From assembly GCF_000015225.1 (NCBI RefSeq), contig NC_008698.1, positions 1,680,001-1,712,000 of the forward strand: a stretch of 32,000 nucleotides of DNA. Reading direction: 5' to 3'. Each line of letters starts with the position of its first letter. Positions within the stretch are counted from its first letter, which is position 1. Shown piece after piece: positions 1 through 32,000 of this stretch. This stretch comes from Thermofilum pendens Hrk 5 (GTDB taxonomy: Archaea > Thermoproteota > Thermoprotei > Thermofilales > Thermofilaceae). The position numbers and the translations under genes are program-made. The notes beneath the pieces are model-generated. The model worked only from the letters and a program-made list of their open reading frames with translations, did no database searches and was not told the origin of the DNA.

Positions 1-289
1 CGACCCGCGATAGCCTCGCCTCGACGGCGTCCAGCCTTTCCCCCACGTCCCCCAGTGCTTTCTCCACGCCGTCAACCCTCCTCTCCAGCGCTTCGAGCCT
101 CCCCTCTACCTTGCTGAGCCTTCCCTCCAGGTCGGCGAGCCTCCTCTCCGCCTTGGTAAGCCTCTCCTGCACTCCTCCAAGATTTTCCTCGACGCTTTCA
201 AGCCTCTCCTCCACTTTGTCGAGCCTTCCCTCTACGCCTTCAAGCCTCTTTTCCACCCCTCCAAGTCTTTCCTCTACTCTGTCTAGCCT
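1..289 (-). repeat. In-frame 21-nt periodic coding repeat (heptad array RLxxVEx)
   Basis: Plus strand shows reiterated cctctcc / gagcct / cttcaagcct units. Translated, they give 13 full heptads plus one partial. Confidence 0.7.
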
Positions 290-397
290 GGCGTTAATCT
301 TCTCGAACTTCCTGCCGAGCCAGTAGGCCATCGAGGAGCTGGCAGCCGCTACGCTTATAACGGTCGAGAGGACGGCGAGCGCTACGGGCTCCGCCAA
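1..397 (-). CDS. Membrane-anchored heptad-repeat coiled-coil protein; 3' end lies outside the window (absent from the ORF track because it runs off the edge)
   Basis: Own minus-strand translation. TTG at 397 (alternative ATG at 331) is followed by the hydrophobic segment AEPVALAVLSTVISVAAASSS, then MAYWLGRKFEKINA, then at least 13 consecutive heptads RLxxVEx (RLDRVEE RLGGVEK RLEGVEG RLDKVEE RLESVEE ...), open to position 1. In-frame stop upstream at 422-424. TATA-like ATATAA (minus) at 431-436, about 37 nt upstream of TTG 397. Confidence 0.55.
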   Translation of the reverse strand, partial: MAEPVALAVLSTVISVAAASSSMAYWLGRKFEKINARLDRVEERLGGVEKRLEGVEGRLDKVEERLESVEENLGGVQERLTKAERRLADLEGRLSKVEGRLEALERRVDGVEKALGDVGERLDAVEARLSRV

Positions 398-403
398 CGC
401 GCA

Positions 404-420
404 CCCCTGGAAAACAGGGG
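404..420. promoter_or_regulatory. Perfect hairpin or dyad CCCCTG-GAAAA-CAGGGG between the TATA-like element and the TTG start of the heptad-repeat gene
   Basis: Read directly: 6-bp arms, 5-nt spacer. Confidence 0.4.
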
Positions 421-586
421 CTCAGCCTCATTATATCTGTTGCGGACACCGCCGTGCTGAAAGCCGGAGGAACAGCATTTAGCGGCGGTACGGGTCTGGG
501 TAAACGGGGAAGCGAGAAATAACCAGCTGAGAACAATTTTGGAGGGTTGCCCGACACTGTCGTAGAGCTACGCGCTGGGCGGGCCT

Positions 587-2131
587 TCACTTCCCGGAGA
601 GGTTCCTCGCCGCGCGCAGGAAGACTGCCTCGTAGCGGAGCACTAGCGATGCTAGGGGCTTTAGCGGTGTGCCGCGCAGGGCTTGCCCGAGGACTTCGAT
701 ATCTCCCCCGTCGATGCAGCCGAAGAGGGGGGCGAGCGCCCCGTAGGCGAGGGCGTAGGCTGTAGCCGTCGCGGCTACGCGTAGGGCTGGGTGCACGTTG
801 AGAAGCGCTAGGGGGGCTAGCGGGGCGAGCGCGGCTAGCGCCGCCGCGCATGTTCTGGTAGCGTGCAGGAAGTCTACCTCTGCCCCCACCCTGCGCGCTC
901 TCCACACGCCGTATGCCGCCGAGGAGGCCGAGGAGGCTACGAGGGAGGCTACGAGCCCGTATAGCCCTAGCCTCTGCGTGAGGGGGGCGGCGAGCGGTAG
1001 GAGTACCGCGAGCCCGGCTAGCGAGGCTTCGAGGTTGGCCCTCGTGTCGCCTACCCCTTGGAAGAAGCTCGGCAGCGCCGCTGTCCCCAGCCCGGAGAGC
1101 AGGAGGGAGGCCGAGTACAGCGAGAGGTAGCCCGGCGCGAGCGCGTATTCCCGGCCGTAAACGAGGGCGACGAGGTCCCGGGACTCTACTGCCGCGTAGA
1201 CCCCGGCTGGGACGAGGATTAGCCCGGTGTAGCGCGCGGCGTAGCGGAAGAACCTCCCGGAGTCATCGCCGCTGAGCCTCGAGAACGCCGGGAGGAGGGA
1301 GAGGGAGATGGGGGCTACGAGTAGCTGGATGAGGGCGGCGAAGTTCATCGCTACCTTGAAGTTCCCCACCTCTACGTCCGTCGCGAACCAGGCGGCTACG
1401 GAGTTCTGGTATATCCCCGAGAGGGTTCCCAGGACGCTCGACGCGTACAGCGGTAGCCCGTAGCCCAGCAGGGGTTTCAGCTCGCCGGCGGGGGCTAGCG
1501 GGAGGCGGCCGAGCCTCCTGTAGAGAGCGGCGAGCCCCGAGGCGGCGGCTAAGGCGTAGCCTGCGACTAGCCCCGCGACCGCCCCAGGTACTCCGTAGGC
1601 CGCCGCGAGGGCTAGGGAGAGAACGCTCCTCGAAAGGTCGCGTATCACTGGTAGGGCCGCTAGGGACGCGGTGTCCCCCAGGCCTAGCAACGCGAAATAC
1701 GAGAAGTTCAGGGCGGAGTTGAGGAAGACTGTGGGTAGGGCTAGGAGGGTGAGCTGGACCATCTCGGCCCTGTTGAGCAGGAGGAGGGTGAGCCTCTCCG
1801 AGAGCAGCGCGCCTAGCGCCGTCGACACTAGCGCCGACGCCAGGGTGAAGGCGAGAGCAAGCCCTACGAGCCCCGCTACTCCCTCGCGGCCCCTGCGGGA
1901 TGCTTCGCGCGCGACGGCCGCCGATACTCCGAAGTCCGTGAATATGGAGAGCAGGGAGGCGACCGTAGTCGCGAGGGCGTACTTTCCGTAGCCCTCTGGC
2001 CCCAGTATCCTCGCCAGGAGTATCGAGGCTATGCCCGCGACGAGGGTTGCCGAGGCTTGCCCCCCGAGTATCGAGACCGCGCTCGCCGCTGTCTCGGAGA
2101 CTGCGCTGCCTATGCTCTGGCGGCTCTCCAC
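587..2131 (-). CDS. Polysaccharide/oligosaccharide flippase, MOP (Wzx/MurJ-like) superfamily membrane protein
   Basis: 514 aa, GTG start. Multi-pass hydrophobic protein. N-terminus ...ASILLARILGPEGYGKYALATTVASLLSIFTDFGVSAAVAREASR is typical of polysaccharide biosynthesis (Wzx-like) proteins. TATA-like CTTATTTA (minus) at 2153-2160, about 25 nt upstream. Confidence 0.75.
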   Translation of the reverse strand: MESRQSIGSAVSETAASAVSILGGQASATLVAGIASILLARILGPEGYGKYALATTVASLLSIFTDFGVSAAVAREASRRGREGVAGLVGLALAFTLASALVSTALGALLSERLTLLLLNRAEMVQLTLLALPTVFLNSALNFSYFALLGLGDTASLAALPVIRDLSRSVLSLALAAAYGVPGAVAGLVAGYALAAASGLAALYRRLGRLPLAPAGELKPLLGYGLPLYASSVLGTLSGIYQNSVAAWFATDVEVGNFKVAMNFAALIQLLVAPISLSLLPAFSRLSGDDSGRFFRYAARYTGLILVPAGVYAAVESRDLVALVYGREYALAPGYLSLYSASLLLSGLGTAALPSFFQGVGDTRANLEASLAGLAVLLPLAAPLTQRLGLYGLVASLVASSASSAAYGVWRARRVGAEVDFLHATRTCAAALAALAPLAPLALLNVHPALRVAATATAYALAYGALAPLFGCIDGGDIEVLGQALRGTPLKPLASLVLRYEAVFLRAARNLSGK

Positions 2132-2152
2132 GCGTGCACGTCTCCCGGCGGG

Positions 2153-2160
2153 TAAATAAG
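2153..2160 (-). promoter_or_regulatory. TATA-like box for the flippase gene (leaderless spacing)
   Basis: Plus taaataag = minus CTTATTTA, 22-29 nt upstream of GTG 2131. Confidence 0.4.
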
Positions 2161-2205
2161 CGTTTTCCCGTTGCTCACGTTACCACGATTTAGTAATACT
2201 TGCGC

Positions 2206-2217
2206 AAAGCTTATAAG
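2206..2217 (+). promoter_or_regulatory. BRE/TATA-like promoter AAAGCTTATAAG for the cbi operon
   Basis: AT-rich element about 35 nt upstream of ATG 2249. The same AAGCTTATA 9-mer recurs at two other promoters in the window. Confidence 0.5.
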
Positions 2218-2248
2218 CGGGCGCCGCGTCCACGGGGTTTGACCGGGT

Positions 2249-2863
2249 ATGCATATACCAGACGGGTACCTCGACCCGGCGATGTGCGCAGTCACCTACG
2301 CGCTCTCCCTGGCGGTCCTGGCGTTCTCCGCGTTGAAGGCTAGGAGCGCGGGCTCCGAGCAGAAGACCCTTGTCCCCGTCCTCGCCGCCGCTATCTTCGC
2401 GGCCCAGATGCTGAACTGGCCTATACCCGGCGGGACCTCGCTGCACCTGGTCGGCGGGGCTCTCGCCTCGATACTGGTTGGCCCCTGGCTCGCTAGCCTC
2501 ACTATGTTCCTCGTGCTCTTGACGCAGGCTCTAGTCTTCCACGACGGCGGTATAACGACTCTCGGCGCCAACGTCTTAAACATGGGGATAGTGGCGGTGT
2601 TCGCCGGGTACCTCGCGTACAGGGCTTTCCCGGAGCGCCTCCGCGTGGTCGGAGCCTTCCTGGCTGGGTGGCTCAGCATAACCCTGGCGGGCGTTGTGTG
2701 CGGCGTGGAGCTGGGGCTCTCGAAGCAGTTCCTCTACGGGCTCTCGGTCACGGTGCCGGTGATGGGGGGCTGGCACGCGCTCCTCGGGGTGGTGGAGGGC
2801 TTGATCACGGCTTCCGTCTACGCCTACCTGAAGTCTAAGGCTCCCCAGCTCGTAGCGGGGTGA
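2249..2863 (+). CDS. cbiM: ECF transporter substrate-capture component CbiM (cobalt/nickel)
   Basis: 204 aa. Hallmark N-terminus MHIPDGYLD, multi-pass membrane protein, followed by the N/Q/O components. Confidence 0.9.
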   Translation: MHIPDGYLDPAMCAVTYALSLAVLAFSALKARSAGSEQKTLVPVLAAAIFAAQMLNWPIPGGTSLHLVGGALASILVGPWLASLTMFLVLLTQALVFHDGGITTLGANVLNMGIVAVFAGYLAYRAFPERLRVVGAFLAGWLSITLAGVVCGVELGLSKQFLYGLSVTVPVMGGWHALLGVVEGLITASVYAYLKSKAPQLVAG

Positions 2864-2870
2864 GAGGGGG

Positions 2871-3173
2871 ATGGGCAAGGTGGTAAGCATCCTCAAGAAG
2901 CACAGGAAGGCTGCCCTAGCGGTACTCGCAATGGTGCTTGTAAGCCCCGTGTTCGGGGTCTGGCTGGCGAACCTCGTGGGCTACCACGAGCCCCTGGACC
3001 TCGCCGCTGAGGCGCTCGGCCTCAACGAGACGACGGAGGAGATAAACTGGACGCCGTTCCTCGACTACACGGTGCCCGGGCTCCCGGACTGGCTGGGCTA
3101 CATAGTCTCGGGCTTCTTGGGAGTCGCAGTGGTGCTCGCGCTCGGCTACCTGCTACTTAAGGCCCTCAAGTGA
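2871..3173 (+). CDS. Small CbiN/NikN-like (PDGLE-type) auxiliary membrane component of the ECF transporter
   Basis: 100 aa with N- and C-terminal TM helices flanking an acidic loop (HEPLDLAAEALGLNETTEE). Sits between cbiM and cbiQ. Confidence 0.6.
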   Translation: MGKVVSILKKHRKAALAVLAMVLVSPVFGVWLANLVGYHEPLDLAAEALGLNETTEEINWTPFLDYTVPGLPDWLGYIVSGFLGVAVVLALGYLLLKALK

Positions 3174-3179
3174 CCACCC

Positions 3180-3908
3180 GTGAAAAGTAGGGCTTTCTCT
3201 TTCTTCCAGGCCTTCCTAGAGGCTGTGTCCGGCGTAGCCGAGGAGCTCAGCTCCGCCGGAAAGCCGCCCGCGTCCCCCTGGGCGCTCGTACTCGTTGGGC
3301 TCGCCGCCGACGTGGAGGCCTCCTACGCCTCCGGGCCCGCCACGCCGGCCATGGCGATAGCCCTCGGAGCGGTGCTCGCTGCAACCTCCCGGAAGCTAAG
3401 GGGCTGGCTCACGGTAACGCTCGTCTCCGCGTTCTTCGCCGGGCTGGTCGCGCTCCCCGCGTTGCTCCGCGGGGACCCCGGGGCGCCGCTCTTCGTCCTG
3501 AGGGCTGTCGCGGCGTCCTCGGCCTTCACGGGTGTCCTCGCATCCCTCGGCTGGCTCTGGTTGCTGAGGGGGCTCGAGGAGCTACGGCTCCCCCGGGGCC
3601 TCGTGTGGGAGCTCGGGCTCACGCTGAGGGCTATCCCCGTCTTCGCCAGGGACGCGTCGAGGATGCTGGCCGCCAGGGAGGCCAGGCTTCTCGCGTCTTC
3701 CCGGGCTTCCTGGTCCGTTGTCTCGAGCGTCGCCGGCGACCTGTTGCTCGCAGGGGTTAGGAGGGCGCGGGCGTTGCAGATGGCGCTGGAGGCGAGGAGC
3801 TTCGGCGAGCCGCTAGCCCCCCGTAGGCGCCTAGACCCCCGGCCCGCCGACGCCGCGCTTATAGCCTGGGCCCTGCTCATGACGGCGGTGTTCGCGGGTG
3901 GGGCTTAG
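3180..3908 (+). CDS. cbiQ: ECF transporter transmembrane T component CbiQ
   Basis: 242 aa, GTG start, hydrophobic. Ala-Arg-Gly-type coupling region (LRAIPVFARDASRMLAAREARL ... ARALQMALEARSFG). Stop TAG 3906-3908 shares G 3908 with the cbiO GTG. Confidence 0.7.
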   Translation: MKSRAFSFFQAFLEAVSGVAEELSSAGKPPASPWALVLVGLAADVEASYASGPATPAMAIALGAVLAATSRKLRGWLTVTLVSAFFAGLVALPALLRGDPGAPLFVLRAVAASSAFTGVLASLGWLWLLRGLEELRLPRGLVWELGLTLRAIPVFARDASRMLAAREARLLASSRASWSVVSSVAGDLLLAGVRRARALQMALEARSFGEPLAPRRRLDPRPADAALIAWALLMTAVFAGGA

Positions 3909-4627
3909 TGCTGGAGTGTAGGGACCTGTGGGCGGGCTACCCGGGCTTCGGCGACGTGCTCCGCGGGGTCACGCTGGGGCTTGAAAGGGGCGAGGTCGTA
4001 GCCCTCCTGGGGCCGAACGGCTCCGGAAAGACTACCCTCCTGCTCGCGCTCGCGGGTCTCCTGAAGCCTTCGAGAGGCTCGGTGCTCCTCGACGGCAGGG
4101 ACCTCTGGTCCCAGCTCCCCGGCGCTAGGAGGAGGATAGGGCTCGTCTTCCAGGACCCGGACGACCAGCTCTTCAACCCGACGGTCGAGGAGGAGCTCGC
4201 GTTCGCGTTGAACCAGCTGGGCCTCCCAGAAGCCGAGAAGGCGTCCCGCCTGGAGCGCGCCGCCCGCATGCTGGGCGTTGAGGGCCTCCTCGACAGGCCT
4301 GTCCACGCGCTGAGCTACGGCGAGAAGAGGCGGGTAGCCCTAGCGTCCGTGCTCGTCTACGACCCGGAGTACCTTCTACTCGACGAGCCCACGGCGAACC
4401 TCGACCCCCGCTCCGCCTCGGCGTTGCTCGAGGCTGTCTGCAGGCTCAAGCGGGAGGGCAGGGGAGTCCTCCTCGCGACGCAGGACGTCGGGGTCGCGTC
4501 CCGCGTGGCGGACAGGTACGCCGTGATACACGGGGGGAGGATAGCATGGGAGGGCGCGGAGCTGCCCCGGGAAGTTCTGGAGAAGCACGGGTTAACCGTT
4601 GCGGACGTCTCCTGCAGGGAACTCTGA
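3908..4627 (+). CDS. cbiO: ECF transporter ATPase CbiO
   Basis: Walker A GPNGSGKTT, signature LSYGEKRRVALA, Walker B LLLDEPTANLD. Confidence 0.9.
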   Translation: MLECRDLWAGYPGFGDVLRGVTLGLERGEVVALLGPNGSGKTTLLLALAGLLKPSRGSVLLDGRDLWSQLPGARRRIGLVFQDPDDQLFNPTVEEELAFALNQLGLPEAEKASRLERAARMLGVEGLLDRPVHALSYGEKRRVALASVLVYDPEYLLLDEPTANLDPRSASALLEAVCRLKREGRGVLLATQDVGVASRVADRYAVIHGGRIAWEGAELPREVLEKHGLTVADVSCREL

Positions 4628-4773
4628 CTTAGGACTGCAGGGCGGCGCGCGCTGCTTCGGCTAGCGCTGGTAGCACTGTTTCCTCGAACTCCACGGGCTT
4701 CCCGGAGCCCATGTCGACGCGCGCGTCAAAGTAAACACCCCCTGAAGGTTTAAGGTTAGGAGTTATATTTTCC

Positions 4774-6036
4774 TTACGAGTGTCTATGTTCGCCTAGCAA
4801 TTTTTTTTTAACCAAGCTAAGCTCCTCCTCTATTATCTCGTTCCAGCTTTTCAAGCTTGGAGGATTAACCTCTTTGGGGCTTCTCTCCAGCATGTCGATA
4901 GCCTCTGTTGCTAAGGCTTCTACGTCGCCTTCCCGTACAAGCCTGACTCCGGGAAGCCCGCCGTAGTATATTTTGAGCGCGGGTATATCGTAGCCTACGA
5001 CGGGGGTTCCTGCGTGTAAAGACTCCAGGACAGTGTATGGAAATGAATCCATATGGCTTGGGTGGAGCAGGAGCCTTGCCTTAGCGTTGAGCTCGAAGAG
5101 CTGCTCCCTTGATATAAATCCTGTAAGGACAACGTAGTCCTTGAGGTTTAGCTTTTTAAGTGCTACGAGAAGCTTTCTATGAGTTTTGCTGTCCAGTTTC
5201 CCTGTGATGACGAGTTTCAGATCGCCTCTCTCCTTCCTAATGAGTCTGTAGGCAAGGAGAACGTCTAAGATACCTTTCACGGGAGTAAGGCCGCCTTTGT
5301 ACAGTATGCAGTTTTCCTTCTCTTTAACACTTTTGCGAATCCTGCTCAATAAATGTACTTCCTCCTCGTTTAGATTTACACCCGGATCTAGGTAGAAAGC
5401 CTTGCTGAACCAGGGTTCCCCCATTTCTAGAACTGTTGCTCTGCTCACCCCTACTACGAGCGAGTACTTGTTGAGCAACATTCGAATTCTGGCCTCCTCT
5501 ATTGGTCTTCTCACTTGTAGCCTTGCAAGGCGCACGGTAGCATAAGCTTCCTCGAGAGTGGAAGCTGAAGTGAGCTTCTCCCACAGGTATACAGCTTTGA
5601 GTATCTCACTGAGCCTTTTCTTTGACCCGAAAAGAGGGGGGTTCTGCAGGAGAACCATCGCCGGCGCTCCGCTAGCTTTGCCGAGAAGGTAGCCAGCGTA
5701 TAGATAGTCTATATTCTCGTGTAGCACTACGATGCCGTCGAAGAAGGGGAGTTTTGTCGTCGTTAGCCTAGTTAATTGCGGGAAAAAAAGCTTGAATTCG
5801 GGCTCCAGCTTCCCAATTCTCGGATACGTAATGCATCCCGAGAGAGCTACGCCTAAGCTCTTCAGCCGCGCAAGGCTCCTTAAGGACGTAGAGCCTACCG
5901 CGCGTAGAGGGGTGAAAAGGTAGACGTGGAAATGTTTAGCATACTCCTTTACAGACCTTAAAGCCCTAAGCTCGCCGCCGCTTCCGTGCTCCGAGGGGTT
6001 AGCGACCACCGCTAGTTGAGGCTTACTCGAATGCAT
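4774..6036 (-). CDS. Glycosyltransferase, GT4/GT1-type (GT-B fold), low-GC gene
   Basis: 420 aa. C-terminal motif HPSHMDSFPYTVLESLHAGTPVVGYD resembles the E(x7)E region of GT4 enzymes. GC about 38-45% in the lines I counted, against about 65-70% elsewhere. Confidence 0.75.
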   Translation of the reverse strand: MHSSKPQLAVVANPSEHGSGGELRALRSVKEYAKHFHVYLFTPLRAVGSTSLRSLARLKSLGVALSGCITYPRIGKLEPEFKLFFPQLTRLTTTKLPFFDGIVVLHENIDYLYAGYLLGKASGAPAMVLLQNPPLFGSKKRLSEILKAVYLWEKLTSASTLEEAYATVRLARLQVRRPIEEARIRMLLNKYSLVVGVSRATVLEMGEPWFSKAFYLDPGVNLNEEEVHLLSRIRKSVKEKENCILYKGGLTPVKGILDVLLAYRLIRKERGDLKLVITGKLDSKTHRKLLVALKKLNLKDYVVLTGFISREQLFELNAKARLLLHPSHMDSFPYTVLESLHAGTPVVGYDIPALKIYYGGLPGVRLVREGDVEALATEAIDMLERSPKEVNPPSLKSWNEIIEEELSLVKKKLLGEHRHS

Positions 6037-6039
6037 GCT

Positions 6040-7071
6040 TCACGCACCGGAGATCTTCCTGTAAAGATCCAGGTAAGTGGAAGCGGCTTTTTCCCAAGTG
6101 AAGAATGCGGACCTCTCGATGCTCCTAGCGGAGAAGGTCTCGTAAAGCTGTTGGTCCGTCAGCAACACTAGGAGCTTTTCCGCCAGGTCCTCGCTGTCGC
6201 CGGGCCGAAACTTCAACCCGGCGTCGCCTGCCACCTCCGCCGCGCCTCCGGCGTCGGGTACGATGACGGGTAGACCGCTCGCCATAGCCTCCAGCACGGC
6301 GAGCCCGAAAGGCTCTTTGGAGCATGTGTGAATGAATATTGTTGCCGAGCGGTAAAGCTGGGGGAGCTTTTCGAAGGGTATCCTCTCGGCGAAGCGCACC
6401 GTGTCTTCGAGCCCATGCCTCCTTAGGTAGCCTTCAACTTCCCGTTTTAGAGGCCCATCCCCCCTTATGACCGCTTCGAAGCTCGCCTTCCCCTTCACTA
6501 GCCTGATCGCCTCTAGGAAGGTGAACGGCTCCTTGAATCCTACGAGACGCGAGTTCCAGAGCACGACGTGGTGTATGGGCGGTTCCAGCGGCTTATTCCT
6601 TCGGAAGGTGTCCAGGACCCCGTGGTACACGACAGCCGTAGCCTTTACTCCCAGCCTCTCGCGGAGCATCCTAGCCGAGAAGTTACTTATAGTTACCACG
6701 GGGACCCCTGCCTCGTATAGCTGAAGCAGGCTCTCGCGCTCCTTCTCGTAGAAGCGGCGCTGCTCTCTTTCCACGAGCTCTGGCTCAGGCCAGCCGTGCT
6801 CCGTTAGTAGCAGGTTGTCGCGGGGGCCTAAGAGGGCTCCGTGGCTGGCGGTGTTCACGTGTACTACGTCGTAGCGCCGGGCCAGCGCCTTAAGGGCGTA
6901 CTTGTAGAGTAGGTCCCGGTGCCCCGGTACCGGGAGGCGGGGGACTACCATCTGCCTCGCGGAGACGGGGTATCGTGCGAACGCCAGGAGCTCGACCTTG
7001 ATTCTTCTCGATAGCTCGCCGGCAAGCCCCACGGTGTAGTGCTCCACGTGGGGTGTAAGTAGCACCTTCAT
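6040..7071 (-). CDS. Glycosyltransferase, GT4 family
   Basis: Motif IHTCSKEPFGLAVLEAMASGLPVIVPDAGGAAEV. Start placed at ATG 7071 (MKVLLTPH), preceded by GGAGG. The track ORF extends to TTG 7095. Its stop lies 3 nt upstream of the next GT4 start, so the two form an operon. Confidence 0.85.
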   Translation of the reverse strand: MKVLLTPHVEHYTVGLAGELSRRIKVELLAFARYPVSARQMVVPRLPVPGHRDLLYKYALKALARRYDVVHVNTASHGALLGPRDNLLLTEHGWPEPELVEREQRRFYEKERESLLQLYEAGVPVVTISNFSARMLRERLGVKATAVVYHGVLDTFRRNKPLEPPIHHVVLWNSRLVGFKEPFTFLEAIRLVKGKASFEAVIRGDGPLKREVEGYLRRHGLEDTVRFAERIPFEKLPQLYRSATIFIHTCSKEPFGLAVLEAMASGLPVIVPDAGGAAEVAGDAGLKFRPGDSEDLAEKLLVLLTDQQLYETFSARSIERSAFFTWEKAASTYLDLYRKISGA

Positions 7072-7145
7072 GCTTTCGCCTCCGAGCATCTTCAAGCTCT
7101 ACGCCTGGTCGCAAAGCTAAAAAGCTTCTTGCTCTTCGAAGAGCC

Positions 7146-8207
7146 GTGGCTCGGGCTGGCGAGTACCCGTTGATCACGGTCGCGATGGTGGCGCTGAACA
7201 GGGAGTGGATTATCGGGCACGCCTTGAAGAGCCTGCTTTCCCAGACGTACCCCCACGACAGGATTTTCTTCGTCCTCGTGGACGGCGGGAGCGTTGACCG
7301 CACGGTGGAGGTTGTGCGCGAAGCCCTGAGCGGGTCCGACCTAGCAGGCTTCGAGGTCGTCGTGCAGAGGAGCAATATCCCTGAGGCTAGGAACATAGCT
7401 ATCGAGAGGATGAGGGGGGAGGCGATATTCTTCTGGGACAGCGACGTACTCCTAGAGCCGGACGGTTTGAAAATGCTATACGAAGCCGCCTCAGACTATG
7501 GGATCGATATCTTGTCCGCAGATACCCTGTCCATTAAAGTCTCCAGTGTAGAAGAAGGTTGGAGAGTTTTAGAAGAGCTGTGTAAGAAGAGGGGAAAAAT
7601 CGGCGTAGAGCTTGTTCCCGCTGTCGCTATGGGTGCAACGCTTATTCGAAAAATCGTGTTGGATAGGGTTAGGTTTGACCCCGAGCTTACCTTTGGCGAG
7701 GACGCTGATTTCTGCGTAAAGGCACGTTCCCTCGGTTATAGAGTAGCCGTGCATAGAGGCGTGGTGGCTGTCGATGTGAACGTTACCGGTAGAGCTGGTA
7801 GCGACATATACGTTTCTAAACCTCTCACCGAACTTTTAAAGGGTATTCGGAAGAAGGCTAAAGTAAAGGTTCTCGGTCTCAGCTTCGATCCGGGTCTCAA
7901 AGATGTACTCGTTTACATGTGGAGGTACAAGAGGTACCTTTACTACCTCGGCTACCTTCCGATGCTTGTAGCGCTAATAGTCGGACTTGCGAAAAATCTC
8001 CCGATGCTCACTTTACTCTTCCCTGCCTATGTACTTCCCTACCTACTATACCAGGCTAAGAGGAGGGGTATCCTCTTGGGCTTAAAGACCTTTATAGCGA
8101 GCCTCGTTGTCGGTCTTCCATTGTCGCTTTCAATGCTAGCATATGCTACTGCTAGAAGCTTGGAACGCTTCGTAAGCACGCCGCGCAGAAAGAAGCATGT
8201 CCGTTAG
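7146..8207 (+). CDS. Glycosyltransferase, GT2 family, with C-terminal transmembrane region
   Basis: N-terminus PLITVAMVALNREWIIGHALKSLLSQTYPHDRIFFVLVDGGSVDRT (GT-A/GT2 pattern), FWDSDV motif, hydrophobic C-terminal third. GTG start. Confidence 0.8.
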   Translation: MARAGEYPLITVAMVALNREWIIGHALKSLLSQTYPHDRIFFVLVDGGSVDRTVEVVREALSGSDLAGFEVVVQRSNIPEARNIAIERMRGEAIFFWDSDVLLEPDGLKMLYEAASDYGIDILSADTLSIKVSSVEEGWRVLEELCKKRGKIGVELVPAVAMGATLIRKIVLDRVRFDPELTFGEDADFCVKARSLGYRVAVHRGVVAVDVNVTGRAGSDIYVSKPLTELLKGIRKKAKVKVLGLSFDPGLKDVLVYMWRYKRYLYYLGYLPMLVALIVGLAKNLPMLTLLFPAYVLPYLLYQAKRRGILLGLKTFIASLVVGLPLSLSMLAYATARSLERFVSTPRRKKHVR

Positions 8208-8461
8208 TATGGGTTAGCGCTTCTTGTTGCAAACGAGAGCCCGACTCCGGGTGCAGGAGAGTACCCGGTATCCCTGCAGGCGAAGTCTTCGCCGAGAACT
8301 CTTAAAAATAGCTCCGCGCCGCCGTGGTATTCGACTCGCGCGCGTAGACCCAGTTCTCGAAGAGCCTTCTGGTTGCAAGCAAGGCACGCAACTTCCCGTG
8401 AGCCTGGAACAACGCACTCTCCATGCGTATCCCGCACAACGTTTCTTCTATGAAGCTGCAC

Positions 8462-8485
8462 CCTTTAATCCCTTTTCATTAAAGG
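8462..8485. promoter_or_regulatory. Hairpin/dyad CCTTTAAT-(8 nt)-ATTAAAGG in the unassigned spacer upstream of the fourth glycosyltransferase
   Basis: Read directly: perfect 8-bp arms. Confidence 0.35.
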
Positions 8486-8576
8486 CGGAGAATCCTGCGC
8501 TTCTAGGAGTTCTGTACCGCAGTGTAACTTATTAAGACGTTCTAAGCAGTGGTGCTTGTACCTAGAGGGGGAGTGC

Positions 8577-9617
8577 ATGGAGACGTTTAGGTTGCTCGTT
8601 GTTTCGCCGAGGGTTAGCGGGCTGGGCGGCGTGGCGCAACACGTCGGGAAGCTCGTCGAGTTGCTTCGGCGCGATGGGCACGAGGTCGAGGTTGTCTCCG
8701 CCGAGAATACTCCTATTCTGCCTGTGAAGGGCTTGATGAACCCGAGCTTCGCGGCTACGTCTGCTTTGAAGGTGGCACTTGGCAGGCTGAAGGGGCGTAG
8801 GTACGACGTTGTACACGCGCATAACGTGCCGTCGGCGCCCGCGATGCGCGCGGCGAGGGGAGGGAGGGTTTTAACGCTCCACGGGGTTTTCTCGGAGCAG
8901 GTCGGCTACCTTCACGGCGGCTTGCTGGGCAGGCTGAGCGGGGTCGCCGAGAGGGTTGCGCTGGGATGGGCGGACCGCGTGACGTCTGTTTCCAGGGCGA
9001 CCGCCGAGCACTACTCTAGGATCGGCGTAAACGTCGTCCATGTTCCGAACGCCGTCGACCCGTCGGACCTGCCGGGTGAAGGGGAGAGGATGTACGAAAG
9101 GCAGGTTGTCTACAGCGGTAGGCTGTCCAGGGAGAAGGGCGTCGACCTCCTGGTGAAGGCTTTCAGGGCTCTCGACGTTGATGCGCACCTCGTCGTGGTC
9201 GGCGGTGGCCCCCTGGAGGAGGAGCTGAGGAGCCTCGCGGGGGGCGACCCGAGGATCCACTTCCTCGGCCCCATGCCGAGGGAGCGTGCGCTCAGAGTGG
9301 TGAAGGGGTCCGATGTCTTCGTGTTGCCGTCCCGCTACGAGGGGCTTAGCACCGCGCTCTTGGAGGCGATGGCTATGGGAGTCCCCGTCGTCGCCACGAA
9401 GGTTGGAGGGAACACCGAGCTGGTAGAGGATGGGAAGACGGGGCTACTCGTCGAGCCATCCCCGGAGGAGGTGGCGCGCGCCGTCAGGCTGCTCCTGGAG
9501 GACAGCGACCTCGCGGCCCGCCTGGCCTCGGCCGCGAAGAGAGTCGTGGCGGAGAAGTACAGCTGGGACAAGGTGTACGCGCAGTACCTCGATGTTTACA
9601 GGGAGGTTGCCCGGTAG
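8577..9617 (+). CDS. Glycosyltransferase, GT4 family (high-GC)
   Basis: Motif LPSRYEGLSTALLEAMAMGVPVVATKVGGNTELVEDGKTGLLVEP. Start placed at ATG 8577 (METFRLLVVSPR), preceded by GAGGGGGAG. The track ORF starts at 8556. Confidence 0.85.
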   Translation: METFRLLVVSPRVSGLGGVAQHVGKLVELLRRDGHEVEVVSAENTPILPVKGLMNPSFAATSALKVALGRLKGRRYDVVHAHNVPSAPAMRAARGGRVLTLHGVFSEQVGYLHGGLLGRLSGVAERVALGWADRVTSVSRATAEHYSRIGVNVVHVPNAVDPSDLPGEGERMYERQVVYSGRLSREKGVDLLVKAFRALDVDAHLVVVGGGPLEEELRSLAGGDPRIHFLGPMPRERALRVVKGSDVFVLPSRYEGLSTALLEAMAMGVPVVATKVGGNTELVEDGKTGLLVEPSPEEVARAVRLLLEDSDLAARLASAAKRVVAEKYSWDKVYAQYLDVYREVAR

Positions 9618-9738
9618 CGTCTGAGCCGCCCCCTTTCTCGAAGCGTTCGCCGAACGTTCTCGGCTCGCCCTCCGAGCCCCCGCGTGCATGGGTAGCGGCT
9701 GTTCGCCCGTAGCTGCCTCTCGTGCGCCGCGCGAGGTC

Positions 9739-9747
9739 TTTTTATAG
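9739..9747 (+). promoter_or_regulatory. TATA-like box TTTTTATAG
   Basis: About 25 nt upstream of GTG 9769 (leaderless spacing). Confidence 0.4.
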
Positions 9748-9768
9748 CCTTGGACGCCTTGATTCCGC

Positions 9769-10104
9769 GTGAAGAGGGTTAGGTGCTACCCTAACGAGAA
9801 GGTCGAGGGGGTCACGGTCTTCGTTCCTAGGGGGCATAGCCACGTGAGGGTGATCCTGGAGCTCGAAGACCAGGTCGTGGTGCTCCACGAGGCTACGGTC
9901 GCCGCTATCGCGAGGGCTTACATGGACGTCGTGGCTCACCCTCTGCGCCGGGCGGTTCAGCTTAGGCGCGCCGCGCTCGCCGAGAGGAAGAGAGGTTACG
10001 CGGAGCACCAGCTCTTAGAGGTCGATAGAGGCGAGGACGAGATAGTCGAGGAGGCGGAGAAGGTCCTGGAGGCCTGCGCGGAGCGGGTCAGCGGGGAGGC
10101 TTGA
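9769..10104 (+). CDS. Hypothetical protein (111 aa)
   Basis: ORF with a TATA-like box at leaderless spacing. No recognisable motif. 3' end overlaps the convergent DUF58 gene by 17 nt. Confidence 0.45.
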   Translation: MKRVRCYPNEKVEGVTVFVPRGHSHVRVILELEDQVVVLHEATVAAIARAYMDVVAHPLRRAVQLRRAALAERKRGYAEHQLLEVDRGEDEIVEEAEKVLEACAERVSGEA

Positions 10105-10957
10105 GGCTCCTGGCCTTCAAGTAGAGGAGCGAGAGCCTCGCCCTGTCCTCCCGGGCTTTCTGCCAGCAGGTGTCCATGAAGGCTGACCCGCCGGAGGTCA
10201 GCCTGGACCTCGCGAGTGCCACGTGCCTCGCTATGCCGGCGTACACCTCCCGTAGCCTTCCGTGGACGCGGCTACCGGTCTCCGGGTCTACGAGGGTTGC
10301 GAGGGCGTCTGGGGGCGGGTGGACTTCCCACCAGTCGTAGACGAGGAGGTACGCGGCTCCCCTCGACGCGGCTAGGGTCTTCGAGGATCGCTCGAAGTCC
10401 TCCAAGCTGTGGGCGTAGTCCGTGACTAGGAGTACTGGGGCCCTTGGCAGGGCGAGGAGCCTCGCGGCTATCTCTCCCAGGGTAGCCTTGCCGGGGGCTG
10501 TGGAGGCGCATATCCTCGATGCAATGATGTGGGGCAGGTCTCTGGGCTTCACCTTCCCGTAGACCTCGAAGCCCCTCCCCGTGGATAGGACTAGCGTGAA
10601 CGTGTCCTCCAAGGTGTCTGCAACTGCGGCTATGACTGCCAGCGCATACACGAGGGTTTTCGGCTTGGACTGGTACAGCATGGAGGCGGAGAGGTCGACT
10701 GCCAGCGCGACCCTGGTCTTTCTCTCGGCCCTGTAGACCTTCACTATGGGCCTGTAGCCCCCGTCGGGGCCCGGGGACCTCGCCGTCGCCCTCCAGTCTA
10801 TGTGCCTAGCGTCGTCGAATGGCTGGTACTCGCGGAAGTCTACGTACTCGAGCCCTAGGCCCATCGACGAGACGGGGCTCGTCCCGGTGGCGTAGTTCGC
10901 CACGTCTCTCTCGGCGATCCTCAGCGCGCTCCTCGCCGCCCTGCAGTGATCATCCAT
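10088..10957 (-). CDS. DUF58 family protein (vWA-like partner of MoxR ATPases)
   Basis: Signature GLGLEYVDFREYQPFDDARHIDWRATARS, followed by the MIDAS-like VALAVDLSASM. Confidence 0.85.
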   Translation of the reverse strand: MDDHCRAARSALRIAERDVANYATGTSPVSSMGLGLEYVDFREYQPFDDARHIDWRATARSPGPDGGYRPIVKVYRAERKTRVALAVDLSASMLYQSKPKTLVYALAVIAAVADTLEDTFTLVLSTGRGFEVYGKVKPRDLPHIIASRICASTAPGKATLGEIAARLLALPRAPVLLVTDYAHSLEDFERSSKTLAASRGAAYLLVYDWWEVHPPPDALATLVDPETGSRVHGRLREVYAGIARHVALARSRLTSGGSAFMDTCWQKAREDRARLSLLYLKARSLKPPR

Positions 10958-10994
10958 ATTAAGCCCTTCGCCCCGGTAACCGCGGGAGCGGCAT

Positions 10995-11819
10995 ATGAAG
11001 TTTTACGACCCGGAGGAGCTCCTAGGCGCGCTCGTAGTGGACTCCGCTGGGCTTGTTTACGGCGTGGTGGGCGGGTACAGGCTGGCGCCCGAGGGGGTTG
11101 TCCTGGAGGCTTACGTCTCCCTGGGCGTGGACGCCGATGCCCTGAGGAGGGCTCTGCGCGAGAGGGGGGTTGAGCCGGGCGGGGAGGGGGTCGAGGCGCT
11201 CGTGCTGGCCGCCCGGAGGCTGGGGCTCGAGGTCCCCAGGGTCGGCGGCCGCGAGGTCAGGGTGCTGAAGGGGCTCGTGAGGCCCGGGGAGATCTCGCTT
11301 ATAGACGTGAGGGTGCTCGAGAACCCCTCCACCGGCGCCGAGGAGAGGATCGGGGTGGTGCTGCTGGGTAGCCAGCGGGAGGCAGAGTTCAGGGGGCTCA
11401 GGTTCTCCGGGGGCCCGGTGGTGGACGAGGGGGTTGTCGGCAAGCTGTGCGTGAGCGCGAGCAACGGGGTGCTCGGCTACGTGTACGGGTTCGTCGTGGG
11501 GGCGGGGGAGTCTGGGCTCAGGGCCTGCAGGAGGAGGGGCAGGGTCGAGCTCAACTGGGCGTCCTTTCTCTCCGAGGCTAGGCGGCTCGCCGGCGAGGAC
11601 GCCTACTACAGGCTGGTGGGGTTCCGCGACCCCTTGAAGAGCCCGAGGCTTTCCGGGGCGGAGGTCGAGGAGGCCAGGAGGCTCCTCTCGGAGATGGGCC
11701 TCCTCGAGAGGCTGTCGCCCCTCCTCGAGTCCCACTCTAAGAGAACGGGCCCGGCGGAGTGCGCGGACGTGCCGCTGAGAGACGTCCTCGCCGCCAGGGA
11801 AGTGGTGCTCGTAAAGTAG
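10995..11819 (+). CDS. Hypothetical protein with two PRC-barrel-like segments
   Basis: 274 aa. EELLGALVVDSAGLVYGVVGGYRL and EGVVGKLCVSASNGVLGYVYGFVV resemble the PRC-barrel consensus (hh-G-x-V-x-D-x-x-G-x-x-hG-x-V). Lies directly upstream of MoxR on the same strand. Confidence 0.5.
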   Translation: MKFYDPEELLGALVVDSAGLVYGVVGGYRLAPEGVVLEAYVSLGVDADALRRALRERGVEPGGEGVEALVLAARRLGLEVPRVGGREVRVLKGLVRPGEISLIDVRVLENPSTGAEERIGVVLLGSQREAEFRGLRFSGGPVVDEGVVGKLCVSASNGVLGYVYGFVVGAGESGLRACRRRGRVELNWASFLSEARRLAGEDAYYRLVGFRDPLKSPRLSGAEVEEARRLLSEMGLLERLSPLLESHSKRTGPAECADVPLRDVLAAREVVLVK

Positions 11820-11859
11820 ATAAGCGGGGAGGCGTTTGCGCAGTGGGCGGTGCTCCGCG

Positions 11860-12921
11860 ATGCCGGTAGGCGTCGACGACGTCAAGGAGGTTTCCCGGGA
11901 GCTCCTCGGGGAGCTTGGAAGGGTCGTCGTCGGCTACGAGGAGGAGAAGGCGCTCGTGCTCGCCTCGCTCATAGCCGGTGGGCACGTCCTCCTGGAGGGG
12001 GTTCCGGGGATAGCTAAGACTACTCTCGCGAAGAGCCTTGCGAGGCTACTGGGGCTGTCCGAGGGCTACGCGCTGGAGCTGGACGGCGTCGCCTACAGGG
12101 GTTTCTCCAGGGTGCAGTTCACGCCGGACCTCATGCCGTCCGACATCACGGGGAACCTCGTGTTCAACCCCTCCACGAGGAGCTTCGAGCCGCGCTTCGG
12201 CCCGGTGTTCACGTACTTCCTGCTAGCAGACGAGATAAACAGGGCTGTTCCCCGGACTCAGAGCGCGCTTCTACAGGCTATGCAGGAGAGGGAGGTGACC
12301 ATAGGGGATAGGAGCTACAGGCTGGAGGTGCGCGAGAGGGGGAAGTTCTTCTTCGTGATCGCGACGCAGAACCCCGTCGAGCAGGAGGGGACGTATCCGC
12401 TCCCAGAGGCTCAGCTCGACAGGTTCCTCATGAGGGTGTTCGTGGGCTACCCGTCCTCCCTGGAGGAGGAGGTGAGCATATACAGGCTCCACGGGTACAG
12501 GGTCGGGGAGCCCTACGAGGACCTCGAGCGGCTCGTGGAGCCCGGGTGGGTCGTCGAGGCCCAGGACTGCGTGGCGAGGAGCGTGGAGGTCCCGGACGAG
12601 GTATTCGAGTACGTGGCCAGGGTCGTGAGGCTTACGAGGCCGAGCGTCTACCCGGAGATCGCCGAGTACTTCGAGCTCGGGGCTAGCCCGAGGAGCGGTA
12701 TAGCGCTCGTTAAGGCTTCGAAGGCTCTCGCGGCGATGAGGGGTTCCACCGTCGTGGAGAGGGTCGACGTCGACAGGGCGCTCTTCCCGGTGCTGAACCA
12801 CAGGCTCGTGCTTAACGTCGAGAAGCTAGTCTCGGAGGAGTTCAGGGGCGAGAAGGCGGTGGCCCACATCAAGGTTATCAGGGAGGGGTTGAGGAAAGTG
12901 GTCGAGGTGGCTAGGGGGTGA
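11860..12921 (+). CDS. MoxR-type AAA+ ATPase
   Basis: GHVLLEGVPGIAKTTLAKSLARLLG (Walker A), FLLADEINRAVPRTQSALLQAMQEREVT (Walker B / sensor region), FFVIATQNPVEQEGTYPLPEAQLDRF. ATG 11860 preferred; TTG 11836 is possible. Confidence 0.9.
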   Translation: MPVGVDDVKEVSRELLGELGRVVVGYEEEKALVLASLIAGGHVLLEGVPGIAKTTLAKSLARLLGLSEGYALELDGVAYRGFSRVQFTPDLMPSDITGNLVFNPSTRSFEPRFGPVFTYFLLADEINRAVPRTQSALLQAMQEREVTIGDRSYRLEVRERGKFFFVIATQNPVEQEGTYPLPEAQLDRFLMRVFVGYPSSLEEEVSIYRLHGYRVGEPYEDLERLVEPGWVVEAQDCVARSVEVPDEVFEYVARVVRLTRPSVYPEIAEYFELGASPRSGIALVKASKALAAMRGSTVVERVDVDRALFPVLNHRLVLNVEKLVSEEFRGEKAVAHIKVIREGLRKVVEVARG

Positions 12922-13826
12922 TAGAGTTCAAGGGGGTCGTCAAGAAGTACGGCGGCTTCGCCGCCCTCAGAGGGCTGGACATGCACATACCCAGGGGCGT
13001 CACAGCCGGCCTCGTGGGCCCCAACGGCTCCGGGAAGACTACGACGATAAAGCTCGCGGTGGGGCTCTTGAAGAAGAGCGGGGGAGAGGTGAGGGTGCTG
13101 GGGCTCGACCCCTGGTACGACGGCGTCGAGCTACGGAGGAGGGTCGGGGTGCTCCACGAGAAGCCCCTCTACCCCCAGGACGTGACCGTGAGGAGGCTCC
13201 TGGAGCACTTGGCGGGGCTTAGGGGGCTCCCCGCCCAGGAGGCGGTCCGCGTCGCCAGGCTAGCGGGCATTGAGGGGTACATGGAGAGGTCTGTCTCGTC
13301 GCTGTCCAGGGGCTACCTGCAGAGGCTGGGGATCGCGATCGCGCTCATGGGGGAGCCCGAGCTACTCCTGCTGGACGAGCCGACCGCCAACCTGGACCCC
13401 TCGGCGAGGTTCGAGATACTCGGGATGCTGGAGAACCTGAAGAAGGACCTCGGGGTAACGATGGTTATATCGTCCCACGTGCTACCGGAGCTGGAGAAGG
13501 TCTGCGACTACGCGGTCGTGCTGAGCGGGGGCGTGGCCGTCGCCCAGGGGAGCCTGCTGGAGCTCGCCAGGAGGTTCATGGCGACCCTCGAGCTACGCAT
13601 CGAGACGAGGTCCCCCAGGCTCGCGGCCTCCAGGCTCATACTCTCCGAGGCGTTCCTCTCCGTGGAGGTTTCAGACGGGCTCGTGGTGGCGAGGGTGCCC
13701 GGCGAGAAGCTCCGGGAGGCGGAGGCTGTAGTCGAGGATCTCAGGAGGAGTGGGCTCGCGGAGAGCTGGAGCGTTACATCGCGGAGCTTGGGTGAGGTGT
13801 ATGAGGCGGTCAGTAGGGCTGGCTAG
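12918..13826 (+). CDS. ABC transporter ATP-binding protein (ABC-2/DrrA-like, with C-terminal extension)
   Basis: Walker A GPNGSGKTT, signature LSRGYLQRLGIAIAL, Walker B LLLLDEPTANLD. GTG 12918-12920 overlaps the MoxR stop TGA 12919-12921. Confidence 0.9.
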   Translation: MIEFKGVVKKYGGFAALRGLDMHIPRGVTAGLVGPNGSGKTTTIKLAVGLLKKSGGEVRVLGLDPWYDGVELRRRVGVLHEKPLYPQDVTVRRLLEHLAGLRGLPAQEAVRVARLAGIEGYMERSVSSLSRGYLQRLGIAIALMGEPELLLLDEPTANLDPSARFEILGMLENLKKDLGVTMVISSHVLPELEKVCDYAVVLSGGVAVAQGSLLELARRFMATLELRIETRSPRLAASRLILSEAFLSVEVSDGLVVARVPGEKLREAEAVVEDLRRSGLAESWSVTSRSLGEVYEAVSRAG

Positions 13827-14553
13827 CTCCCTGAAGAAGACGGTCAGGCACGAGCTCTTCGTTTCAGGAAAGGTTGCAGCCGCAACGTCGCTACTCGCCG
13901 TTGGCTTCAGCTTCCTCCAGTTCTTCCTCGTACTAGCCTACGCGTCCAGCAGGGGCCTGGCGGGAGGCCCGCCGTTTTCCTACTTCCCCCTCATGTTGAT
14001 GAGCTACGCGTACGGCTTCCTGGTTTTGATGGGGCTTAGCTCGCTCGCAGGTGAGCTGAAAGGCTCCGCCGCGCTGTACCTCTCGCAACCGCTTAGCCGC
14101 TCCGAGTACGTGGCCTCCTGGGCTCTCGCTGTCGTCGTGTCGCCCCTAGCCTCCCTGGTAGCCTCCGCGCTGTTCTCCGCCGCCGTGGTGGATCCGGCGC
14201 TTCTCTGGGAGCACGACCCGTCCCTCTACGCGTTCTGGGTGCTGGAGAACATGATCTCGGGGCTCCTCCTGCTCCTCGTCGCGCTTCTCGGCAGGAGCTC
14301 GGCGCTACTCGTAGTGACTTGGCTCGTCCAGAGAGTCGCGGCTCCATTTGTTACGCTGTTTCTCGCATCCTTATCGCGGATCCAGGGCAGAGCGCTGAAC
14401 CCCCTTCTAGAGTTTCTCGCGCAGAGCGTCTACCCGTTCACCCTCTACTACTCGTTAAACCCGCAACCGCACGCGGTAGCCGGCTCCGCCGTGCTCGTAG
14501 CCACGCTAGCGGTAGCCGTATACCTAGTGACTAGCAGGCGTCTCGAGGTGTAG
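13801..14553 (+). CDS. ABC-2 type transporter permease
   Basis: About 6 TM segments. GELKGSAALYLSQPLSRSEYVASW resembles the ABC-2/NosY-type E-x-x-G-T...P-x-S-R motif. ATG 13801 is preceded by GGTGAGGTG. The track ORF starts at 13750. Confidence 0.65.
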   Translation: MRRSVGLASSLKKTVRHELFVSGKVAAATSLLAVGFSFLQFFLVLAYASSRGLAGGPPFSYFPLMLMSYAYGFLVLMGLSSLAGELKGSAALYLSQPLSRSEYVASWALAVVVSPLASLVASALFSAAVVDPALLWEHDPSLYAFWVLENMISGLLLLLVALLGRSSALLVVTWLVQRVAAPFVTLFLASLSRIQGRALNPLLEFLAQSVYPFTLYYSLNPQPHAVAGSAVLVATLAVAVYLVTSRRLEV

Positions 14554-14556
14554 CAC

Positions 14557-15462
14557 ATGCTGAGGATGCTGGGCTACTCGTTGATCGCCGTCTCGATTGC
14601 TTCCTTAATCTTCGTAGCGTACGCTACTAGGATGGGAGAGATACCCTTCTACCTGGGCTCCGTGTTCTCCGGCGGCCCCTCGGAGATTGTAGTCTACGGG
14701 GACACAGCCCTCATAGCCTTGGAGATGGACGTCGCCCCTCCGAATCCCGTGGAGGGCTTCACCTACCGCGTGGAGACATCCCTAGCGCTCTTCGACAAGG
14801 CGTACCCAGGCTCGGTTCTCGTCGGGCAAAACTACGTACCAGTGATACTCCACGCCGACTACTCGAAGCCTAGATGCGCCTTCCTTGACCGAGCAACCCA
14901 CGCTAGATACAGACTTCTAGTCTCATCGCCCCCCAGCCCTGCGACCATAAGCAACGTTCTGAAACTGCTGGAGAGGTCCGGCGCCGTGGAGCTCCAGGAG
15001 AAGAACGCGACCTTCCCCACCCGCGTACGCGTGATAGTGGGAGGGACAGGCTTCACCCCTAAGTACTACGCGGGCGCCGTGCCCCTTAAGCAGGGCGGCT
15101 ACCTAGTCTGCGTCGTCACCGTGAAGCTTAACTCTACCTACGTAGAGCTTCAAAACTCGTCGACCCCCATTAGGCTCAGCTTAGCGGAGGCAGGGTCGAA
15201 GCTCGGGCTACCGCCCGACTACGTCGAGAAGTGGCTCCACTCCATCGTGGGCCACGAGGGTAGCGAGGTCGTCGCTGTTTACAGGCCGACAACCCTGCAG
15301 GTACTCAGGGCGGCGGTGCTGGCCGCTATCGGCGCCCTGCTCGTAGTCACGGAGTCCAGGCTAGTGGGAGTGCCCCCGCCGTCCCCCGTGGAGGCGGCGA
15401 AAGCGCTGGCTAGAAGGCTACGCCGGATTCTCGGCTACGCGCGTAGAGGAGGATCAGGGTAA
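14557..15462 (+). CDS. Hypothetical protein with N- and C-terminal TM anchors and a presumably extracytoplasmic middle domain
   Basis: 301 aa. Hydrophobic ends (YSLIAVSIASLIFVAYA; VLRAAVLAAIGALLVV). Sequons NAT, NST, NSS. 3-nt gap after the permease gene. Confidence 0.5.
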   Translation: MLRMLGYSLIAVSIASLIFVAYATRMGEIPFYLGSVFSGGPSEIVVYGDTALIALEMDVAPPNPVEGFTYRVETSLALFDKAYPGSVLVGQNYVPVILHADYSKPRCAFLDRATHARYRLLVSSPPSPATISNVLKLLERSGAVELQEKNATFPTRVRVIVGGTGFTPKYYAGAVPLKQGGYLVCVVTVKLNSTYVELQNSSTPIRLSLAEAGSKLGLPPDYVEKWLHSIVGHEGSEVVAVYRPTTLQVLRAAVLAAIGALLVVTESRLVGVPPPSPVEAAKALARRLRRILGYARRGGSG

Positions 15463-16402
15463 CGATCAAGGCAGAGACTGCGAAGGCCCAGCTCAGCCCT
15501 ACCTTCTCCTCTACCACTCCGCCGGCGACTCCGACCGCGCTTGCCCGGACGAGTATCGAGGAGGCTTTCTCCGCGAGCGTCTTGAAAGCCTTCAACAGTT
15601 CCTCCGCGCTACCCGCCGTGTACTCCTCGCCTCCCGTCGACCCCGCTATTAACTTGAGCTCCCTCTCCCCCTCGTCTCCGCCCGGCCCTATGTACACGGT
15701 GTACACCGGGATGCCCAGGCTTCTGAACTCGGACAGAAGGGTTCTATACGTGGCCGCATCTGCCGGGAGACCGTCCGAGACGAAGACCACGAGCGTCGAG
15801 GCGTTGAAGAGCTTGTAGGGCTTCAGCCAGCTTAGAGCCGCCTGGAGCGGGTAGGTGTACATAGTGCCGCCGCCCGGCTTCAGGGACTCTATGGCATCGA
15901 GAACCCTCCTCCTGTCCCCCGTCGGCGGCAACGAGAGTACGATTCTGTCGGAGAACGCTAGGAGGCCTACGTCCACGCCGCCCGGCATTCTCTCCACGAG
16001 CAGGGTCGCCGCCCTCCTGGCAACCTCTATCTTCACCCCACCGGGTATGCTGTCCTCCATGCTACCGCTCACGTCTACGACGAGGACCGCGGCCGGCCTG
16101 GCGACATTGAGGCTTACGTTTAGCTCGGCGGACCCGCTTCGCTCAACCCTCTTCTCCACGACGATGTAGGGGCCCGCGAGAGCCACCCCTACGAGAACGG
16201 CTAGGAGGACTTTGAGGGCCAGCGTGCCAAGCCTCCGCGGCTCAGCGCCGCCGGTACCGGCGTACGCGGCTAGGGGGTTCTTGAGGCTGGATTTCTTCGC
16301 ATAGAACCGCCTGTAGCCCTTCACGTGGAGGTAGTACAGGAGGACTGCGAGCAGGGGGCCCGCGAGGAGGAGCTCCGGCTTCTCGAAGTACACCTGGACC
16401 AC
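15410..16402 (-). CDS. von Willebrand factor A domain membrane protein (BatA/BatB-like)
   Basis: MIDAS motif VLVVDVSGSM, later GGGTMYTY and FVSDGLPAD. N-terminal and C-terminal TM segments. GTG start abuts the upstream stop. Confidence 0.8.
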   Translation of the reverse strand: MVQVYFEKPELLLAGPLLAVLLYYLHVKGYRRFYAKKSSLKNPLAAYAGTGGAEPRRLGTLALKVLLAVLVGVALAGPYIVVEKRVERSGSAELNVSLNVARPAAVLVVDVSGSMEDSIPGGVKIEVARRAATLLVERMPGGVDVGLLAFSDRIVLSLPPTGDRRRVLDAIESLKPGGGTMYTYPLQAALSWLKPYKLFNASTLVVFVSDGLPADAATYRTLLSEFRSLGIPVYTVYIGPGGDEGERELKLIAGSTGGEEYTAGSAEELLKAFKTLAEKASSILVRASAVGVAGGVVEEKVGLSWAFAVSALIVTLILLYARSRESGVAF

Positions 16403-17320
16403 CTACAGGCCGTCTCTGAAGAGTAGCGCCGCGAGGAGGGCTGCGAGAAGTAGTAGCGGTTCTCGGCCTACTGGCGTCTCCACGGTTACGTCCGCGTACG
16501 CCAGCCCCGCGAGCCTTAGCGCCTCGTAGCGTGCAGTCGCGGAGACGTTGGACGCTATGCTCGGAGCGAGGTCCTGCGAGAAAGCGTCGAGCTCGAGGTA
16601 CTTCCCATTGGCCTTCGAGGCTACGTCACGCATAAGCGAGCCTCTGGGGTCGCCCCCCACTCTTACGAGGACGAGGCTGTAGTTGGAGGCGCGGATGCTC
16701 TGGGCGACCTGGAGGGGGTCTGACCCGTAGTTCCACCCTCCGTCGCTCACTACGACAACGGCTCCCGGGAGCCCCGAGGCGGCGAGGACGCTGTACGCCG
16801 ATACCAGCGCGTCGCCGAGCGCCGTGTACCTGTACCTGCACGTGTAGCCGTCCAGCGCTCTCAGCGCGTTGTCCCTCGGGAGGGGGCCCGTGGCGTTAGA
16901 GCTTGAAGAGAAGAAGACAAGGACTACGAGGTCCGAGGGCTGTAGCCCCTCTATGTACTTTTCGGCGAACCTCTTCGCGAGGGTGCACCTGTCGGGGTAG
17001 ACATCCGCGGAGAGCATGCTCTTCGACTCGTCTAGGACGACCACGTGCAACGTCGGTACGCCGCTCAGCTTGTAGGCTTCCTCCAAGGGTAGCTCGACCC
17101 TCTTAACCTCGACTACGCGGGGCTCGCTAGCCGCTAAGACGAGGAGCAAGGCTATCGCCGAGGCGAGAGCGAGGCGCGGCGTCAACCCCGGTAGCTCCCC
17201 GGGGAGCGCCCTCCTGATACCCTCCTGGACTCTCTTCGCCCGCCTGTACACCGCGTAGATGGCGAGGAGCGACGCCGGAGCCAGGAGCAATAGGTAAGCC
17301 TTCCCGAAGACGAGGTACAT
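16403..17320 (-). CDS. von Willebrand factor A domain membrane protein (BatA/BatB-like)
   Basis: MIDAS-like VVVLDESKSM, YTALGDAL, VVVSDGGWNYG. N-terminal TM segments and a C-terminal hydrophobic tail. Confidence 0.7.
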   Translation of the reverse strand: MYLVFGKAYLLLLAPASLLAIYAVYRRAKRVQEGIRRALPGELPGLTPRLALASAIALLLVLAASEPRVVEVKRVELPLEEAYKLSGVPTLHVVVLDESKSMLSADVYPDRCTLAKRFAEKYIEGLQPSDLVVLVFFSSSSNATGPLPRDNALRALDGYTCRYRYTALGDALVSAYSVLAASGLPGAVVVVSDGGWNYGSDPLQVAQSIRASNYSLVLVRVGGDPRGSLMRDVASKANGKYLELDAFSQDLAPSIASNVSATARYEALRLAGLAYADVTVETPVGREPLLLLAALLAALLFRDGL

Positions 17321-17330
17321 GGAGGACCAC

Positions 17331-18197
17331 CTAGTCGTCGCTACTCGGGGCGCCGTAGCCGGCCCCGCTCCCCCCGCCCTGCTGGGCGTTCGCTACCGCG
17401 TAGAGGAGGCTTTTAAGCCTCGAGACCGCGTACGAGAAAGGCCCGGCGTCCGGAGGGTTGAGCGCCCCGAGGGATCTCGCGAGCTGCTCGCTGACGGCAA
17501 TGCTCCTCCCGGCTTTCCTCGCCTTGCACAGCGCGTCCAGCTCCTCCGGGTGCTTGGAGGTTATGTCGACGGCGAGTAGTAGCTGTTTCAGGTACCTCTG
17601 AGCGGCGTCCACGGCTTCGGACGCGTTGCGGTGGGCGTCGACGTGGCTCTGGGAAAGCAGCGTCGAGGGGTCGGCGAGGGAGAGGTTGCCCGCGGCTAGT
17701 CCTACCAGGGAGTACGCCCTAGAGAGGTTGCCCGCGATGCTCAGCCCGAGCCTGTGCGCCTCAGCCGCGTTACACTCCTCCAGCGCCGCGAGGTACCTCT
17801 GGATGCTCTCCTTGGACCCCGAGAGGACGTCCAGCGCCGCGTAGATACTGGAGGAGGCGTTCGCCATCCGGCCGTAGCTGTCGGAAGCGCTTAACAGCCT
17901 TAACACGAGGTCGGAGGGGTCCATCTCGGAGAGGGCGTTCCTGTAGGACGCTATCTCGCCTGCAATCCTAGAAGCGTTCGCGGACATCGACCGGAAGTCC
18001 GCGTTCCACCGGGCGGGGTTCCGGAGCATCGTCGAGGAAGAGTTGAGGTGGTAGACCGCCTCTACGAAGAGCCTCGGCACCTCCCTTAGGTCGGGTGTCC
18101 CGGCCGCCGTGCCTCCCGGCTTGTAGAAGAACAGGGCTAGGAGCGCTACGAGCAACAACTGGAGGACTAGTAACTCTGCCAGGCTACGCCTAGACAT
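17331..18197 (-). CDS. Signal-anchored, sequon-rich alpha-helical protein of unknown function
   Basis: 288 aa. N-terminus LAELLVLQLLLVALLALFF. Six N-x-S/T sequons (NSS, NAS, NAS, NLS, NLS, NAS). TATA-like ATAAAT (minus) at 18221-18226, about 25 nt upstream of ATG 18197. Confidence 0.55.
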   Translation of the reverse strand: MSRRSLAELLVLQLLLVALLALFFYKPGGTAAGTPDLREVPRLFVEAVYHLNSSSTMLRNPARWNADFRSMSANASRIAGEIASYRNALSEMDPSDLVLRLLSASDSYGRMANASSSIYAALDVLSGSKESIQRYLAALEECNAAEAHRLGLSIAGNLSRAYSLVGLAAGNLSLADPSTLLSQSHVDAHRNASEAVDAAQRYLKQLLLAVDITSKHPEELDALCKARKAGRSIAVSEQLARSLGALNPPDAGPFSYAVSRLKSLLYAVANAQQGGGSGAGYGAPSSDD

Positions 18198-18294
18198 CTA
18201 TGAAGAGGGGGTAAGCCGACATTTATCTGCCTTTTGCGCGGACTCACGCGTGGAGCGCGGGACACCCGTGACCGGGCGGAGAGAACCGCTCGAC

Positions 18295-18304
18295 AAGCTT
18301 ATAG
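18295..18304 (+). promoter_or_regulatory. BRE/TATA-like AAGCTTATAG
   Basis: About 39 nt upstream of GTG 18339. Shares the AAGCTTATA 9-mer with 2207-2215 and 20204-20212 (minus). Confidence 0.45.
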
Positions 18305-18338
18305 CCTGCTTCAGGAGTAGGTAACCCGGGTAGCTGGG

Positions 18339-19256
18339 GTGGAGTTGCTCAGCAAGGAGGAGAAGCTGAGGATACTTAGAACCCTCGAGGAGGACGCGGA
18401 GTTCAGGCACGCTGTAGCCGGGCTTATCGGGATGAGGGAAATTTTGGAGAAGCTCGACAGGCTGTGGGAGGAGGTCAGGGACCTTAGGGAGGAGCAAGCG
18501 AGAACGTGGAAGGAGATCGAGAAAGTTTGGGGAGAAATCGAGAAGCTACGCGAGGAACAGGCGAAAACGTGGAAGGAAATTGAAAGATTGCGTGAAGAAC
18601 AGGCAAAGACGTGGAAAGAGATTGAAAAGCTGAGGGAGGAGCAGGCGAGGACGTGGAAGGAAATCAAGAAAGTGTGGGAAGAGATCGAGAAGCTACGCGA
18701 AGAGCAGACAAAGATCTGGGAGGAGATTGAGGAGCTACGCAAGGAACAGACAAAAATGTGGGAGGAGATCAAGGGGCTTAGAGAGGGGCAGACGAAGATA
18801 TGGCAGGAGATCGCCGAGCTGAAGGAGGGGCAGGGCAAGATTTGGGTTACGCTTAACAGGCTTTCGAAGACAGTGGAGAGGCTTACTCTGACTGTCGAGG
18901 AGGAGGCAGGGGAGGTTATTAGCTACAGGATGAGGGAAGAGATGGGCGTCAGGATCGCACTGTCCTCGATCGTTGTAGACGATAAGGAGATCAACGTGTA
19001 CGGTGTGTCGGACGATCTCTGCGTGGTGGGCGAGGCGACAGTTAGGCTTGGAGACGAGCTCGTAAAGGAGCTGGAGAGGAAGGTAGAGTACATCGCCAAG
19101 GCGAGGCCCGACCTGCTGAGGTCGAGGATGATCAAAGTGATATACGCGGACTACGCTACCCCCTCCGCCCTGCGGCTCGCCGAGGAGATGGGTATATGGG
19201 TCTTGAAGTGGAGCGGCGACCTCACACCCAGGGTCGTCCACTCGTTGAAGCAATAA
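18339..19256 (+). CDS. Coiled-coil protein: Trp-register heptad array plus a C-terminal restriction-endonuclease-like (DUF3782-neighbourhood type) domain
   Basis: 305 aa. Eight units of LREEQ(A/T)K(T/I)WKEIEK. C-terminus EINVYGVSDDLCVVGEATVRLG ... AEEMGIWVLKW resembles, from memory, the E-I-D...G-E-x-K...elGI pattern of archaeal PD-(D/E)xK-like proteins. Confidence 0.75.
   Translation: MELLSKEEKLRILRTLEEDAEFRHAVAGLIGMREILEKLDRLWEEVRDLREEQARTWKEIEKVWGEIEKLREEQAKTWKEIERLREEQAKTWKEIEKLREEQARTWKEIKKVWEEIEKLREEQTKIWEEIEELRKEQTKMWEEIKGLREGQTKIWQEIAELKEGQGKIWVTLNRLSKTVERLTLTVEEEAGEVISYRMREEMGVRIALSSIVVDDKEINVYGVSDDLCVVGEATVRLGDELVKELERKVEYIAKARPDLLRSRMIKVIYADYATPSALRLAEEMGIWVLKWSGDLTPRVVHSLKQ
18453..18860 (+). 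repeat. In-frame 42-nt (14-aa) tandem coding repeat; two units carry an extra 21-nt heptad
   Basis: Trp at residues 43, 57, 64, 78, 92, 106, 113, 127, 141, 155, 169, all congruent modulo 7. The units differ mostly at synonymous positions. Confidence 0.85.
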
Positions 19257-19323
19257 CCCGCTCTACGCGCCGCGTAACCCTCGCTTCAAAACCGGGAGCG
19301 GCGGGCTTTTCCGCGTCTTCGCG

Positions 19324-19605
19324 CTACCTGCACGCGTAGATGCAGAGGTTGTCGACGACTACGTAGTTTCTCAGACCGCGGGAGTCGAGCTCTCCGAGGA
19401 AGGCTTCGAGCTCCGTTAGGGGTACGAGGTATGTCCCGGGGCACAGAGCCAGTCCGCCGTGCTTTTCGAGCAGCCCCCTCCCCCTGTACCTCTTGCCCTT
19501 CACAGTCACCGTCGTTCCTAGGAGGGTCTTCGATACCTTGTTTTTAATGCTCCTCGGAGCCTCCGGGGAAAGCCTCACGACGGCGTATGCTTCCGGGAAG
19601 CCCAT
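19324..19605 (-). CDS. Hypothetical protein (93 aa)
   Basis: ORF 15 nt downstream of the 180-aa gene on the same strand. Alternating beta/alpha-like pattern, three Cys near the C-terminus. No family recognised. Confidence 0.45.
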   Translation of the reverse strand: MGFPEAYAVVRLSPEAPRSIKNKVSKTLLGTTVTVKGKRYRGRGLLEKHGGLALCPGTYLVPLTELEAFLGELDSRGLRNYVVVDNLCIYACR

Positions 19606-19620
19606 TCCTCTCCCCGGGCG

Positions 19621-20163
19621 CTAGCCCCCTTCGTGGCTATCGTTTTCCTCGAGGCAGAGGTCCTCCCTGCACCTCACGCTGGAGAGGTCTACAGAGCCGG
19701 AGAGAGCCTTAGCCCTCGCTACCAGGTCTTCTATGGAGTCTAGTATGCTCTTCCTGGCTTCGAGCAGGGATTGTAGCTGGGAGTTTATCCGCGCCGCCGC
19801 CTCCAGGTCTTGTTGCCCGCTCCTCGCCTTCTTGAGAACCTTCTCTATGACCTCGTCCGTGTGTATGAGCGCGGTTGCCAGGTGCTTCAAGGTGCACCAC
19901 ACGCTTTCCCAGGAGGTCCTGAAGTCCCCTCCGCCTCCCCGGGCTTCGAGCGCCTCTATCTCGAAGAGAGCCTGCCCCACGATCTTCCTGCACTCCCTGA
20001 GCCTGTCGACGAGGTCCCCGAAGGCCGGGCGCCCCAGGTAGGCGTCCGCCTCTAGGAGGTGTTGCTCCGAGTGGTTCAAGTGCCCTATCAGGTAGACGAA
20101 CTCCTGCACGAGGGCCTCCTCCCAGACAGGGCTAACCTCCACTGTCTTCTCGTCCTCCGGCAT
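19621..20163 (-). CDS. Hypothetical His-rich helical protein (180 aa)
   Basis: ATG start preceded by GGGGGTGGGG (SD-like), a dyad operator and a TATA box. Helical segments GHLNHSEQHLLEA and CTLKHLATALIHTDE. No family recognised. Confidence 0.55.
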   Translation of the reverse strand: MPEDEKTVEVSPVWEEALVQEFVYLIGHLNHSEQHLLEADAYLGRPAFGDLVDRLRECRKIVGQALFEIEALEARGGGGDFRTSWESVWCTLKHLATALIHTDEVIEKVLKKARSGQQDLEAAARINSQLQSLLEARKSILDSIEDLVARAKALSGSVDLSSVRCREDLCLEENDSHEGG

Positions 20164-20174
20164 ACCCCACCCCC

Positions 20175-20196
20175 TTTATGCATCGTGATGCATAAA
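20175..20196. promoter_or_regulatory. Perfect inverted repeat TTTATGCAT-CGTG-ATGCATAAA (candidate operator)
   Basis: 9-bp arms, 4-nt spacer. Lies between the TATA (20201-20210, minus GCTTATATAG) and ATG 20163. Confidence 0.6.
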
Positions 20197-20332
20197 CACC
20201 CTATATAAGCTTTTCTGTTTTTAAGCGCCGCATCCTAGGAGGACGCCAGCCCCTCGCCAGCCCACCTTCAAGGCGAAAAACCTTGTAGCGCGAGCTTGCC
20301 GAAGTATCGAAGAAAATGTCTAGGACCGCGGT

Positions 20333-21304
20333 TTAATGCTCCCGCCCGGCTAGCCTGCTTATTCTCCTAATGTAGTAAAGCTTCCCCTCGTACTCGATCT
20401 CTACCAGGAGGTTCTCGCGCACGAGCTCCTCCACTACGCCCCACTCCGCCCCCGCCCTCTTAAGGAACTCCTCGACGGCGTCTCTCCGCATCGGGTGCAC
20501 CGCCGTTATGGCGAGCAGGTCCTCCCTTACGTTCCCGGTTGGCGCGAAGTCGCTTCCCTCGTACCCCGTGAGCAACTCCACCCTGCCTGGGCCGAGCCTC
20601 TCCGAGAGAAGCTGGTAGGCGGCGTTCACGACCTCCTCCCCTGCGGGCTTCACCCACTTCTCGGCGGGGGGCCTCACCGGGACCGCTACGTAGGCCTTCG
20701 CGAGCCTCCTCAGGCCTCCCAGAAAGTCCGCGAGCCGCTGCAGCTCCTCGCCGTACTCCACGCCTCCTACGAGCATTGTCTCCGAGACAAGGGTTCCCTT
20801 GAACTCCTCGGCGAACACGGATACACCTTCCAGGACCTTCTCAAGGCTTAGCTCCCTGCTCGGCCTGTTCACCCTCCTCCACAGGCCCTCCTCGACCGCG
20901 TCGACCTTCACGGATACGAAGTCTGCGCCTGCTAGGTCCTCCCTTACGTCCTCGCGCCACAGGAGCGACGCGTTCGTGAGGACGGCTACCGGTTTCCCCA
21001 GGCCCTTTAGGAGCGAGATCTCCCTCCCGAGGTTCGCGTCCAGAGTAGGCTCCCCGTCCGGCACGAATGTTACGAAGTCCACCCTCTCCCCCCTGGACGC
21101 CGCCTCTCCGAGCTTGGCTTTGACTGCCTCGTATACCTTCTCGGGCTCGTAGAAGGCCCTCCTCTCCACCGTGAGGACCGTAGTCCTCCCGACTTGGCAG
21201 TACACGCAGGAGTAGGAGCACACCTTGGCCGGTATGTTGTTGACGCCGAGGCTTCTCCCCAGCCTCCTGCTAGGCACGGGCCCGAACGCTAGCGCGGAGT
21301 CCAC
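20333..21304 (-). CDS. Radical SAM domain protein with a non-rSAM C-terminal domain
   Basis: CSYSCVYCQ (CxxxCxxC), preceded by FGPVPSRRLGRSLGVNNIP. GTG start 14 nt downstream of the Bax1 stop. Confidence 0.85.
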   Translation of the reverse strand: MDSALAFGPVPSRRLGRSLGVNNIPAKVCSYSCVYCQVGRTTVLTVERRAFYEPEKVYEAVKAKLGEAASRGERVDFVTFVPDGEPTLDANLGREISLLKGLGKPVAVLTNASLLWREDVREDLAGADFVSVKVDAVEEGLWRRVNRPSRELSLEKVLEGVSVFAEEFKGTLVSETMLVGGVEYGEELQRLADFLGGLRRLAKAYVAVPVRPPAEKWVKPAGEEVVNAAYQLLSERLGPGRVELLTGYEGSDFAPTGNVREDLLAITAVHPMRRDAVEEFLKRAGAEWGVVEELVRENLLVEIEYEGKLYYIRRISRLAGREH

Positions 21305-21318
21305 AAGCTGTTTCCGAG

Positions 21319-22725
21319 CTACCGGCGTTTATTCTTTTTCAGTACGAGCTTGTCGGGGTCTAGCGTTGTCCAGTCGACCCCGTAGCCCAGCTTTTCGAGC
21401 ACCTTGACTGCCTCGCTCTCGGGGACCCCCAGCTTCCTGAGCTCCCTGATAGCCTCGGAGAGTGTTCTCCCGGAGAGGTCCGGTAGCCCCTCCAGGCGGT
21501 ACTCGACTTCTTCTCGCGGCTCCTCGGGGGGCTCGCCGAGGTAGCGCTTGAGTACCGGGTAGACGTCCGCCCCCCTCAGCCGCCCCTTGAAGACCACGAC
21601 GTCGTGGGGCAGGTCCTTCACGGAGGAGCACGCTAGCTCCTCGTTCACGGCTACCACGATGTTGACCCCGCGTAGCTCTCTAAGCTTCTGCATCTTCCTC
21701 TCCAGGTAGTCCTTGGTCCAGAAGCCGAGTATCTCTATGTACACCTTCCTCTCGCCGTTCGACACCGAGAAGTCGGGTATCAGGACCTTGTTCCCGGCTA
21801 CGAGCGGCTCGGGCTCCCGCTCCACCCTCCAGCCGCGCGCGAGGCTCGAGATGCTCCTGTAGAACTCCCTCTCGACCTCGCTGTCGAAGAGGGGCTCCGG
21901 CTCCTCCTCCACCCTTGGGAACAGCCCCGACTTCTCGTCGCCGAGCTCGAAGAAGAGGTCCCTCCCCCTCGCCGGGACCCTAGCCCTGATCCTCCAGCGC
22001 TCAGCCAGCATCACGAGTGGGACTAGCTTCGCCAGCCTGGTCCCGTACCTCCTGGTCTGCCTCAGCAGCGACGCGGGCCCGTCCACGGTTAGCCTCACCC
22101 CCTCGCCGAGCTGCTCCGCGACGTAGAGTAGGCCCAGCCTCTTCACCGCTCTCAGCAGCTTCTTCGCCGTCGCGCCGTCGCTCCTGAAGACCACTTCGAG
22201 CTGCGAGGCCTTGAAGAGCAGCGTCTGCACCATCGAGAGGTTAAGCATCCTCACGAGGTCCTCGGCCTTCAGCGCCGGGGGCTCCGCCAGTACTTCCTCG
22301 AGGTACCCGCCGAGCACCGACTCCAGGTCCTCGACGCTGCAGCCGAGCCTCTCCGCTACCCGCCGGAGCACCGTAGACCTCTCCTCCTCCGTGACCGCTA
22401 CTCCGAACTCCCTGCAAGCCTCCTCGAAGACCTCCATCCTCGCCTTCACGGGGTCGACGGGGGCCTTCGGGGGCTCGAACCTCGCGTGCCGCGCCGCGAG
22501 CGTGAACATAGCCCTGACTACCCTGAGGTCGAGGCCCAGCTCGAGGGCGAGTTCCTCCAGGTCGGCGAGGCCCTCCTCAAGCTCCCTCCTGCCCTTGCCC
22601 ACCCCCCGCTCGAAGAGCTCCAGGACCTCCGAGGCGAGGGCCACCGGTAGCCCGGAAGGCTCGAGTAGCAGGGGCTCGATGCGCCCCCGCCGCGCGCGTG
22701 CCACGAGGAGGTTGGACGGCAACAC
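21319..22725 (-). CDS. bax1: Bax1 nuclease (DUF790), XPB partner
   Basis: Start reassigned to GTG 22725-22723 (M-LPSNLLVARARRGRIEPLLL, typical Bax1 N-terminus). Nuclease region LIPDFSV...KVYIEILGFWTKDYLERK. The 683-aa track ORF is an artefactual extension into XPB. Confidence 0.8.
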   Translation of the reverse strand: MLPSNLLVARARRGRIEPLLLEPSGLPVALASEVLELFERGVGKGRRELEEGLADLEELALELGLDLRVVRAMFTLAARHARFEPPKAPVDPVKARMEVFEEACREFGVAVTEEERSTVLRRVAERLGCSVEDLESVLGGYLEEVLAEPPALKAEDLVRMLNLSMVQTLLFKASQLEVVFRSDGATAKKLLRAVKRLGLLYVAEQLGEGVRLTVDGPASLLRQTRRYGTRLAKLVPLVMLAERWRIRARVPARGRDLFFELGDEKSGLFPRVEEEPEPLFDSEVEREFYRSISSLARGWRVEREPEPLVAGNKVLIPDFSVSNGERKVYIEILGFWTKDYLERKMQKLRELRGVNIVVAVNEELACSSVKDLPHDVVVFKGRLRGADVYPVLKRYLGEPPEEPREEVEYRLEGLPDLSGRTLSEAIRELRKLGVPESEAVKVLEKLGYGVDWTTLDPDKLVLKKNKRR

Positions 22726-24080
22726 TACTGCCCACCCTTCAGCGCCTTTCTGCGCTTCCGCGAGATCTCCACCTCCTTGGTTCCGGAGGTCACGACCTCG
22801 TAGACCACGGCCCTCTTCCCCTCGCGCGGCCTTAGGACCCTCCCAAGCCTCTGGACGAACTCCCTCCTGCTCGCCGTTCCGCTCAGGATCACCGCGACGT
22901 TCGCGTCCGGGACGTCGACGCCCTCCTCCAGCACCTTGCTCGTCACTATGGCGCGCACGAGCCCCTTCCTGAAGGCGGACATCACGGCTCTCCGCTCCTC
23001 CTCGGGCGTCCTGTACGTTATCTCGGGTACCAGGAAGCGGGAGGATATCCTCCTCACCACGTCGCCGTGCTCGGCGAATATCAGCACCTTGTCGCCCCTG
23101 TGCCTCGCCAGGAGCTCTTCGAGGACCTCCATCTTCGAGGAGGCGTGCAGGGCTATCCTCCTGGCCCTGTACCACGCGAGGAGGGCTTCCCTGGCCTCGG
23201 GGTCCTTCACGCTGAGCGCGGCGAGCCTCTCGAAGTCCCGGGGGCCCCGGATCCTGAGCCCCCTCTTCCTCAGGAACGACCTGTACGTCCTCGTAAGCCT
23301 CTCGTACTCCTCCCTCTCCTCCGGCGACATCTCCGCGTACACGCGGACAACGTCGAACTCCGCGAGCCACTTCCCCGCCATCTCGCCCACGCCGCGCCTA
23401 TACACGACGGGGCCGACGAGGTACGGCAGGAGCTCGTGGAGCCCGTCCTCCCGCTCCGGGGTCGCCGTGAGGCCCATCCTCCAGGGGGCGGCCGAGAGCT
23501 CTGCTACCTGCCTGTAGCCCGGGCTCGGGAGGTGGTGGACCTCGTCGAACACTAGGAGCTCGAACTTGTCTCCCAGGAACTCCGCGTTCACGTACGCCGA
23601 GTCGTACGTGGCTACAGTGACACAGCCCACCTCCTTCTCCCCTCCCCCGTACCTCCCCGGCGCGACCCCCAGGTGCCTCCTAACCCCCTCCTCCCACTGG
23701 TCCATGAGCTCCAGTGTCGGCACGACTATCAGCGTGGGGCAAGCGAGCCTAGCGATCGCCGCGAGGGCGACCATCGTCTTGCCTGCCCCCGTAGGCAGGA
23801 CCACGACCCCCCTCCTCCCAGCCATCCACCTCTCCAGGGCCTCCTCCTGGTAGTCCCTGAGCTGGACCTCGCGCGCTTGGAGCTTGCACTGGGGAGGGTG
23901 CAGGACGTCGTCCTCGAACTCGACGCCAGCCTCCCTCAAGGCCTCCACTATCCACCTGTACTGTATCGCGAGGGCGCGGTAACCCTTGACCCTAGGGTCG
24001 AAGCGGAAGTAGGGAGCCACGCTCGGCGGGGGAGAACCCCTGAGCAGTATAGTCCCCGCGCTCCACTCAAGCTTCAACAT
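22725..24080 (-). CDS. xpb: XPB/Rad25-type superfamily 2 DNA helicase
   Basis: Walker A LPTGAGKT, DEVH box (VFDEVHHLP), RED motif (TATPEREDG), helicase C-terminal motifs (VTSKVLEEGVDVP, QRLGRVLR). Confidence 0.9.
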   Translation of the reverse strand: MLKLEWSAGTILLRGSPPPSVAPYFRFDPRVKGYRALAIQYRWIVEALREAGVEFEDDVLHPPQCKLQAREVQLRDYQEEALERWMAGRRGVVVLPTGAGKTMVALAAIARLACPTLIVVPTLELMDQWEEGVRRHLGVAPGRYGGGEKEVGCVTVATYDSAYVNAEFLGDKFELLVFDEVHHLPSPGYRQVAELSAAPWRMGLTATPEREDGLHELLPYLVGPVVYRRGVGEMAGKWLAEFDVVRVYAEMSPEEREEYERLTRTYRSFLRKRGLRIRGPRDFERLAALSVKDPEAREALLAWYRARRIALHASSKMEVLEELLARHRGDKVLIFAEHGDVVRRISSRFLVPEITYRTPEEERRAVMSAFRKGLVRAIVTSKVLEEGVDVPDANVAVILSGTASRREFVQRLGRVLRPREGKRAVVYEVVTSGTKEVEISRKRRKALKGGQ

Positions 24081-24147
24081 CCCTAAGCCCCAGTGATGCC
24101 AAGAATCATTTATGCATGACGCCGCGTGATAGTTGCGCGAAAAACTG

Positions 24148-24498
24148 TCATCCCTGCCCGGTCTCCCCGGGAGCGCCGGGGAGCTGGGCTATCACTATGG
24201 GCCTCCCCTCGAGGATCGCCGAGACAAGCTTCTCCCTACCGCTCTCAACGAGCCTCCACACGGTGGTTCTCGAAACGCCCATCCTCGCCCCCGCCTCCTC
24301 GTACGACAGCTTCTCCAAGTCTACCAGTCGGAGCGCTTCGACCTCCGCCGGTTCAAGCACCACGGGCTCTATGGGTAAAGGAGGCGGAGGGTAGGGGTTA
24401 AAGCCCTGCACGCTTGGAAGAAACCCCACGCTGACCGGCTTCGGCGGCCTTCCTATCCTCCCCCTCCTGTGCCTGTAGCACCACCCATGCCCGGGCAT
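24148..24498 (-). CDS. DUF134 (UPF0251) family HTH protein, putative transcriptional regulator
   Basis: MPGHGWCYRHRRGRIGRPPKP ... VVLEPAEVEALRLVDLEKLSYEEAGARMGVSRTTVWRLVESGREKLVSAILEGRPIVI matches the DUF134 architecture (basic N-terminus plus sigma-70 region 4-like HTH). ATG 24498 preferred over TTG 24504. Confidence 0.85.
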   Translation of the reverse strand: MPGHGWCYRHRRGRIGRPPKPVSVGFLPSVQGFNPYPPPPLPIEPVVLEPAEVEALRLVDLEKLSYEEAGARMGVSRTTVWRLVESGREKLVSAILEGRPIVIAQLPGAPGETGQG

Positions 24499-24564
24499 CG
24501 CCAAACCCCCTACACCTTAACAAGCCGGGTACCCTTCATTTAAAGCCTTCTTTAAGCGTAATGC

Positions 24565-24588
24565 TTAAATATTTCGTGATTTATCACG
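24565..24588 (+). promoter_or_regulatory. TATA-like TTAAATAT followed by the dyad CGTGAT-TT-ATCACG (candidate operator)
   Basis: TATA at 24565-24572. Dyad at 24575-24588, between the TATA and ATG 24606. GGTGAGG SD-like at 24594-24600. Confidence 0.5.
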
Positions 24589-24605
24589 TAAATCGGTGAG
24601 GCAGA

Positions 24606-24833
24606 ATGAGTTGGTGGGGTGGGTGGCCTGGTAGGGGTCCTTTCAGCTACCTGCCGCCCTGGCAGAGGCCTGGCTGGGTGTTCGGTAGGGGTGCTTGCTG
24701 GCGGCTAGCACCGTACACTTGGGCACGGTACCCGTGGACACCTTACTACCCAGCGCCTTACTACTGGGCGTACTACCCAAAGCCCTACTACCCAGCACCC
24801 TGGCAAGCTAGGTACTGGTTGCCCTGGTGGTGA
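24606..24833 (+). CDS. Trp/Tyr/Pro-rich small basic protein (75 aa), unknown function
   Basis: My count: 13 W, 12 Y, 15 P, 7 G, 6 R, 1 K, 0 D/E. Promoter and SD-like element upstream. Reiterated PYY(P/W)A units. Confidence 0.6.
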   Translation: MSWWGGWPGRGPFSYLPPWQRPGWVFGRGACWRLAPYTWARYPWTPYYPAPYYWAYYPKPYYPAPWQARYWLPWW

Positions 24834-24838
24834 TCCGC

Positions 24839-25111
24839 ATGGCTTTCGCTTGGAGGAGGTATTGGAGGGCTGGGTGGGGCGGCTGGGGTTACCCGCCGTA
24901 CTACGGCTATCCTCCGGCGATGCCTCCGTGGGCTCCTCCGATGTCCCCGGAGCAGGAGCTCAGGTACCTCGAGGACTACAGGCGGTGGCTGGAGGAGTAT
25001 AGGAAGAGCCTCGAAGAGGAGATAAAGGGAGTGGAAGAGGAATTGAAGGAGGTTGATTCGAGGATAGAGGAGCTTAGAAGAATGCTCGGCAGAGGAGCAA
25101 CGCCCCCGTAA
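24839..25111 (+). CDS. DUF5320-like small protein: aromatic/Gly/Pro-rich N-terminus plus C-terminal coiled coil
   Basis: MAFAWRRYWRAGWGGWGYPPYYGYPPAMPPWAPP, then SPEQELRYLEDYRRWLEEYRKSLEEEIKGVEEELKEVDSRIEELRRML. This architecture is characteristic of DUF5320, a frequent DUF134 neighbour (from memory). ATG is 5 nt after the upstream stop. Confidence 0.65.
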   Translation: MAFAWRRYWRAGWGGWGYPPYYGYPPAMPPWAPPMSPEQELRYLEDYRRWLEEYRKSLEEEIKGVEEELKEVDSRIEELRRMLGRGATPP

Positions 25112-25173
25112 AGGCTAGTTCTTTTTCCCGTTTAAGAGAGCGGCCCTGGTTATCTCGATTCGTTGAATTTATC

Positions 25174-25192
25174 ATTAATAATTTTTATTAAT
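25174..25192. promoter_or_regulatory. AT-only palindrome ATTAATAA-TTT-TTATTAAT, the promoter core of gap
   Basis: 19 consecutive A/T bases in a high-GC genome, 16-34 nt upstream of ATG 25208. Confidence 0.6.
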
Positions 25193-25207
25193 TACTTTGC
25201 CTCCCCC

Positions 25208-26284
25208 ATGCTCGTGCCGATAAGAGTACTTGTGAACGGTATCGGTACTATTGGCAAGAGGGTGGCGCACGCCGTCTCGCTACAGCCCGACATGGTGCTT
25301 GTAGGTGTATCGTCGCCGAGGCCTAGCCTCGGGGTTCTTAGTAGCTTGTCTCGGGGAGGGGTCCTCGAGGGTGTGCCTTTCTACGTGCGCGGCGCTAGTC
25401 CCTCGCTGTTCGAGGAGCGCGGAGTGAGGGTTGGCGGTGTTCTCGAGGACTTGCTTGGGAGTGGGAGGGTGGACGTCGTGGTGGACGCGGCGCCCGGGGG
25501 CGAGGGGCTGAGGAACAGGGACGAGCTTTACTCGAGGTACGGTGTTCGCGCGGTCTTCCAGGGTGGTGAGCCGGCGGCTGTCGCGGAGCTCACGTTTAGC
25601 CCCTTCTTCAACTACGGGGATGCTTTCGGCAGGAGGTACGTCAGGGTTCCGTCTTGCAATACTACCGGTATCCTGAGGGTTGTCAGCGCTCTTTCCTCGC
25701 TGGGAGAGCTGCGCGAGGTCTTCGTCGTCATAGCTAGGAGGGCTGCGGACCCAGCGGATAGGAAGGGAGCGCGCCTCAACGCTTTGAGCCTCGACGGAGG
25801 CGTCCCGTCGCACCACGCGTCGGACGTTAGGACTGTTCTCCCCTGGCTGAACGTGTTCACGGTGGCTGTGAAAGTTCCGACCACCCTCGCGCACCTCCAC
25901 GTTGCGCGCGTAAGGCTCGGCGGCAGGCTGTCGAGGGGCGACGTCATCGAGGCTCTGGAGTCGCACAGGAGGATAGTCGTCGCAGGAGGCGAGTTCGAGG
26001 CGACCCCGGATCTCCTGGAGTTCTTCCGGGACAGGAGGCTTAGGGGCGACATGTACGAGGTAGCCGTGCTAGAGGACTCTGTGCACGTAGACGGCGAGTA
26101 TGCGACGCTGTCGTACGTGGTTCACCAGGAAGCCGTGGTGATCCCCGAGAACATCGACGCTGTGAGGGCGATGTTTCTAGGCGGAGACCCGGAGGCCGGC
26201 ATGGAAGCCACTGATAGTTCTCTCGGCGTAACGAGGGGGCGCCTCGCTCCGCGCAGGGCGCTTGTTGCCGCACGACAGTCTTGA
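25208..26284 (+). CDS. gap: Glyceraldehyde-3-phosphate dehydrogenase, archaeal type II
   Basis: VNGIGTIGKRVAHAV, catalytic VPSCNTTGILRVVSAL, PSHHASDVRTVLP, VKVPTTLAHLH, VVHQEAVVIPENIDAVRAM. Start moved from 25163 to ATG 25208 because 25163-25207 is the AT-rich promoter. Confidence 0.8.
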   Translation: MLVPIRVLVNGIGTIGKRVAHAVSLQPDMVLVGVSSPRPSLGVLSSLSRGGVLEGVPFYVRGASPSLFEERGVRVGGVLEDLLGSGRVDVVVDAAPGGEGLRNRDELYSRYGVRAVFQGGEPAAVAELTFSPFFNYGDAFGRRYVRVPSCNTTGILRVVSALSSLGELREVFVVIARRAADPADRKGARLNALSLDGGVPSHHASDVRTVLPWLNVFTVAVKVPTTLAHLHVARVRLGGRLSRGDVIEALESHRRIVVAGGEFEATPDLLEFFRDRRLRGDMYEVAVLEDSVHVDGEYATLSYVVHQEAVVIPENIDAVRAMFLGGDPEAGMEATDSSLGVTRGRLAPRRALVAARQS

Positions 26285-26288
26285 GAGG

Positions 26289-26339
26289 TTTTTTCTCCCA
26301 GCTTGTTCTTAGCCTTTGTAAAGCGCATGTCTTTACAAA
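26289..26339 (+). terminator. Oligo-T tract (26289-26294) plus hairpin TTTGTAAAG-(7 nt)-CTTTACAAA (26315-26339) downstream of gap
   Basis: T6 lies 5 nt after the stop codon. 9-bp perfect stem read directly. Confidence 0.5.
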
Positions 26340-26345
26340 TGTTCT

Positions 26346-26361
26346 TAGAGAGCGCTCTCTA
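26346..26361. promoter_or_regulatory. Perfect 16-bp palindrome TAGAGAGCGCTCTCTA upstream of the GltD-like gene promoter
   Basis: Read directly. Flanked by the direct repeats TGTTCTTAG (26304-26312, 26340-26348) and TGTAAAG (26317-26323, 26362-26368). Confidence 0.5.
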
Positions 26362-26413
26362 TGTAAAGAGAAATACTAATGAGCCGGCTTTATACTTATA
26401 AACTTGAACCGAA

Positions 26414-27409
26414 ATGCCGATAAAGTTCCTTACGTGCAACCAACCGGCGCCAGAGACGGGGAAGAAGGTAGCGATCGTAGGGTCCGGCCCCGCTGGCCTA
26501 GCGGCGGCCTCCGTTCTGAGGTGCCTAGGCCACAAGGTGGACGTCTTCGACCGCCTACCGGAGCCCGGCGGCATGCTCATGTTCACTATCCCGGAGTTCC
26601 GCATCCCGAAGAAGGATGTACGAGAAAGTATAAAGGCGATAGCAGGTATAGGTGTGAGCTTCTATACGGATACCGAGGCGGGCAGGGACCTGAAGGTCGA
26701 GGAGCTCCTGGAGGACTACGACGCGGTTGTCATCTCCACGGGGACCTGGAAGGGGAGGTCTCTCGGGATTCCCGGGGAGAACAAGGGTAGAGTGTACAAC
26801 GCGCTCGACTGGATATACCACTTCATGTCCTACAAGCTCGGCTATGCTTCGAGCCCGCCTCCTCCTCTCGAGGGCAGGGTGGGAATAGTCGGGGCGGGGC
26901 TAACGGCCGTAGACGTAGCGGAGCTCGCGGTGCACGAGTACGGTGCGAAGCCCATCCTCCTGTACAGGAGGCCTATGAGCGTTGCACCAGCGAAGCACAT
27001 GCTTAAACACTTAGAGGAGCTGGGCGTACAGTTCATCGAGAACGTGGTCCCCGTAGAGGTCGTCGGGGGAGACTCTATCAGCGGGTTGAAGCTCGCCAGG
27101 GTGAAGCCTACGACGAGCCGAACAGCGGCGACCGAGGTCATACCGGGCTCCGAGTTCGTAATCGAGCTCGACTCCCTGGTAGCGGCGGTCGGGCTACAGC
27201 CTACGCCTCCCCCCGGCTTGCAGTCGCTCGGGGTCGAGCTCAACAGGGACGGGTCTATAAAGGTCGACGAGAACTTCATGACGAGCGTGAAGGGGCTCTT
27301 CGCGGCTGGAGACGTCGCGCACGGGCCGTCGAACATAGGGCTCGCCATGCGTAGCGGGAGGCTCGCGGCGCAGAAAGTCTCGGAGTGGCTTCTCAGAACC
27401 GGGAAGTAG
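26414..27409 (+). CDS. FAD/NAD(P)-dependent pyridine nucleotide-disulfide oxidoreductase, glutamate synthase small subunit (GltD)-like, without the N-terminal Fe-S domain
   Basis: KKVAIVGSGPAGLAAASVLRCLGHKVDVFDRLPEPGGMLMFTIPEFRIPK, second dinucleotide fold GRVGIVGAGLTAVDVA, C-terminal GLFAAGDVAHGPSNIGLAMRSG. Confidence 0.8.
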   Translation: MPIKFLTCNQPAPETGKKVAIVGSGPAGLAAASVLRCLGHKVDVFDRLPEPGGMLMFTIPEFRIPKKDVRESIKAIAGIGVSFYTDTEAGRDLKVEELLEDYDAVVISTGTWKGRSLGIPGENKGRVYNALDWIYHFMSYKLGYASSPPPPLEGRVGIVGAGLTAVDVAELAVHEYGAKPILLYRRPMSVAPAKHMLKHLEELGVQFIENVVPVEVVGGDSISGLKLARVKPTTSRTAATEVIPGSEFVIELDSLVAAVGLQPTPPPGLQSLGVELNRDGSIKVDENFMTSVKGLFAAGDVAHGPSNIGLAMRSGRLAAQKVSEWLLRTGK

Positions 27410-27424
27410 CGCGCGTAGCACGGG

Positions 27425-27430
27425 TTTTTT
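27425..27430 (+). terminator. Oligo-T tract downstream of the GltD-like gene
   Basis: T6 lies 16 nt after stop 27407-27409. Confidence 0.4.
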
Positions 27431-27463
27431 ACTCCGGCTCGGTGCTTTCTTGTTGGTGAGTAG

Positions 27464-27787
27464 ATGAACCTGAGCCCCAGGACGCGCCTAGAGCTGGCCT
27501 CCAGGCTGAGGGCTAGGGGCTTCCACGTTAGGCTACATGCCTACGAGCTCCTACTGGGCTTCCGCGGGAGGATCCTGGGCGTACTGCTCCTAGAACCCGG
27601 GTACGGGAAGGCTACCCTTTTCCTGTCCCCCGCCGCCGGGAGCTTGGGTGAACCGCTGGAAGCCCTGCGCGAAGAGCTGGGCAAGGTCTACCCTGATCTC
27701 GCGCTTGTCGTAGAGGGCGGCGAGCGCCGCGCCAATAGGGCGGCGACGCGGGATGCCTGGCTCCTGAACCAGGGGTCTAGCACGTAG
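27464..27787 (+). CDS. Hypothetical protein (107 aa)
   Basis: ATG preceded by GGTGAG. No motif recognised. The last ~100 nt overlap the convergent flippase gene, so the true 3' end is uncertain. Confidence 0.4.
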   Translation: MNLSPRTRLELASRLRARGFHVRLHAYELLLGFRGRILGVLLLEPGYGKATLFLSPAAGSLGEPLEALREELGKVYPDLALVVEGGERRANRAATRDAWLLNQGSST

Positions 27788-29163
27788 AGCGAGCCGAAGT
27801 AGGTTGCGCCCGCCAGGAGGAGCGCCAGGAAGGCTTCGCGTATCCTGTAGGGGTTCACCGCGAGCGCGACGAGAACCGCGGGTACAGACGCCGCGGAGTA
27901 CGCGAGAAGGGACCTTGCCACGGCCCCGAGCCTTGCGTGTCCGCGGATCCACCAGAGGAGGATTGCGAAGACAACGAGCTCCGCCGCTAGCCAGGACGCC
28001 TTCCCGAGTAGAGCCACGGCAAGCGGATCCCCGGAGAGGTAGACCGCCGCGACTACCCCGGGTAGCCCCACCGCGAGCTTCACGTAGCCGAGCGCGAAAA
28101 CCTTGAATATCCTGCTCCTGGCCACTTCCCTCAGGCCTTTCCCCTCCAGGTCTGCGCGCTCAACGCCCTGCAGGGCGTCCGAGAAAACACCGTTCACCGA
28201 GGCTACGATGGACGTGACGGCGGCCACCCTCAGGACGTTCGCCGCGGCGACGTAGTCCGGCCTGAGGAGGTAGAGGAGGTTGGGGGCCAGCGCCGCGACT
28301 CCCGCCGCGGCGGGGATTCCTACGAGCAGTACGAGCCTCAGCGACTCCTCTATTCTCTCCCTGTGGGCCGACGAGTCGTCCACTGAGAGAAGGGAGGGGT
28401 AGAGCCCCTTGGAGAGCACCCCGGAGTAGCCGACGAGGTTGGAGAAGGTGTTAACGACGGTGTAGTACGCGACTGAGAGGTTTCCTCTAACCGCGGATAT
28501 CAGGGGTACGTCCAGGCTGGAGAGCAACGTAGAGGGCTGCGCGGCGAAGTTGAAGGTTGACAGCGAGAGTACCCTCTTCGCGAGGGCGGCGCTCGGCCTG
28601 CGCACCAGGTCTCTCCTCGTGGAGACGGCGAGGAACGCTCCCTGCAGGATGTGCCCTGCCAGCACGGCTATAAGCGCGGATACCAGGCTCACCCCGCCGG
28701 AGAGGGCGAAGAGGACGGCGGCCACTGTTTTCCCCGTCTCGAACAGGAACTCCGAGACAGCCGCGCGCGCCGGGCTCACCGCGTAGAGGCTGGAGTAGAG
28801 GGCCCCGTTGACGTAGAGCACCGGTATGTAGAGGGTGGACACCAGCAGCGCGGAGCGGGCTACCCCGAACTCCCCGGAGAGGTACGGGAGCAGGACTAGG
28901 TACGCTCCACTCGACGCGAGCGCGAAGAGGAGCGATAAGGCGAGCCCGCTCACCGTTACCTCTACGACCCCCCTGGACCTGAGCCTCGTAACCCAGTAGT
29001 TTACCACTGTGGCTACCGTCGCGTAGGAGAGGAGCGTGGATATAACGCTCCACGCGCCGAACTCCTCCGGTGAAAGGCTCCTCGTAACTATGAGTACGAA
29101 GAGGAGCCCCGTAAGCGTGCTGTAAACCCTCTCCGCGTAGAAGAGGAGCCCCGTACTCTTCAA
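27688..29163 (-). CDS. Polysaccharide/oligosaccharide flippase, MOP (Wzx-like) superfamily (second copy in window)
   Basis: 491 aa multi-pass membrane protein. N-terminus LTGLLFVLIVTRSLSPEEFGAWSVISTLLSY is typical of the family. TTG start 12 nt after the Nudix stop. Confidence 0.75.
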   Translation of the reverse strand: MKSTGLLFYAERVYSTLTGLLFVLIVTRSLSPEEFGAWSVISTLLSYATVATVVNYWVTRLRSRGVVEVTVSGLALSLLFALASSGAYLVLLPYLSGEFGVARSALLVSTLYIPVLYVNGALYSSLYAVSPARAAVSEFLFETGKTVAAVLFALSGGVSLVSALIAVLAGHILQGAFLAVSTRRDLVRRPSAALAKRVLSLSTFNFAAQPSTLLSSLDVPLISAVRGNLSVAYYTVVNTFSNLVGYSGVLSKGLYPSLLSVDDSSAHRERIEESLRLVLLVGIPAAAGVAALAPNLLYLLRPDYVAAANVLRVAAVTSIVASVNGVFSDALQGVERADLEGKGLREVARSRIFKVFALGYVKLAVGLPGVVAAVYLSGDPLAVALLGKASWLAAELVVFAILLWWIRGHARLGAVARSLLAYSAASVPAVLVALAVNPYRIREAFLALLLAGATYFGSLYVLDPWFRSQASRVAALLARRSPPSTTSARSG

Positions 29164-29175
29164 GCCCAGAGCCCT

Positions 29176-29703
29176 TCACCTCGACCCGCCGAGGTAAAGG
29201 TGTATCGCCGCCACCGTTTTCAGGTCCAGGCTCTCGCGTCCAACCCTCGAGAGGTACTCCTCCGGTCTCATCACGACCACCGAGAGAACTTCGCCGGGCT
29301 CCGGGTGCGCCTTGGCGGCTACGAGTCTCTCCGCTACCACGACGTGAATTAACTCGTCGCTGTACCCAGGTGAAACGTAGAAAGAGCCCACCTCCCTCAG
29401 TGCGCCAGCCTTGAAGCCTGTCTCCTCTTCGAGCTCCCTCCCAGCGGCCTCCAAGACGCCCTCGCCCAGCTCGACGCGCCCGGCTGGAAGCTCTACTATC
29501 CAGCGGTTTATCGCAGGTCTCCACTGCCTGACGAAGACCAGGGCTCCGCCCTCCAGTACCGGCACGACTACGACGCTCTCGCCGAAAGCCACGTAGTCCT
29601 TCTCGACCTCGGCGTCCCCGGCCGAGACAACTCTCCTGTACAGCTTGACCCTCCTCCCCTCGCAGAGCAGTTCGTCCCTCAGCACGCGTGGCTCGCCCGT
29701 CAT
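29176..29703 (-). CDS. Nudix hydrolase (ADP-ribose pyrophosphatase-like)
   Basis: Nudix box GRVELGEGVLEAAGRELEEETGF (Gx5Ex7REUxEExGU). Confidence 0.9.
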   Translation of the reverse strand: MTGEPRVLRDELLCEGRRVKLYRRVVSAGDAEVEKDYVAFGESVVVVPVLEGGALVFVRQWRPAINRWIVELPAGRVELGEGVLEAAGRELEEETGFKAGALREVGSFYVSPGYSDELIHVVVAERLVAAKAHPEPGEVLSVVVMRPEEYLSRVGRESLDLKTVAAIHLYLGGSR

Positions 29704-29788
29704 AAGCTTCGGACCCCTTCTAGCTCTCCGCAGGTATTAAGGTTTCGTGTCGCGATAGGCTTATGGGCTGTAGAACGTAGATTGTAGC

Positions 29789-29989
29789 GTGGCTAAGAGC
29801 ATACGGCTGAGGGAGAGCACTTACAGGGCTCTCGTCAGGCTGAAGGAGAGGATGGGGGCTAGAAGCTTCGACGAAGTAGTGGCTAAGCTCGCCTACAAGG
29901 AGCTGGGGATACCGGAGGACCTCTTCGGCGCCGACCGCGGGAAGGTGGAGCCCTTCTCTCCTGAGGACAGGATGGAGGACAGGGCGTAG
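29789..29989 (+). CDS. vapB: VapB-type antitoxin (archaeal DUF217 / putative-antitoxin family)
   Basis: MAKSIRLRESTYRALVRLKERMGARSFDEVVAKL matches the family pattern K-x-I-x-h-x-x-x-x-Y-x-x-L-x-x-L-K...SF(S/D)(D/E)VI. GTG start. Confidence 0.7.
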   Translation: MAKSIRLRESTYRALVRLKERMGARSFDEVVAKLAYKELGIPEDLFGADRGKVEPFSPEDRMEDRA

Positions 29990-30169
29990 TGGTATACGAT
30001 TGCCCGGGTCGAGTACTTCCTCGGAACCGAGAAGGGAGGGTTAAGGGTAAGGGGGCTCCTCGCTCGGTATACATAGACCCCTCTCATCGCTGAATCAACG
30101 TGTACGCCAGGAAGGATAGCTTGTTCAAGGACTTGCCGGGAGTTCTCTGCATTGGCGACTAGGCATGCC
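29989..30169 (+). pseudogene. Probable decayed VapC (PIN-domain toxin) remnant
   Basis: GTG 29989 overlaps the vapB stop (TAGTG) and reads MVYD. The next expected PIN N-terminal stretch, IARVEYFLGTEKGGLRVRGLL, is in another frame and stops at 30074-30076. Only about 180 nt remain before the next gene. Confidence 0.3.
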
Positions 30170-30874
30170 TCAGTAGAGGGCCGGCAGGTAGGGGCCCAGG
30201 AGCCTTAGGGCGGCTAGGTACCGTGGAACGTAGAGCTTTTTCTTCCTCTTCTCGACAGCGTCCAGTATCTCTACCGCGACTCTCCGGGCGGGGTACCCTT
30301 TCTGCCTGCCGAGCCCAGCTCTCTCGTGGAAGCTCGTCTCCACGACTCCCGGGAAGACTTCGAGGAGGTTTACGCCCCTGTCTGACAGCTCCCTCCTGAG
30401 GGCCTCCGATGCGTAGTGCAGGGCGATTTTCGTGGCCCCGTAGAGCGGTAGCCTGGTCATGAGCACGTGTATACCCGCCGTTACAACGTTCACCACGGTG
30501 CCGCTCCTCTCCATGTAGGGTAGAAGTAGCTTGGTTAGGAGGAGCGGGGCTGCGAAGTTCACGTTTACCGTGTCGAGGATCTCCCTCGGCGTCATCTCGA
30601 GAATCCCCCTGCCGACCCCGTACCCCGCGTTGTTAACGAGCAGGCTGAGGCTACGGAACTCGCTGGAGACGAACTCTGCTACCCGCTCGGCGCTAGCCGG
30701 GTCCGAGAGGTCTAGGACGAGGTACGCGAAGCAGTCCGGGTGCTCGGAGGCTAGCTCCCTCAGTGCCGCCTCGTTCCGCCCGATCCCGAGGACCCTGTAA
30801 CCCCGCCTGCAGGCCTCTGCCGATAGCTCCCTGCCTATCCCGGAGGACGCGCCCGTTATTACTGCGCTGGCCAC
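30170..30874 (-). CDS. Short-chain dehydrogenase/reductase (SDR)
   Basis: VITGASSGIGRELS (TGxxxGxG), NNAG, catalytic YGATK (YxxxK). GTG start. TATA-like TTTTTTAAAG (minus) about 20-30 nt upstream. Confidence 0.9.
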   Translation of the reverse strand: MASAVITGASSGIGRELSAEACRRGYRVLGIGRNEAALRELASEHPDCFAYLVLDLSDPASAERVAEFVSSEFRSLSLLVNNAGYGVGRGILEMTPREILDTVNVNFAAPLLLTKLLLPYMERSGTVVNVVTAGIHVLMTRLPLYGATKIALHYASEALRRELSDRGVNLLEVFPGVVETSFHERAGLGRQKGYPARRVAVEILDAVEKRKKKLYVPRYLAALRLLGPYLPALY

Positions 30875-31009
30875 GGCTCTCTCGGGGCGGCCGTCTTTAA
30901 AAAAGGATTCGTTTACCTTATATCTCCGCGCGAACCTTTCTAAGCGCCCGGGTGACGAGGCACGTCGAGCCGAGCGTGCGTGAAGAGATTGGTCTTTGCT
31001 GACGGGCGC

Positions 31010-32000
31010 CTAGACCTTCTCGCCGCGCCTGCGCCGGAGCCTCCGGGCGGCTAGGACCGCCACGGCTAACAGCGCGATGGACGCGTATATAGGCACCTCG
31101 TACCTCAGTATGAAGTCGGAGTACTCTATCAGCTTCTCGTCCCCCTCGGTAGCCCACCTCTCCGAGAGGCTCTTTGCGAGCATCGCCAGTGGGTCTGCCG
31201 CCTTAGCCTTCTCGCGCGACTCCTCGTAGACCTTCAGCGCGCGGGAAAGGCTACCCCACTCCCCCGAGACCACCGCGAGCCTTATGCGTTCCTCGAGGCT
31301 CGCCGGGCTTCCGAGCTCCCTGCTCACGTTGACTGCCTTCAGGTAGAGGGTCGCCGGCACTAGGAAAGCTTTGACCGTGGTTTCGTTGTGCCAGCCGAGG
31401 TACTCCACGGAAAGCCTGAATACCCGTTCGCCCGTCTCCGCCACGGTTACCGAGTACTCGCCGTCGACCTTCACCCTGGCGGGTACGGCGGACCCGTTTG
31501 CAAAGTAAGCCCTGCCCGTCACCGTGCCGTTACCCACTATGGGGGCCCCGTCGAGGGTTCCGAGCACGTTCTCAAGCGCCAGGTTGAGGTAGTCCCAGTA
31601 AATCCTCCTGGAGGCCGTGAAGTTGAGCACGGACACCGTTACTACGGCGGAGCAAGCCTTGTCGAAGCGTAGCGTTAAGGACTGGTTCCCGAGGATCCTC
31701 CTGTACTCGCCCACCCCGCATCCGGCCACGGAGAGGTTCGCGTGGATCGGTAGCTTCGGGTAGACGTACAGCTTTACGTGAACCTCTGCCTGCTCGTTTA
31801 CGAGCACGAAGGGAGGCGCTTCGACGTCGACCCCCTTGACTACCACGTAGAAGAAGGACGCCTCGCTCCCGCCGAACCAGGAGCCTACGCTCAGCGTGTA
31901 CACTCCGGGGGCGCCCGGCTTCAGCTCGAACACGAACGAGGTCCTGTTCAGCGACGTGTCTACCGGAAGCTCTCTCTGCAGGGAGGAGTTCAGCCTGACC
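31010..32000 (-). CDS. Sequon-dense extracellular protein with C-terminal TM anchor; 5' end probably outside the window
   Basis: The frame stays open upstream of GTG 31933 to position 32000 (my translation ...VRLNSSLQRELPVDTSLNRTSFV-FELKPG). Nine N-x-S/T sequons. C-terminus IYASIALLAVAVLAARRLRRRRGEKV. Confidence 0.6.
   Translation of the reverse strand, partial: VRLNSSLQRELPVDTSLNRTSFVFELKPGAPGVYTLSVGSWFGGSEASFFYVVVKGVDVEAPPFVLVNEQAEVHVKLYVYPKLPIHANLSVAGCGVGEYRRILGNQSLTLRFDKACSAVVTVSVLNFTASRRIYWDYLNLALENVLGTLDGAPIVGNGTVTGRAYFANGSAVPARVKVDGEYSVTVAETGERVFRLSVEYLGWHNETTVKAFLVPATLYLKAVNVSRELGSPASLEERIRLAVVSGEWGSLSRALKVYEESREKAKAADPLAMLAKSLSERWATEGDEKLIEYSDFILRYEVPIYASIALLAVAVLAARRLRRRRGEKV

Follow-up and report, generated by a model that had tools for sequence, protein, structure and literature searches.

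Bat operons, named after "Bacteroides aerotolerance", are known from Bacteroides, Leptospira, Borrelia (BB0170-BB0176) and Mycobacterium (Rv1479-Rv1481). Together with the archaeal arCOG01314 system, these bacterial MoxR-DUF58-vWA operons are the closest known systems to the gene cluster described here, and both are without an ABC-2 trio and a PRC-barrel protein. In the BatA-like BB0173, the vWA domain was shown experimentally to face the periplasm (PMC5700661). The arCOG01314-associated "novel secretion or membrane remodelling complex" was predicted in archaea by Makarova, Galperin and Koonin in 2015 (PMC5898192). The solved archaeal PRC barrels, CdpB1 and CdpB2, are small beta-barrel adaptors that recruit proteins.

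The window, meaning the whole stretch of 32,000 nucleotides from Thermofilum pendens Hrk 5 that was analysed, holds a cluster of nine genes (Table 1). A preliminary description had counted ten, a number not supported by the tiling of the reading frames. Its gene content was nevertheless borne out, and the sequence confirmed both the spacer it gave between the divergent g1 and g2 and the overlap of the MoxR and ABC genes, in which the stop of g3 and the GTG start of g4 share GTGA. Further along, g4 and g5 overlap by 26 nt, g5 and g6 are 3 nt apart, and the convergent g6 and g7 overlap by 53 nt. The gaps are 10 nt between g9 and g8, and 0-9 nt between g8 and g7. In T. pendens g1 is monocistronic. 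The cluster lies amid housekeeping genes.

Table 1. Features of the nine-gene cluster, in window positions.
Feature	Position	Strand	Basis or remark
Whole cluster, nine genes	10088-18197		reading frames tile the span, largest gap ≤40 nt
g1, DUF58 protein, vWA-like	10088..10957	-	Pfam DUF58, E 8e-19
Divergent g1/g2 spacer, 37 nt	10958..10994		read from sequence
g2, PRC-barrel-like, 274 aa	10995..11819	+	AlphaFold2 (AF2) model and Foldseek
g3, MoxR-subfamily AAA+ ATPase, 353 aa	11860..12921	+	Pfam AAA_3, AAA_lid_2; start ATG
g4, ABC ATPase, DrrA/NosF/ABCA class	12918..13826	+	Pfam ABC_tran, NCBIfam DrrA/GldA
g5, ABC-2-like 6-TM permease, 250 aa	13801..14553	+	hydrophobic segments, weak profile matches; start chosen by following the gene call in locus L001
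g6, bitopic protein, 301 aa	14557..15462	+	N- and C-terminal TM predicted
g7, BatA-like vWA protein	15410..16402	-	Pfam VWA_2, 5e-19
g8, BatB-like vWA protein	16403..17320	-	Pfam VWA, 4.5e-11
g9, signal-anchored helical protein, 288 aa	17331..18197	-	N-terminal anchor predicted
g9 C-terminal tail codons	17334..17372	-	encode GSGAGYGAPSSDD-COOH

The nine families were found together on a single contig in 15 cases, namely the window, seven MoxR-seeded and seven metagenome loci; 14 of these are complete and one, L086, is without an intact permease call. The counts are given without de-replication, and the orthologues lack statistical independence. Nine-gene loci occur in Thermofilales, Desulfurococcales/Ignisphaera and probably Korarchaeota, and a cut Nitrososphaerota locus holds the first five genes. 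Among the cluster loci there are at least six gene orders, and the ABC-permease-g6 and g9-vWA-vWA blocks stay unbroken in all rearranged ones. Because the nine genes stay together through repeated rearrangement across three phyla, they probably form one machine. We lean, somewhat beyond an even chance, towards a single membrane-spanning system with functionally linked parts in hyperthermophilic TACK archaea, a Bat-type MoxR/DUF58/vWA system plus two extra modules.

The preliminary description had also considered a chance juxtaposition of the ABC genes with the MoxR/DUF58/vWA genes. Their co-localisation through these gene orders, in 23 of the 26 loci spanning both MoxR and vWA (not de-replicated), argues against it, and together with the bacterial MoxR loci, where an ABC ATPase adjoins MoxR in 0 of 78, refutes it. 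The translational overlap of ABC and MoxR genes recurs in several lineages. The embedding of MoxR in an ABC operon, as first described, holds for some lineages only. The ABC trio is placed elsewhere in the cluster in three arrangements (Korarchaeota-like, Infirmifilum and L125), and in L125 it is co-oriented with g2 and DUF58, not with MoxR. What is conserved is therefore membership of the cluster and not translational coupling. Three divergent variants (L142, L145, L147) keep g2-MoxR-DUF58-vWA-vWA without the ABC trio, and two loci (L110, L114) have just the DUF58-g2-MoxR triad among housekeeping neighbours, which indicates that the ABC module is not obligatory for the core.

The g1 protein, which has no TM segments and no sequons, is predicted to be cytoplasmic. 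Its DUF58 signature residues are invariant in eight lineages, with DxSxS at the MIDAS position in three of the eight and one additional off-register match in L003; the MIDAS motif reads as degenerate in about half of the lineages. The g3 protein (AAA_3 E 9e-54, AAA_lid_2 6e-15) is 100% identical to the 353-aa AAA ATPase of T. pendens at NCBI, and its nearest solved structure is 2r44 (2.7e-60). Walker A and Walker B residues are invariant across lineages. With identities of 56-71% among themselves versus at most 49% to bacterial MoxR, the MoxR orthologues of the cluster form, by sequence, a separate archaeal group. The g2 protein of the window has no Pfam match, and PF05239 was matched by three of ten g2 orthologues (best 5.6e-5) and two of 41 g2 representatives. 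An AlphaFold2 model from a 41-sequence alignment (pLDDT 94.1, pTM 0.84) had as its best Foldseek matches in the PDB only PRC barrels, namely CdpB1/CdpB2, RimM, MTH1895 and reaction-centre H, every match having an E of at least 0.01. Modelled in this way, g2 is probably a cytoplasmic tandem PRC-barrel-like protein, with two beta-barrel units and helical insertions. By sequence its family is very small, with 53 representatives in a set of 1.84 billion proteins, and 55 of the 59 metagenome loci have g2 next to DUF58 and/or MoxR; g2 serves as the system's marker protein.

The ABC ATPase g4 (ABC_tran E 9e-24) matched best the NCBIfam families DrrA (1e-47) and GldA (3e-41), and its nearest PDB entries are ABCA7/3/4/1, NosF (E 1e-40) and Rv1218c. 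These matches place it in the type V, ABC-2-partnered ATPase class (DrrA/NosF/ABCA). Walker A, the catalytic Walker B-Glu, the H-loop and the LSRGYLQR signature are invariant, and the identity of 42-59% between lineages is, as sequences go, at orthologue level. For g5, an assignment as ABC-2 permease is at best moderately supported: six hydrophobic segments are predicted, there is a weak PmtD match (7.6e-4), and ABC2_membrane_3 was matched by one of seven orthologues (2.8e-5), while hhalign against one ABC2_membrane protein was negative. In the cluster loci g6 always directly follows the permease gene. TM prediction agrees with the double anchoring described earlier, and places a poorly conserved, sequon-bearing ectodomain between an N-terminal and a C-terminal TM, followed in the cytoplasm by a basic tail (RRLRR). 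No Pfam family was found across eight g6 orthologues and no fold was recognisable, the single-sequence AF2 model being unusable (pLDDT 36). Furthermore, g6 is the fastest-evolving member of the cluster, g5 being next among the fast ones; together with the lack of a recognisable fold, this weakens a specific role for g6. Over short evolutionary distances the conservation of g6 (92%) is similar to that of its neighbours (89-96%), which suggests a weakly constrained rather than a diversifying protein.

The vWA domains of g7 and g8 are predicted to face outward. In g7 the vWA domain lies between an N-terminal TM hairpin and a C-terminal TM, the last residue is an invariant Phe, and the MIDAS is complete and invariant (D110-x-S-x-S, T180, D210); the protein also matched PRK13685 (3e-14). 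For g8 the same topology is predicted, with a weak VWA_BatB_Lepto match and an invariant DxSxS and MIDAS Asp. Loops in the TM hairpins of g7 and g8 are basic, like the tail of g6. The g9 gene is always upstream of the two vWA genes, and its protein has an N-terminal signal anchor, a helical, sequon-rich ectodomain and then a Gly/Gln-rich linker, with no Pfam family found. At its extreme C-terminus stands the family motif G-x-G-A-G-[YRWT]-x3-P-x2-[DYN]-D, which is kept in all eight seed orthologues and in further metagenome orthologues, and is retained in L142, a variant without ABC genes. Across all loci collected, only g9 reading frames match the strict pattern. This tail is a candidate ligand of the vWA metal sites. 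There is a precedent, as the C-terminal carboxylate of C3b ligates the MIDAS of factor B.

The predicted topology, with four outward-facing proteins (g6-g9), is in line with sequon counts. Relative to a composition-based expectation, sequons are enriched 2.4-3.2x in g6-g9 (p 1e-4 to 4e-15; 2.5x in g7, 3.2x in g9 with p 4e-15), with no enrichment in g1-g5 and a pooled odds ratio of 7.3. The "sequon-rich" label of the preliminary description thus has a statistical basis, and its placing of the non-enzymatic partners in or outside the membrane is supported by both sequons and TM prediction.

Like the preliminary description, we infer a machine for assembly or export. A MoxR AAA+ ring, with DUF58 as vWA-like adaptor and g2 as tandem PRC-barrel adaptor, would be the cytoplasmic engine. 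It could act on short cytoplasmic stretches of the membrane proteins: in the two vWA proteins the conserved C-termini and the basic loops of the TM hairpins, in g6 the basic tail. Dimers of g4 and g5 would form an ABC-2-type transporter working with g6 as its fixed bitopic partner, and might either bring a substrate that is small or lipid-linked to the outer face or, as in NosFY, relay ATP-driven movement to the outside. On the outer face, two membrane-tethered, N-glycosylated vWA domains may grip the helical glycoprotein g9 through the MIDAS metal, probably at the C-terminal tail with its Asp-Asp carboxylate. Overall, the system would use ATP to assemble, remodel or maintain a glycoprotein complex at the cell surface, in the pseudo-periplasm, with envelope integrity, stress tolerance or adhesion as candidate outputs.

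Other readings of the cluster have to be weighed. Like Mg-chelatase, CoxD/E or NorQ/D, MoxR and the vWA/MIDAS proteins could serve in metal insertion or chelation, with a NosFY-like ABC-2 transporter supplying or exporting the metal for an extracytoplasmic target. The intact MIDAS sites and NosF among the closest solved relatives of g4 would fit, as would weak BchD/ChlD and cobaltochelatase matches of MoxR, yet these fall far under the family cut-offs. In a single lineage only (L086, L087 and L132), a gene for a DtxR-type metal-dependent repressor adjoins that of the ABC ATPase, and profile searches found no metalloenzyme target, metallochaperone or NosD/NosL-like gene in the loci examined. 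We regard metal handling as unlikely. Slightly less probable still are two independent systems side by side, a Bat-like MoxR/DUF58/vWA system and an ordinary efflux pump for drugs, ions or lipids. The ABC trio does move as its own block, is missing from the three divergent variants, and has an ATPase whose best family matches, DrrA and GldA, are generic exporters. However, 23 of the 26 spanning loci have it within the cluster, where it has stayed through six or more rearrangements in three phyla; it overlaps MoxR translationally in several lineages and is part of the g2-DUF58 operon in L125; the ABC-MoxR adjacency was seen in 0 of 78 bacterial loci.

A surface-exposed conflict or anti-virus system, akin to the MoxR-vWA ternary conflict systems and with the g6 ectodomain as variable element, seems very improbable. 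It would draw on the fast evolution of g6 and g5 and on a faint match to the Pfam family bpMoxR, of 27.9 bits across 51 residues. Against it, g6 appears weakly constrained at short divergence, housekeeping genes flank the cluster, PADLOC yielded only generic ABC-ATPase similarity, Pfam searches found no beta-propeller or effector domain, and viral contigs had no relatives.

The favoured single system shares with Bat operons a MoxR AAA_3 ATPase with a DUF58 protein, and two membrane-anchored vWA proteins with N-terminal TM hairpin, MIDAS and C-terminal TM, whose vWA domain faces outward (experimental for BB0173, PMC5700661; predicted in T. pendens). It differs in the absence of TPR (BatC/BatE) and BatD proteins, in its separate MoxR group (at most 49% identity to bacterial MoxR), and in the addition of the tandem PRC-barrel protein, the trio of ABC-2 ATPase, permease and bitopic protein, and the helical glycoprotein g9, whose acidic tail is conserved. 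The arCOG01314 system is likewise archaeal, with a COG0714 MoxR ATPase, extracytoplasmic vWA proteins and several membrane-anchored surface proteins; it has a conceptual ABC-2 link through a GldG-like protein and was read as an envelope machine (PMC5898192). In contrast, its defining components are a DUF4350/GldG-like protein with a flavodoxin fold, S-layer proteins of Ig-like type and Ig-vWA fusions, and it is described without ABC ATPase, permease, DUF58 or PRC-barrel protein (PMC5898192). None of these defining proteins was detectable in our cluster by Pfam searches, including those with g6 and g9 orthologues.

The trio resembles NosDFY and GldAFG in the class of its ATPase (NosF E 1e-40 in PDB, GldA 3e-41), in the small 6-TM permease and in a third, always adjacent gene, which encodes a partner that is anchored in the membrane and has a domain outside. 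It differs in that g6, a much smaller protein than GldG, is similar to neither NosD nor GldG, that Nos and gliding genes are absent from the cluster, and that linkage to MoxR/vWA is not typical of either system. Similarly, CdpB1/CdpB2 and the CdvA PRC barrel are archaeal PRC barrels, with CdpB1/CdpB2 as the best structural matches of g2, whereas g2, at 274 aa, combines two barrels with helical insertions, comes from a family of 53 representatives and stands in a context of MoxR/DUF58 and not of cell-division or translation genes. A survey of archaeal PRC barrels mentions neither MoxR nor vWA or von Willebrand. The preliminary description knew of no system of this kind. This stands for the ABC-2 trio and the PRC-barrel protein, found in neither of the closest systems, but less so in concept, where Bat operons and the arCOG01314 system come close. 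The cluster is best described as a Bat-type system with ABC-2 trio and PRC-barrel additions that are undescribed in its closest known counterparts.

The cluster is a real, conserved nine-gene system. Nine ORFs tile window 10088-18197 with no gap above 40 nt, and not the ten genes counted in the preliminary description. Its gene content was otherwise confirmed by profile searches, and the 37-nt spacer that it gave between the divergent genes g1 (DUF58) and g2 has the same length in the sequence. The tenth gene may have been a 111-aa ORF without family match, which is convergent with the 3' end of the DUF58 gene (17-nt overlap) and is not kept next to the cluster in other lineages. The profile searches yielded no Pfam family for four of the window's proteins, namely g2 (PRC-barrel-like), g5 (ABC-2-like permease), g6 (a doubly anchored 301-aa protein) and g9 (an N-anchored helical protein). 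At 100% identity, the MoxR protein (g3) matches the 353-aa AAA ATPase of T. pendens, and another protein matches a T. pendens hypothetical protein, so that the window belongs to this species (Thermoproteota, order Thermofilales according to NCBI). The closest solved structure to the MoxR protein is 2r44, and its Walker A/B motifs are invariant in eight lineages. The DUF58 gene adjoins MoxR in all complete loci. Its product keeps the family signature, with DxSxS at the position of the vWA metal site (MIDAS) in three of eight lineages, plus one off-register match in L003, a locus from a Staphylothermus MAG.

Four glycosyltransferase genes (three GT4-type, one GT2) lie directly upstream of the sequon-rich cluster, in a stretch with a GC content of 0.50-0.57 vs about 0.63. 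A functional tie between them and the cluster in T. pendens was rejected, as the adjacency is not conserved in other lineages. The window also encodes a 305-aa coiled-coil protein of 42-nt and 147-nt tandem repeats (EKLREEQAKTWKEIE-like units), with matches limited to weak Syntaxin and MCPsignal, and a DUF790 protein beside a radical SAM protein, both unrelated to the cluster.

Coordinates of cluster genes with family matches and of further features in the window and in relatives' loci
Sequence	Position	Strand	Feature
Window	10088-10957	-	g1, DUF58 (PF01882, 8e-19)
Window	11860-12921	+	g3, MoxR (AAA_3, 9e-54; AAA_lid_2)
Window	12918-13826	+	g4, ABC ATPase (nearest families DrrA, 1e-47; GldA, 3e-41)
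Window	15410-16402	-	g7, vWA protein (VWA_2, 5e-19)
Window	15410-15412 region		g7 C-terminus
Window	16403-17320	-	g8, vWA protein (VWA, 4.5e-11)
Window	16403-16410		g8 C-terminus
Window	4774-9617		glycosyltransferase genes
Window	9769-10104	+	111-aa ORF
Window	18339-19256	+	coiled-coil protein
Window	21319-23370 and 20333-21304	-	DUF790 protein (E 9e-117) beside radical SAM protein
L145	9977-17409		g2-like, MoxR, DUF58, transglutaminase-like 453-aa, N-anchored helical 378-aa and two vWA proteins
L084	4633-8229		CDC48-type AAA ATPase gene
L086	14268-17855		CDC48-type AAA ATPase gene
L088	186-1785		second ABC pair
L086	729-1148		DtxR-type gene
L087	1425-1847		DtxR-type gene
L132	3271-3687		DtxR-type gene

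A large archaeal group consists of orthologues of the MoxR protein (56-71% identity), and the MoxR-seeded neighbourhoods came from it. A MoxR scan of genomes returned mostly bacterial MoxR and two close archaeal loci, and the other loci were reached via the orthologues. The nine families are common to L003, L083 (a 1.37-Mb genome contig), L085 (Ignisphaera), L086 and L087 (contigs sharing flanking synteny with L084, whose MoxR is labelled Korarchaeota by NCBI), L088 (Infirmifilum/Thermofilum sp. NZ13) and L090 (a Desulfurococcales MAG). L089, from Candidatus Geocrenenecus (Nitrososphaerota, Wolframiiraptoraceae), carries the first five genes up to the contig end. On the Korarchaeota-like contigs of L084 and L086, an intein-interrupted CDC48-type AAA ATPase gene lies downstream of MoxR.

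As a second, independent seed, metagenomes were scanned with a g2 alignment, and ORFs were scored by family HMMs from eight complete loci. DUF58 and/or MoxR lay beside g2 in 55 of the 59 metagenome loci, and all nine families were found on one contig in 7 of the 59. Where a metagenome locus spanned MoxR and a vWA gene, an orthologous ABC ATPase was present in 15 of 18 cases. According to the preliminary description, a lack of any co-localisation of MoxR/DUF58/vWA with the ABC genes in relatives would point to chance juxtaposition. Contrary to chance juxtaposition, the ABC genes occur in 23 of 26 spanning loci, metagenome and MoxR-seeded, which were not de-replicated, their counts being descriptive and not independent samples. 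As a control, 78 bacterial MoxR loci were compared, and in none of them did an ABC ATPase adjoin MoxR. The translational coupling between MoxR and the ABC ATPase, claimed from the window, holds in T. pendens, where the stop of one and the start of the other overlap as GTGA, and in L085 and L089, yet it is not universal.

At least six gene orders were observed: (i) as in the window, (ii) the nine genes all in the same orientation (L083), (iii) g2 relocated into the DUF58 operon (L085, L089, L096-L106), (iv) the ABC trio g4-g5-g6 on the far side (L086, L087, L132, L133), (v) MoxR alone (L088), and (vi) the ABC genes sharing the orientation of g2 and DUF58 (L125). The ABC-permease-g6 block and the g9-vWA-vWA block are unbroken in all of them. 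Keeping a gene set through repeated rearrangement across phyla is a classical sign of a functional unit. Because one set has been kept in this way across three phyla, the nine genes likely constitute such a unit.

The divergent loci L142, L145 and L147 keep the arrangement g2-MoxR-DUF58-...-vWA-vWA and have no ABC genes; in L145, on a 1.9-Mb metagenome contig, a transglutaminase-like protein is found in their place. Furthermore, L110 and L114 show the DUF58-g2-MoxR triad alone, with housekeeping genes after it. The ABC-less and triad-only loci thus indicate a core composed of the triad and the vWA block; the ABC trio is added to this core stably, though in a clade-specific manner.

Within this trio, g4 falls into the DrrA/NosF/ABCA class of ATPases and has competent motifs, and its closest solved relatives are ABCA7/3/4/1, NosF and Rv1218c. 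Walker A, Walker B-Glu and the H-loop are invariant in eight lineages, and the signature motif (residues 129-136) is an invariant LSRGYLQR in place of LSGGQ. Its partner g5 is likely, but not proven, to be an ABC-2-like permease, as suggested by six hydrophobic segments, a PmtD match at 7.6e-4, under the family cut-off, and an ABC2_membrane_3 match at 2.8e-5 in one of seven orthologues. An hhalign comparison of the g5 profile with one ABC2_membrane protein was negative. The conserved features of g6 are only three: an N-terminal transmembrane (TM) segment, a C-terminal one and a basic cytoplasmic tail. No Pfam family was found in eight g6 orthologues, and the single-sequence AlphaFold2 model was unusable (pLDDT 36). 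That g6 might be a hypervariable arms-race protein was rejected, since its identity at short divergence (92-97%) is on par with that of its neighbours. In L088, a second, ordinary ABC_tran and ABC2_membrane pair is located directly beside the trio.

No TM segments were predicted in g1-g4, and six in g5. Both vWA proteins, the BatA-like g7 and the BatB-like g8, are predicted to consist of an N-terminal TM hairpin, the loop of which is strongly basic, the vWA domain and a C-terminal TM segment, a layout which places the vWA domains outside. The experimental topology of the BatA-like BB0173 has the same orientation (PMC5700661). Sequons (N-x-S/T) in g6, g7, g8 and g9 occur in eight lineages at 2.4-3.2 times the composition-based expectation (p 1e-4 to 4e-15), with no enrichment in g1-g5 of these lineages and a pooled odds ratio of 7.3. 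The metal site is invariant in g7 (D110-x-S-x-S, T180, D210), as are DxSxS and the MIDAS Asp in g8. The Pfam BatA_N model did not match the vWA proteins at E <= 0.01. An invariant cytoplasmic Phe at the C-terminus of g7 and an invariant penultimate Gly in g8 may serve as docking motifs.

After its N-terminal signal anchor, the g9 protein continues with a helical ectodomain and a linker rich in Gly and Gln, and it ends in the invariant tail G-x-G-A-G-[YRWT]-x3-P-x2-[DYN]-D-COOH. Among all loci examined, g9 ORFs were the sole matches to the strict tail pattern. The g9-like protein of the ABC-less L142 still ends in GSGATKGEERPRD.

The marker protein of the cluster is g2, whose family is rare (53 representatives among 1.84 billion proteins in an exhaustive HMMER search); word-index homologue searches with g2 and with g6 returned the query alone. 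The window's g2 did not match PF05239, which was matched by 3 of 10 orthologues and 2 of 41 representatives (best 5.6e-5). Foldseek searches of the PDB with its AlphaFold2 model (41-sequence alignment, pLDDT 94.1, pTM 0.84) retrieved PRC barrels as the six best matches and as many of the top 50, the best being CdpB1/CdpB2 of Archaeoglobus, RimM, MTH1895 and reaction-centre H. The scores are weak (E all 0.01 or worse, none at 0.001, query TM-scores <= 0.2), and the support comes from the consistency of the hits, not from their scores. The g2 profile had no significant match among PDB sequences; first was MTH1895, a PRC barrel (E 0.21), with the N- and C-terminal g2 strands on one barrel. The earlier wording "PRC-barrel-like" was kept on the grounds of the consistent structural matches and the PF05239 matches in relatives, and the model suggests a two-barrel protein with helical insertions. 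A survey of archaeal PRC barrels makes no mention of MoxR, vWA or von Willebrand.

The cluster is a single conserved gene set in which the ATPases are competent, the metal sites on the predicted outer side are intact, and labour is split between cytoplasm, membrane and outside. We propose that MoxR would act from the cytoplasm, assisted by DUF58 and the PRC-barrel protein as its adaptors, on short cytoplasmic parts of the membrane proteins; as candidate contacts, g7 would offer its terminal Phe, g8 its conserved end and g6 its basic tail. The ABC-2-type transporter, with g6 as its fixed partner, would export a substrate or pass ATP-driven movement to the outside, as in NosDFY. Both vWA domains would hold g9, probably via the carboxylate of its terminal Asp-Asp; C3b and factor B offer a precedent for a MIDAS ligand of this kind, a C-terminal carboxylate. 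We consider this model as a whole slightly favoured. Our confidence in one functionally linked system is much higher, and in the specific contacts much lower. More tentatively, and with considerable doubt, the cluster could be a previously undescribed archaeal trans-envelope machine, in which the MoxR-DUF58-PRC-barrel module and an ABC-2 mechanotransducer/exporter jointly build or operate an extracellular complex. The two MIDAS-vWA proteins would then clamp the Asp-Asp tail of g9, making g9 the first client that can be identified for a MoxR system of the Bat type.

Alternatively, the cluster could handle metals. The chelatase-like ancestry of MoxR and vWA proteins and the similarity of g4 to NosF point in this direction, as does a gene for a DtxR-type metal-dependent repressor, which abuts the ABC ATPase gene. 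However, this gene is confined to the Korarchaeota-like lineage, where it possibly hints at metal-dependent regulation. As a general link to metal regulation it was rejected for this reason, and we regard metal handling as unlikely. Even less likely is an independent ABC pump that merely neighbours a MoxR/vWA module: the ABC-less variants are consistent with it, but the conservation through rearrangement is at odds with it.

A conflict system appears very improbable. PADLOC found nothing specific and no defence system, relatives were absent from the viral contigs searched, and g6 is weakly constrained, not diversifying. As for the ternary MoxR-vWA-beta-propeller conflict system, the bpMoxR match spans 51 of 205 profile positions and the propeller is absent.

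Few AAA+ systems of prokaryotes are as widespread as the MoxR-DUF58-vWA (Bat-type) operons, and we know of no client or mechanism for these operons. Beyond what the bacterial operons offer, the archaeal variant provides a fixed list of nine components, a rare marker protein, an energy-coupled membrane module in the form of the ABC-2 trio, and in g9 a candidate client, whose recognition tail is testable because it is short and invariant. The fixed composition, the marker and the candidate tail would allow a direct test of what Bat-type MoxR systems act on, and the thermostable proteins would allow concrete binding and co-purification experiments on this question. The envelope of hyperthermophilic Thermoproteota, Korarchaeota and Wolframiiraptoraceae is poorly known, and the cluster contributes to it a conserved surface complex that is probably glycosylated.

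In archaea, the most similar system described is arCOG01314, a prediction of Makarova, Galperin and Koonin in which MoxR is combined with a secreted vWA protein, a protein resembling GldG/DUF4350 and S-layer proteins of Ig-like type (PMC5898192). Both have a COG0714 MoxR ATPase and an extracytoplasmic vWA protein in one neighbourhood. The arCOG01314 system is described without an ABC ATPase/permease, DUF58 or PRC barrel (PMC5898192). Its membrane-anchored DUF4350/GldG-like flavodoxin-fold protein was undetected in the cluster by sequence, with no match to DUF4350 or ABC_transp_aux at E <= 1 in eight g6 orthologues. Ig-like S-layer proteins and Ig-vWA fusions were likewise undetected, and the vWA proteins have TM hairpins instead. 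A full-text literature search, with most subscription journals outside its reach, found no paper that brings MoxR together with PRC barrels, or with both ABC-2 and vWA.

The Bat-type module differs from the cluster in its TPR proteins BatC/BatE and its BatD; neither a TPR nor a BatD family was found in the nine cluster proteins and in eight orthologues each of g6 and g9. What the two share is an AAA+ protein of the MoxR subfamily (AAA_3 and AAA_lid_2) whose Walker motifs are intact, a DUF58 gene next to that of MoxR, and two membrane-anchored vWA proteins of BatA/BatB architecture with a MIDAS. The core of the cluster is a Bat-type MoxR/DUF58/BatA/BatB module, and the cluster adds three things to it that go beyond the descriptions of Bat operons.

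What the first reader, a model, noticed from the sequence alone, without database searches (positions are those of the whole stretch)
24148..25111. Divergon: DUF134 regulator facing two tiny Trp/Tyr/Pro-rich proteins, the second DUF5320-like
A DUF134 HTH gene (minus) and a two-gene plus-strand unit share a 107-nt control region. That region has two TATA-like elements and a CGTGAT-TT-ATCACG dyad. The plus unit encodes:
- a 75-aa protein that is 53% W+Y+P with no acidic residue;
- 5 nt later, a 90-aa protein with a similar aromatic/Gly/Pro N-terminus and an acidic coiled-coil C-terminus (DUF5320-type architecture).

To my knowledge DUF134 and DUF5320 are both uncharacterised and often neighbours. 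The extra coil-less aromatic paralogue and the absence of the usual Fe-S / NifX-like neighbours make this a minimal version of an unexplained module.
Basis: partly seen in the sequence, partly recalled or inferred. Interest (0 to 1): 0.65.

Follow-up and report, generated by a model that had tools for sequence, protein, structure and literature searches.

The report
Regulator and split small-protein pair
A small DNA-binding regulator faces a two-gene operon for two tiny proteins that together equal one uncharacterised archaeal protein (DUF5320). The first carries a 23-residue motif almost unchanged across archaeal phyla, and elsewhere the module sits in iron-sulfur handling gene clusters.

Summary
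DUF134 (24148-24498, minus) passes Pfam. ORF1 (75 aa) and ORF2 (90 aa) are real genes.

ORF1, not ORF2, is the key piece. It carries the motif PGRGPFSYLPPWQRPGW-x-[FY]-GRGACW, which is near-invariant in 233 archaeal loci. Codon third positions vary freely, so selection acts on the protein.

ORF1 and ORF2 are not paralogues. They are the two halves of a split DUF5320:
- Aromatic-tailed motif proteins have a separate coil partner within 700 nt in 44 of 56 cases.
- Motif proteins that carry their own coil have such a partner in 0 of 24 cases.

It lies just downstream of the TATA box in 65 of 81 loci, about 100 times its density elsewhere. Its half-site type tracks the DUF134 recognition helix.

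In related loci the module heads clusters with NifX/IssA-like, MinD-ferredoxin, FeoB, DtxR and NifU genes. The 32-kb window has none of these, so it is a minimal version, as are 10 of 37 full-flank loci.

Function is inferred only: a DUF134-repressed pair acting in iron-sulfur storage or trafficking. No biochemistry exists for either family.

The parts
24148..24498 (-). DUF134 (UPF0251) transcription regulator, 116 aa. It has a disordered cationic N-terminal arm (W-x-x-R-x-R-R-G-R-x-G-R-P-P-K-P) and a three-helix sigma-70 region-4-like HTH.
   Evidence: Pfam PF02001 scores 71.5 bits against a cutoff of 27. The 116-aa form is on record (P0188). Alignment A2 of 63 homologues shows 17 invariant columns. 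The AF2 model has mean pLDDT 80, and 87-98 over residues 41-100. Best PDB fold matches are ECF sigma region 4, rmsd 0.6-0.8 A over about 47 residues.
24499..24605 (.). 107-nt divergent control region shared by DUF134 and the ORF1-ORF2 operon.
   Evidence: Read directly from the sequence. The same divergent layout occurs in most of the 58 related loci that have DUF134 nearby.
24539..24544 (-). TATA-like TTTAAA, 41-46 nt upstream of the DUF134 ATG. It is the putative DUF134 promoter.
   Evidence: Sequence only. Not tested.
24565..24574 (+). TATA-like box TTAAATATTT of the ORF1-ORF2 operon. It directly abuts the operator.
   Evidence: An operator-anchored alignment of 65 loci shows an AT-rich 'ttatatt/taaatat' block immediately 5' of the operator in the same register.
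24576..24587 (.). It is a member of the conserved palindrome GTG[AC]-N4-[GT]CAC.
   Evidence: The pattern lies within 300 nt upstream of the motif in 65 of 81 loci: 2.9 per kb against 0.029 per kb elsewhere. Degenerate copies sit at the same place in most of the remaining loci. Hits with AT-rich flanks lie almost only in this promoter. The window has 3 pattern hits against 1.3 expected, and the other two lack AT-rich flanks.
24595..24601 (+). Shine-Dalgarno-like GGTGAGG, 4 nt before the ORF1 ATG.
   Evidence: Sequence. GGTGA or GAGGTG occurs at the same place in most aligned loci.
24606..24833 (+). ORF1, 75 aa. This is the N-terminal half of a split DUF5320: the invariant motif followed by a Tyr/Trp/Pro-rich tail. 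It has one Cys, no acidic residue and pI 9.8.
   Evidence: Homologues are listed. 233 loci were found. Codon entropy at positions 1/2/3 is 0.29/0.14/1.27 bits. No Pfam or NCBIfam hit. It is not on record as a called gene. AF2 gives mean pLDDT 53, so no confident fold alone.
24627..24701 (+). Invariant motif P8-W32: PGRGPFSYLPPWQRPGWVFGRGACW.
   Evidence: 18 invariant and 7 nearly invariant columns in 33 proteins from at least 8 archaeal lineages. The same holds in 80 distinct DNA copies with free synonymous variation.
24826..24833 (+). Shine-Dalgarno-like GGTGGTGA for ORF2. It overlaps the ORF1 stop codon, which suggests translational coupling.
   Evidence: Sequence. The ATG at 24839 matches the N-termini of homologues P0073 and P0074, which begin M-[AT]-W-P-R-R-R.
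24839..25111 (+). ORF2, 90 aa. This is the coil half of the split DUF5320: a basic/aromatic N-terminus (MAFAWRRYWRAGWGGWGYPP...) and an acidic coiled coil (PEQELRYLEDYRRWLEE...RIEELRRML).
   Evidence: PF17253 is sub-threshold at 21.3 bits against 27. Exact copies are called as genes on 4 contigs. ORF2-type genes lie next to motif genes in 36 of 80 loci. phmmer matches the coil of fused motif+coil proteins at E = 4e-11.
25119..25133 (+). T-rich tract TTCTTTTTCCCGTTT, 8 nt after the ORF2 stop. It is a likely archaeal oligo-T terminator that ends the two-gene operon.
   Evidence: Sequence only. Not tested.
20333..21304 (-). Radical-SAM gene of the family that accompanies the module in other genomes. 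Here it is separated from DUF134 by XPB-Bax1. It is only possibly associated.
   Evidence: PF04055 scores 59.5 bits. The same BLAST cluster occurs in 13 of 80 loci and is often adjacent to DUF134 or MBL.

Best explanation
Shown by sequence comparison:
- The locus is a self-contained regulatory module.
- The HTH protein DUF134 is transcribed divergently from a two-gene operon.
- The two products, ORF1 and ORF2, are the separated N-terminal and C-terminal halves of an archaeal DUF5320 protein.
- The operon promoter carries a conserved palindromic operator, GTGATTTATCAC. It sits between the TATA box and the ribosome-binding site.

Inferred from position and from covariation between protein and site:
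- A DUF134 dimer binds this operator. Its sigma-70 region-4-like HTH reads the GTGA/TCAC half-sites. Its AT-hook-like arm may contact the AT-rich centre and flanks.
- Bound DUF134 would block RNA polymerase recruitment, so DUF134 would act as the repressor of ORF1-ORF2.

Inferred from gene neighbourhoods in other archaea and from analogy with the IssA tail:
- ORF1 and ORF2 act together as a small cationic/aromatic, single-cysteine peptide held in an oligomer by the ORF2 coiled coil.
- The pair works in iron-sulfur handling, meaning storage, buffering or hand-over of Fe-S or thioferrate-like species. In most other genomes it does so alongside NifX/IssA-like proteins and MinD-ferredoxin ATPases.
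- The invariant motif is the docking or ligand-binding element.

In this genome only the regulator and the peptide pair remain together.
For: 1. Genes are real.
- DUF134 passes Pfam.
- The ORF1 motif is under protein-level purifying selection: codon entropy is 0.29/0.14/1.27 bits at positions 1/2/3 in 80 DNA copies.
- ORF2 is called as a gene on several contigs and has homologues with the same start.

2. Split versus fused forms.
- Fused motif+coil proteins pass PF17253 at 30.6-36.3 bits.
- 44 of 56 aromatic-tailed motif genes have a separate coil gene within 700 nt.
- 0 of 24 coil-tailed motif genes do. Fisher p = 8e-12, though the loci are not phylogenetically independent.

3. Linkage of regulator and target.
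- DUF134 lies near the motif gene, usually within about 1 kb, in 58 of 80 loci.

4. Operator.
- Present in 65 of 81 loci, about 100-fold enriched, in a fixed register with the TATA box and ATG.
- Essentially confined to this promoter.
- Degenerate copies occur in most of the other loci.

5. Covariation.
- All 42 DUF134 proteins with an SRGT recognition helix pair with operators that contain GTGC half-sites.
- The five with SR[N/S/T]T (window, L031, L040, L041, L085) pair with pure GTGA...TCAC operators, across different host phyla.

6. DUF134 fold.
- Sigma-70 region-4-like HTH plus a conserved arm, R-R-G-R-x-G-R-P-P-K-P.

7. Fe-S context in 80 loci.
- NifX-like PF02579 in 49, plus 6 fused to the same coil.
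- MinD/ParA with 4Fe-4S ferredoxin inserts in 31.
- DtxR 10, EncFtn-like 10, FeoB 8, NifU_N 7.
- The nearest syntenic relative has DtxR-FeoA-FeoB-DUF134 / motif-coil-NifX x3-ParA-MBL-rSAM.

8. Literature.
- The tail of P. furiosus IssA is cationic, aromatic and Gly/Pro-rich, holds the only Cys, and is proposed to wrap anionic thioferrate (PMC5524996).
- The Desulfovibrio ORP complex combines the same MinD-ferredoxin ATPases with NifX-like proteins (PMC6345978).
Against: - There is no experimental evidence for DNA binding, for an ORF1-ORF2 interaction, or for metal or Fe-S binding.
- The window itself has none of the Fe-S genes, so the functional link rests on other genomes.
- DUF134 has no conserved Cys or other obvious sensor site, so the signal is unknown.
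- In about a third of the aligned loci the operator lies upstream of the TATA box, which fits activation or a different mode.
- The helix/operator covariation may reflect a single evolutionary event within one DUF134 clade.
- ORF1 is predicted disordered when alone.
- The exhaustive search found no IssA-type NifX protein carrying the motif. The resemblance to the IssA tail is therefore compositional, not homology.
- The operator pattern was derived from the same loci on which it was then counted.
Confidence: 0.5

Rival explanations
1. ORF1 and ORF2 are partner-switch modulators of DUF134 itself. They would bind its sigma-70 region-4-like domain or its cationic arm, as anti-sigma factors bind region 4. 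This would close a feedback loop, and the pair would have no direct role in Fe-S chemistry.
For: - The DUF134 core superposes on sigma region 4 structures that were solved in complex with anti-sigma helices such as RsdA, RseA and NepR.
- The motif gene is the most constant neighbour of DUF134 and essentially the only operator target.
- The extreme invariance of the motif fits a protein-protein docking site.
- The module persists as a stand-alone trio here and in 10 of 37 full-flank loci.
Against: - 22 of 80 loci have the motif gene and its operator but no DUF134 within 6 kb.
- The coil is also fused directly to NifX-like domains. The motif is fused to a zinc ribbon or a Cys-rich tail in some lineages. 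Both point to a role alongside the metal-handling proteins.
- No interaction test was possible, because only single chains could be modelled.
Confidence: 0.12
2. The pair is a structural scaffold or condensate former. Aromatic/Arg/Gly and Pro/Gln-rich low-complexity segments plus a coiled coil would position MinD-like ATPases or other clients. This would resemble the cell-division role proposed for the Desulfovibrio ORP complex.
For: - ORF1 and the ORF2 N-terminus are sticker-rich low-complexity sequences. ORF2-type proteins carry long P/Q-rich linkers and a coil.
- Paired MinD/ParA-type ATPases are neighbours in 31 of 80 loci.
- The ORP complex is putatively linked to cell division, and MrpORP is polar (PMC6345978 and PMC8359166).
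Against: - A 23-residue motif that is invariant in sequence is not expected for composition-driven phase separation.
- The wider neighbourhood (FeoB, DtxR, NifU, EncFtn, NifX) points to iron, not to division.
- The cell-division role of ORP is itself only a hypothesis in the cited papers.
Confidence: 0.1
3. ORF1 is a ribosomally made peptide precursor. It would have a conserved leader and a variable aromatic core that is cross-linked by the nearby radical-SAM enzyme.
For: - ORF1 has a conserved N-terminus and a hypervariable Tyr/Trp/Pro-rich C-terminus.
- A radical-SAM gene of one family occurs in 13 of 80 loci and in the window at 20333-21304. An MBL hydrolase occurs in 24 loci.
Against: - The radical-SAM gene is absent from most loci and is 3 kb away here.
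- It gives only the general PF04055 hit and weak MoaA/viperin-type matches, with no SPASM or peptide-recognition domain reported.
- In 24 loci the 'core' is replaced by a coiled coil, and those forms are bona fide DUF5320.
- No protease or exporter is conserved nearby.
- Leader invariance across phyla is atypical for such precursors.
Confidence: 0.04
4. The W/R/G-rich segments of ORF1, ORF2 and DUF134 bind nucleic acid in the manner of RGG boxes. The module would then be a nucleoid or RNA-associated system unrelated to metals.
For: - A motif scan of Methanosarcina mazei flagged both a DUF134 and a DUF5320 protein as carrying a G-quadruplex-binding-type RG motif (PMC7565180).
- ORF1 is cationic and free of acidic residues.
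Against: - That report is a pattern match only.
- The gene neighbourhoods are dominated by iron and Fe-S genes and contain no conserved nucleic-acid enzymes.
- XPB-Bax1 next to the window's DUF134 is not conserved in other loci.
Confidence: 0.06

Closest known systems
DUF5320 (Pfam PF17253), an uncharacterised family of about 100-aa proteins in archaea and bacteria
   Same: - Full-length relatives of ORF1, with the same N-terminal motif plus a C-terminal coil, pass the Pfam threshold (precomputed hits).
- The ORF2 coil aligns to profile positions 37-98.
- The gene context beside DUF134 and NifX-like genes is the same.
   Different: - Here the protein is split into two genes.
- ORF1 alone gives no Pfam hit, and ORF2 is below threshold.
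- Each half has acquired an extra aromatic/Pro-rich low-complexity segment.
- The ORF2 coil is the longer 'PEEELxxLExYK...' type, not the classic 'TKEQExxML...' type.
DUF134 / UPF0251 / COG1342 predicted DNA-binding protein
   Same: - Clear Pfam membership.
- Sigma-70 region-4-like HTH and a conserved GRxPKP arm.
   Different: - It scores below the NCBIfam PRK04217 equivalog cutoff, 94 against 115 bits.
- It belongs to a sub-clade with an SR[N/S/T]T recognition helix that pairs with GTGA-type operators rather than GTGC-type.
- Full-text searches found no published operator or regulon for the family.
IssA, the iron-sulfur storage protein of Pyrococcus furiosus (NifX-like domain plus a cationic tail that binds thioferrate)
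   Same: - The IssA tail is Pro-rich, then cationic/aromatic/Gly-rich. It holds the protein's only Cys, is predicted to be disordered, and has pI 10.7 (PMC5524996). ORF1 has the same chemical character.
- NifX-like proteins with G/R/W-rich tails are the commonest neighbours of ORF1 homologues.
   Different: - ORF1 is a free-standing peptide with no NifX domain.
- The exhaustive search found no NifX protein carrying the invariant motif, so homology to the IssA tail is not shown.
- The window has no NifX gene.
Orange-protein (ORP) gene cluster of Desulfovibrio vulgaris (Orp3/Orp4 MinD-ferredoxin ATPases, Orp8 NifX-like orange protein, Orp9 MrpORP)
   Same: Related archaeal loci hold the same components: a pair of MinD/ParA ATPases with 4Fe-4S inserts, NifX-like proteins and Mrp-type carriers (PMC6345978).
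   Different: - The bacterial cluster is controlled by sigma-54 and the enhancer-binding protein OrpR, not by DUF134.
- Whether Orp5 or Orp7 belongs to DUF134 or DUF5320 could not be checked here.
- None of the ATPase or NifX genes is in this window.
Archaeal repressors that bind a palindrome between the TATA box and the start site (for example MDR1, Phr, NrpR; named from general knowledge)
   Same: The operator position is immediately downstream of the TATA box and upstream of the SD and ATG.
   Different: - The DNA-binding fold differs: sigma region 4-like plus an AT-hook-like arm.
- Repression is inferred, not shown.

Membership tests
DUF134 (PF02001) | Score above the Pfam gathering threshold | tested here: met
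   71.5 bits against a cutoff of 27, protein residues 16-105 on profile positions 3-90 of 98.
DUF134 (PF02001) | Sigma-70 region-4-type helix-turn-helix core | tested here: met
   PF04545 and PF08281 hits. The AF2 model has pLDDT 87-98 for residues 41-100. Foldseek top hits are ECF sigma region 4, rmsd 0.6-0.8 A over about 47 residues.
DUF134 (PF02001) | NCBIfam equivalog PRK04217 cutoff | tested here: not met
   94.1 bits against a cutoff of 115. It is a family member but not that equivalog.
DUF134 (PF02001) | Sequence-specific DNA binding or regulator activity | not testable with these tools
   Only indirect support is available: the conserved operator and its covariation with the recognition helix.
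DUF5320 (PF17253) | ORF2 scores above the Pfam gathering threshold | tested here: not met
   21.3 bits against 27, E = 6.5e-4. Two other ORF2-type proteins gave 17.7 bits and no hit.
DUF5320 (PF17253) | ORF1 scores above the Pfam gathering threshold | tested here: not met
   No Pfam family at E <= 1.
DUF5320 (PF17253) | ORF1 and ORF2 together reproduce the architecture of bona fide members (Gly/Pro/Arg-rich N-terminus with one Cys, followed by an acidic coil) | tested here: met
   - P0001, P0023 and P0006 have the same motif plus a coil and pass at 36.3, 30.7 and 30.6 bits.
- P0003, L012 and L016 join the motif to an ORF2-type coil.
- The partner pattern is strictly complementary: 44 of 56 against 0 of 24.
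ORP / IssA-type Fe-S handling cluster | NifX-like (PF02579) gene in the same locus | tested here: not met
   None in the 32-kb window. Present in 49 of 80 related loci and in the nearest syntenic relative, L085.
ORP / IssA-type Fe-S handling cluster | Paired MinD/ParA ATPases with 4Fe-4S ferredoxin inserts | tested here: not met
   None in the window. Present in 31 of 80 related loci.
ORP / IssA-type Fe-S handling cluster | Binding of Fe-S clusters or thioferrate by the proteins | not testable with these tools
   Requires anaerobic reconstitution and spectroscopy.
RiPP precursor with radical-SAM maturase | Dedicated maturase (radical SAM with a peptide-recognition or SPASM domain) consistently adjacent | tested here: not met
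   The radical-SAM family occurs in only 13 of 80 loci. Here it lies 3 kb away beyond XPB-Bax1. It gives only the generic PF04055 hit.

The most novel reading that the evidence does not exclude
The invariant peptide PGRGPFSYLPPWQRPGW-x-[FY]-GRGACW is a pan-archaeal ligand-binding module for inorganic anionic iron-sulfur species (thioferrate or FeS polyanions). Free or coil-tethered, it would nucleate or cap these species. DUF134 would sense the same polyanion through its own W/R/G-rich arm, in competition with DNA binding. That would make a protein-light Fe-S storage-and-sensing circuit of a kind not yet described.
Probability: 0.15. Interest if true: 0.85.

Novelty: new variant of a known kind. 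Interest (0 to 1): 0.66.

Why it matters
- DUF134 and DUF5320 are widespread in anaerobic archaea and bacteria. Full-text searches found no functional study of either.
- This locus and its relatives give both families a concrete, testable model:
  - a defined operator, GTG[AC]N4[GT]CAC;
  - a defined primary target, the motif gene;
  - a defined regulator-site specificity pair, a Gly versus Asn/Ser/Thr residue against a C versus A base;
  - a split/fused pair that predicts a physical ORF1-ORF2 complex.
- The 23-residue motif is conserved to a degree unusual for such short, unstructured proteins. It heads operons that contain IssA/NifX-like, MinD-ferredoxin, FeoB and NifU genes. It is therefore a strong candidate for a missing component of archaeal iron-sulfur storage or trafficking.
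- Gene finders miss the ORF1-type gene in this genome and in its nearest relative, so the family is under-annotated.

Tried and rejected
1. Exact-sequence lookup of ORF1 in the gene index found nothing. It is an uncalled gene, not evidence against it.
2. Pfam and NCBIfam scans of ORF1 gave no family.
3. PDB sequence searches with the ORF1 profile and with DUF134 gave no informative relatives beyond sigma region 4.
4. AF2 of ORF1 with a 33-sequence alignment gave mean pLDDT 53 and no fold. I therefore ran no fold search on it.
5. An Rfam scan of 24000-25300 gave only chance-level miRNA/sRNA hits. A structured RNA explanation for the conserved DNA is also rejected by the codon pattern.
6. One frameshifted gene instead of two was rejected. 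ORF2-type proteins have their own conserved Met-start and basic N-terminus in many genomes, and ORF2 has its own SD.
7. An IssA tail that contains the motif was rejected. No NifX-bearing protein appears among the 117 exhaustive hits.
8. An operator regulon inside the window was not found. The two other pattern hits lack the AT-rich flanks and match chance expectation.
9. Literature searches for DUF134, DUF5320, UPF0251, COG1342 and the motif strings found no functional work. The founding ORP paper (PMC3133258) is not held, so the families of Orp5 and Orp7 could not be checked.
10. A conserved Cys sensor in DUF134 was looked for and not found.
Full report
**1. What is in the sequence**

- A DUF134 gene lies on the minus strand at 24148-24498. 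The ATG start gives the 116-aa form that is on record as P0188.
- A 107-nt spacer follows, then a plus-strand pair.
- ORF1 is at 24606-24833 and encodes 75 aa.
- ORF2 starts 5 nt after the ORF1 stop, at 24839-25111, and encodes 90 aa.
- ORF1 is 53.3% Trp+Tyr+Pro, has no Asp or Glu, has one Cys, and has pI 9.8.
- ORF2 has a basic aromatic N-terminus and an acidic C-terminal coil.
- The dyad CGTGATTTATCACG is at 24575-24588. It directly follows a TATA-like TTAAATATTT. GGTGAGG and the ORF1 ATG come after it.
- ORF2 has its own GGTGGTGA, which overlaps the ORF1 stop codon.
- A T-rich tract follows the ORF2 stop.

DUF134 is a clear Pfam member at 71.5 bits against a cutoff of 27. ORF2 reaches only 21.3 bits against the cutoff of 27 for DUF5320. 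ORF1 hits nothing.

**2. ORF1 is a real gene and the most remarkable part**

A word-indexed search returned 71 small archaeal proteins. All share a nearly invariant stretch, W-P-G-R-G-P-F-S-Y-L-P-P-W-Q-R-P-G-W-[LVI]-[FY]-G-R-G-A-C-W.
- In an alignment of 33 proteins, 18 columns are invariant and 7 more are at least 90% conserved. The sequences come from Thermoplasmatales, Bathyarchaeia, Nitrososphaeria, Methanomethylicota, Hadesarchaea, Thermococcus, Thermoprotei and Desulfurococcales.
- A scan of one genome per species found 233 confirmed loci, including Asgard lineages.
- An exhaustive HMMER search of 1.84 billion representatives found 117 clusters. Nearly all are 50-170 aa.
- In 80 distinct DNA copies, mean entropy is 0.29 and 0.14 bits at codon positions 1 and 2, and 1.27 bits at position 3. 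That is selection on the amino-acid sequence, not on DNA or RNA.
- Rfam finds nothing here.
- AF2 gives no confident fold for ORF1 alone, with mean pLDDT 53. No PDB relative exists.
- The exact ORF1 product is not on record as a called gene, whereas ORF2 and DUF134 are.
- In the nearest syntenic relative the homologue (L085:9719-9985) is likewise uncalled.

**3. ORF1 and ORF2 are two halves of a split DUF5320**

After the motif, family members continue in one of two ways.
- Some have a Tyr/Trp/Pro-rich tail, like ORF1.
- Others have a linker plus an acidic coil. Those are true DUF5320 members: P0001, P0023 and P0006 score 36.3, 30.7 and 30.6 bits.

ORF2-type proteins have three parts: a basic aromatic N-terminus, often a Pro/Gln-rich linker, and then 'PEEELxMLEDYKxxLEEEL...VEERIKELK'. 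They lie next to the motif gene in 36 of 80 loci. The same coil type is fused to the motif in Nitrososphaeria (P0003, L012, L016; phmmer E about 1e-10).

The distribution is strictly complementary.
- 44 of 56 aromatic-tailed motif genes have a separate coil gene within 700 nt.
- 0 of 24 coil-tailed motif genes do (Fisher p = 8e-12). The loci are not phylogenetically independent, so this p-value overstates the support.

This is a classic split/fusion pattern and predicts that ORF1 and ORF2 form a complex.

**4. The dyad is a conserved operator, and DUF134 is its likely reader**

A DUF134 homologue lies near the motif gene in 58 of 80 loci. It is usually within about 1 kb, mostly divergent and sometimes co-directional.

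Operator occurrence:
- The palindrome GTG[AC]-N4-[GT]CAC occurs within 300 nt upstream of the motif in 65 of 81 loci. Its density there is 2.9 per kb, against 0.029 per kb in the rest of the loci.
- Most of the remaining loci have one-mismatch copies at the same spot.
- The extended consensus is TTnTGTGCaataGCACAaAA.
- Copies with AT-rich flanks occur almost only in this promoter.
- I derived the pattern from these same sequences. The size of the effect and the fixed register make over-fitting an unlikely explanation.

Operator position:
- In the commoner layout, shared by the window, the operator directly follows the TATA box. It precedes GGTGA and the ATG by 15-25 nt. Archaeal repressors that block polymerase recruitment typically bind at this position (general knowledge).
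- In a minority of loci the operator sits just upstream of the TATA box.

DUF134 structure:
- DUF134 models as a three-helix sigma-70 region-4-like HTH. pLDDT is 87-98 for residues 41-100, and rmsd to ECF sigma region 4 is 0.6-0.8 A.
- A conserved, low-confidence arm, W-x-x-R-x-R-R-G-R-x-G-R-P-P-K-P, precedes the HTH. It resembles an AT-hook, which would suit the AT-rich centre and flanks. This is inference.

Covariation:
- All 42 DUF134 proteins with SRGT at the start of the recognition helix accompany operators that contain GTGC half-sites.
- The five with SR[N/S/T]T accompany pure GTGA...TCAC operators. These are the window, L031 (Bathyarchaeota), L040 and L041 (Methanomethylicota-type) and L085.
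- The operator type follows the regulator clade rather than the host taxon, which supports direct recognition. It may still trace to a single evolutionary event.

**5. Functional context**

Gene families recurring within 6 kb of the motif gene in the 80 loci:

| Neighbour | Loci |
|---|---|
| NifX-like PF02579 | 49, plus 6 fused to the same coil |
| Paired MinD/ParA ATPases with 4Fe-4S ferredoxin inserts | 31 |
| Metallo-beta-lactamase-fold protein | 24 |
| One radical-SAM family | 13 |
| DtxR-type repressor | 10 |
| EncFtn-like ferritin | 10 |
| FeoB | 8 |
| NifU_N | 7 |

- Many of the NifX-like proteins carry G/R/W-rich tails.
- The nearest syntenic relative reads DtxR-FeoA-FeoB-DUF134 / motif-coil-NifX x3-ParA-MBL-radical SAM.
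- A Thermococcus contig has the motif gene beside Mrp/ParA, MBL, NifX and two MinD-ferredoxin genes.
- This gene set matches the Desulfovibrio orange-protein cluster, which holds Orp3/4 MinD-ferredoxin ATPases, the Orp8 NifX-like protein and the Orp9 MrpORP Fe-S carrier (PMC6345978).
- It also matches IssA of P. furiosus. The IssA tail is disordered, Pro-rich and then cationic/aromatic/Gly-rich. It holds the protein's only Cys and is proposed to wrap anionic thioferrate (PMC5524996).
- ORF1 has that same chemical character. No NifX protein carries the motif itself, so this is analogy and not homology.

**6. The window is a minimal version**

HMMs built from the neighbour families find no NifX, MinD-ferredoxin, MBL, EncFtn, FeoB, DtxR or NifU anywhere in the 32 kb.
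- ORF2 is followed by a type II GAPDH gene.
- DUF134 is followed by XPB-Bax1, and then by the radical-SAM gene of the family seen in other loci.
- Ten of 37 loci with full flanks are similarly minimal. They are mainly Desulfurococcaceae and Thermoproteales.

The trio of regulator, operator and split peptide pair is therefore the conserved core. The Fe-S genes are a frequent but separable periphery.

**7. Most likely mechanism, and what is shown versus inferred**

Shown by comparative sequence analysis:
- the three genes are real;
- DUF5320 is split between ORF1 and ORF2;
- the operator and its register with the promoter are conserved;
- DUF134, the operator and the motif gene are linked.

Inferred:
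- DUF134 binds the operator as a dimer and represses ORF1-ORF2.
- ORF1 and ORF2 assemble, with the coil providing oligomerisation and the motif providing docking or ligand binding through its single Cys.
- The pair acts in Fe-S or thioferrate storage or trafficking.

Confidence is high, about 0.85, for the architecture and regulation statement. It is about 0.4-0.5 for the Fe-S role. The signal sensed by DUF134 is unknown, because no Cys is conserved.

Rival readings are listed separately with their tests: an anti-sigma-like feedback partner of DUF134, a scaffold or condensate for MinD-like ATPases, a RiPP precursor, and an RGG-type nucleic-acid binder.

**8. Novelty and score**

Both Pfam families are catalogued but uncharacterised. 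Full-text searches found no functional study and no mention of the motif.

New here:
- the invariant motif family;
- the split/fused relation between ORF1 and ORF2;
- the operator with its specificity covariation;
- the recognition that the peptide gene is the primary target of the regulator.

I file the locus as a new variant of a known but uncharacterised kind. Interest is moderately high because it makes two long-standing DUFs directly testable and points to a possible missing piece of archaeal iron-sulfur handling.

Noticed in passing
window 21319-24080 (-): An XPB helicase (22725-24080) and a Bax1 nuclease (21319-22728, overlapping by 4 nt) form an operon directly downstream of DUF134. 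The ORF lister's 683-aa GTG-started ORF over-extends Bax1. This neighbour is not conserved in related loci.
   Followed up: partly
window 20333-21304 (-): A radical-SAM gene (PF04055 only; weak MoaA/viperin-type NCBIfam matches). It belongs to the same BLAST cluster as radical-SAM genes that sit next to DUF134 or MBL in 13 of 80 related loci. With separate NifX-like genes, this recalls a split NifB.
   Followed up: partly
window 25205-26284 (+): A type II (archaeal) glyceraldehyde-3-phosphate dehydrogenase (NCBIfam PRK04207, 386 bits). It has its own AT-rich promoter region immediately after the ORF2 terminator-like tract.
   Followed up: partly
L085:9719-9985; window 24606-24833: The motif gene is not called by the gene finders behind the public index, either in the window's genome or in its nearest syntenic relative. 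The family is probably under-annotated in many archaeal genomes.
   Followed up: partly
L017:6189-6710, L018:6322-6852, L028:3353-3886, L037:6232-6750, L060:6235-6771: A third small-protein family with its own conserved N-terminus, 'MGYRWRRMYYLTGxPGWMRFGYSPGWVGRSPTGLPPTAEW..SSGL', followed by two coils, one of each type. It passes PF17253 at 34.4 bits and replaces the ORF2-type partner in 9 loci (Nitrososphaeria, Bathyarchaeia, Thermococci).
   Followed up: partly
L071:5962-6246; P0111; L067:3324-3950: Alternative fusions of the motif:
- In an Asgard (Promethearchaeota) locus it is fused to a zinc ribbon (PF13240).
- In P0111 it is fused to a 3-Cys tail, 'DCAYFNGGIC...ACPSF'. This resembles the C-terminus of a NifX-like protein in a Thermococci locus, 'DCIHYKNGKC...ACPFF'.
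- These may be a shared small metal-binding element.
   Followed up: no
L014:2672-3328, L025:6187-6885, L076:6244-6984, L023:5266-5871, L037:7034-7621, L060:7049-7690: NifX-like domains are fused to the same coiled coil through Gly/Arg/Met-rich linkers such as 'GMGRGMGRGRGMG', at either terminus. Tandem double-NifX proteins with such linkers also occur (L007, L043, L063, L066).
   Followed up: no
L007 and L011 (same Hadesarchaea MAG); L009 and L015 (Methanodesulfokora); L067: Some genomes carry two motif genes, each with its own operator and sometimes without DUF134 nearby. The regulator therefore probably acts in trans on several copies.
   Followed up: no
window 24745-24800: The ORF1 tail contains an internal near-repeat, 'PYYPAP...PYYPAP' (DNA CCnTACTACCCAGCnCC twice). 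This suggests the aromatic tail grew by local duplication.
   Followed up: no

Follow-up and report, generated by a model that had tools for sequence, protein, structure and literature searches.

Proteins resembling those encoded at the locus analysed here are known from three settings. In Pyrococcus furiosus, the iron-sulfur (thioferrate) storage protein IssA is composed of a NifX-like domain and a 70-residue tail, predicted to be unstructured, with a pI of 10.7, which is first Pro-rich and then cationic, aromatic and Gly-rich (PMC5524996). The tail comprises 11 Pro, 7 cationic, 14 aromatic and 15 Gly residues as well as the only Cys of the protein; its composition is conserved, its sequence is not (PMC5524996). 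In the proposed model, this tail wraps around anionic thioferrate chains by electrostatic attraction, with stabilizing aromatic contacts (PMC5524996). The orange protein (ORP) complex of Desulfovibrio vulgaris Hildenborough contains Orp3, Orp4, Orp5, Orp8 and Orp9, of which Orp3 and Orp4 each have two [4Fe-4S] motifs, and Orp8 and Orp9 carry a NifX-like ‘Di-Nase’ domain (PMC6345978). The third setting is DUF5320 (PF17253), a family of small uncharacterised proteins of anaerobes (Pfam). No functional paper on DUF5320, DUF134 or the related COGs was found in the searchable literature, and no DUF5320-like subunit is described in the ORP literature examined (PMC6345978 among it).

The window considered here is a stretch of 32,000 nt from Thermofilum pendens Hrk 5, in which two adjacent small genes, named ORF1 and ORF2, lie beside a gene for a DUF134 regulator (Table 1). 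ORF1 begins with the ATG at 24606 and ends with a TGA at 24831–24833. This ATG is the sole possible start, because a stop codon sits two codons upstream, and the remaining five frames across the region are closed or of low complexity. The initial annotation had counted 13 Trp, 12 Tyr, 15 Pro and neither Asp nor Glu in 75 residues, and these counts are exact on the translation, which also contains 7 Gly, 7 Ala, 6 Arg, one Lys and one Cys. With 27 aromatic and 7 cationic residues, the protein has a pI of 9.8 and a net charge of +7; all 12 Tyr codons are TAC. Its W+Y fraction of 0.33 ranks second among all 8,478 genome ORFs of at least 50 aa, for which the mean is 0.038 and the sd 0.026 (1.81 Mb scanned, in replicons of 1,781,889 and 31,504 bp; 57.7% GC). 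The first rank, at 0.37, is held by the product of a paralogous gene (C1:943134–943385) that heads a second locus, locus B.

Table 1. Features of the ORF1 locus; coordinates are positions in the 32,000-nt window
Feature	Position	Strand	Description
DUF134 HTH regulator	24148..24504	-	PF02001, E 9e-20; divergent from ORF1
TATA-like box	24565..24572	+	kept in the promoter of the paralogue
Operator-like palindrome CGTGATTTATCACG	24575..24588		perfect 6+2+6 dyad; candidate DUF134 binding site
Shine-Dalgarno-like GGTGAGG	24595..24601	+	4 nt ahead of the ORF1 ATG
ORF1	24606..24833	+	75 aa: short G/W head, invariant core box, single Cys, W/Y/P tail
Core box WPGRGPFSYLPPWQRPGW	24624..24677	+	ORF1 residues 7-24; family signature
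GRGAC, with the sole Cys of ORF1	24684..24698	+	ORF1 residues 27-31; Cys in at least 90% of members
Hypervariable W/Y/P tail	24699..24830	+	no acidic residues; terminal WW
Degenerate 15-nt tandem repeat	24741..24796	+	3.9 copies; 5-aa unit PYYPA, within the ORF1 tail
ORF2	24839..25111	+	90 aa: W/Y/P head and DUF5320-type coiled coil

Neither a signal peptide nor a hydrophobic segment is found in ORF1, and a TM-like segment is absent (maximum Kyte-Doolittle 19-residue mean 0.03), as had been read from the translation before. The reiteration of PYY(P/W)A in the tail, noted at the same time, is real in the DNA, where it appears with a period of 15. AF2 run on ORF1 with a 73-sequence family alignment gave a mean pLDDT of 49, no usable fold and, as sole secondary structure, a six-residue helix. 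The ESM Atlas model has a pLDDT of 0.32, and its structural neighbours in the Atlas, all with TM <0.5, are meaningless for a model of this kind. On these predictions, ORF1 on its own is best read as disordered. Detection of the protein by mass spectrometry had been thought to need non-tryptic digestion, which is unnecessary: the 7 K/R yield usable tryptic peptides, with two sites left uncut by the Pro next to them.

There is very little doubt that ORF1 is a real, translated and conserved small-protein gene, that it is one part of a split DUF5320-type module and that it belongs to an ORP/IssA-type operon set. The first line of evidence comes from the paralogue, which encodes 83 aa with 86% identity to ORF1. 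The two DNAs are alike from ∼50 nt before the ATG, so that TATA box, dyad and SD are included, and the similarity ends exactly with the stop codon. Over 75 aligned codons, 13 synonymous and 10 non-synonymous differences give a dN of 0.081, a dS of 0.397 and a dN/dS of 0.20. A second line comes from codons of the core box, in which 48 instances deviate from the commonest base at 39% of third, 2.1% of first and 0.1% of second positions; the instances having been picked by peptide match, the informative part is the freedom of the third positions. All four Pro, all four Gly and six Leu codons occur. Because third codon positions vary so freely, it is the peptide of the core box that is constrained, rather than DNA or RNA; a search of the ORF1 region against Rfam returned sub-threshold noise only. 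The view of the initial annotation that this is not a compositional ghost ORF is borne out by dN/dS and by the free variation of third codon positions in the core.

The initial annotation had named a lack of conserved syntenic homologues in related genomes, along with a lack of expression, as refuting the gene; such homologues exist. Of 41 relatives, 34 have a homologous open frame, and these reach into other families of the order; homologues are also present in metagenomes. A scan of one genome per species revealed 310 loci of the family, all archaeal among the matches listed, in Bathyarchaeia, Nitrososphaeria, Hadarchaeota, Thermoproteales, Desulfurococcales, Korarchaeia, Archaeoglobi, Methanocellales, Methanoliparum, Thermococci and one Promethearchaeota. 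When 1.84 billion representative proteins were searched exhaustively with a profile, 136 clusters were obtained at E ≤ 1e-3, with only core-box proteins among the matches read, and the family profile finds its target in the window with an E of 1.4e-18. A match to a 1,225-aa plant Ig-repeat protein is spurious and due to low complexity.

What defines this family is not the aromatic tail to which attention had been drawn but an N-terminal element that had been overlooked. The signature consists of the 18-residue box WPGRGPFSYLPPWQRPGW and a GRG-x-Cys after it, and 13–15 of the box columns are invariant. The box as a whole is invariant or nearly so in two family alignments, one of them restricted to coil-less members, and residues 7–31 of ORF1 carry both parts of the signature. 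The box is preceded by a head of 7–31 residues with 33% G, 22% W and 12% R. Two main forms exist among 73 collected members. In the coil-less form (∼48 members), box and Cys are followed by a tail of 15–70 residues, counted from the end of the box, that is hypervariable in sequence and contains 23% Y, 17% P and 14% W but no D, E or K. Exactly one Cys is found in 44 of the 48 coil-less members, W or Y is the last residue in 45, and the net charge ranges from +4 to +10. In the fused form (∼22 members), the box is joined through a short linker to a coiled coil, and 20 of these proteins match Pfam DUF5320 (PF17253). One member combines core box, coiled coil and a 4Fe-4S ferredoxin domain. In a Methanocellales genome, one protein joins a NifX-like domain to a GRG-Cys segment and a DUF5320 coiled coil; a core box fused to a NifX-like domain was not found among the longer matches examined. 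In Methanoliparum, a canonical-motif protein with an aromatic/Pro tail and no coiled coil adjoins a core-box plus coiled-coil protein; both genes come after DUF134 and have NifX-like genes downstream of them.

The coil-less core-box family is uncatalogued; what is already known is the ORP/IssA-type module that surrounds it. Pfam and NCBIfam give no match for ORF1 and hold no model for the coil-less family, a profile search of the PDB with this family returned no sequence match, and no description of it was found in the searchable literature. The exact ORF1, paralogue and ATG-start ORF2 proteins are missing from a collection of 15 billion proteins, although ORF1 is present in the ESM Atlas.

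Comparison within the genus shows how ORF1 relates to DUF5320. In ‘Thermofilum adornatus’ 1910b, T. uzonense 1807-2 and a third relative, one gene of 98–114 aa encodes core box, linker and coiled coil, and in the first two it lies directly downstream of DUF134. In the fused T. uzonense protein, residues 11–54 align with ORF1 (60% identity, E 1e-14) and residues 36–100 with ORF2 (42% identity, E 2e-10). Since both align to it, ORF1 and ORF2 together correspond to the fused protein, with aromatic/Pro sequence expanded on both sides of the break. ORF1 is very probably the N-terminal module of an archaeal DUF5320-type protein standing on its own: after the split, ORF1 has retained the core box and the single Cys and gained a W/Y/P tail, and ORF2 has retained the coiled coil and gained a W/Y/P head. 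The C-terminal coiled coil is absent from ORF1, with its acid-free tail, whereas neighbouring ORF2 and the fused orthologues have it. ORF2 matches PF17253 over profile positions 37–98 with 21.3 bits (E 6.5e-4), under the gathering score of 27 bits, and is the only match in a six-frame search of the genome with this profile (18.6 bits); ORF1 gives no match at E ≤ 1. A Shine-Dalgarno sequence for ORF2, GGTGA at 24829, lies inside the last codons of ORF1, but GGTG is trivially contained in TGGTGG, and the doubling of the terminal WW-stop as a ribosome-binding signal was not counted as evidence.

That a frameshift or a sequencing error had broken one gene into ORF1 and ORF2 was considered and rejected. 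The split is no sequencing artefact: upstream of 24827 the frame of ORF2 is closed, and proteins without the coil are an old and widespread type; moreover, a second intact coil-less copy is under purifying selection. By the same token, it is barely tenable any longer that ORF1 is non-functional, be it a chance ORF, the decaying remnant of a frameshifted fused DUF5320 gene or a DNA or RNA element such as a G-rich structure. Such a reading could draw on the absence of the exact protein from the 15-billion collection, on the fused form in sister species and on the G-richness of TGG-rich DNA. It is largely refuted by the dN/dS of 0.2 with an intact second copy, by the spread of the ∼48 coil-less members over many archaeal phyla, by the third-position freedom of the core, which denotes selection on the peptide and not on the DNA, and by the closed ORF2 frame together with the lack of an Rfam match.

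Whether the core box itself derives from the N-terminus of canonical DUF5320 proteins (MPxGDxTGPxGxGPxTGRGxGxC) was examined with hhalign against 46 canonical members, mostly bacterial. The full core-box family aligns to them with 98.7% probability, in the coiled-coil columns only, and the coil-less subfamily with 33% probability over four columns. Homology of the box to the canonical N-terminus was therefore rejected, and the core box is a distinct N-terminal module. It occupies the position of the canonical Gly/Pro/Arg motif, and the only feature common to both is a GRG followed by a single Cys. Overall, archaeal core-box plus coiled-coil proteins are PF17253 members and share the DUF5320 plan (a Gly/Arg/aromatic N-terminal segment, one Cys after GRG, a linker and a coiled coil), and the operon setting with DUF134, NifX-like and MinD-Fer4 genes is the same. 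ORF1 differs in having no coiled coil, and the core box in having no detectable similarity to GDRTGPxGxGPxTGRGxGxC.

Upstream of ORF1, the TATA-like box, dyad and GGTGAGG element proposed by the initial annotation were all recovered (Table 1), and they belong to a promoter type found throughout the family. Every one of the first family promoters read has a TATA box and a palindrome immediately after it. Perfect GTGN-N4-NCAC palindromes were found in 49 of 71 family upstream regions, as against 1.7% of background 120-nt windows, and GTGC-N4-GCAC occurs 46 times in the same 71 regions. The median position of the palindrome is 36 nt before the start codon, and often two copies flank the TATA box. 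In T. pendens, the arms read CGTGA/TCACG, and exact CGTGA-N4-TCACG occurs twice genome-wide, once ahead of each paralogue, a count that is not significant alone, the reversed control pattern being found twice as well. Support for the palindrome comes instead from its position and its conservation across phyla. As the whole genome has a single DUF134 gene, one candidate DUF134 regulon of two operons is the simplest reading, and the TATA-plus-palindrome promoter shared by ORF1 and its paralogue is probably repressed by DUF134.

The second operon of this candidate regulon, locus B, is tight and headed by the paralogue. Its second gene encodes a 78-aa protein with an aromatic head, a conserved C-terminal helix and no Pfam match. 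Further members are a NifX-like protein (PF02579) with an N-terminal extension of G/R/W/Y and Pro, and two MinD-type ATPases with inserted 4Fe-4S ferredoxin domains (Orp3/Orp4 type). For the NifX-like protein, the closest matches are MTH1175 (1eo1, E 1.9e-10), TM1290 and the ORP structure 2wfb (E 4.4e-4). Thus, ORP-type genes lie in the candidate regulon of ORF1, since locus B has the same operator, one of two copies genome-wide. Neither this association, nor the split gene, nor the paralogue had been noticed before.

The association recurs across the family. HMMs built from the components of the module found, within 6 kb of 80 family loci, DUF134 at 57, NifX-like genes at 51, MinD-Fer4 at 40, a DUF5320-type coiled coil at 40 and the 78-aa partner at 27. 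Their commonest order is a divergent DUF134, then the core-box gene, then the NifX-like gene. G/R/W/Y-rich extensions are present on 26 of 75 neighbouring NifX-like proteins. Of the 41 relatives, 26 have both the core-box family and DUF134 and nine have neither, one has the core-box family only and five have DUF134 only; these genomes are kin and not independent, and three genera include genomes with both as well as genomes with neither. We are highly confident that, along with the reality and the split of the gene, the ORF1 family belongs to an ORP/IssA-type module of DUF134, NifX-like proteins and MinD-ferredoxin ATPases. Like ORP, the operon of the paralogue encodes two MinD-type ATPases with two [4Fe-4S] motifs, of Orp3/Orp4 type, and an Orp8-type NifX-like ‘Di-Nase’ protein that matches an ORP structure, and it is anaerobe-specific, arranged in divergent operons and equipped with a dedicated regulator. 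It differs in the regulator itself, DUF134 with a palindromic operator here and the sigma-54 activator OrpR in ORP.

The MinD-type genes suggest one way in which ORF1 could act. Peptides such as MinE, ParB and McdB contact or regulate MinD/ParA-type ATPases, and small disordered or coiled-coil partners of such enzymes exist. In the same manner, the basic, disordered N-terminal region of ORF1 with its invariant box might contact and regulate these deviant Walker-A ATPases, while the aromatic tail would tether cargo or drive condensation. A short motif that stays invariant in an otherwise disordered chain commonly marks a docking peptide, and MinD-Fer4 genes lie within 6 kb in half of the loci (40 of 80) and in the operon of the paralogue, but NifX-like and DUF134 genes are the more constant neighbours. 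As an account of its own this is improbable, and it is compatible with the explanation preferred below, the two not being exclusive.

The constancy of DUF134 could be read in another way. The gene almost always lies directly beside DUF134, often as the first behind the operator, and the encoded peptide, with a net charge of +7, no acidic residues and a family head of 33% G, 22% W and 12% R, might bind RNA or DNA through its RGG-like head and cationic aromatic body, or bind DUF134 as a feedback signal. Against such a nucleic-acid-binding or co-regulatory role, the conserved neighbourhood has no nucleic-acid-processing gene, the same low-complexity chemistry occurs on NifX-like metal-cluster proteins, and the domains fused to family members are coiled coils and a ferredoxin, none of them a nucleic-acid-binding domain. 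It appears quite improbable.

Finally, the layout of a conserved N-terminal and a hypervariable C-terminal part recalls the leader and product of a modified or secreted peptide, either RiPP-like or membrane-active and rich in Trp, Pro and Arg. Antimicrobial peptides such as indolicidin have a similar cationic Trp/Pro/Arg-rich composition. However, a modifying enzyme, protease or exporter does not recur near the 80 loci (five module families screened, several loci by eye), ORF1 has no signal peptide or hydrophobic segment, and its only Cys lies in the conserved part. Moreover, a coiled coil takes the place of the tail in sister species, so that the tail is not a product-specifying core. A precursor role is very unlikely.

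The explanation we prefer combines the split DUF5320-type gene and the module with an Fe-S-binding mechanism and, taken whole, falls a little short of being probable. Its mechanistic part is more tentative and argues by analogy: ORF1 would be a cationic aromatic peptide that, like the IssA tail, attaches to anionic Fe-S material and forms assemblies with the other products of its operon. The invariant core box would dock ORF1 on a conserved partner of the module, and the cationic, acid-free aromatic/Pro tail would do in trans what the IssA C-terminal tail is proposed to do in cis. It may bind anionic iron-sulfide material, such as thioferrate-like chains or cluster intermediates, electrostatically; the aromatics may stack with the aromatic segments of ORF2, of the 78-aa partner protein and of the NifX-like protein, and the lone Cys may serve as a ligand. 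The functions guessed at by the initial annotation included ‘cofactor binder’ and ‘self-assembling or stacking’, both compatible with these findings although generic.

The likeness of ORF1 to the IssA tail is one of chemistry and composition, not of established homology. Each is a cationic chain, predicted to be unstructured and low in acidic residues, in which Pro, aromatic residues (Trp) and Gly/Arg are abundant and the only Cys of the protein is found; in each case composition is conserved and sequence is not. The IssA tail is tied to an IPR003731/NifX-like domain, and the ORF1 family is likewise associated with NifX-like proteins. In contrast to IssA, ORF1 is a separate polypeptide with no NifX-like domain in its chain, this domain being encoded separately at locus B. 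Aromatic residues are about twice as abundant in ORF1 as in the IssA tail, and Gly about half as abundant. Moreover, in the Thermococci, the clade of IssA, the core box is rare, being present in only four of 81 sampled genomes, and stop codons occur in the core-box matches of two of these four. Two further points count against the mechanism. The invariant 18-residue box, unmentioned in the description of IssA, argues for a precise contact with a protein or enzyme, beyond non-specific electrostatic binding of the IssA type. The ORP complex, for its part, is described as putatively involved in cell division (PMC6345978).

A more far-reaching proposal is doubtful. Core-box proteins may represent an undescribed class of free-standing, hyper-aromatic, acid-free, polycationic peptides that, together with two other small aromatic-headed proteins and tailed NifX-like proteins, form an Fe-S scaffold or condensate mediated by Trp, Tyr, Pro and Arg. 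Such an assembly could nucleate, wrap or hand on inorganic iron-sulfide material in anaerobic archaea, as a modular, in-trans version of the IssA store that DUF134 would switch through a palindromic operator conserved across phyla.

These proposals bear on the storage and delivery of iron-sulfur material in strict anaerobes, a field in which IssA is the only characterised thioferrate store and the ORP module is widespread. A near-invariant peptide box marks uncatalogued tiny proteins of the ORP/IssA-type module in at least 10 archaeal lineages, and genes like ORF1 are missed by standard gene calling. The split and fused forms found inside one genus point to ORF1 and the DUF5320 coiled coil working together, and a simple operator links the genes into one candidate DUF134 regulon.

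The 75-aa Trp/Tyr/Pro-rich protein ORF1, its paralogue at the head of the locus-B operon and ATG-start ORF2, the next gene after ORF1, seem to have been missed by the public annotations of the T. pendens genome, since none of the three exact proteins is present in a collection of 15 billion proteins. ORF1 is contained in the ESM Atlas. At the junction of the two window genes, the 3′ end of ORF1 reads TGG TGG TGA and includes the GGTGA Shine–Dalgarno element of ORF2 (window 24825-24841), whose ATG lies 5 nt past the ORF1 stop. Each of the 17 family members with a C-terminal WW has an SD-like GGTG at its 3′ end, an automatic consequence of the WW codons; the presence of this element suggests that translation of these members may be coupled to that of the downstream gene.

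Features of the core-box loci and of related genes
Feature	Location	Strand	Remark
ORF1	window 24606-24833	+	
ORF2, ATG start	window 24839-25111		
Operator-like palindrome	window 24575-24588		upstream of ORF1
ORF1 paralogue	G000:C1:943134-943385		heads the locus-B operon
W/Y/P-headed small protein	G000:C1:943370-943606 (L016 7371..7607)		also in L003-L009
HEPN/nucleotidyltransferase (MNT-type) genes	L016 6033..6449, 10164..10619, 10612..11043 (L016 is G000:C1:936000-952000)		around locus B
Second NifX-like (PF02579) gene	G000:C1:1466546-1466812		within a 204-aa open frame
NifX-like protein	L087 3324..3950	+	uncultured Thermococci
Fusion protein, 183 aa	L098 1486..2037	-	Methanocellales
Canonical motif plus tail, 73 aa	L097 1112..1333	+	Methanoliparum thermophilum

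A second, uncatalogued family of small proteins accompanies the core-box genes, the archaeal family of ORF1. Its members combine a W/Y/P head with a conserved C-terminal helix carrying YYMEMYK and WRK, and have no match in Pfam. Of 80 loci, 27 carry the gene directly 3′ of the one for the core-box protein, and the T. pendens protein ranks third in its genome by W+Y content. The locus-B operon is flanked on both sides by HEPN and nucleotidyltransferase gene pairs.

In the Methanocellales chain, a NifX-like domain shares one polypeptide with a GRG-Cys segment and with a coiled coil of the DUF5320 type (38.6 bits against PF17253), which makes this fusion a Rosetta-stone link between DUF5320 and NifX-like proteins. 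The Methanoliparum protein begins with the N-terminal motif of canonical DUF5320 proteins and, lacking a coiled coil, continues into an aromatic/Pro/Arg tail that is duplicated; the canonical branch, too, has therefore evolved a ‘tail instead of coil’ architecture. Metagenomic P0190 (160 aa) unites a core box, a coiled coil and a C-terminal single-cluster 4Fe–4S ferredoxin domain. The Thermococci NifX-like protein contains a long linker rich in Pro, Gln and Tyr, and its C-terminal segment, rich in Cys and His, has WRWW at its end; downstream lie two core-box genes and the gene for a NifX-like protein of the IssA type that bears a Gly/Arg tail. In T. pendens, the second NifX-like gene lies apart from both core-box loci.

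The palindrome was surveyed at the window site, in L002-L009 and in the upstream regions of L017-L096. It precedes core-box genes in 49 of 71 promoters, versus 1.7% of background windows, prevailingly as GTGC-N4-GCAC and frequently in two copies, one on each side of the TATA box. Such an operator-like element is kept before core-box genes in many archaeal phyla, and is a candidate for the site bound by regulators of the uncharacterised DUF134 family.
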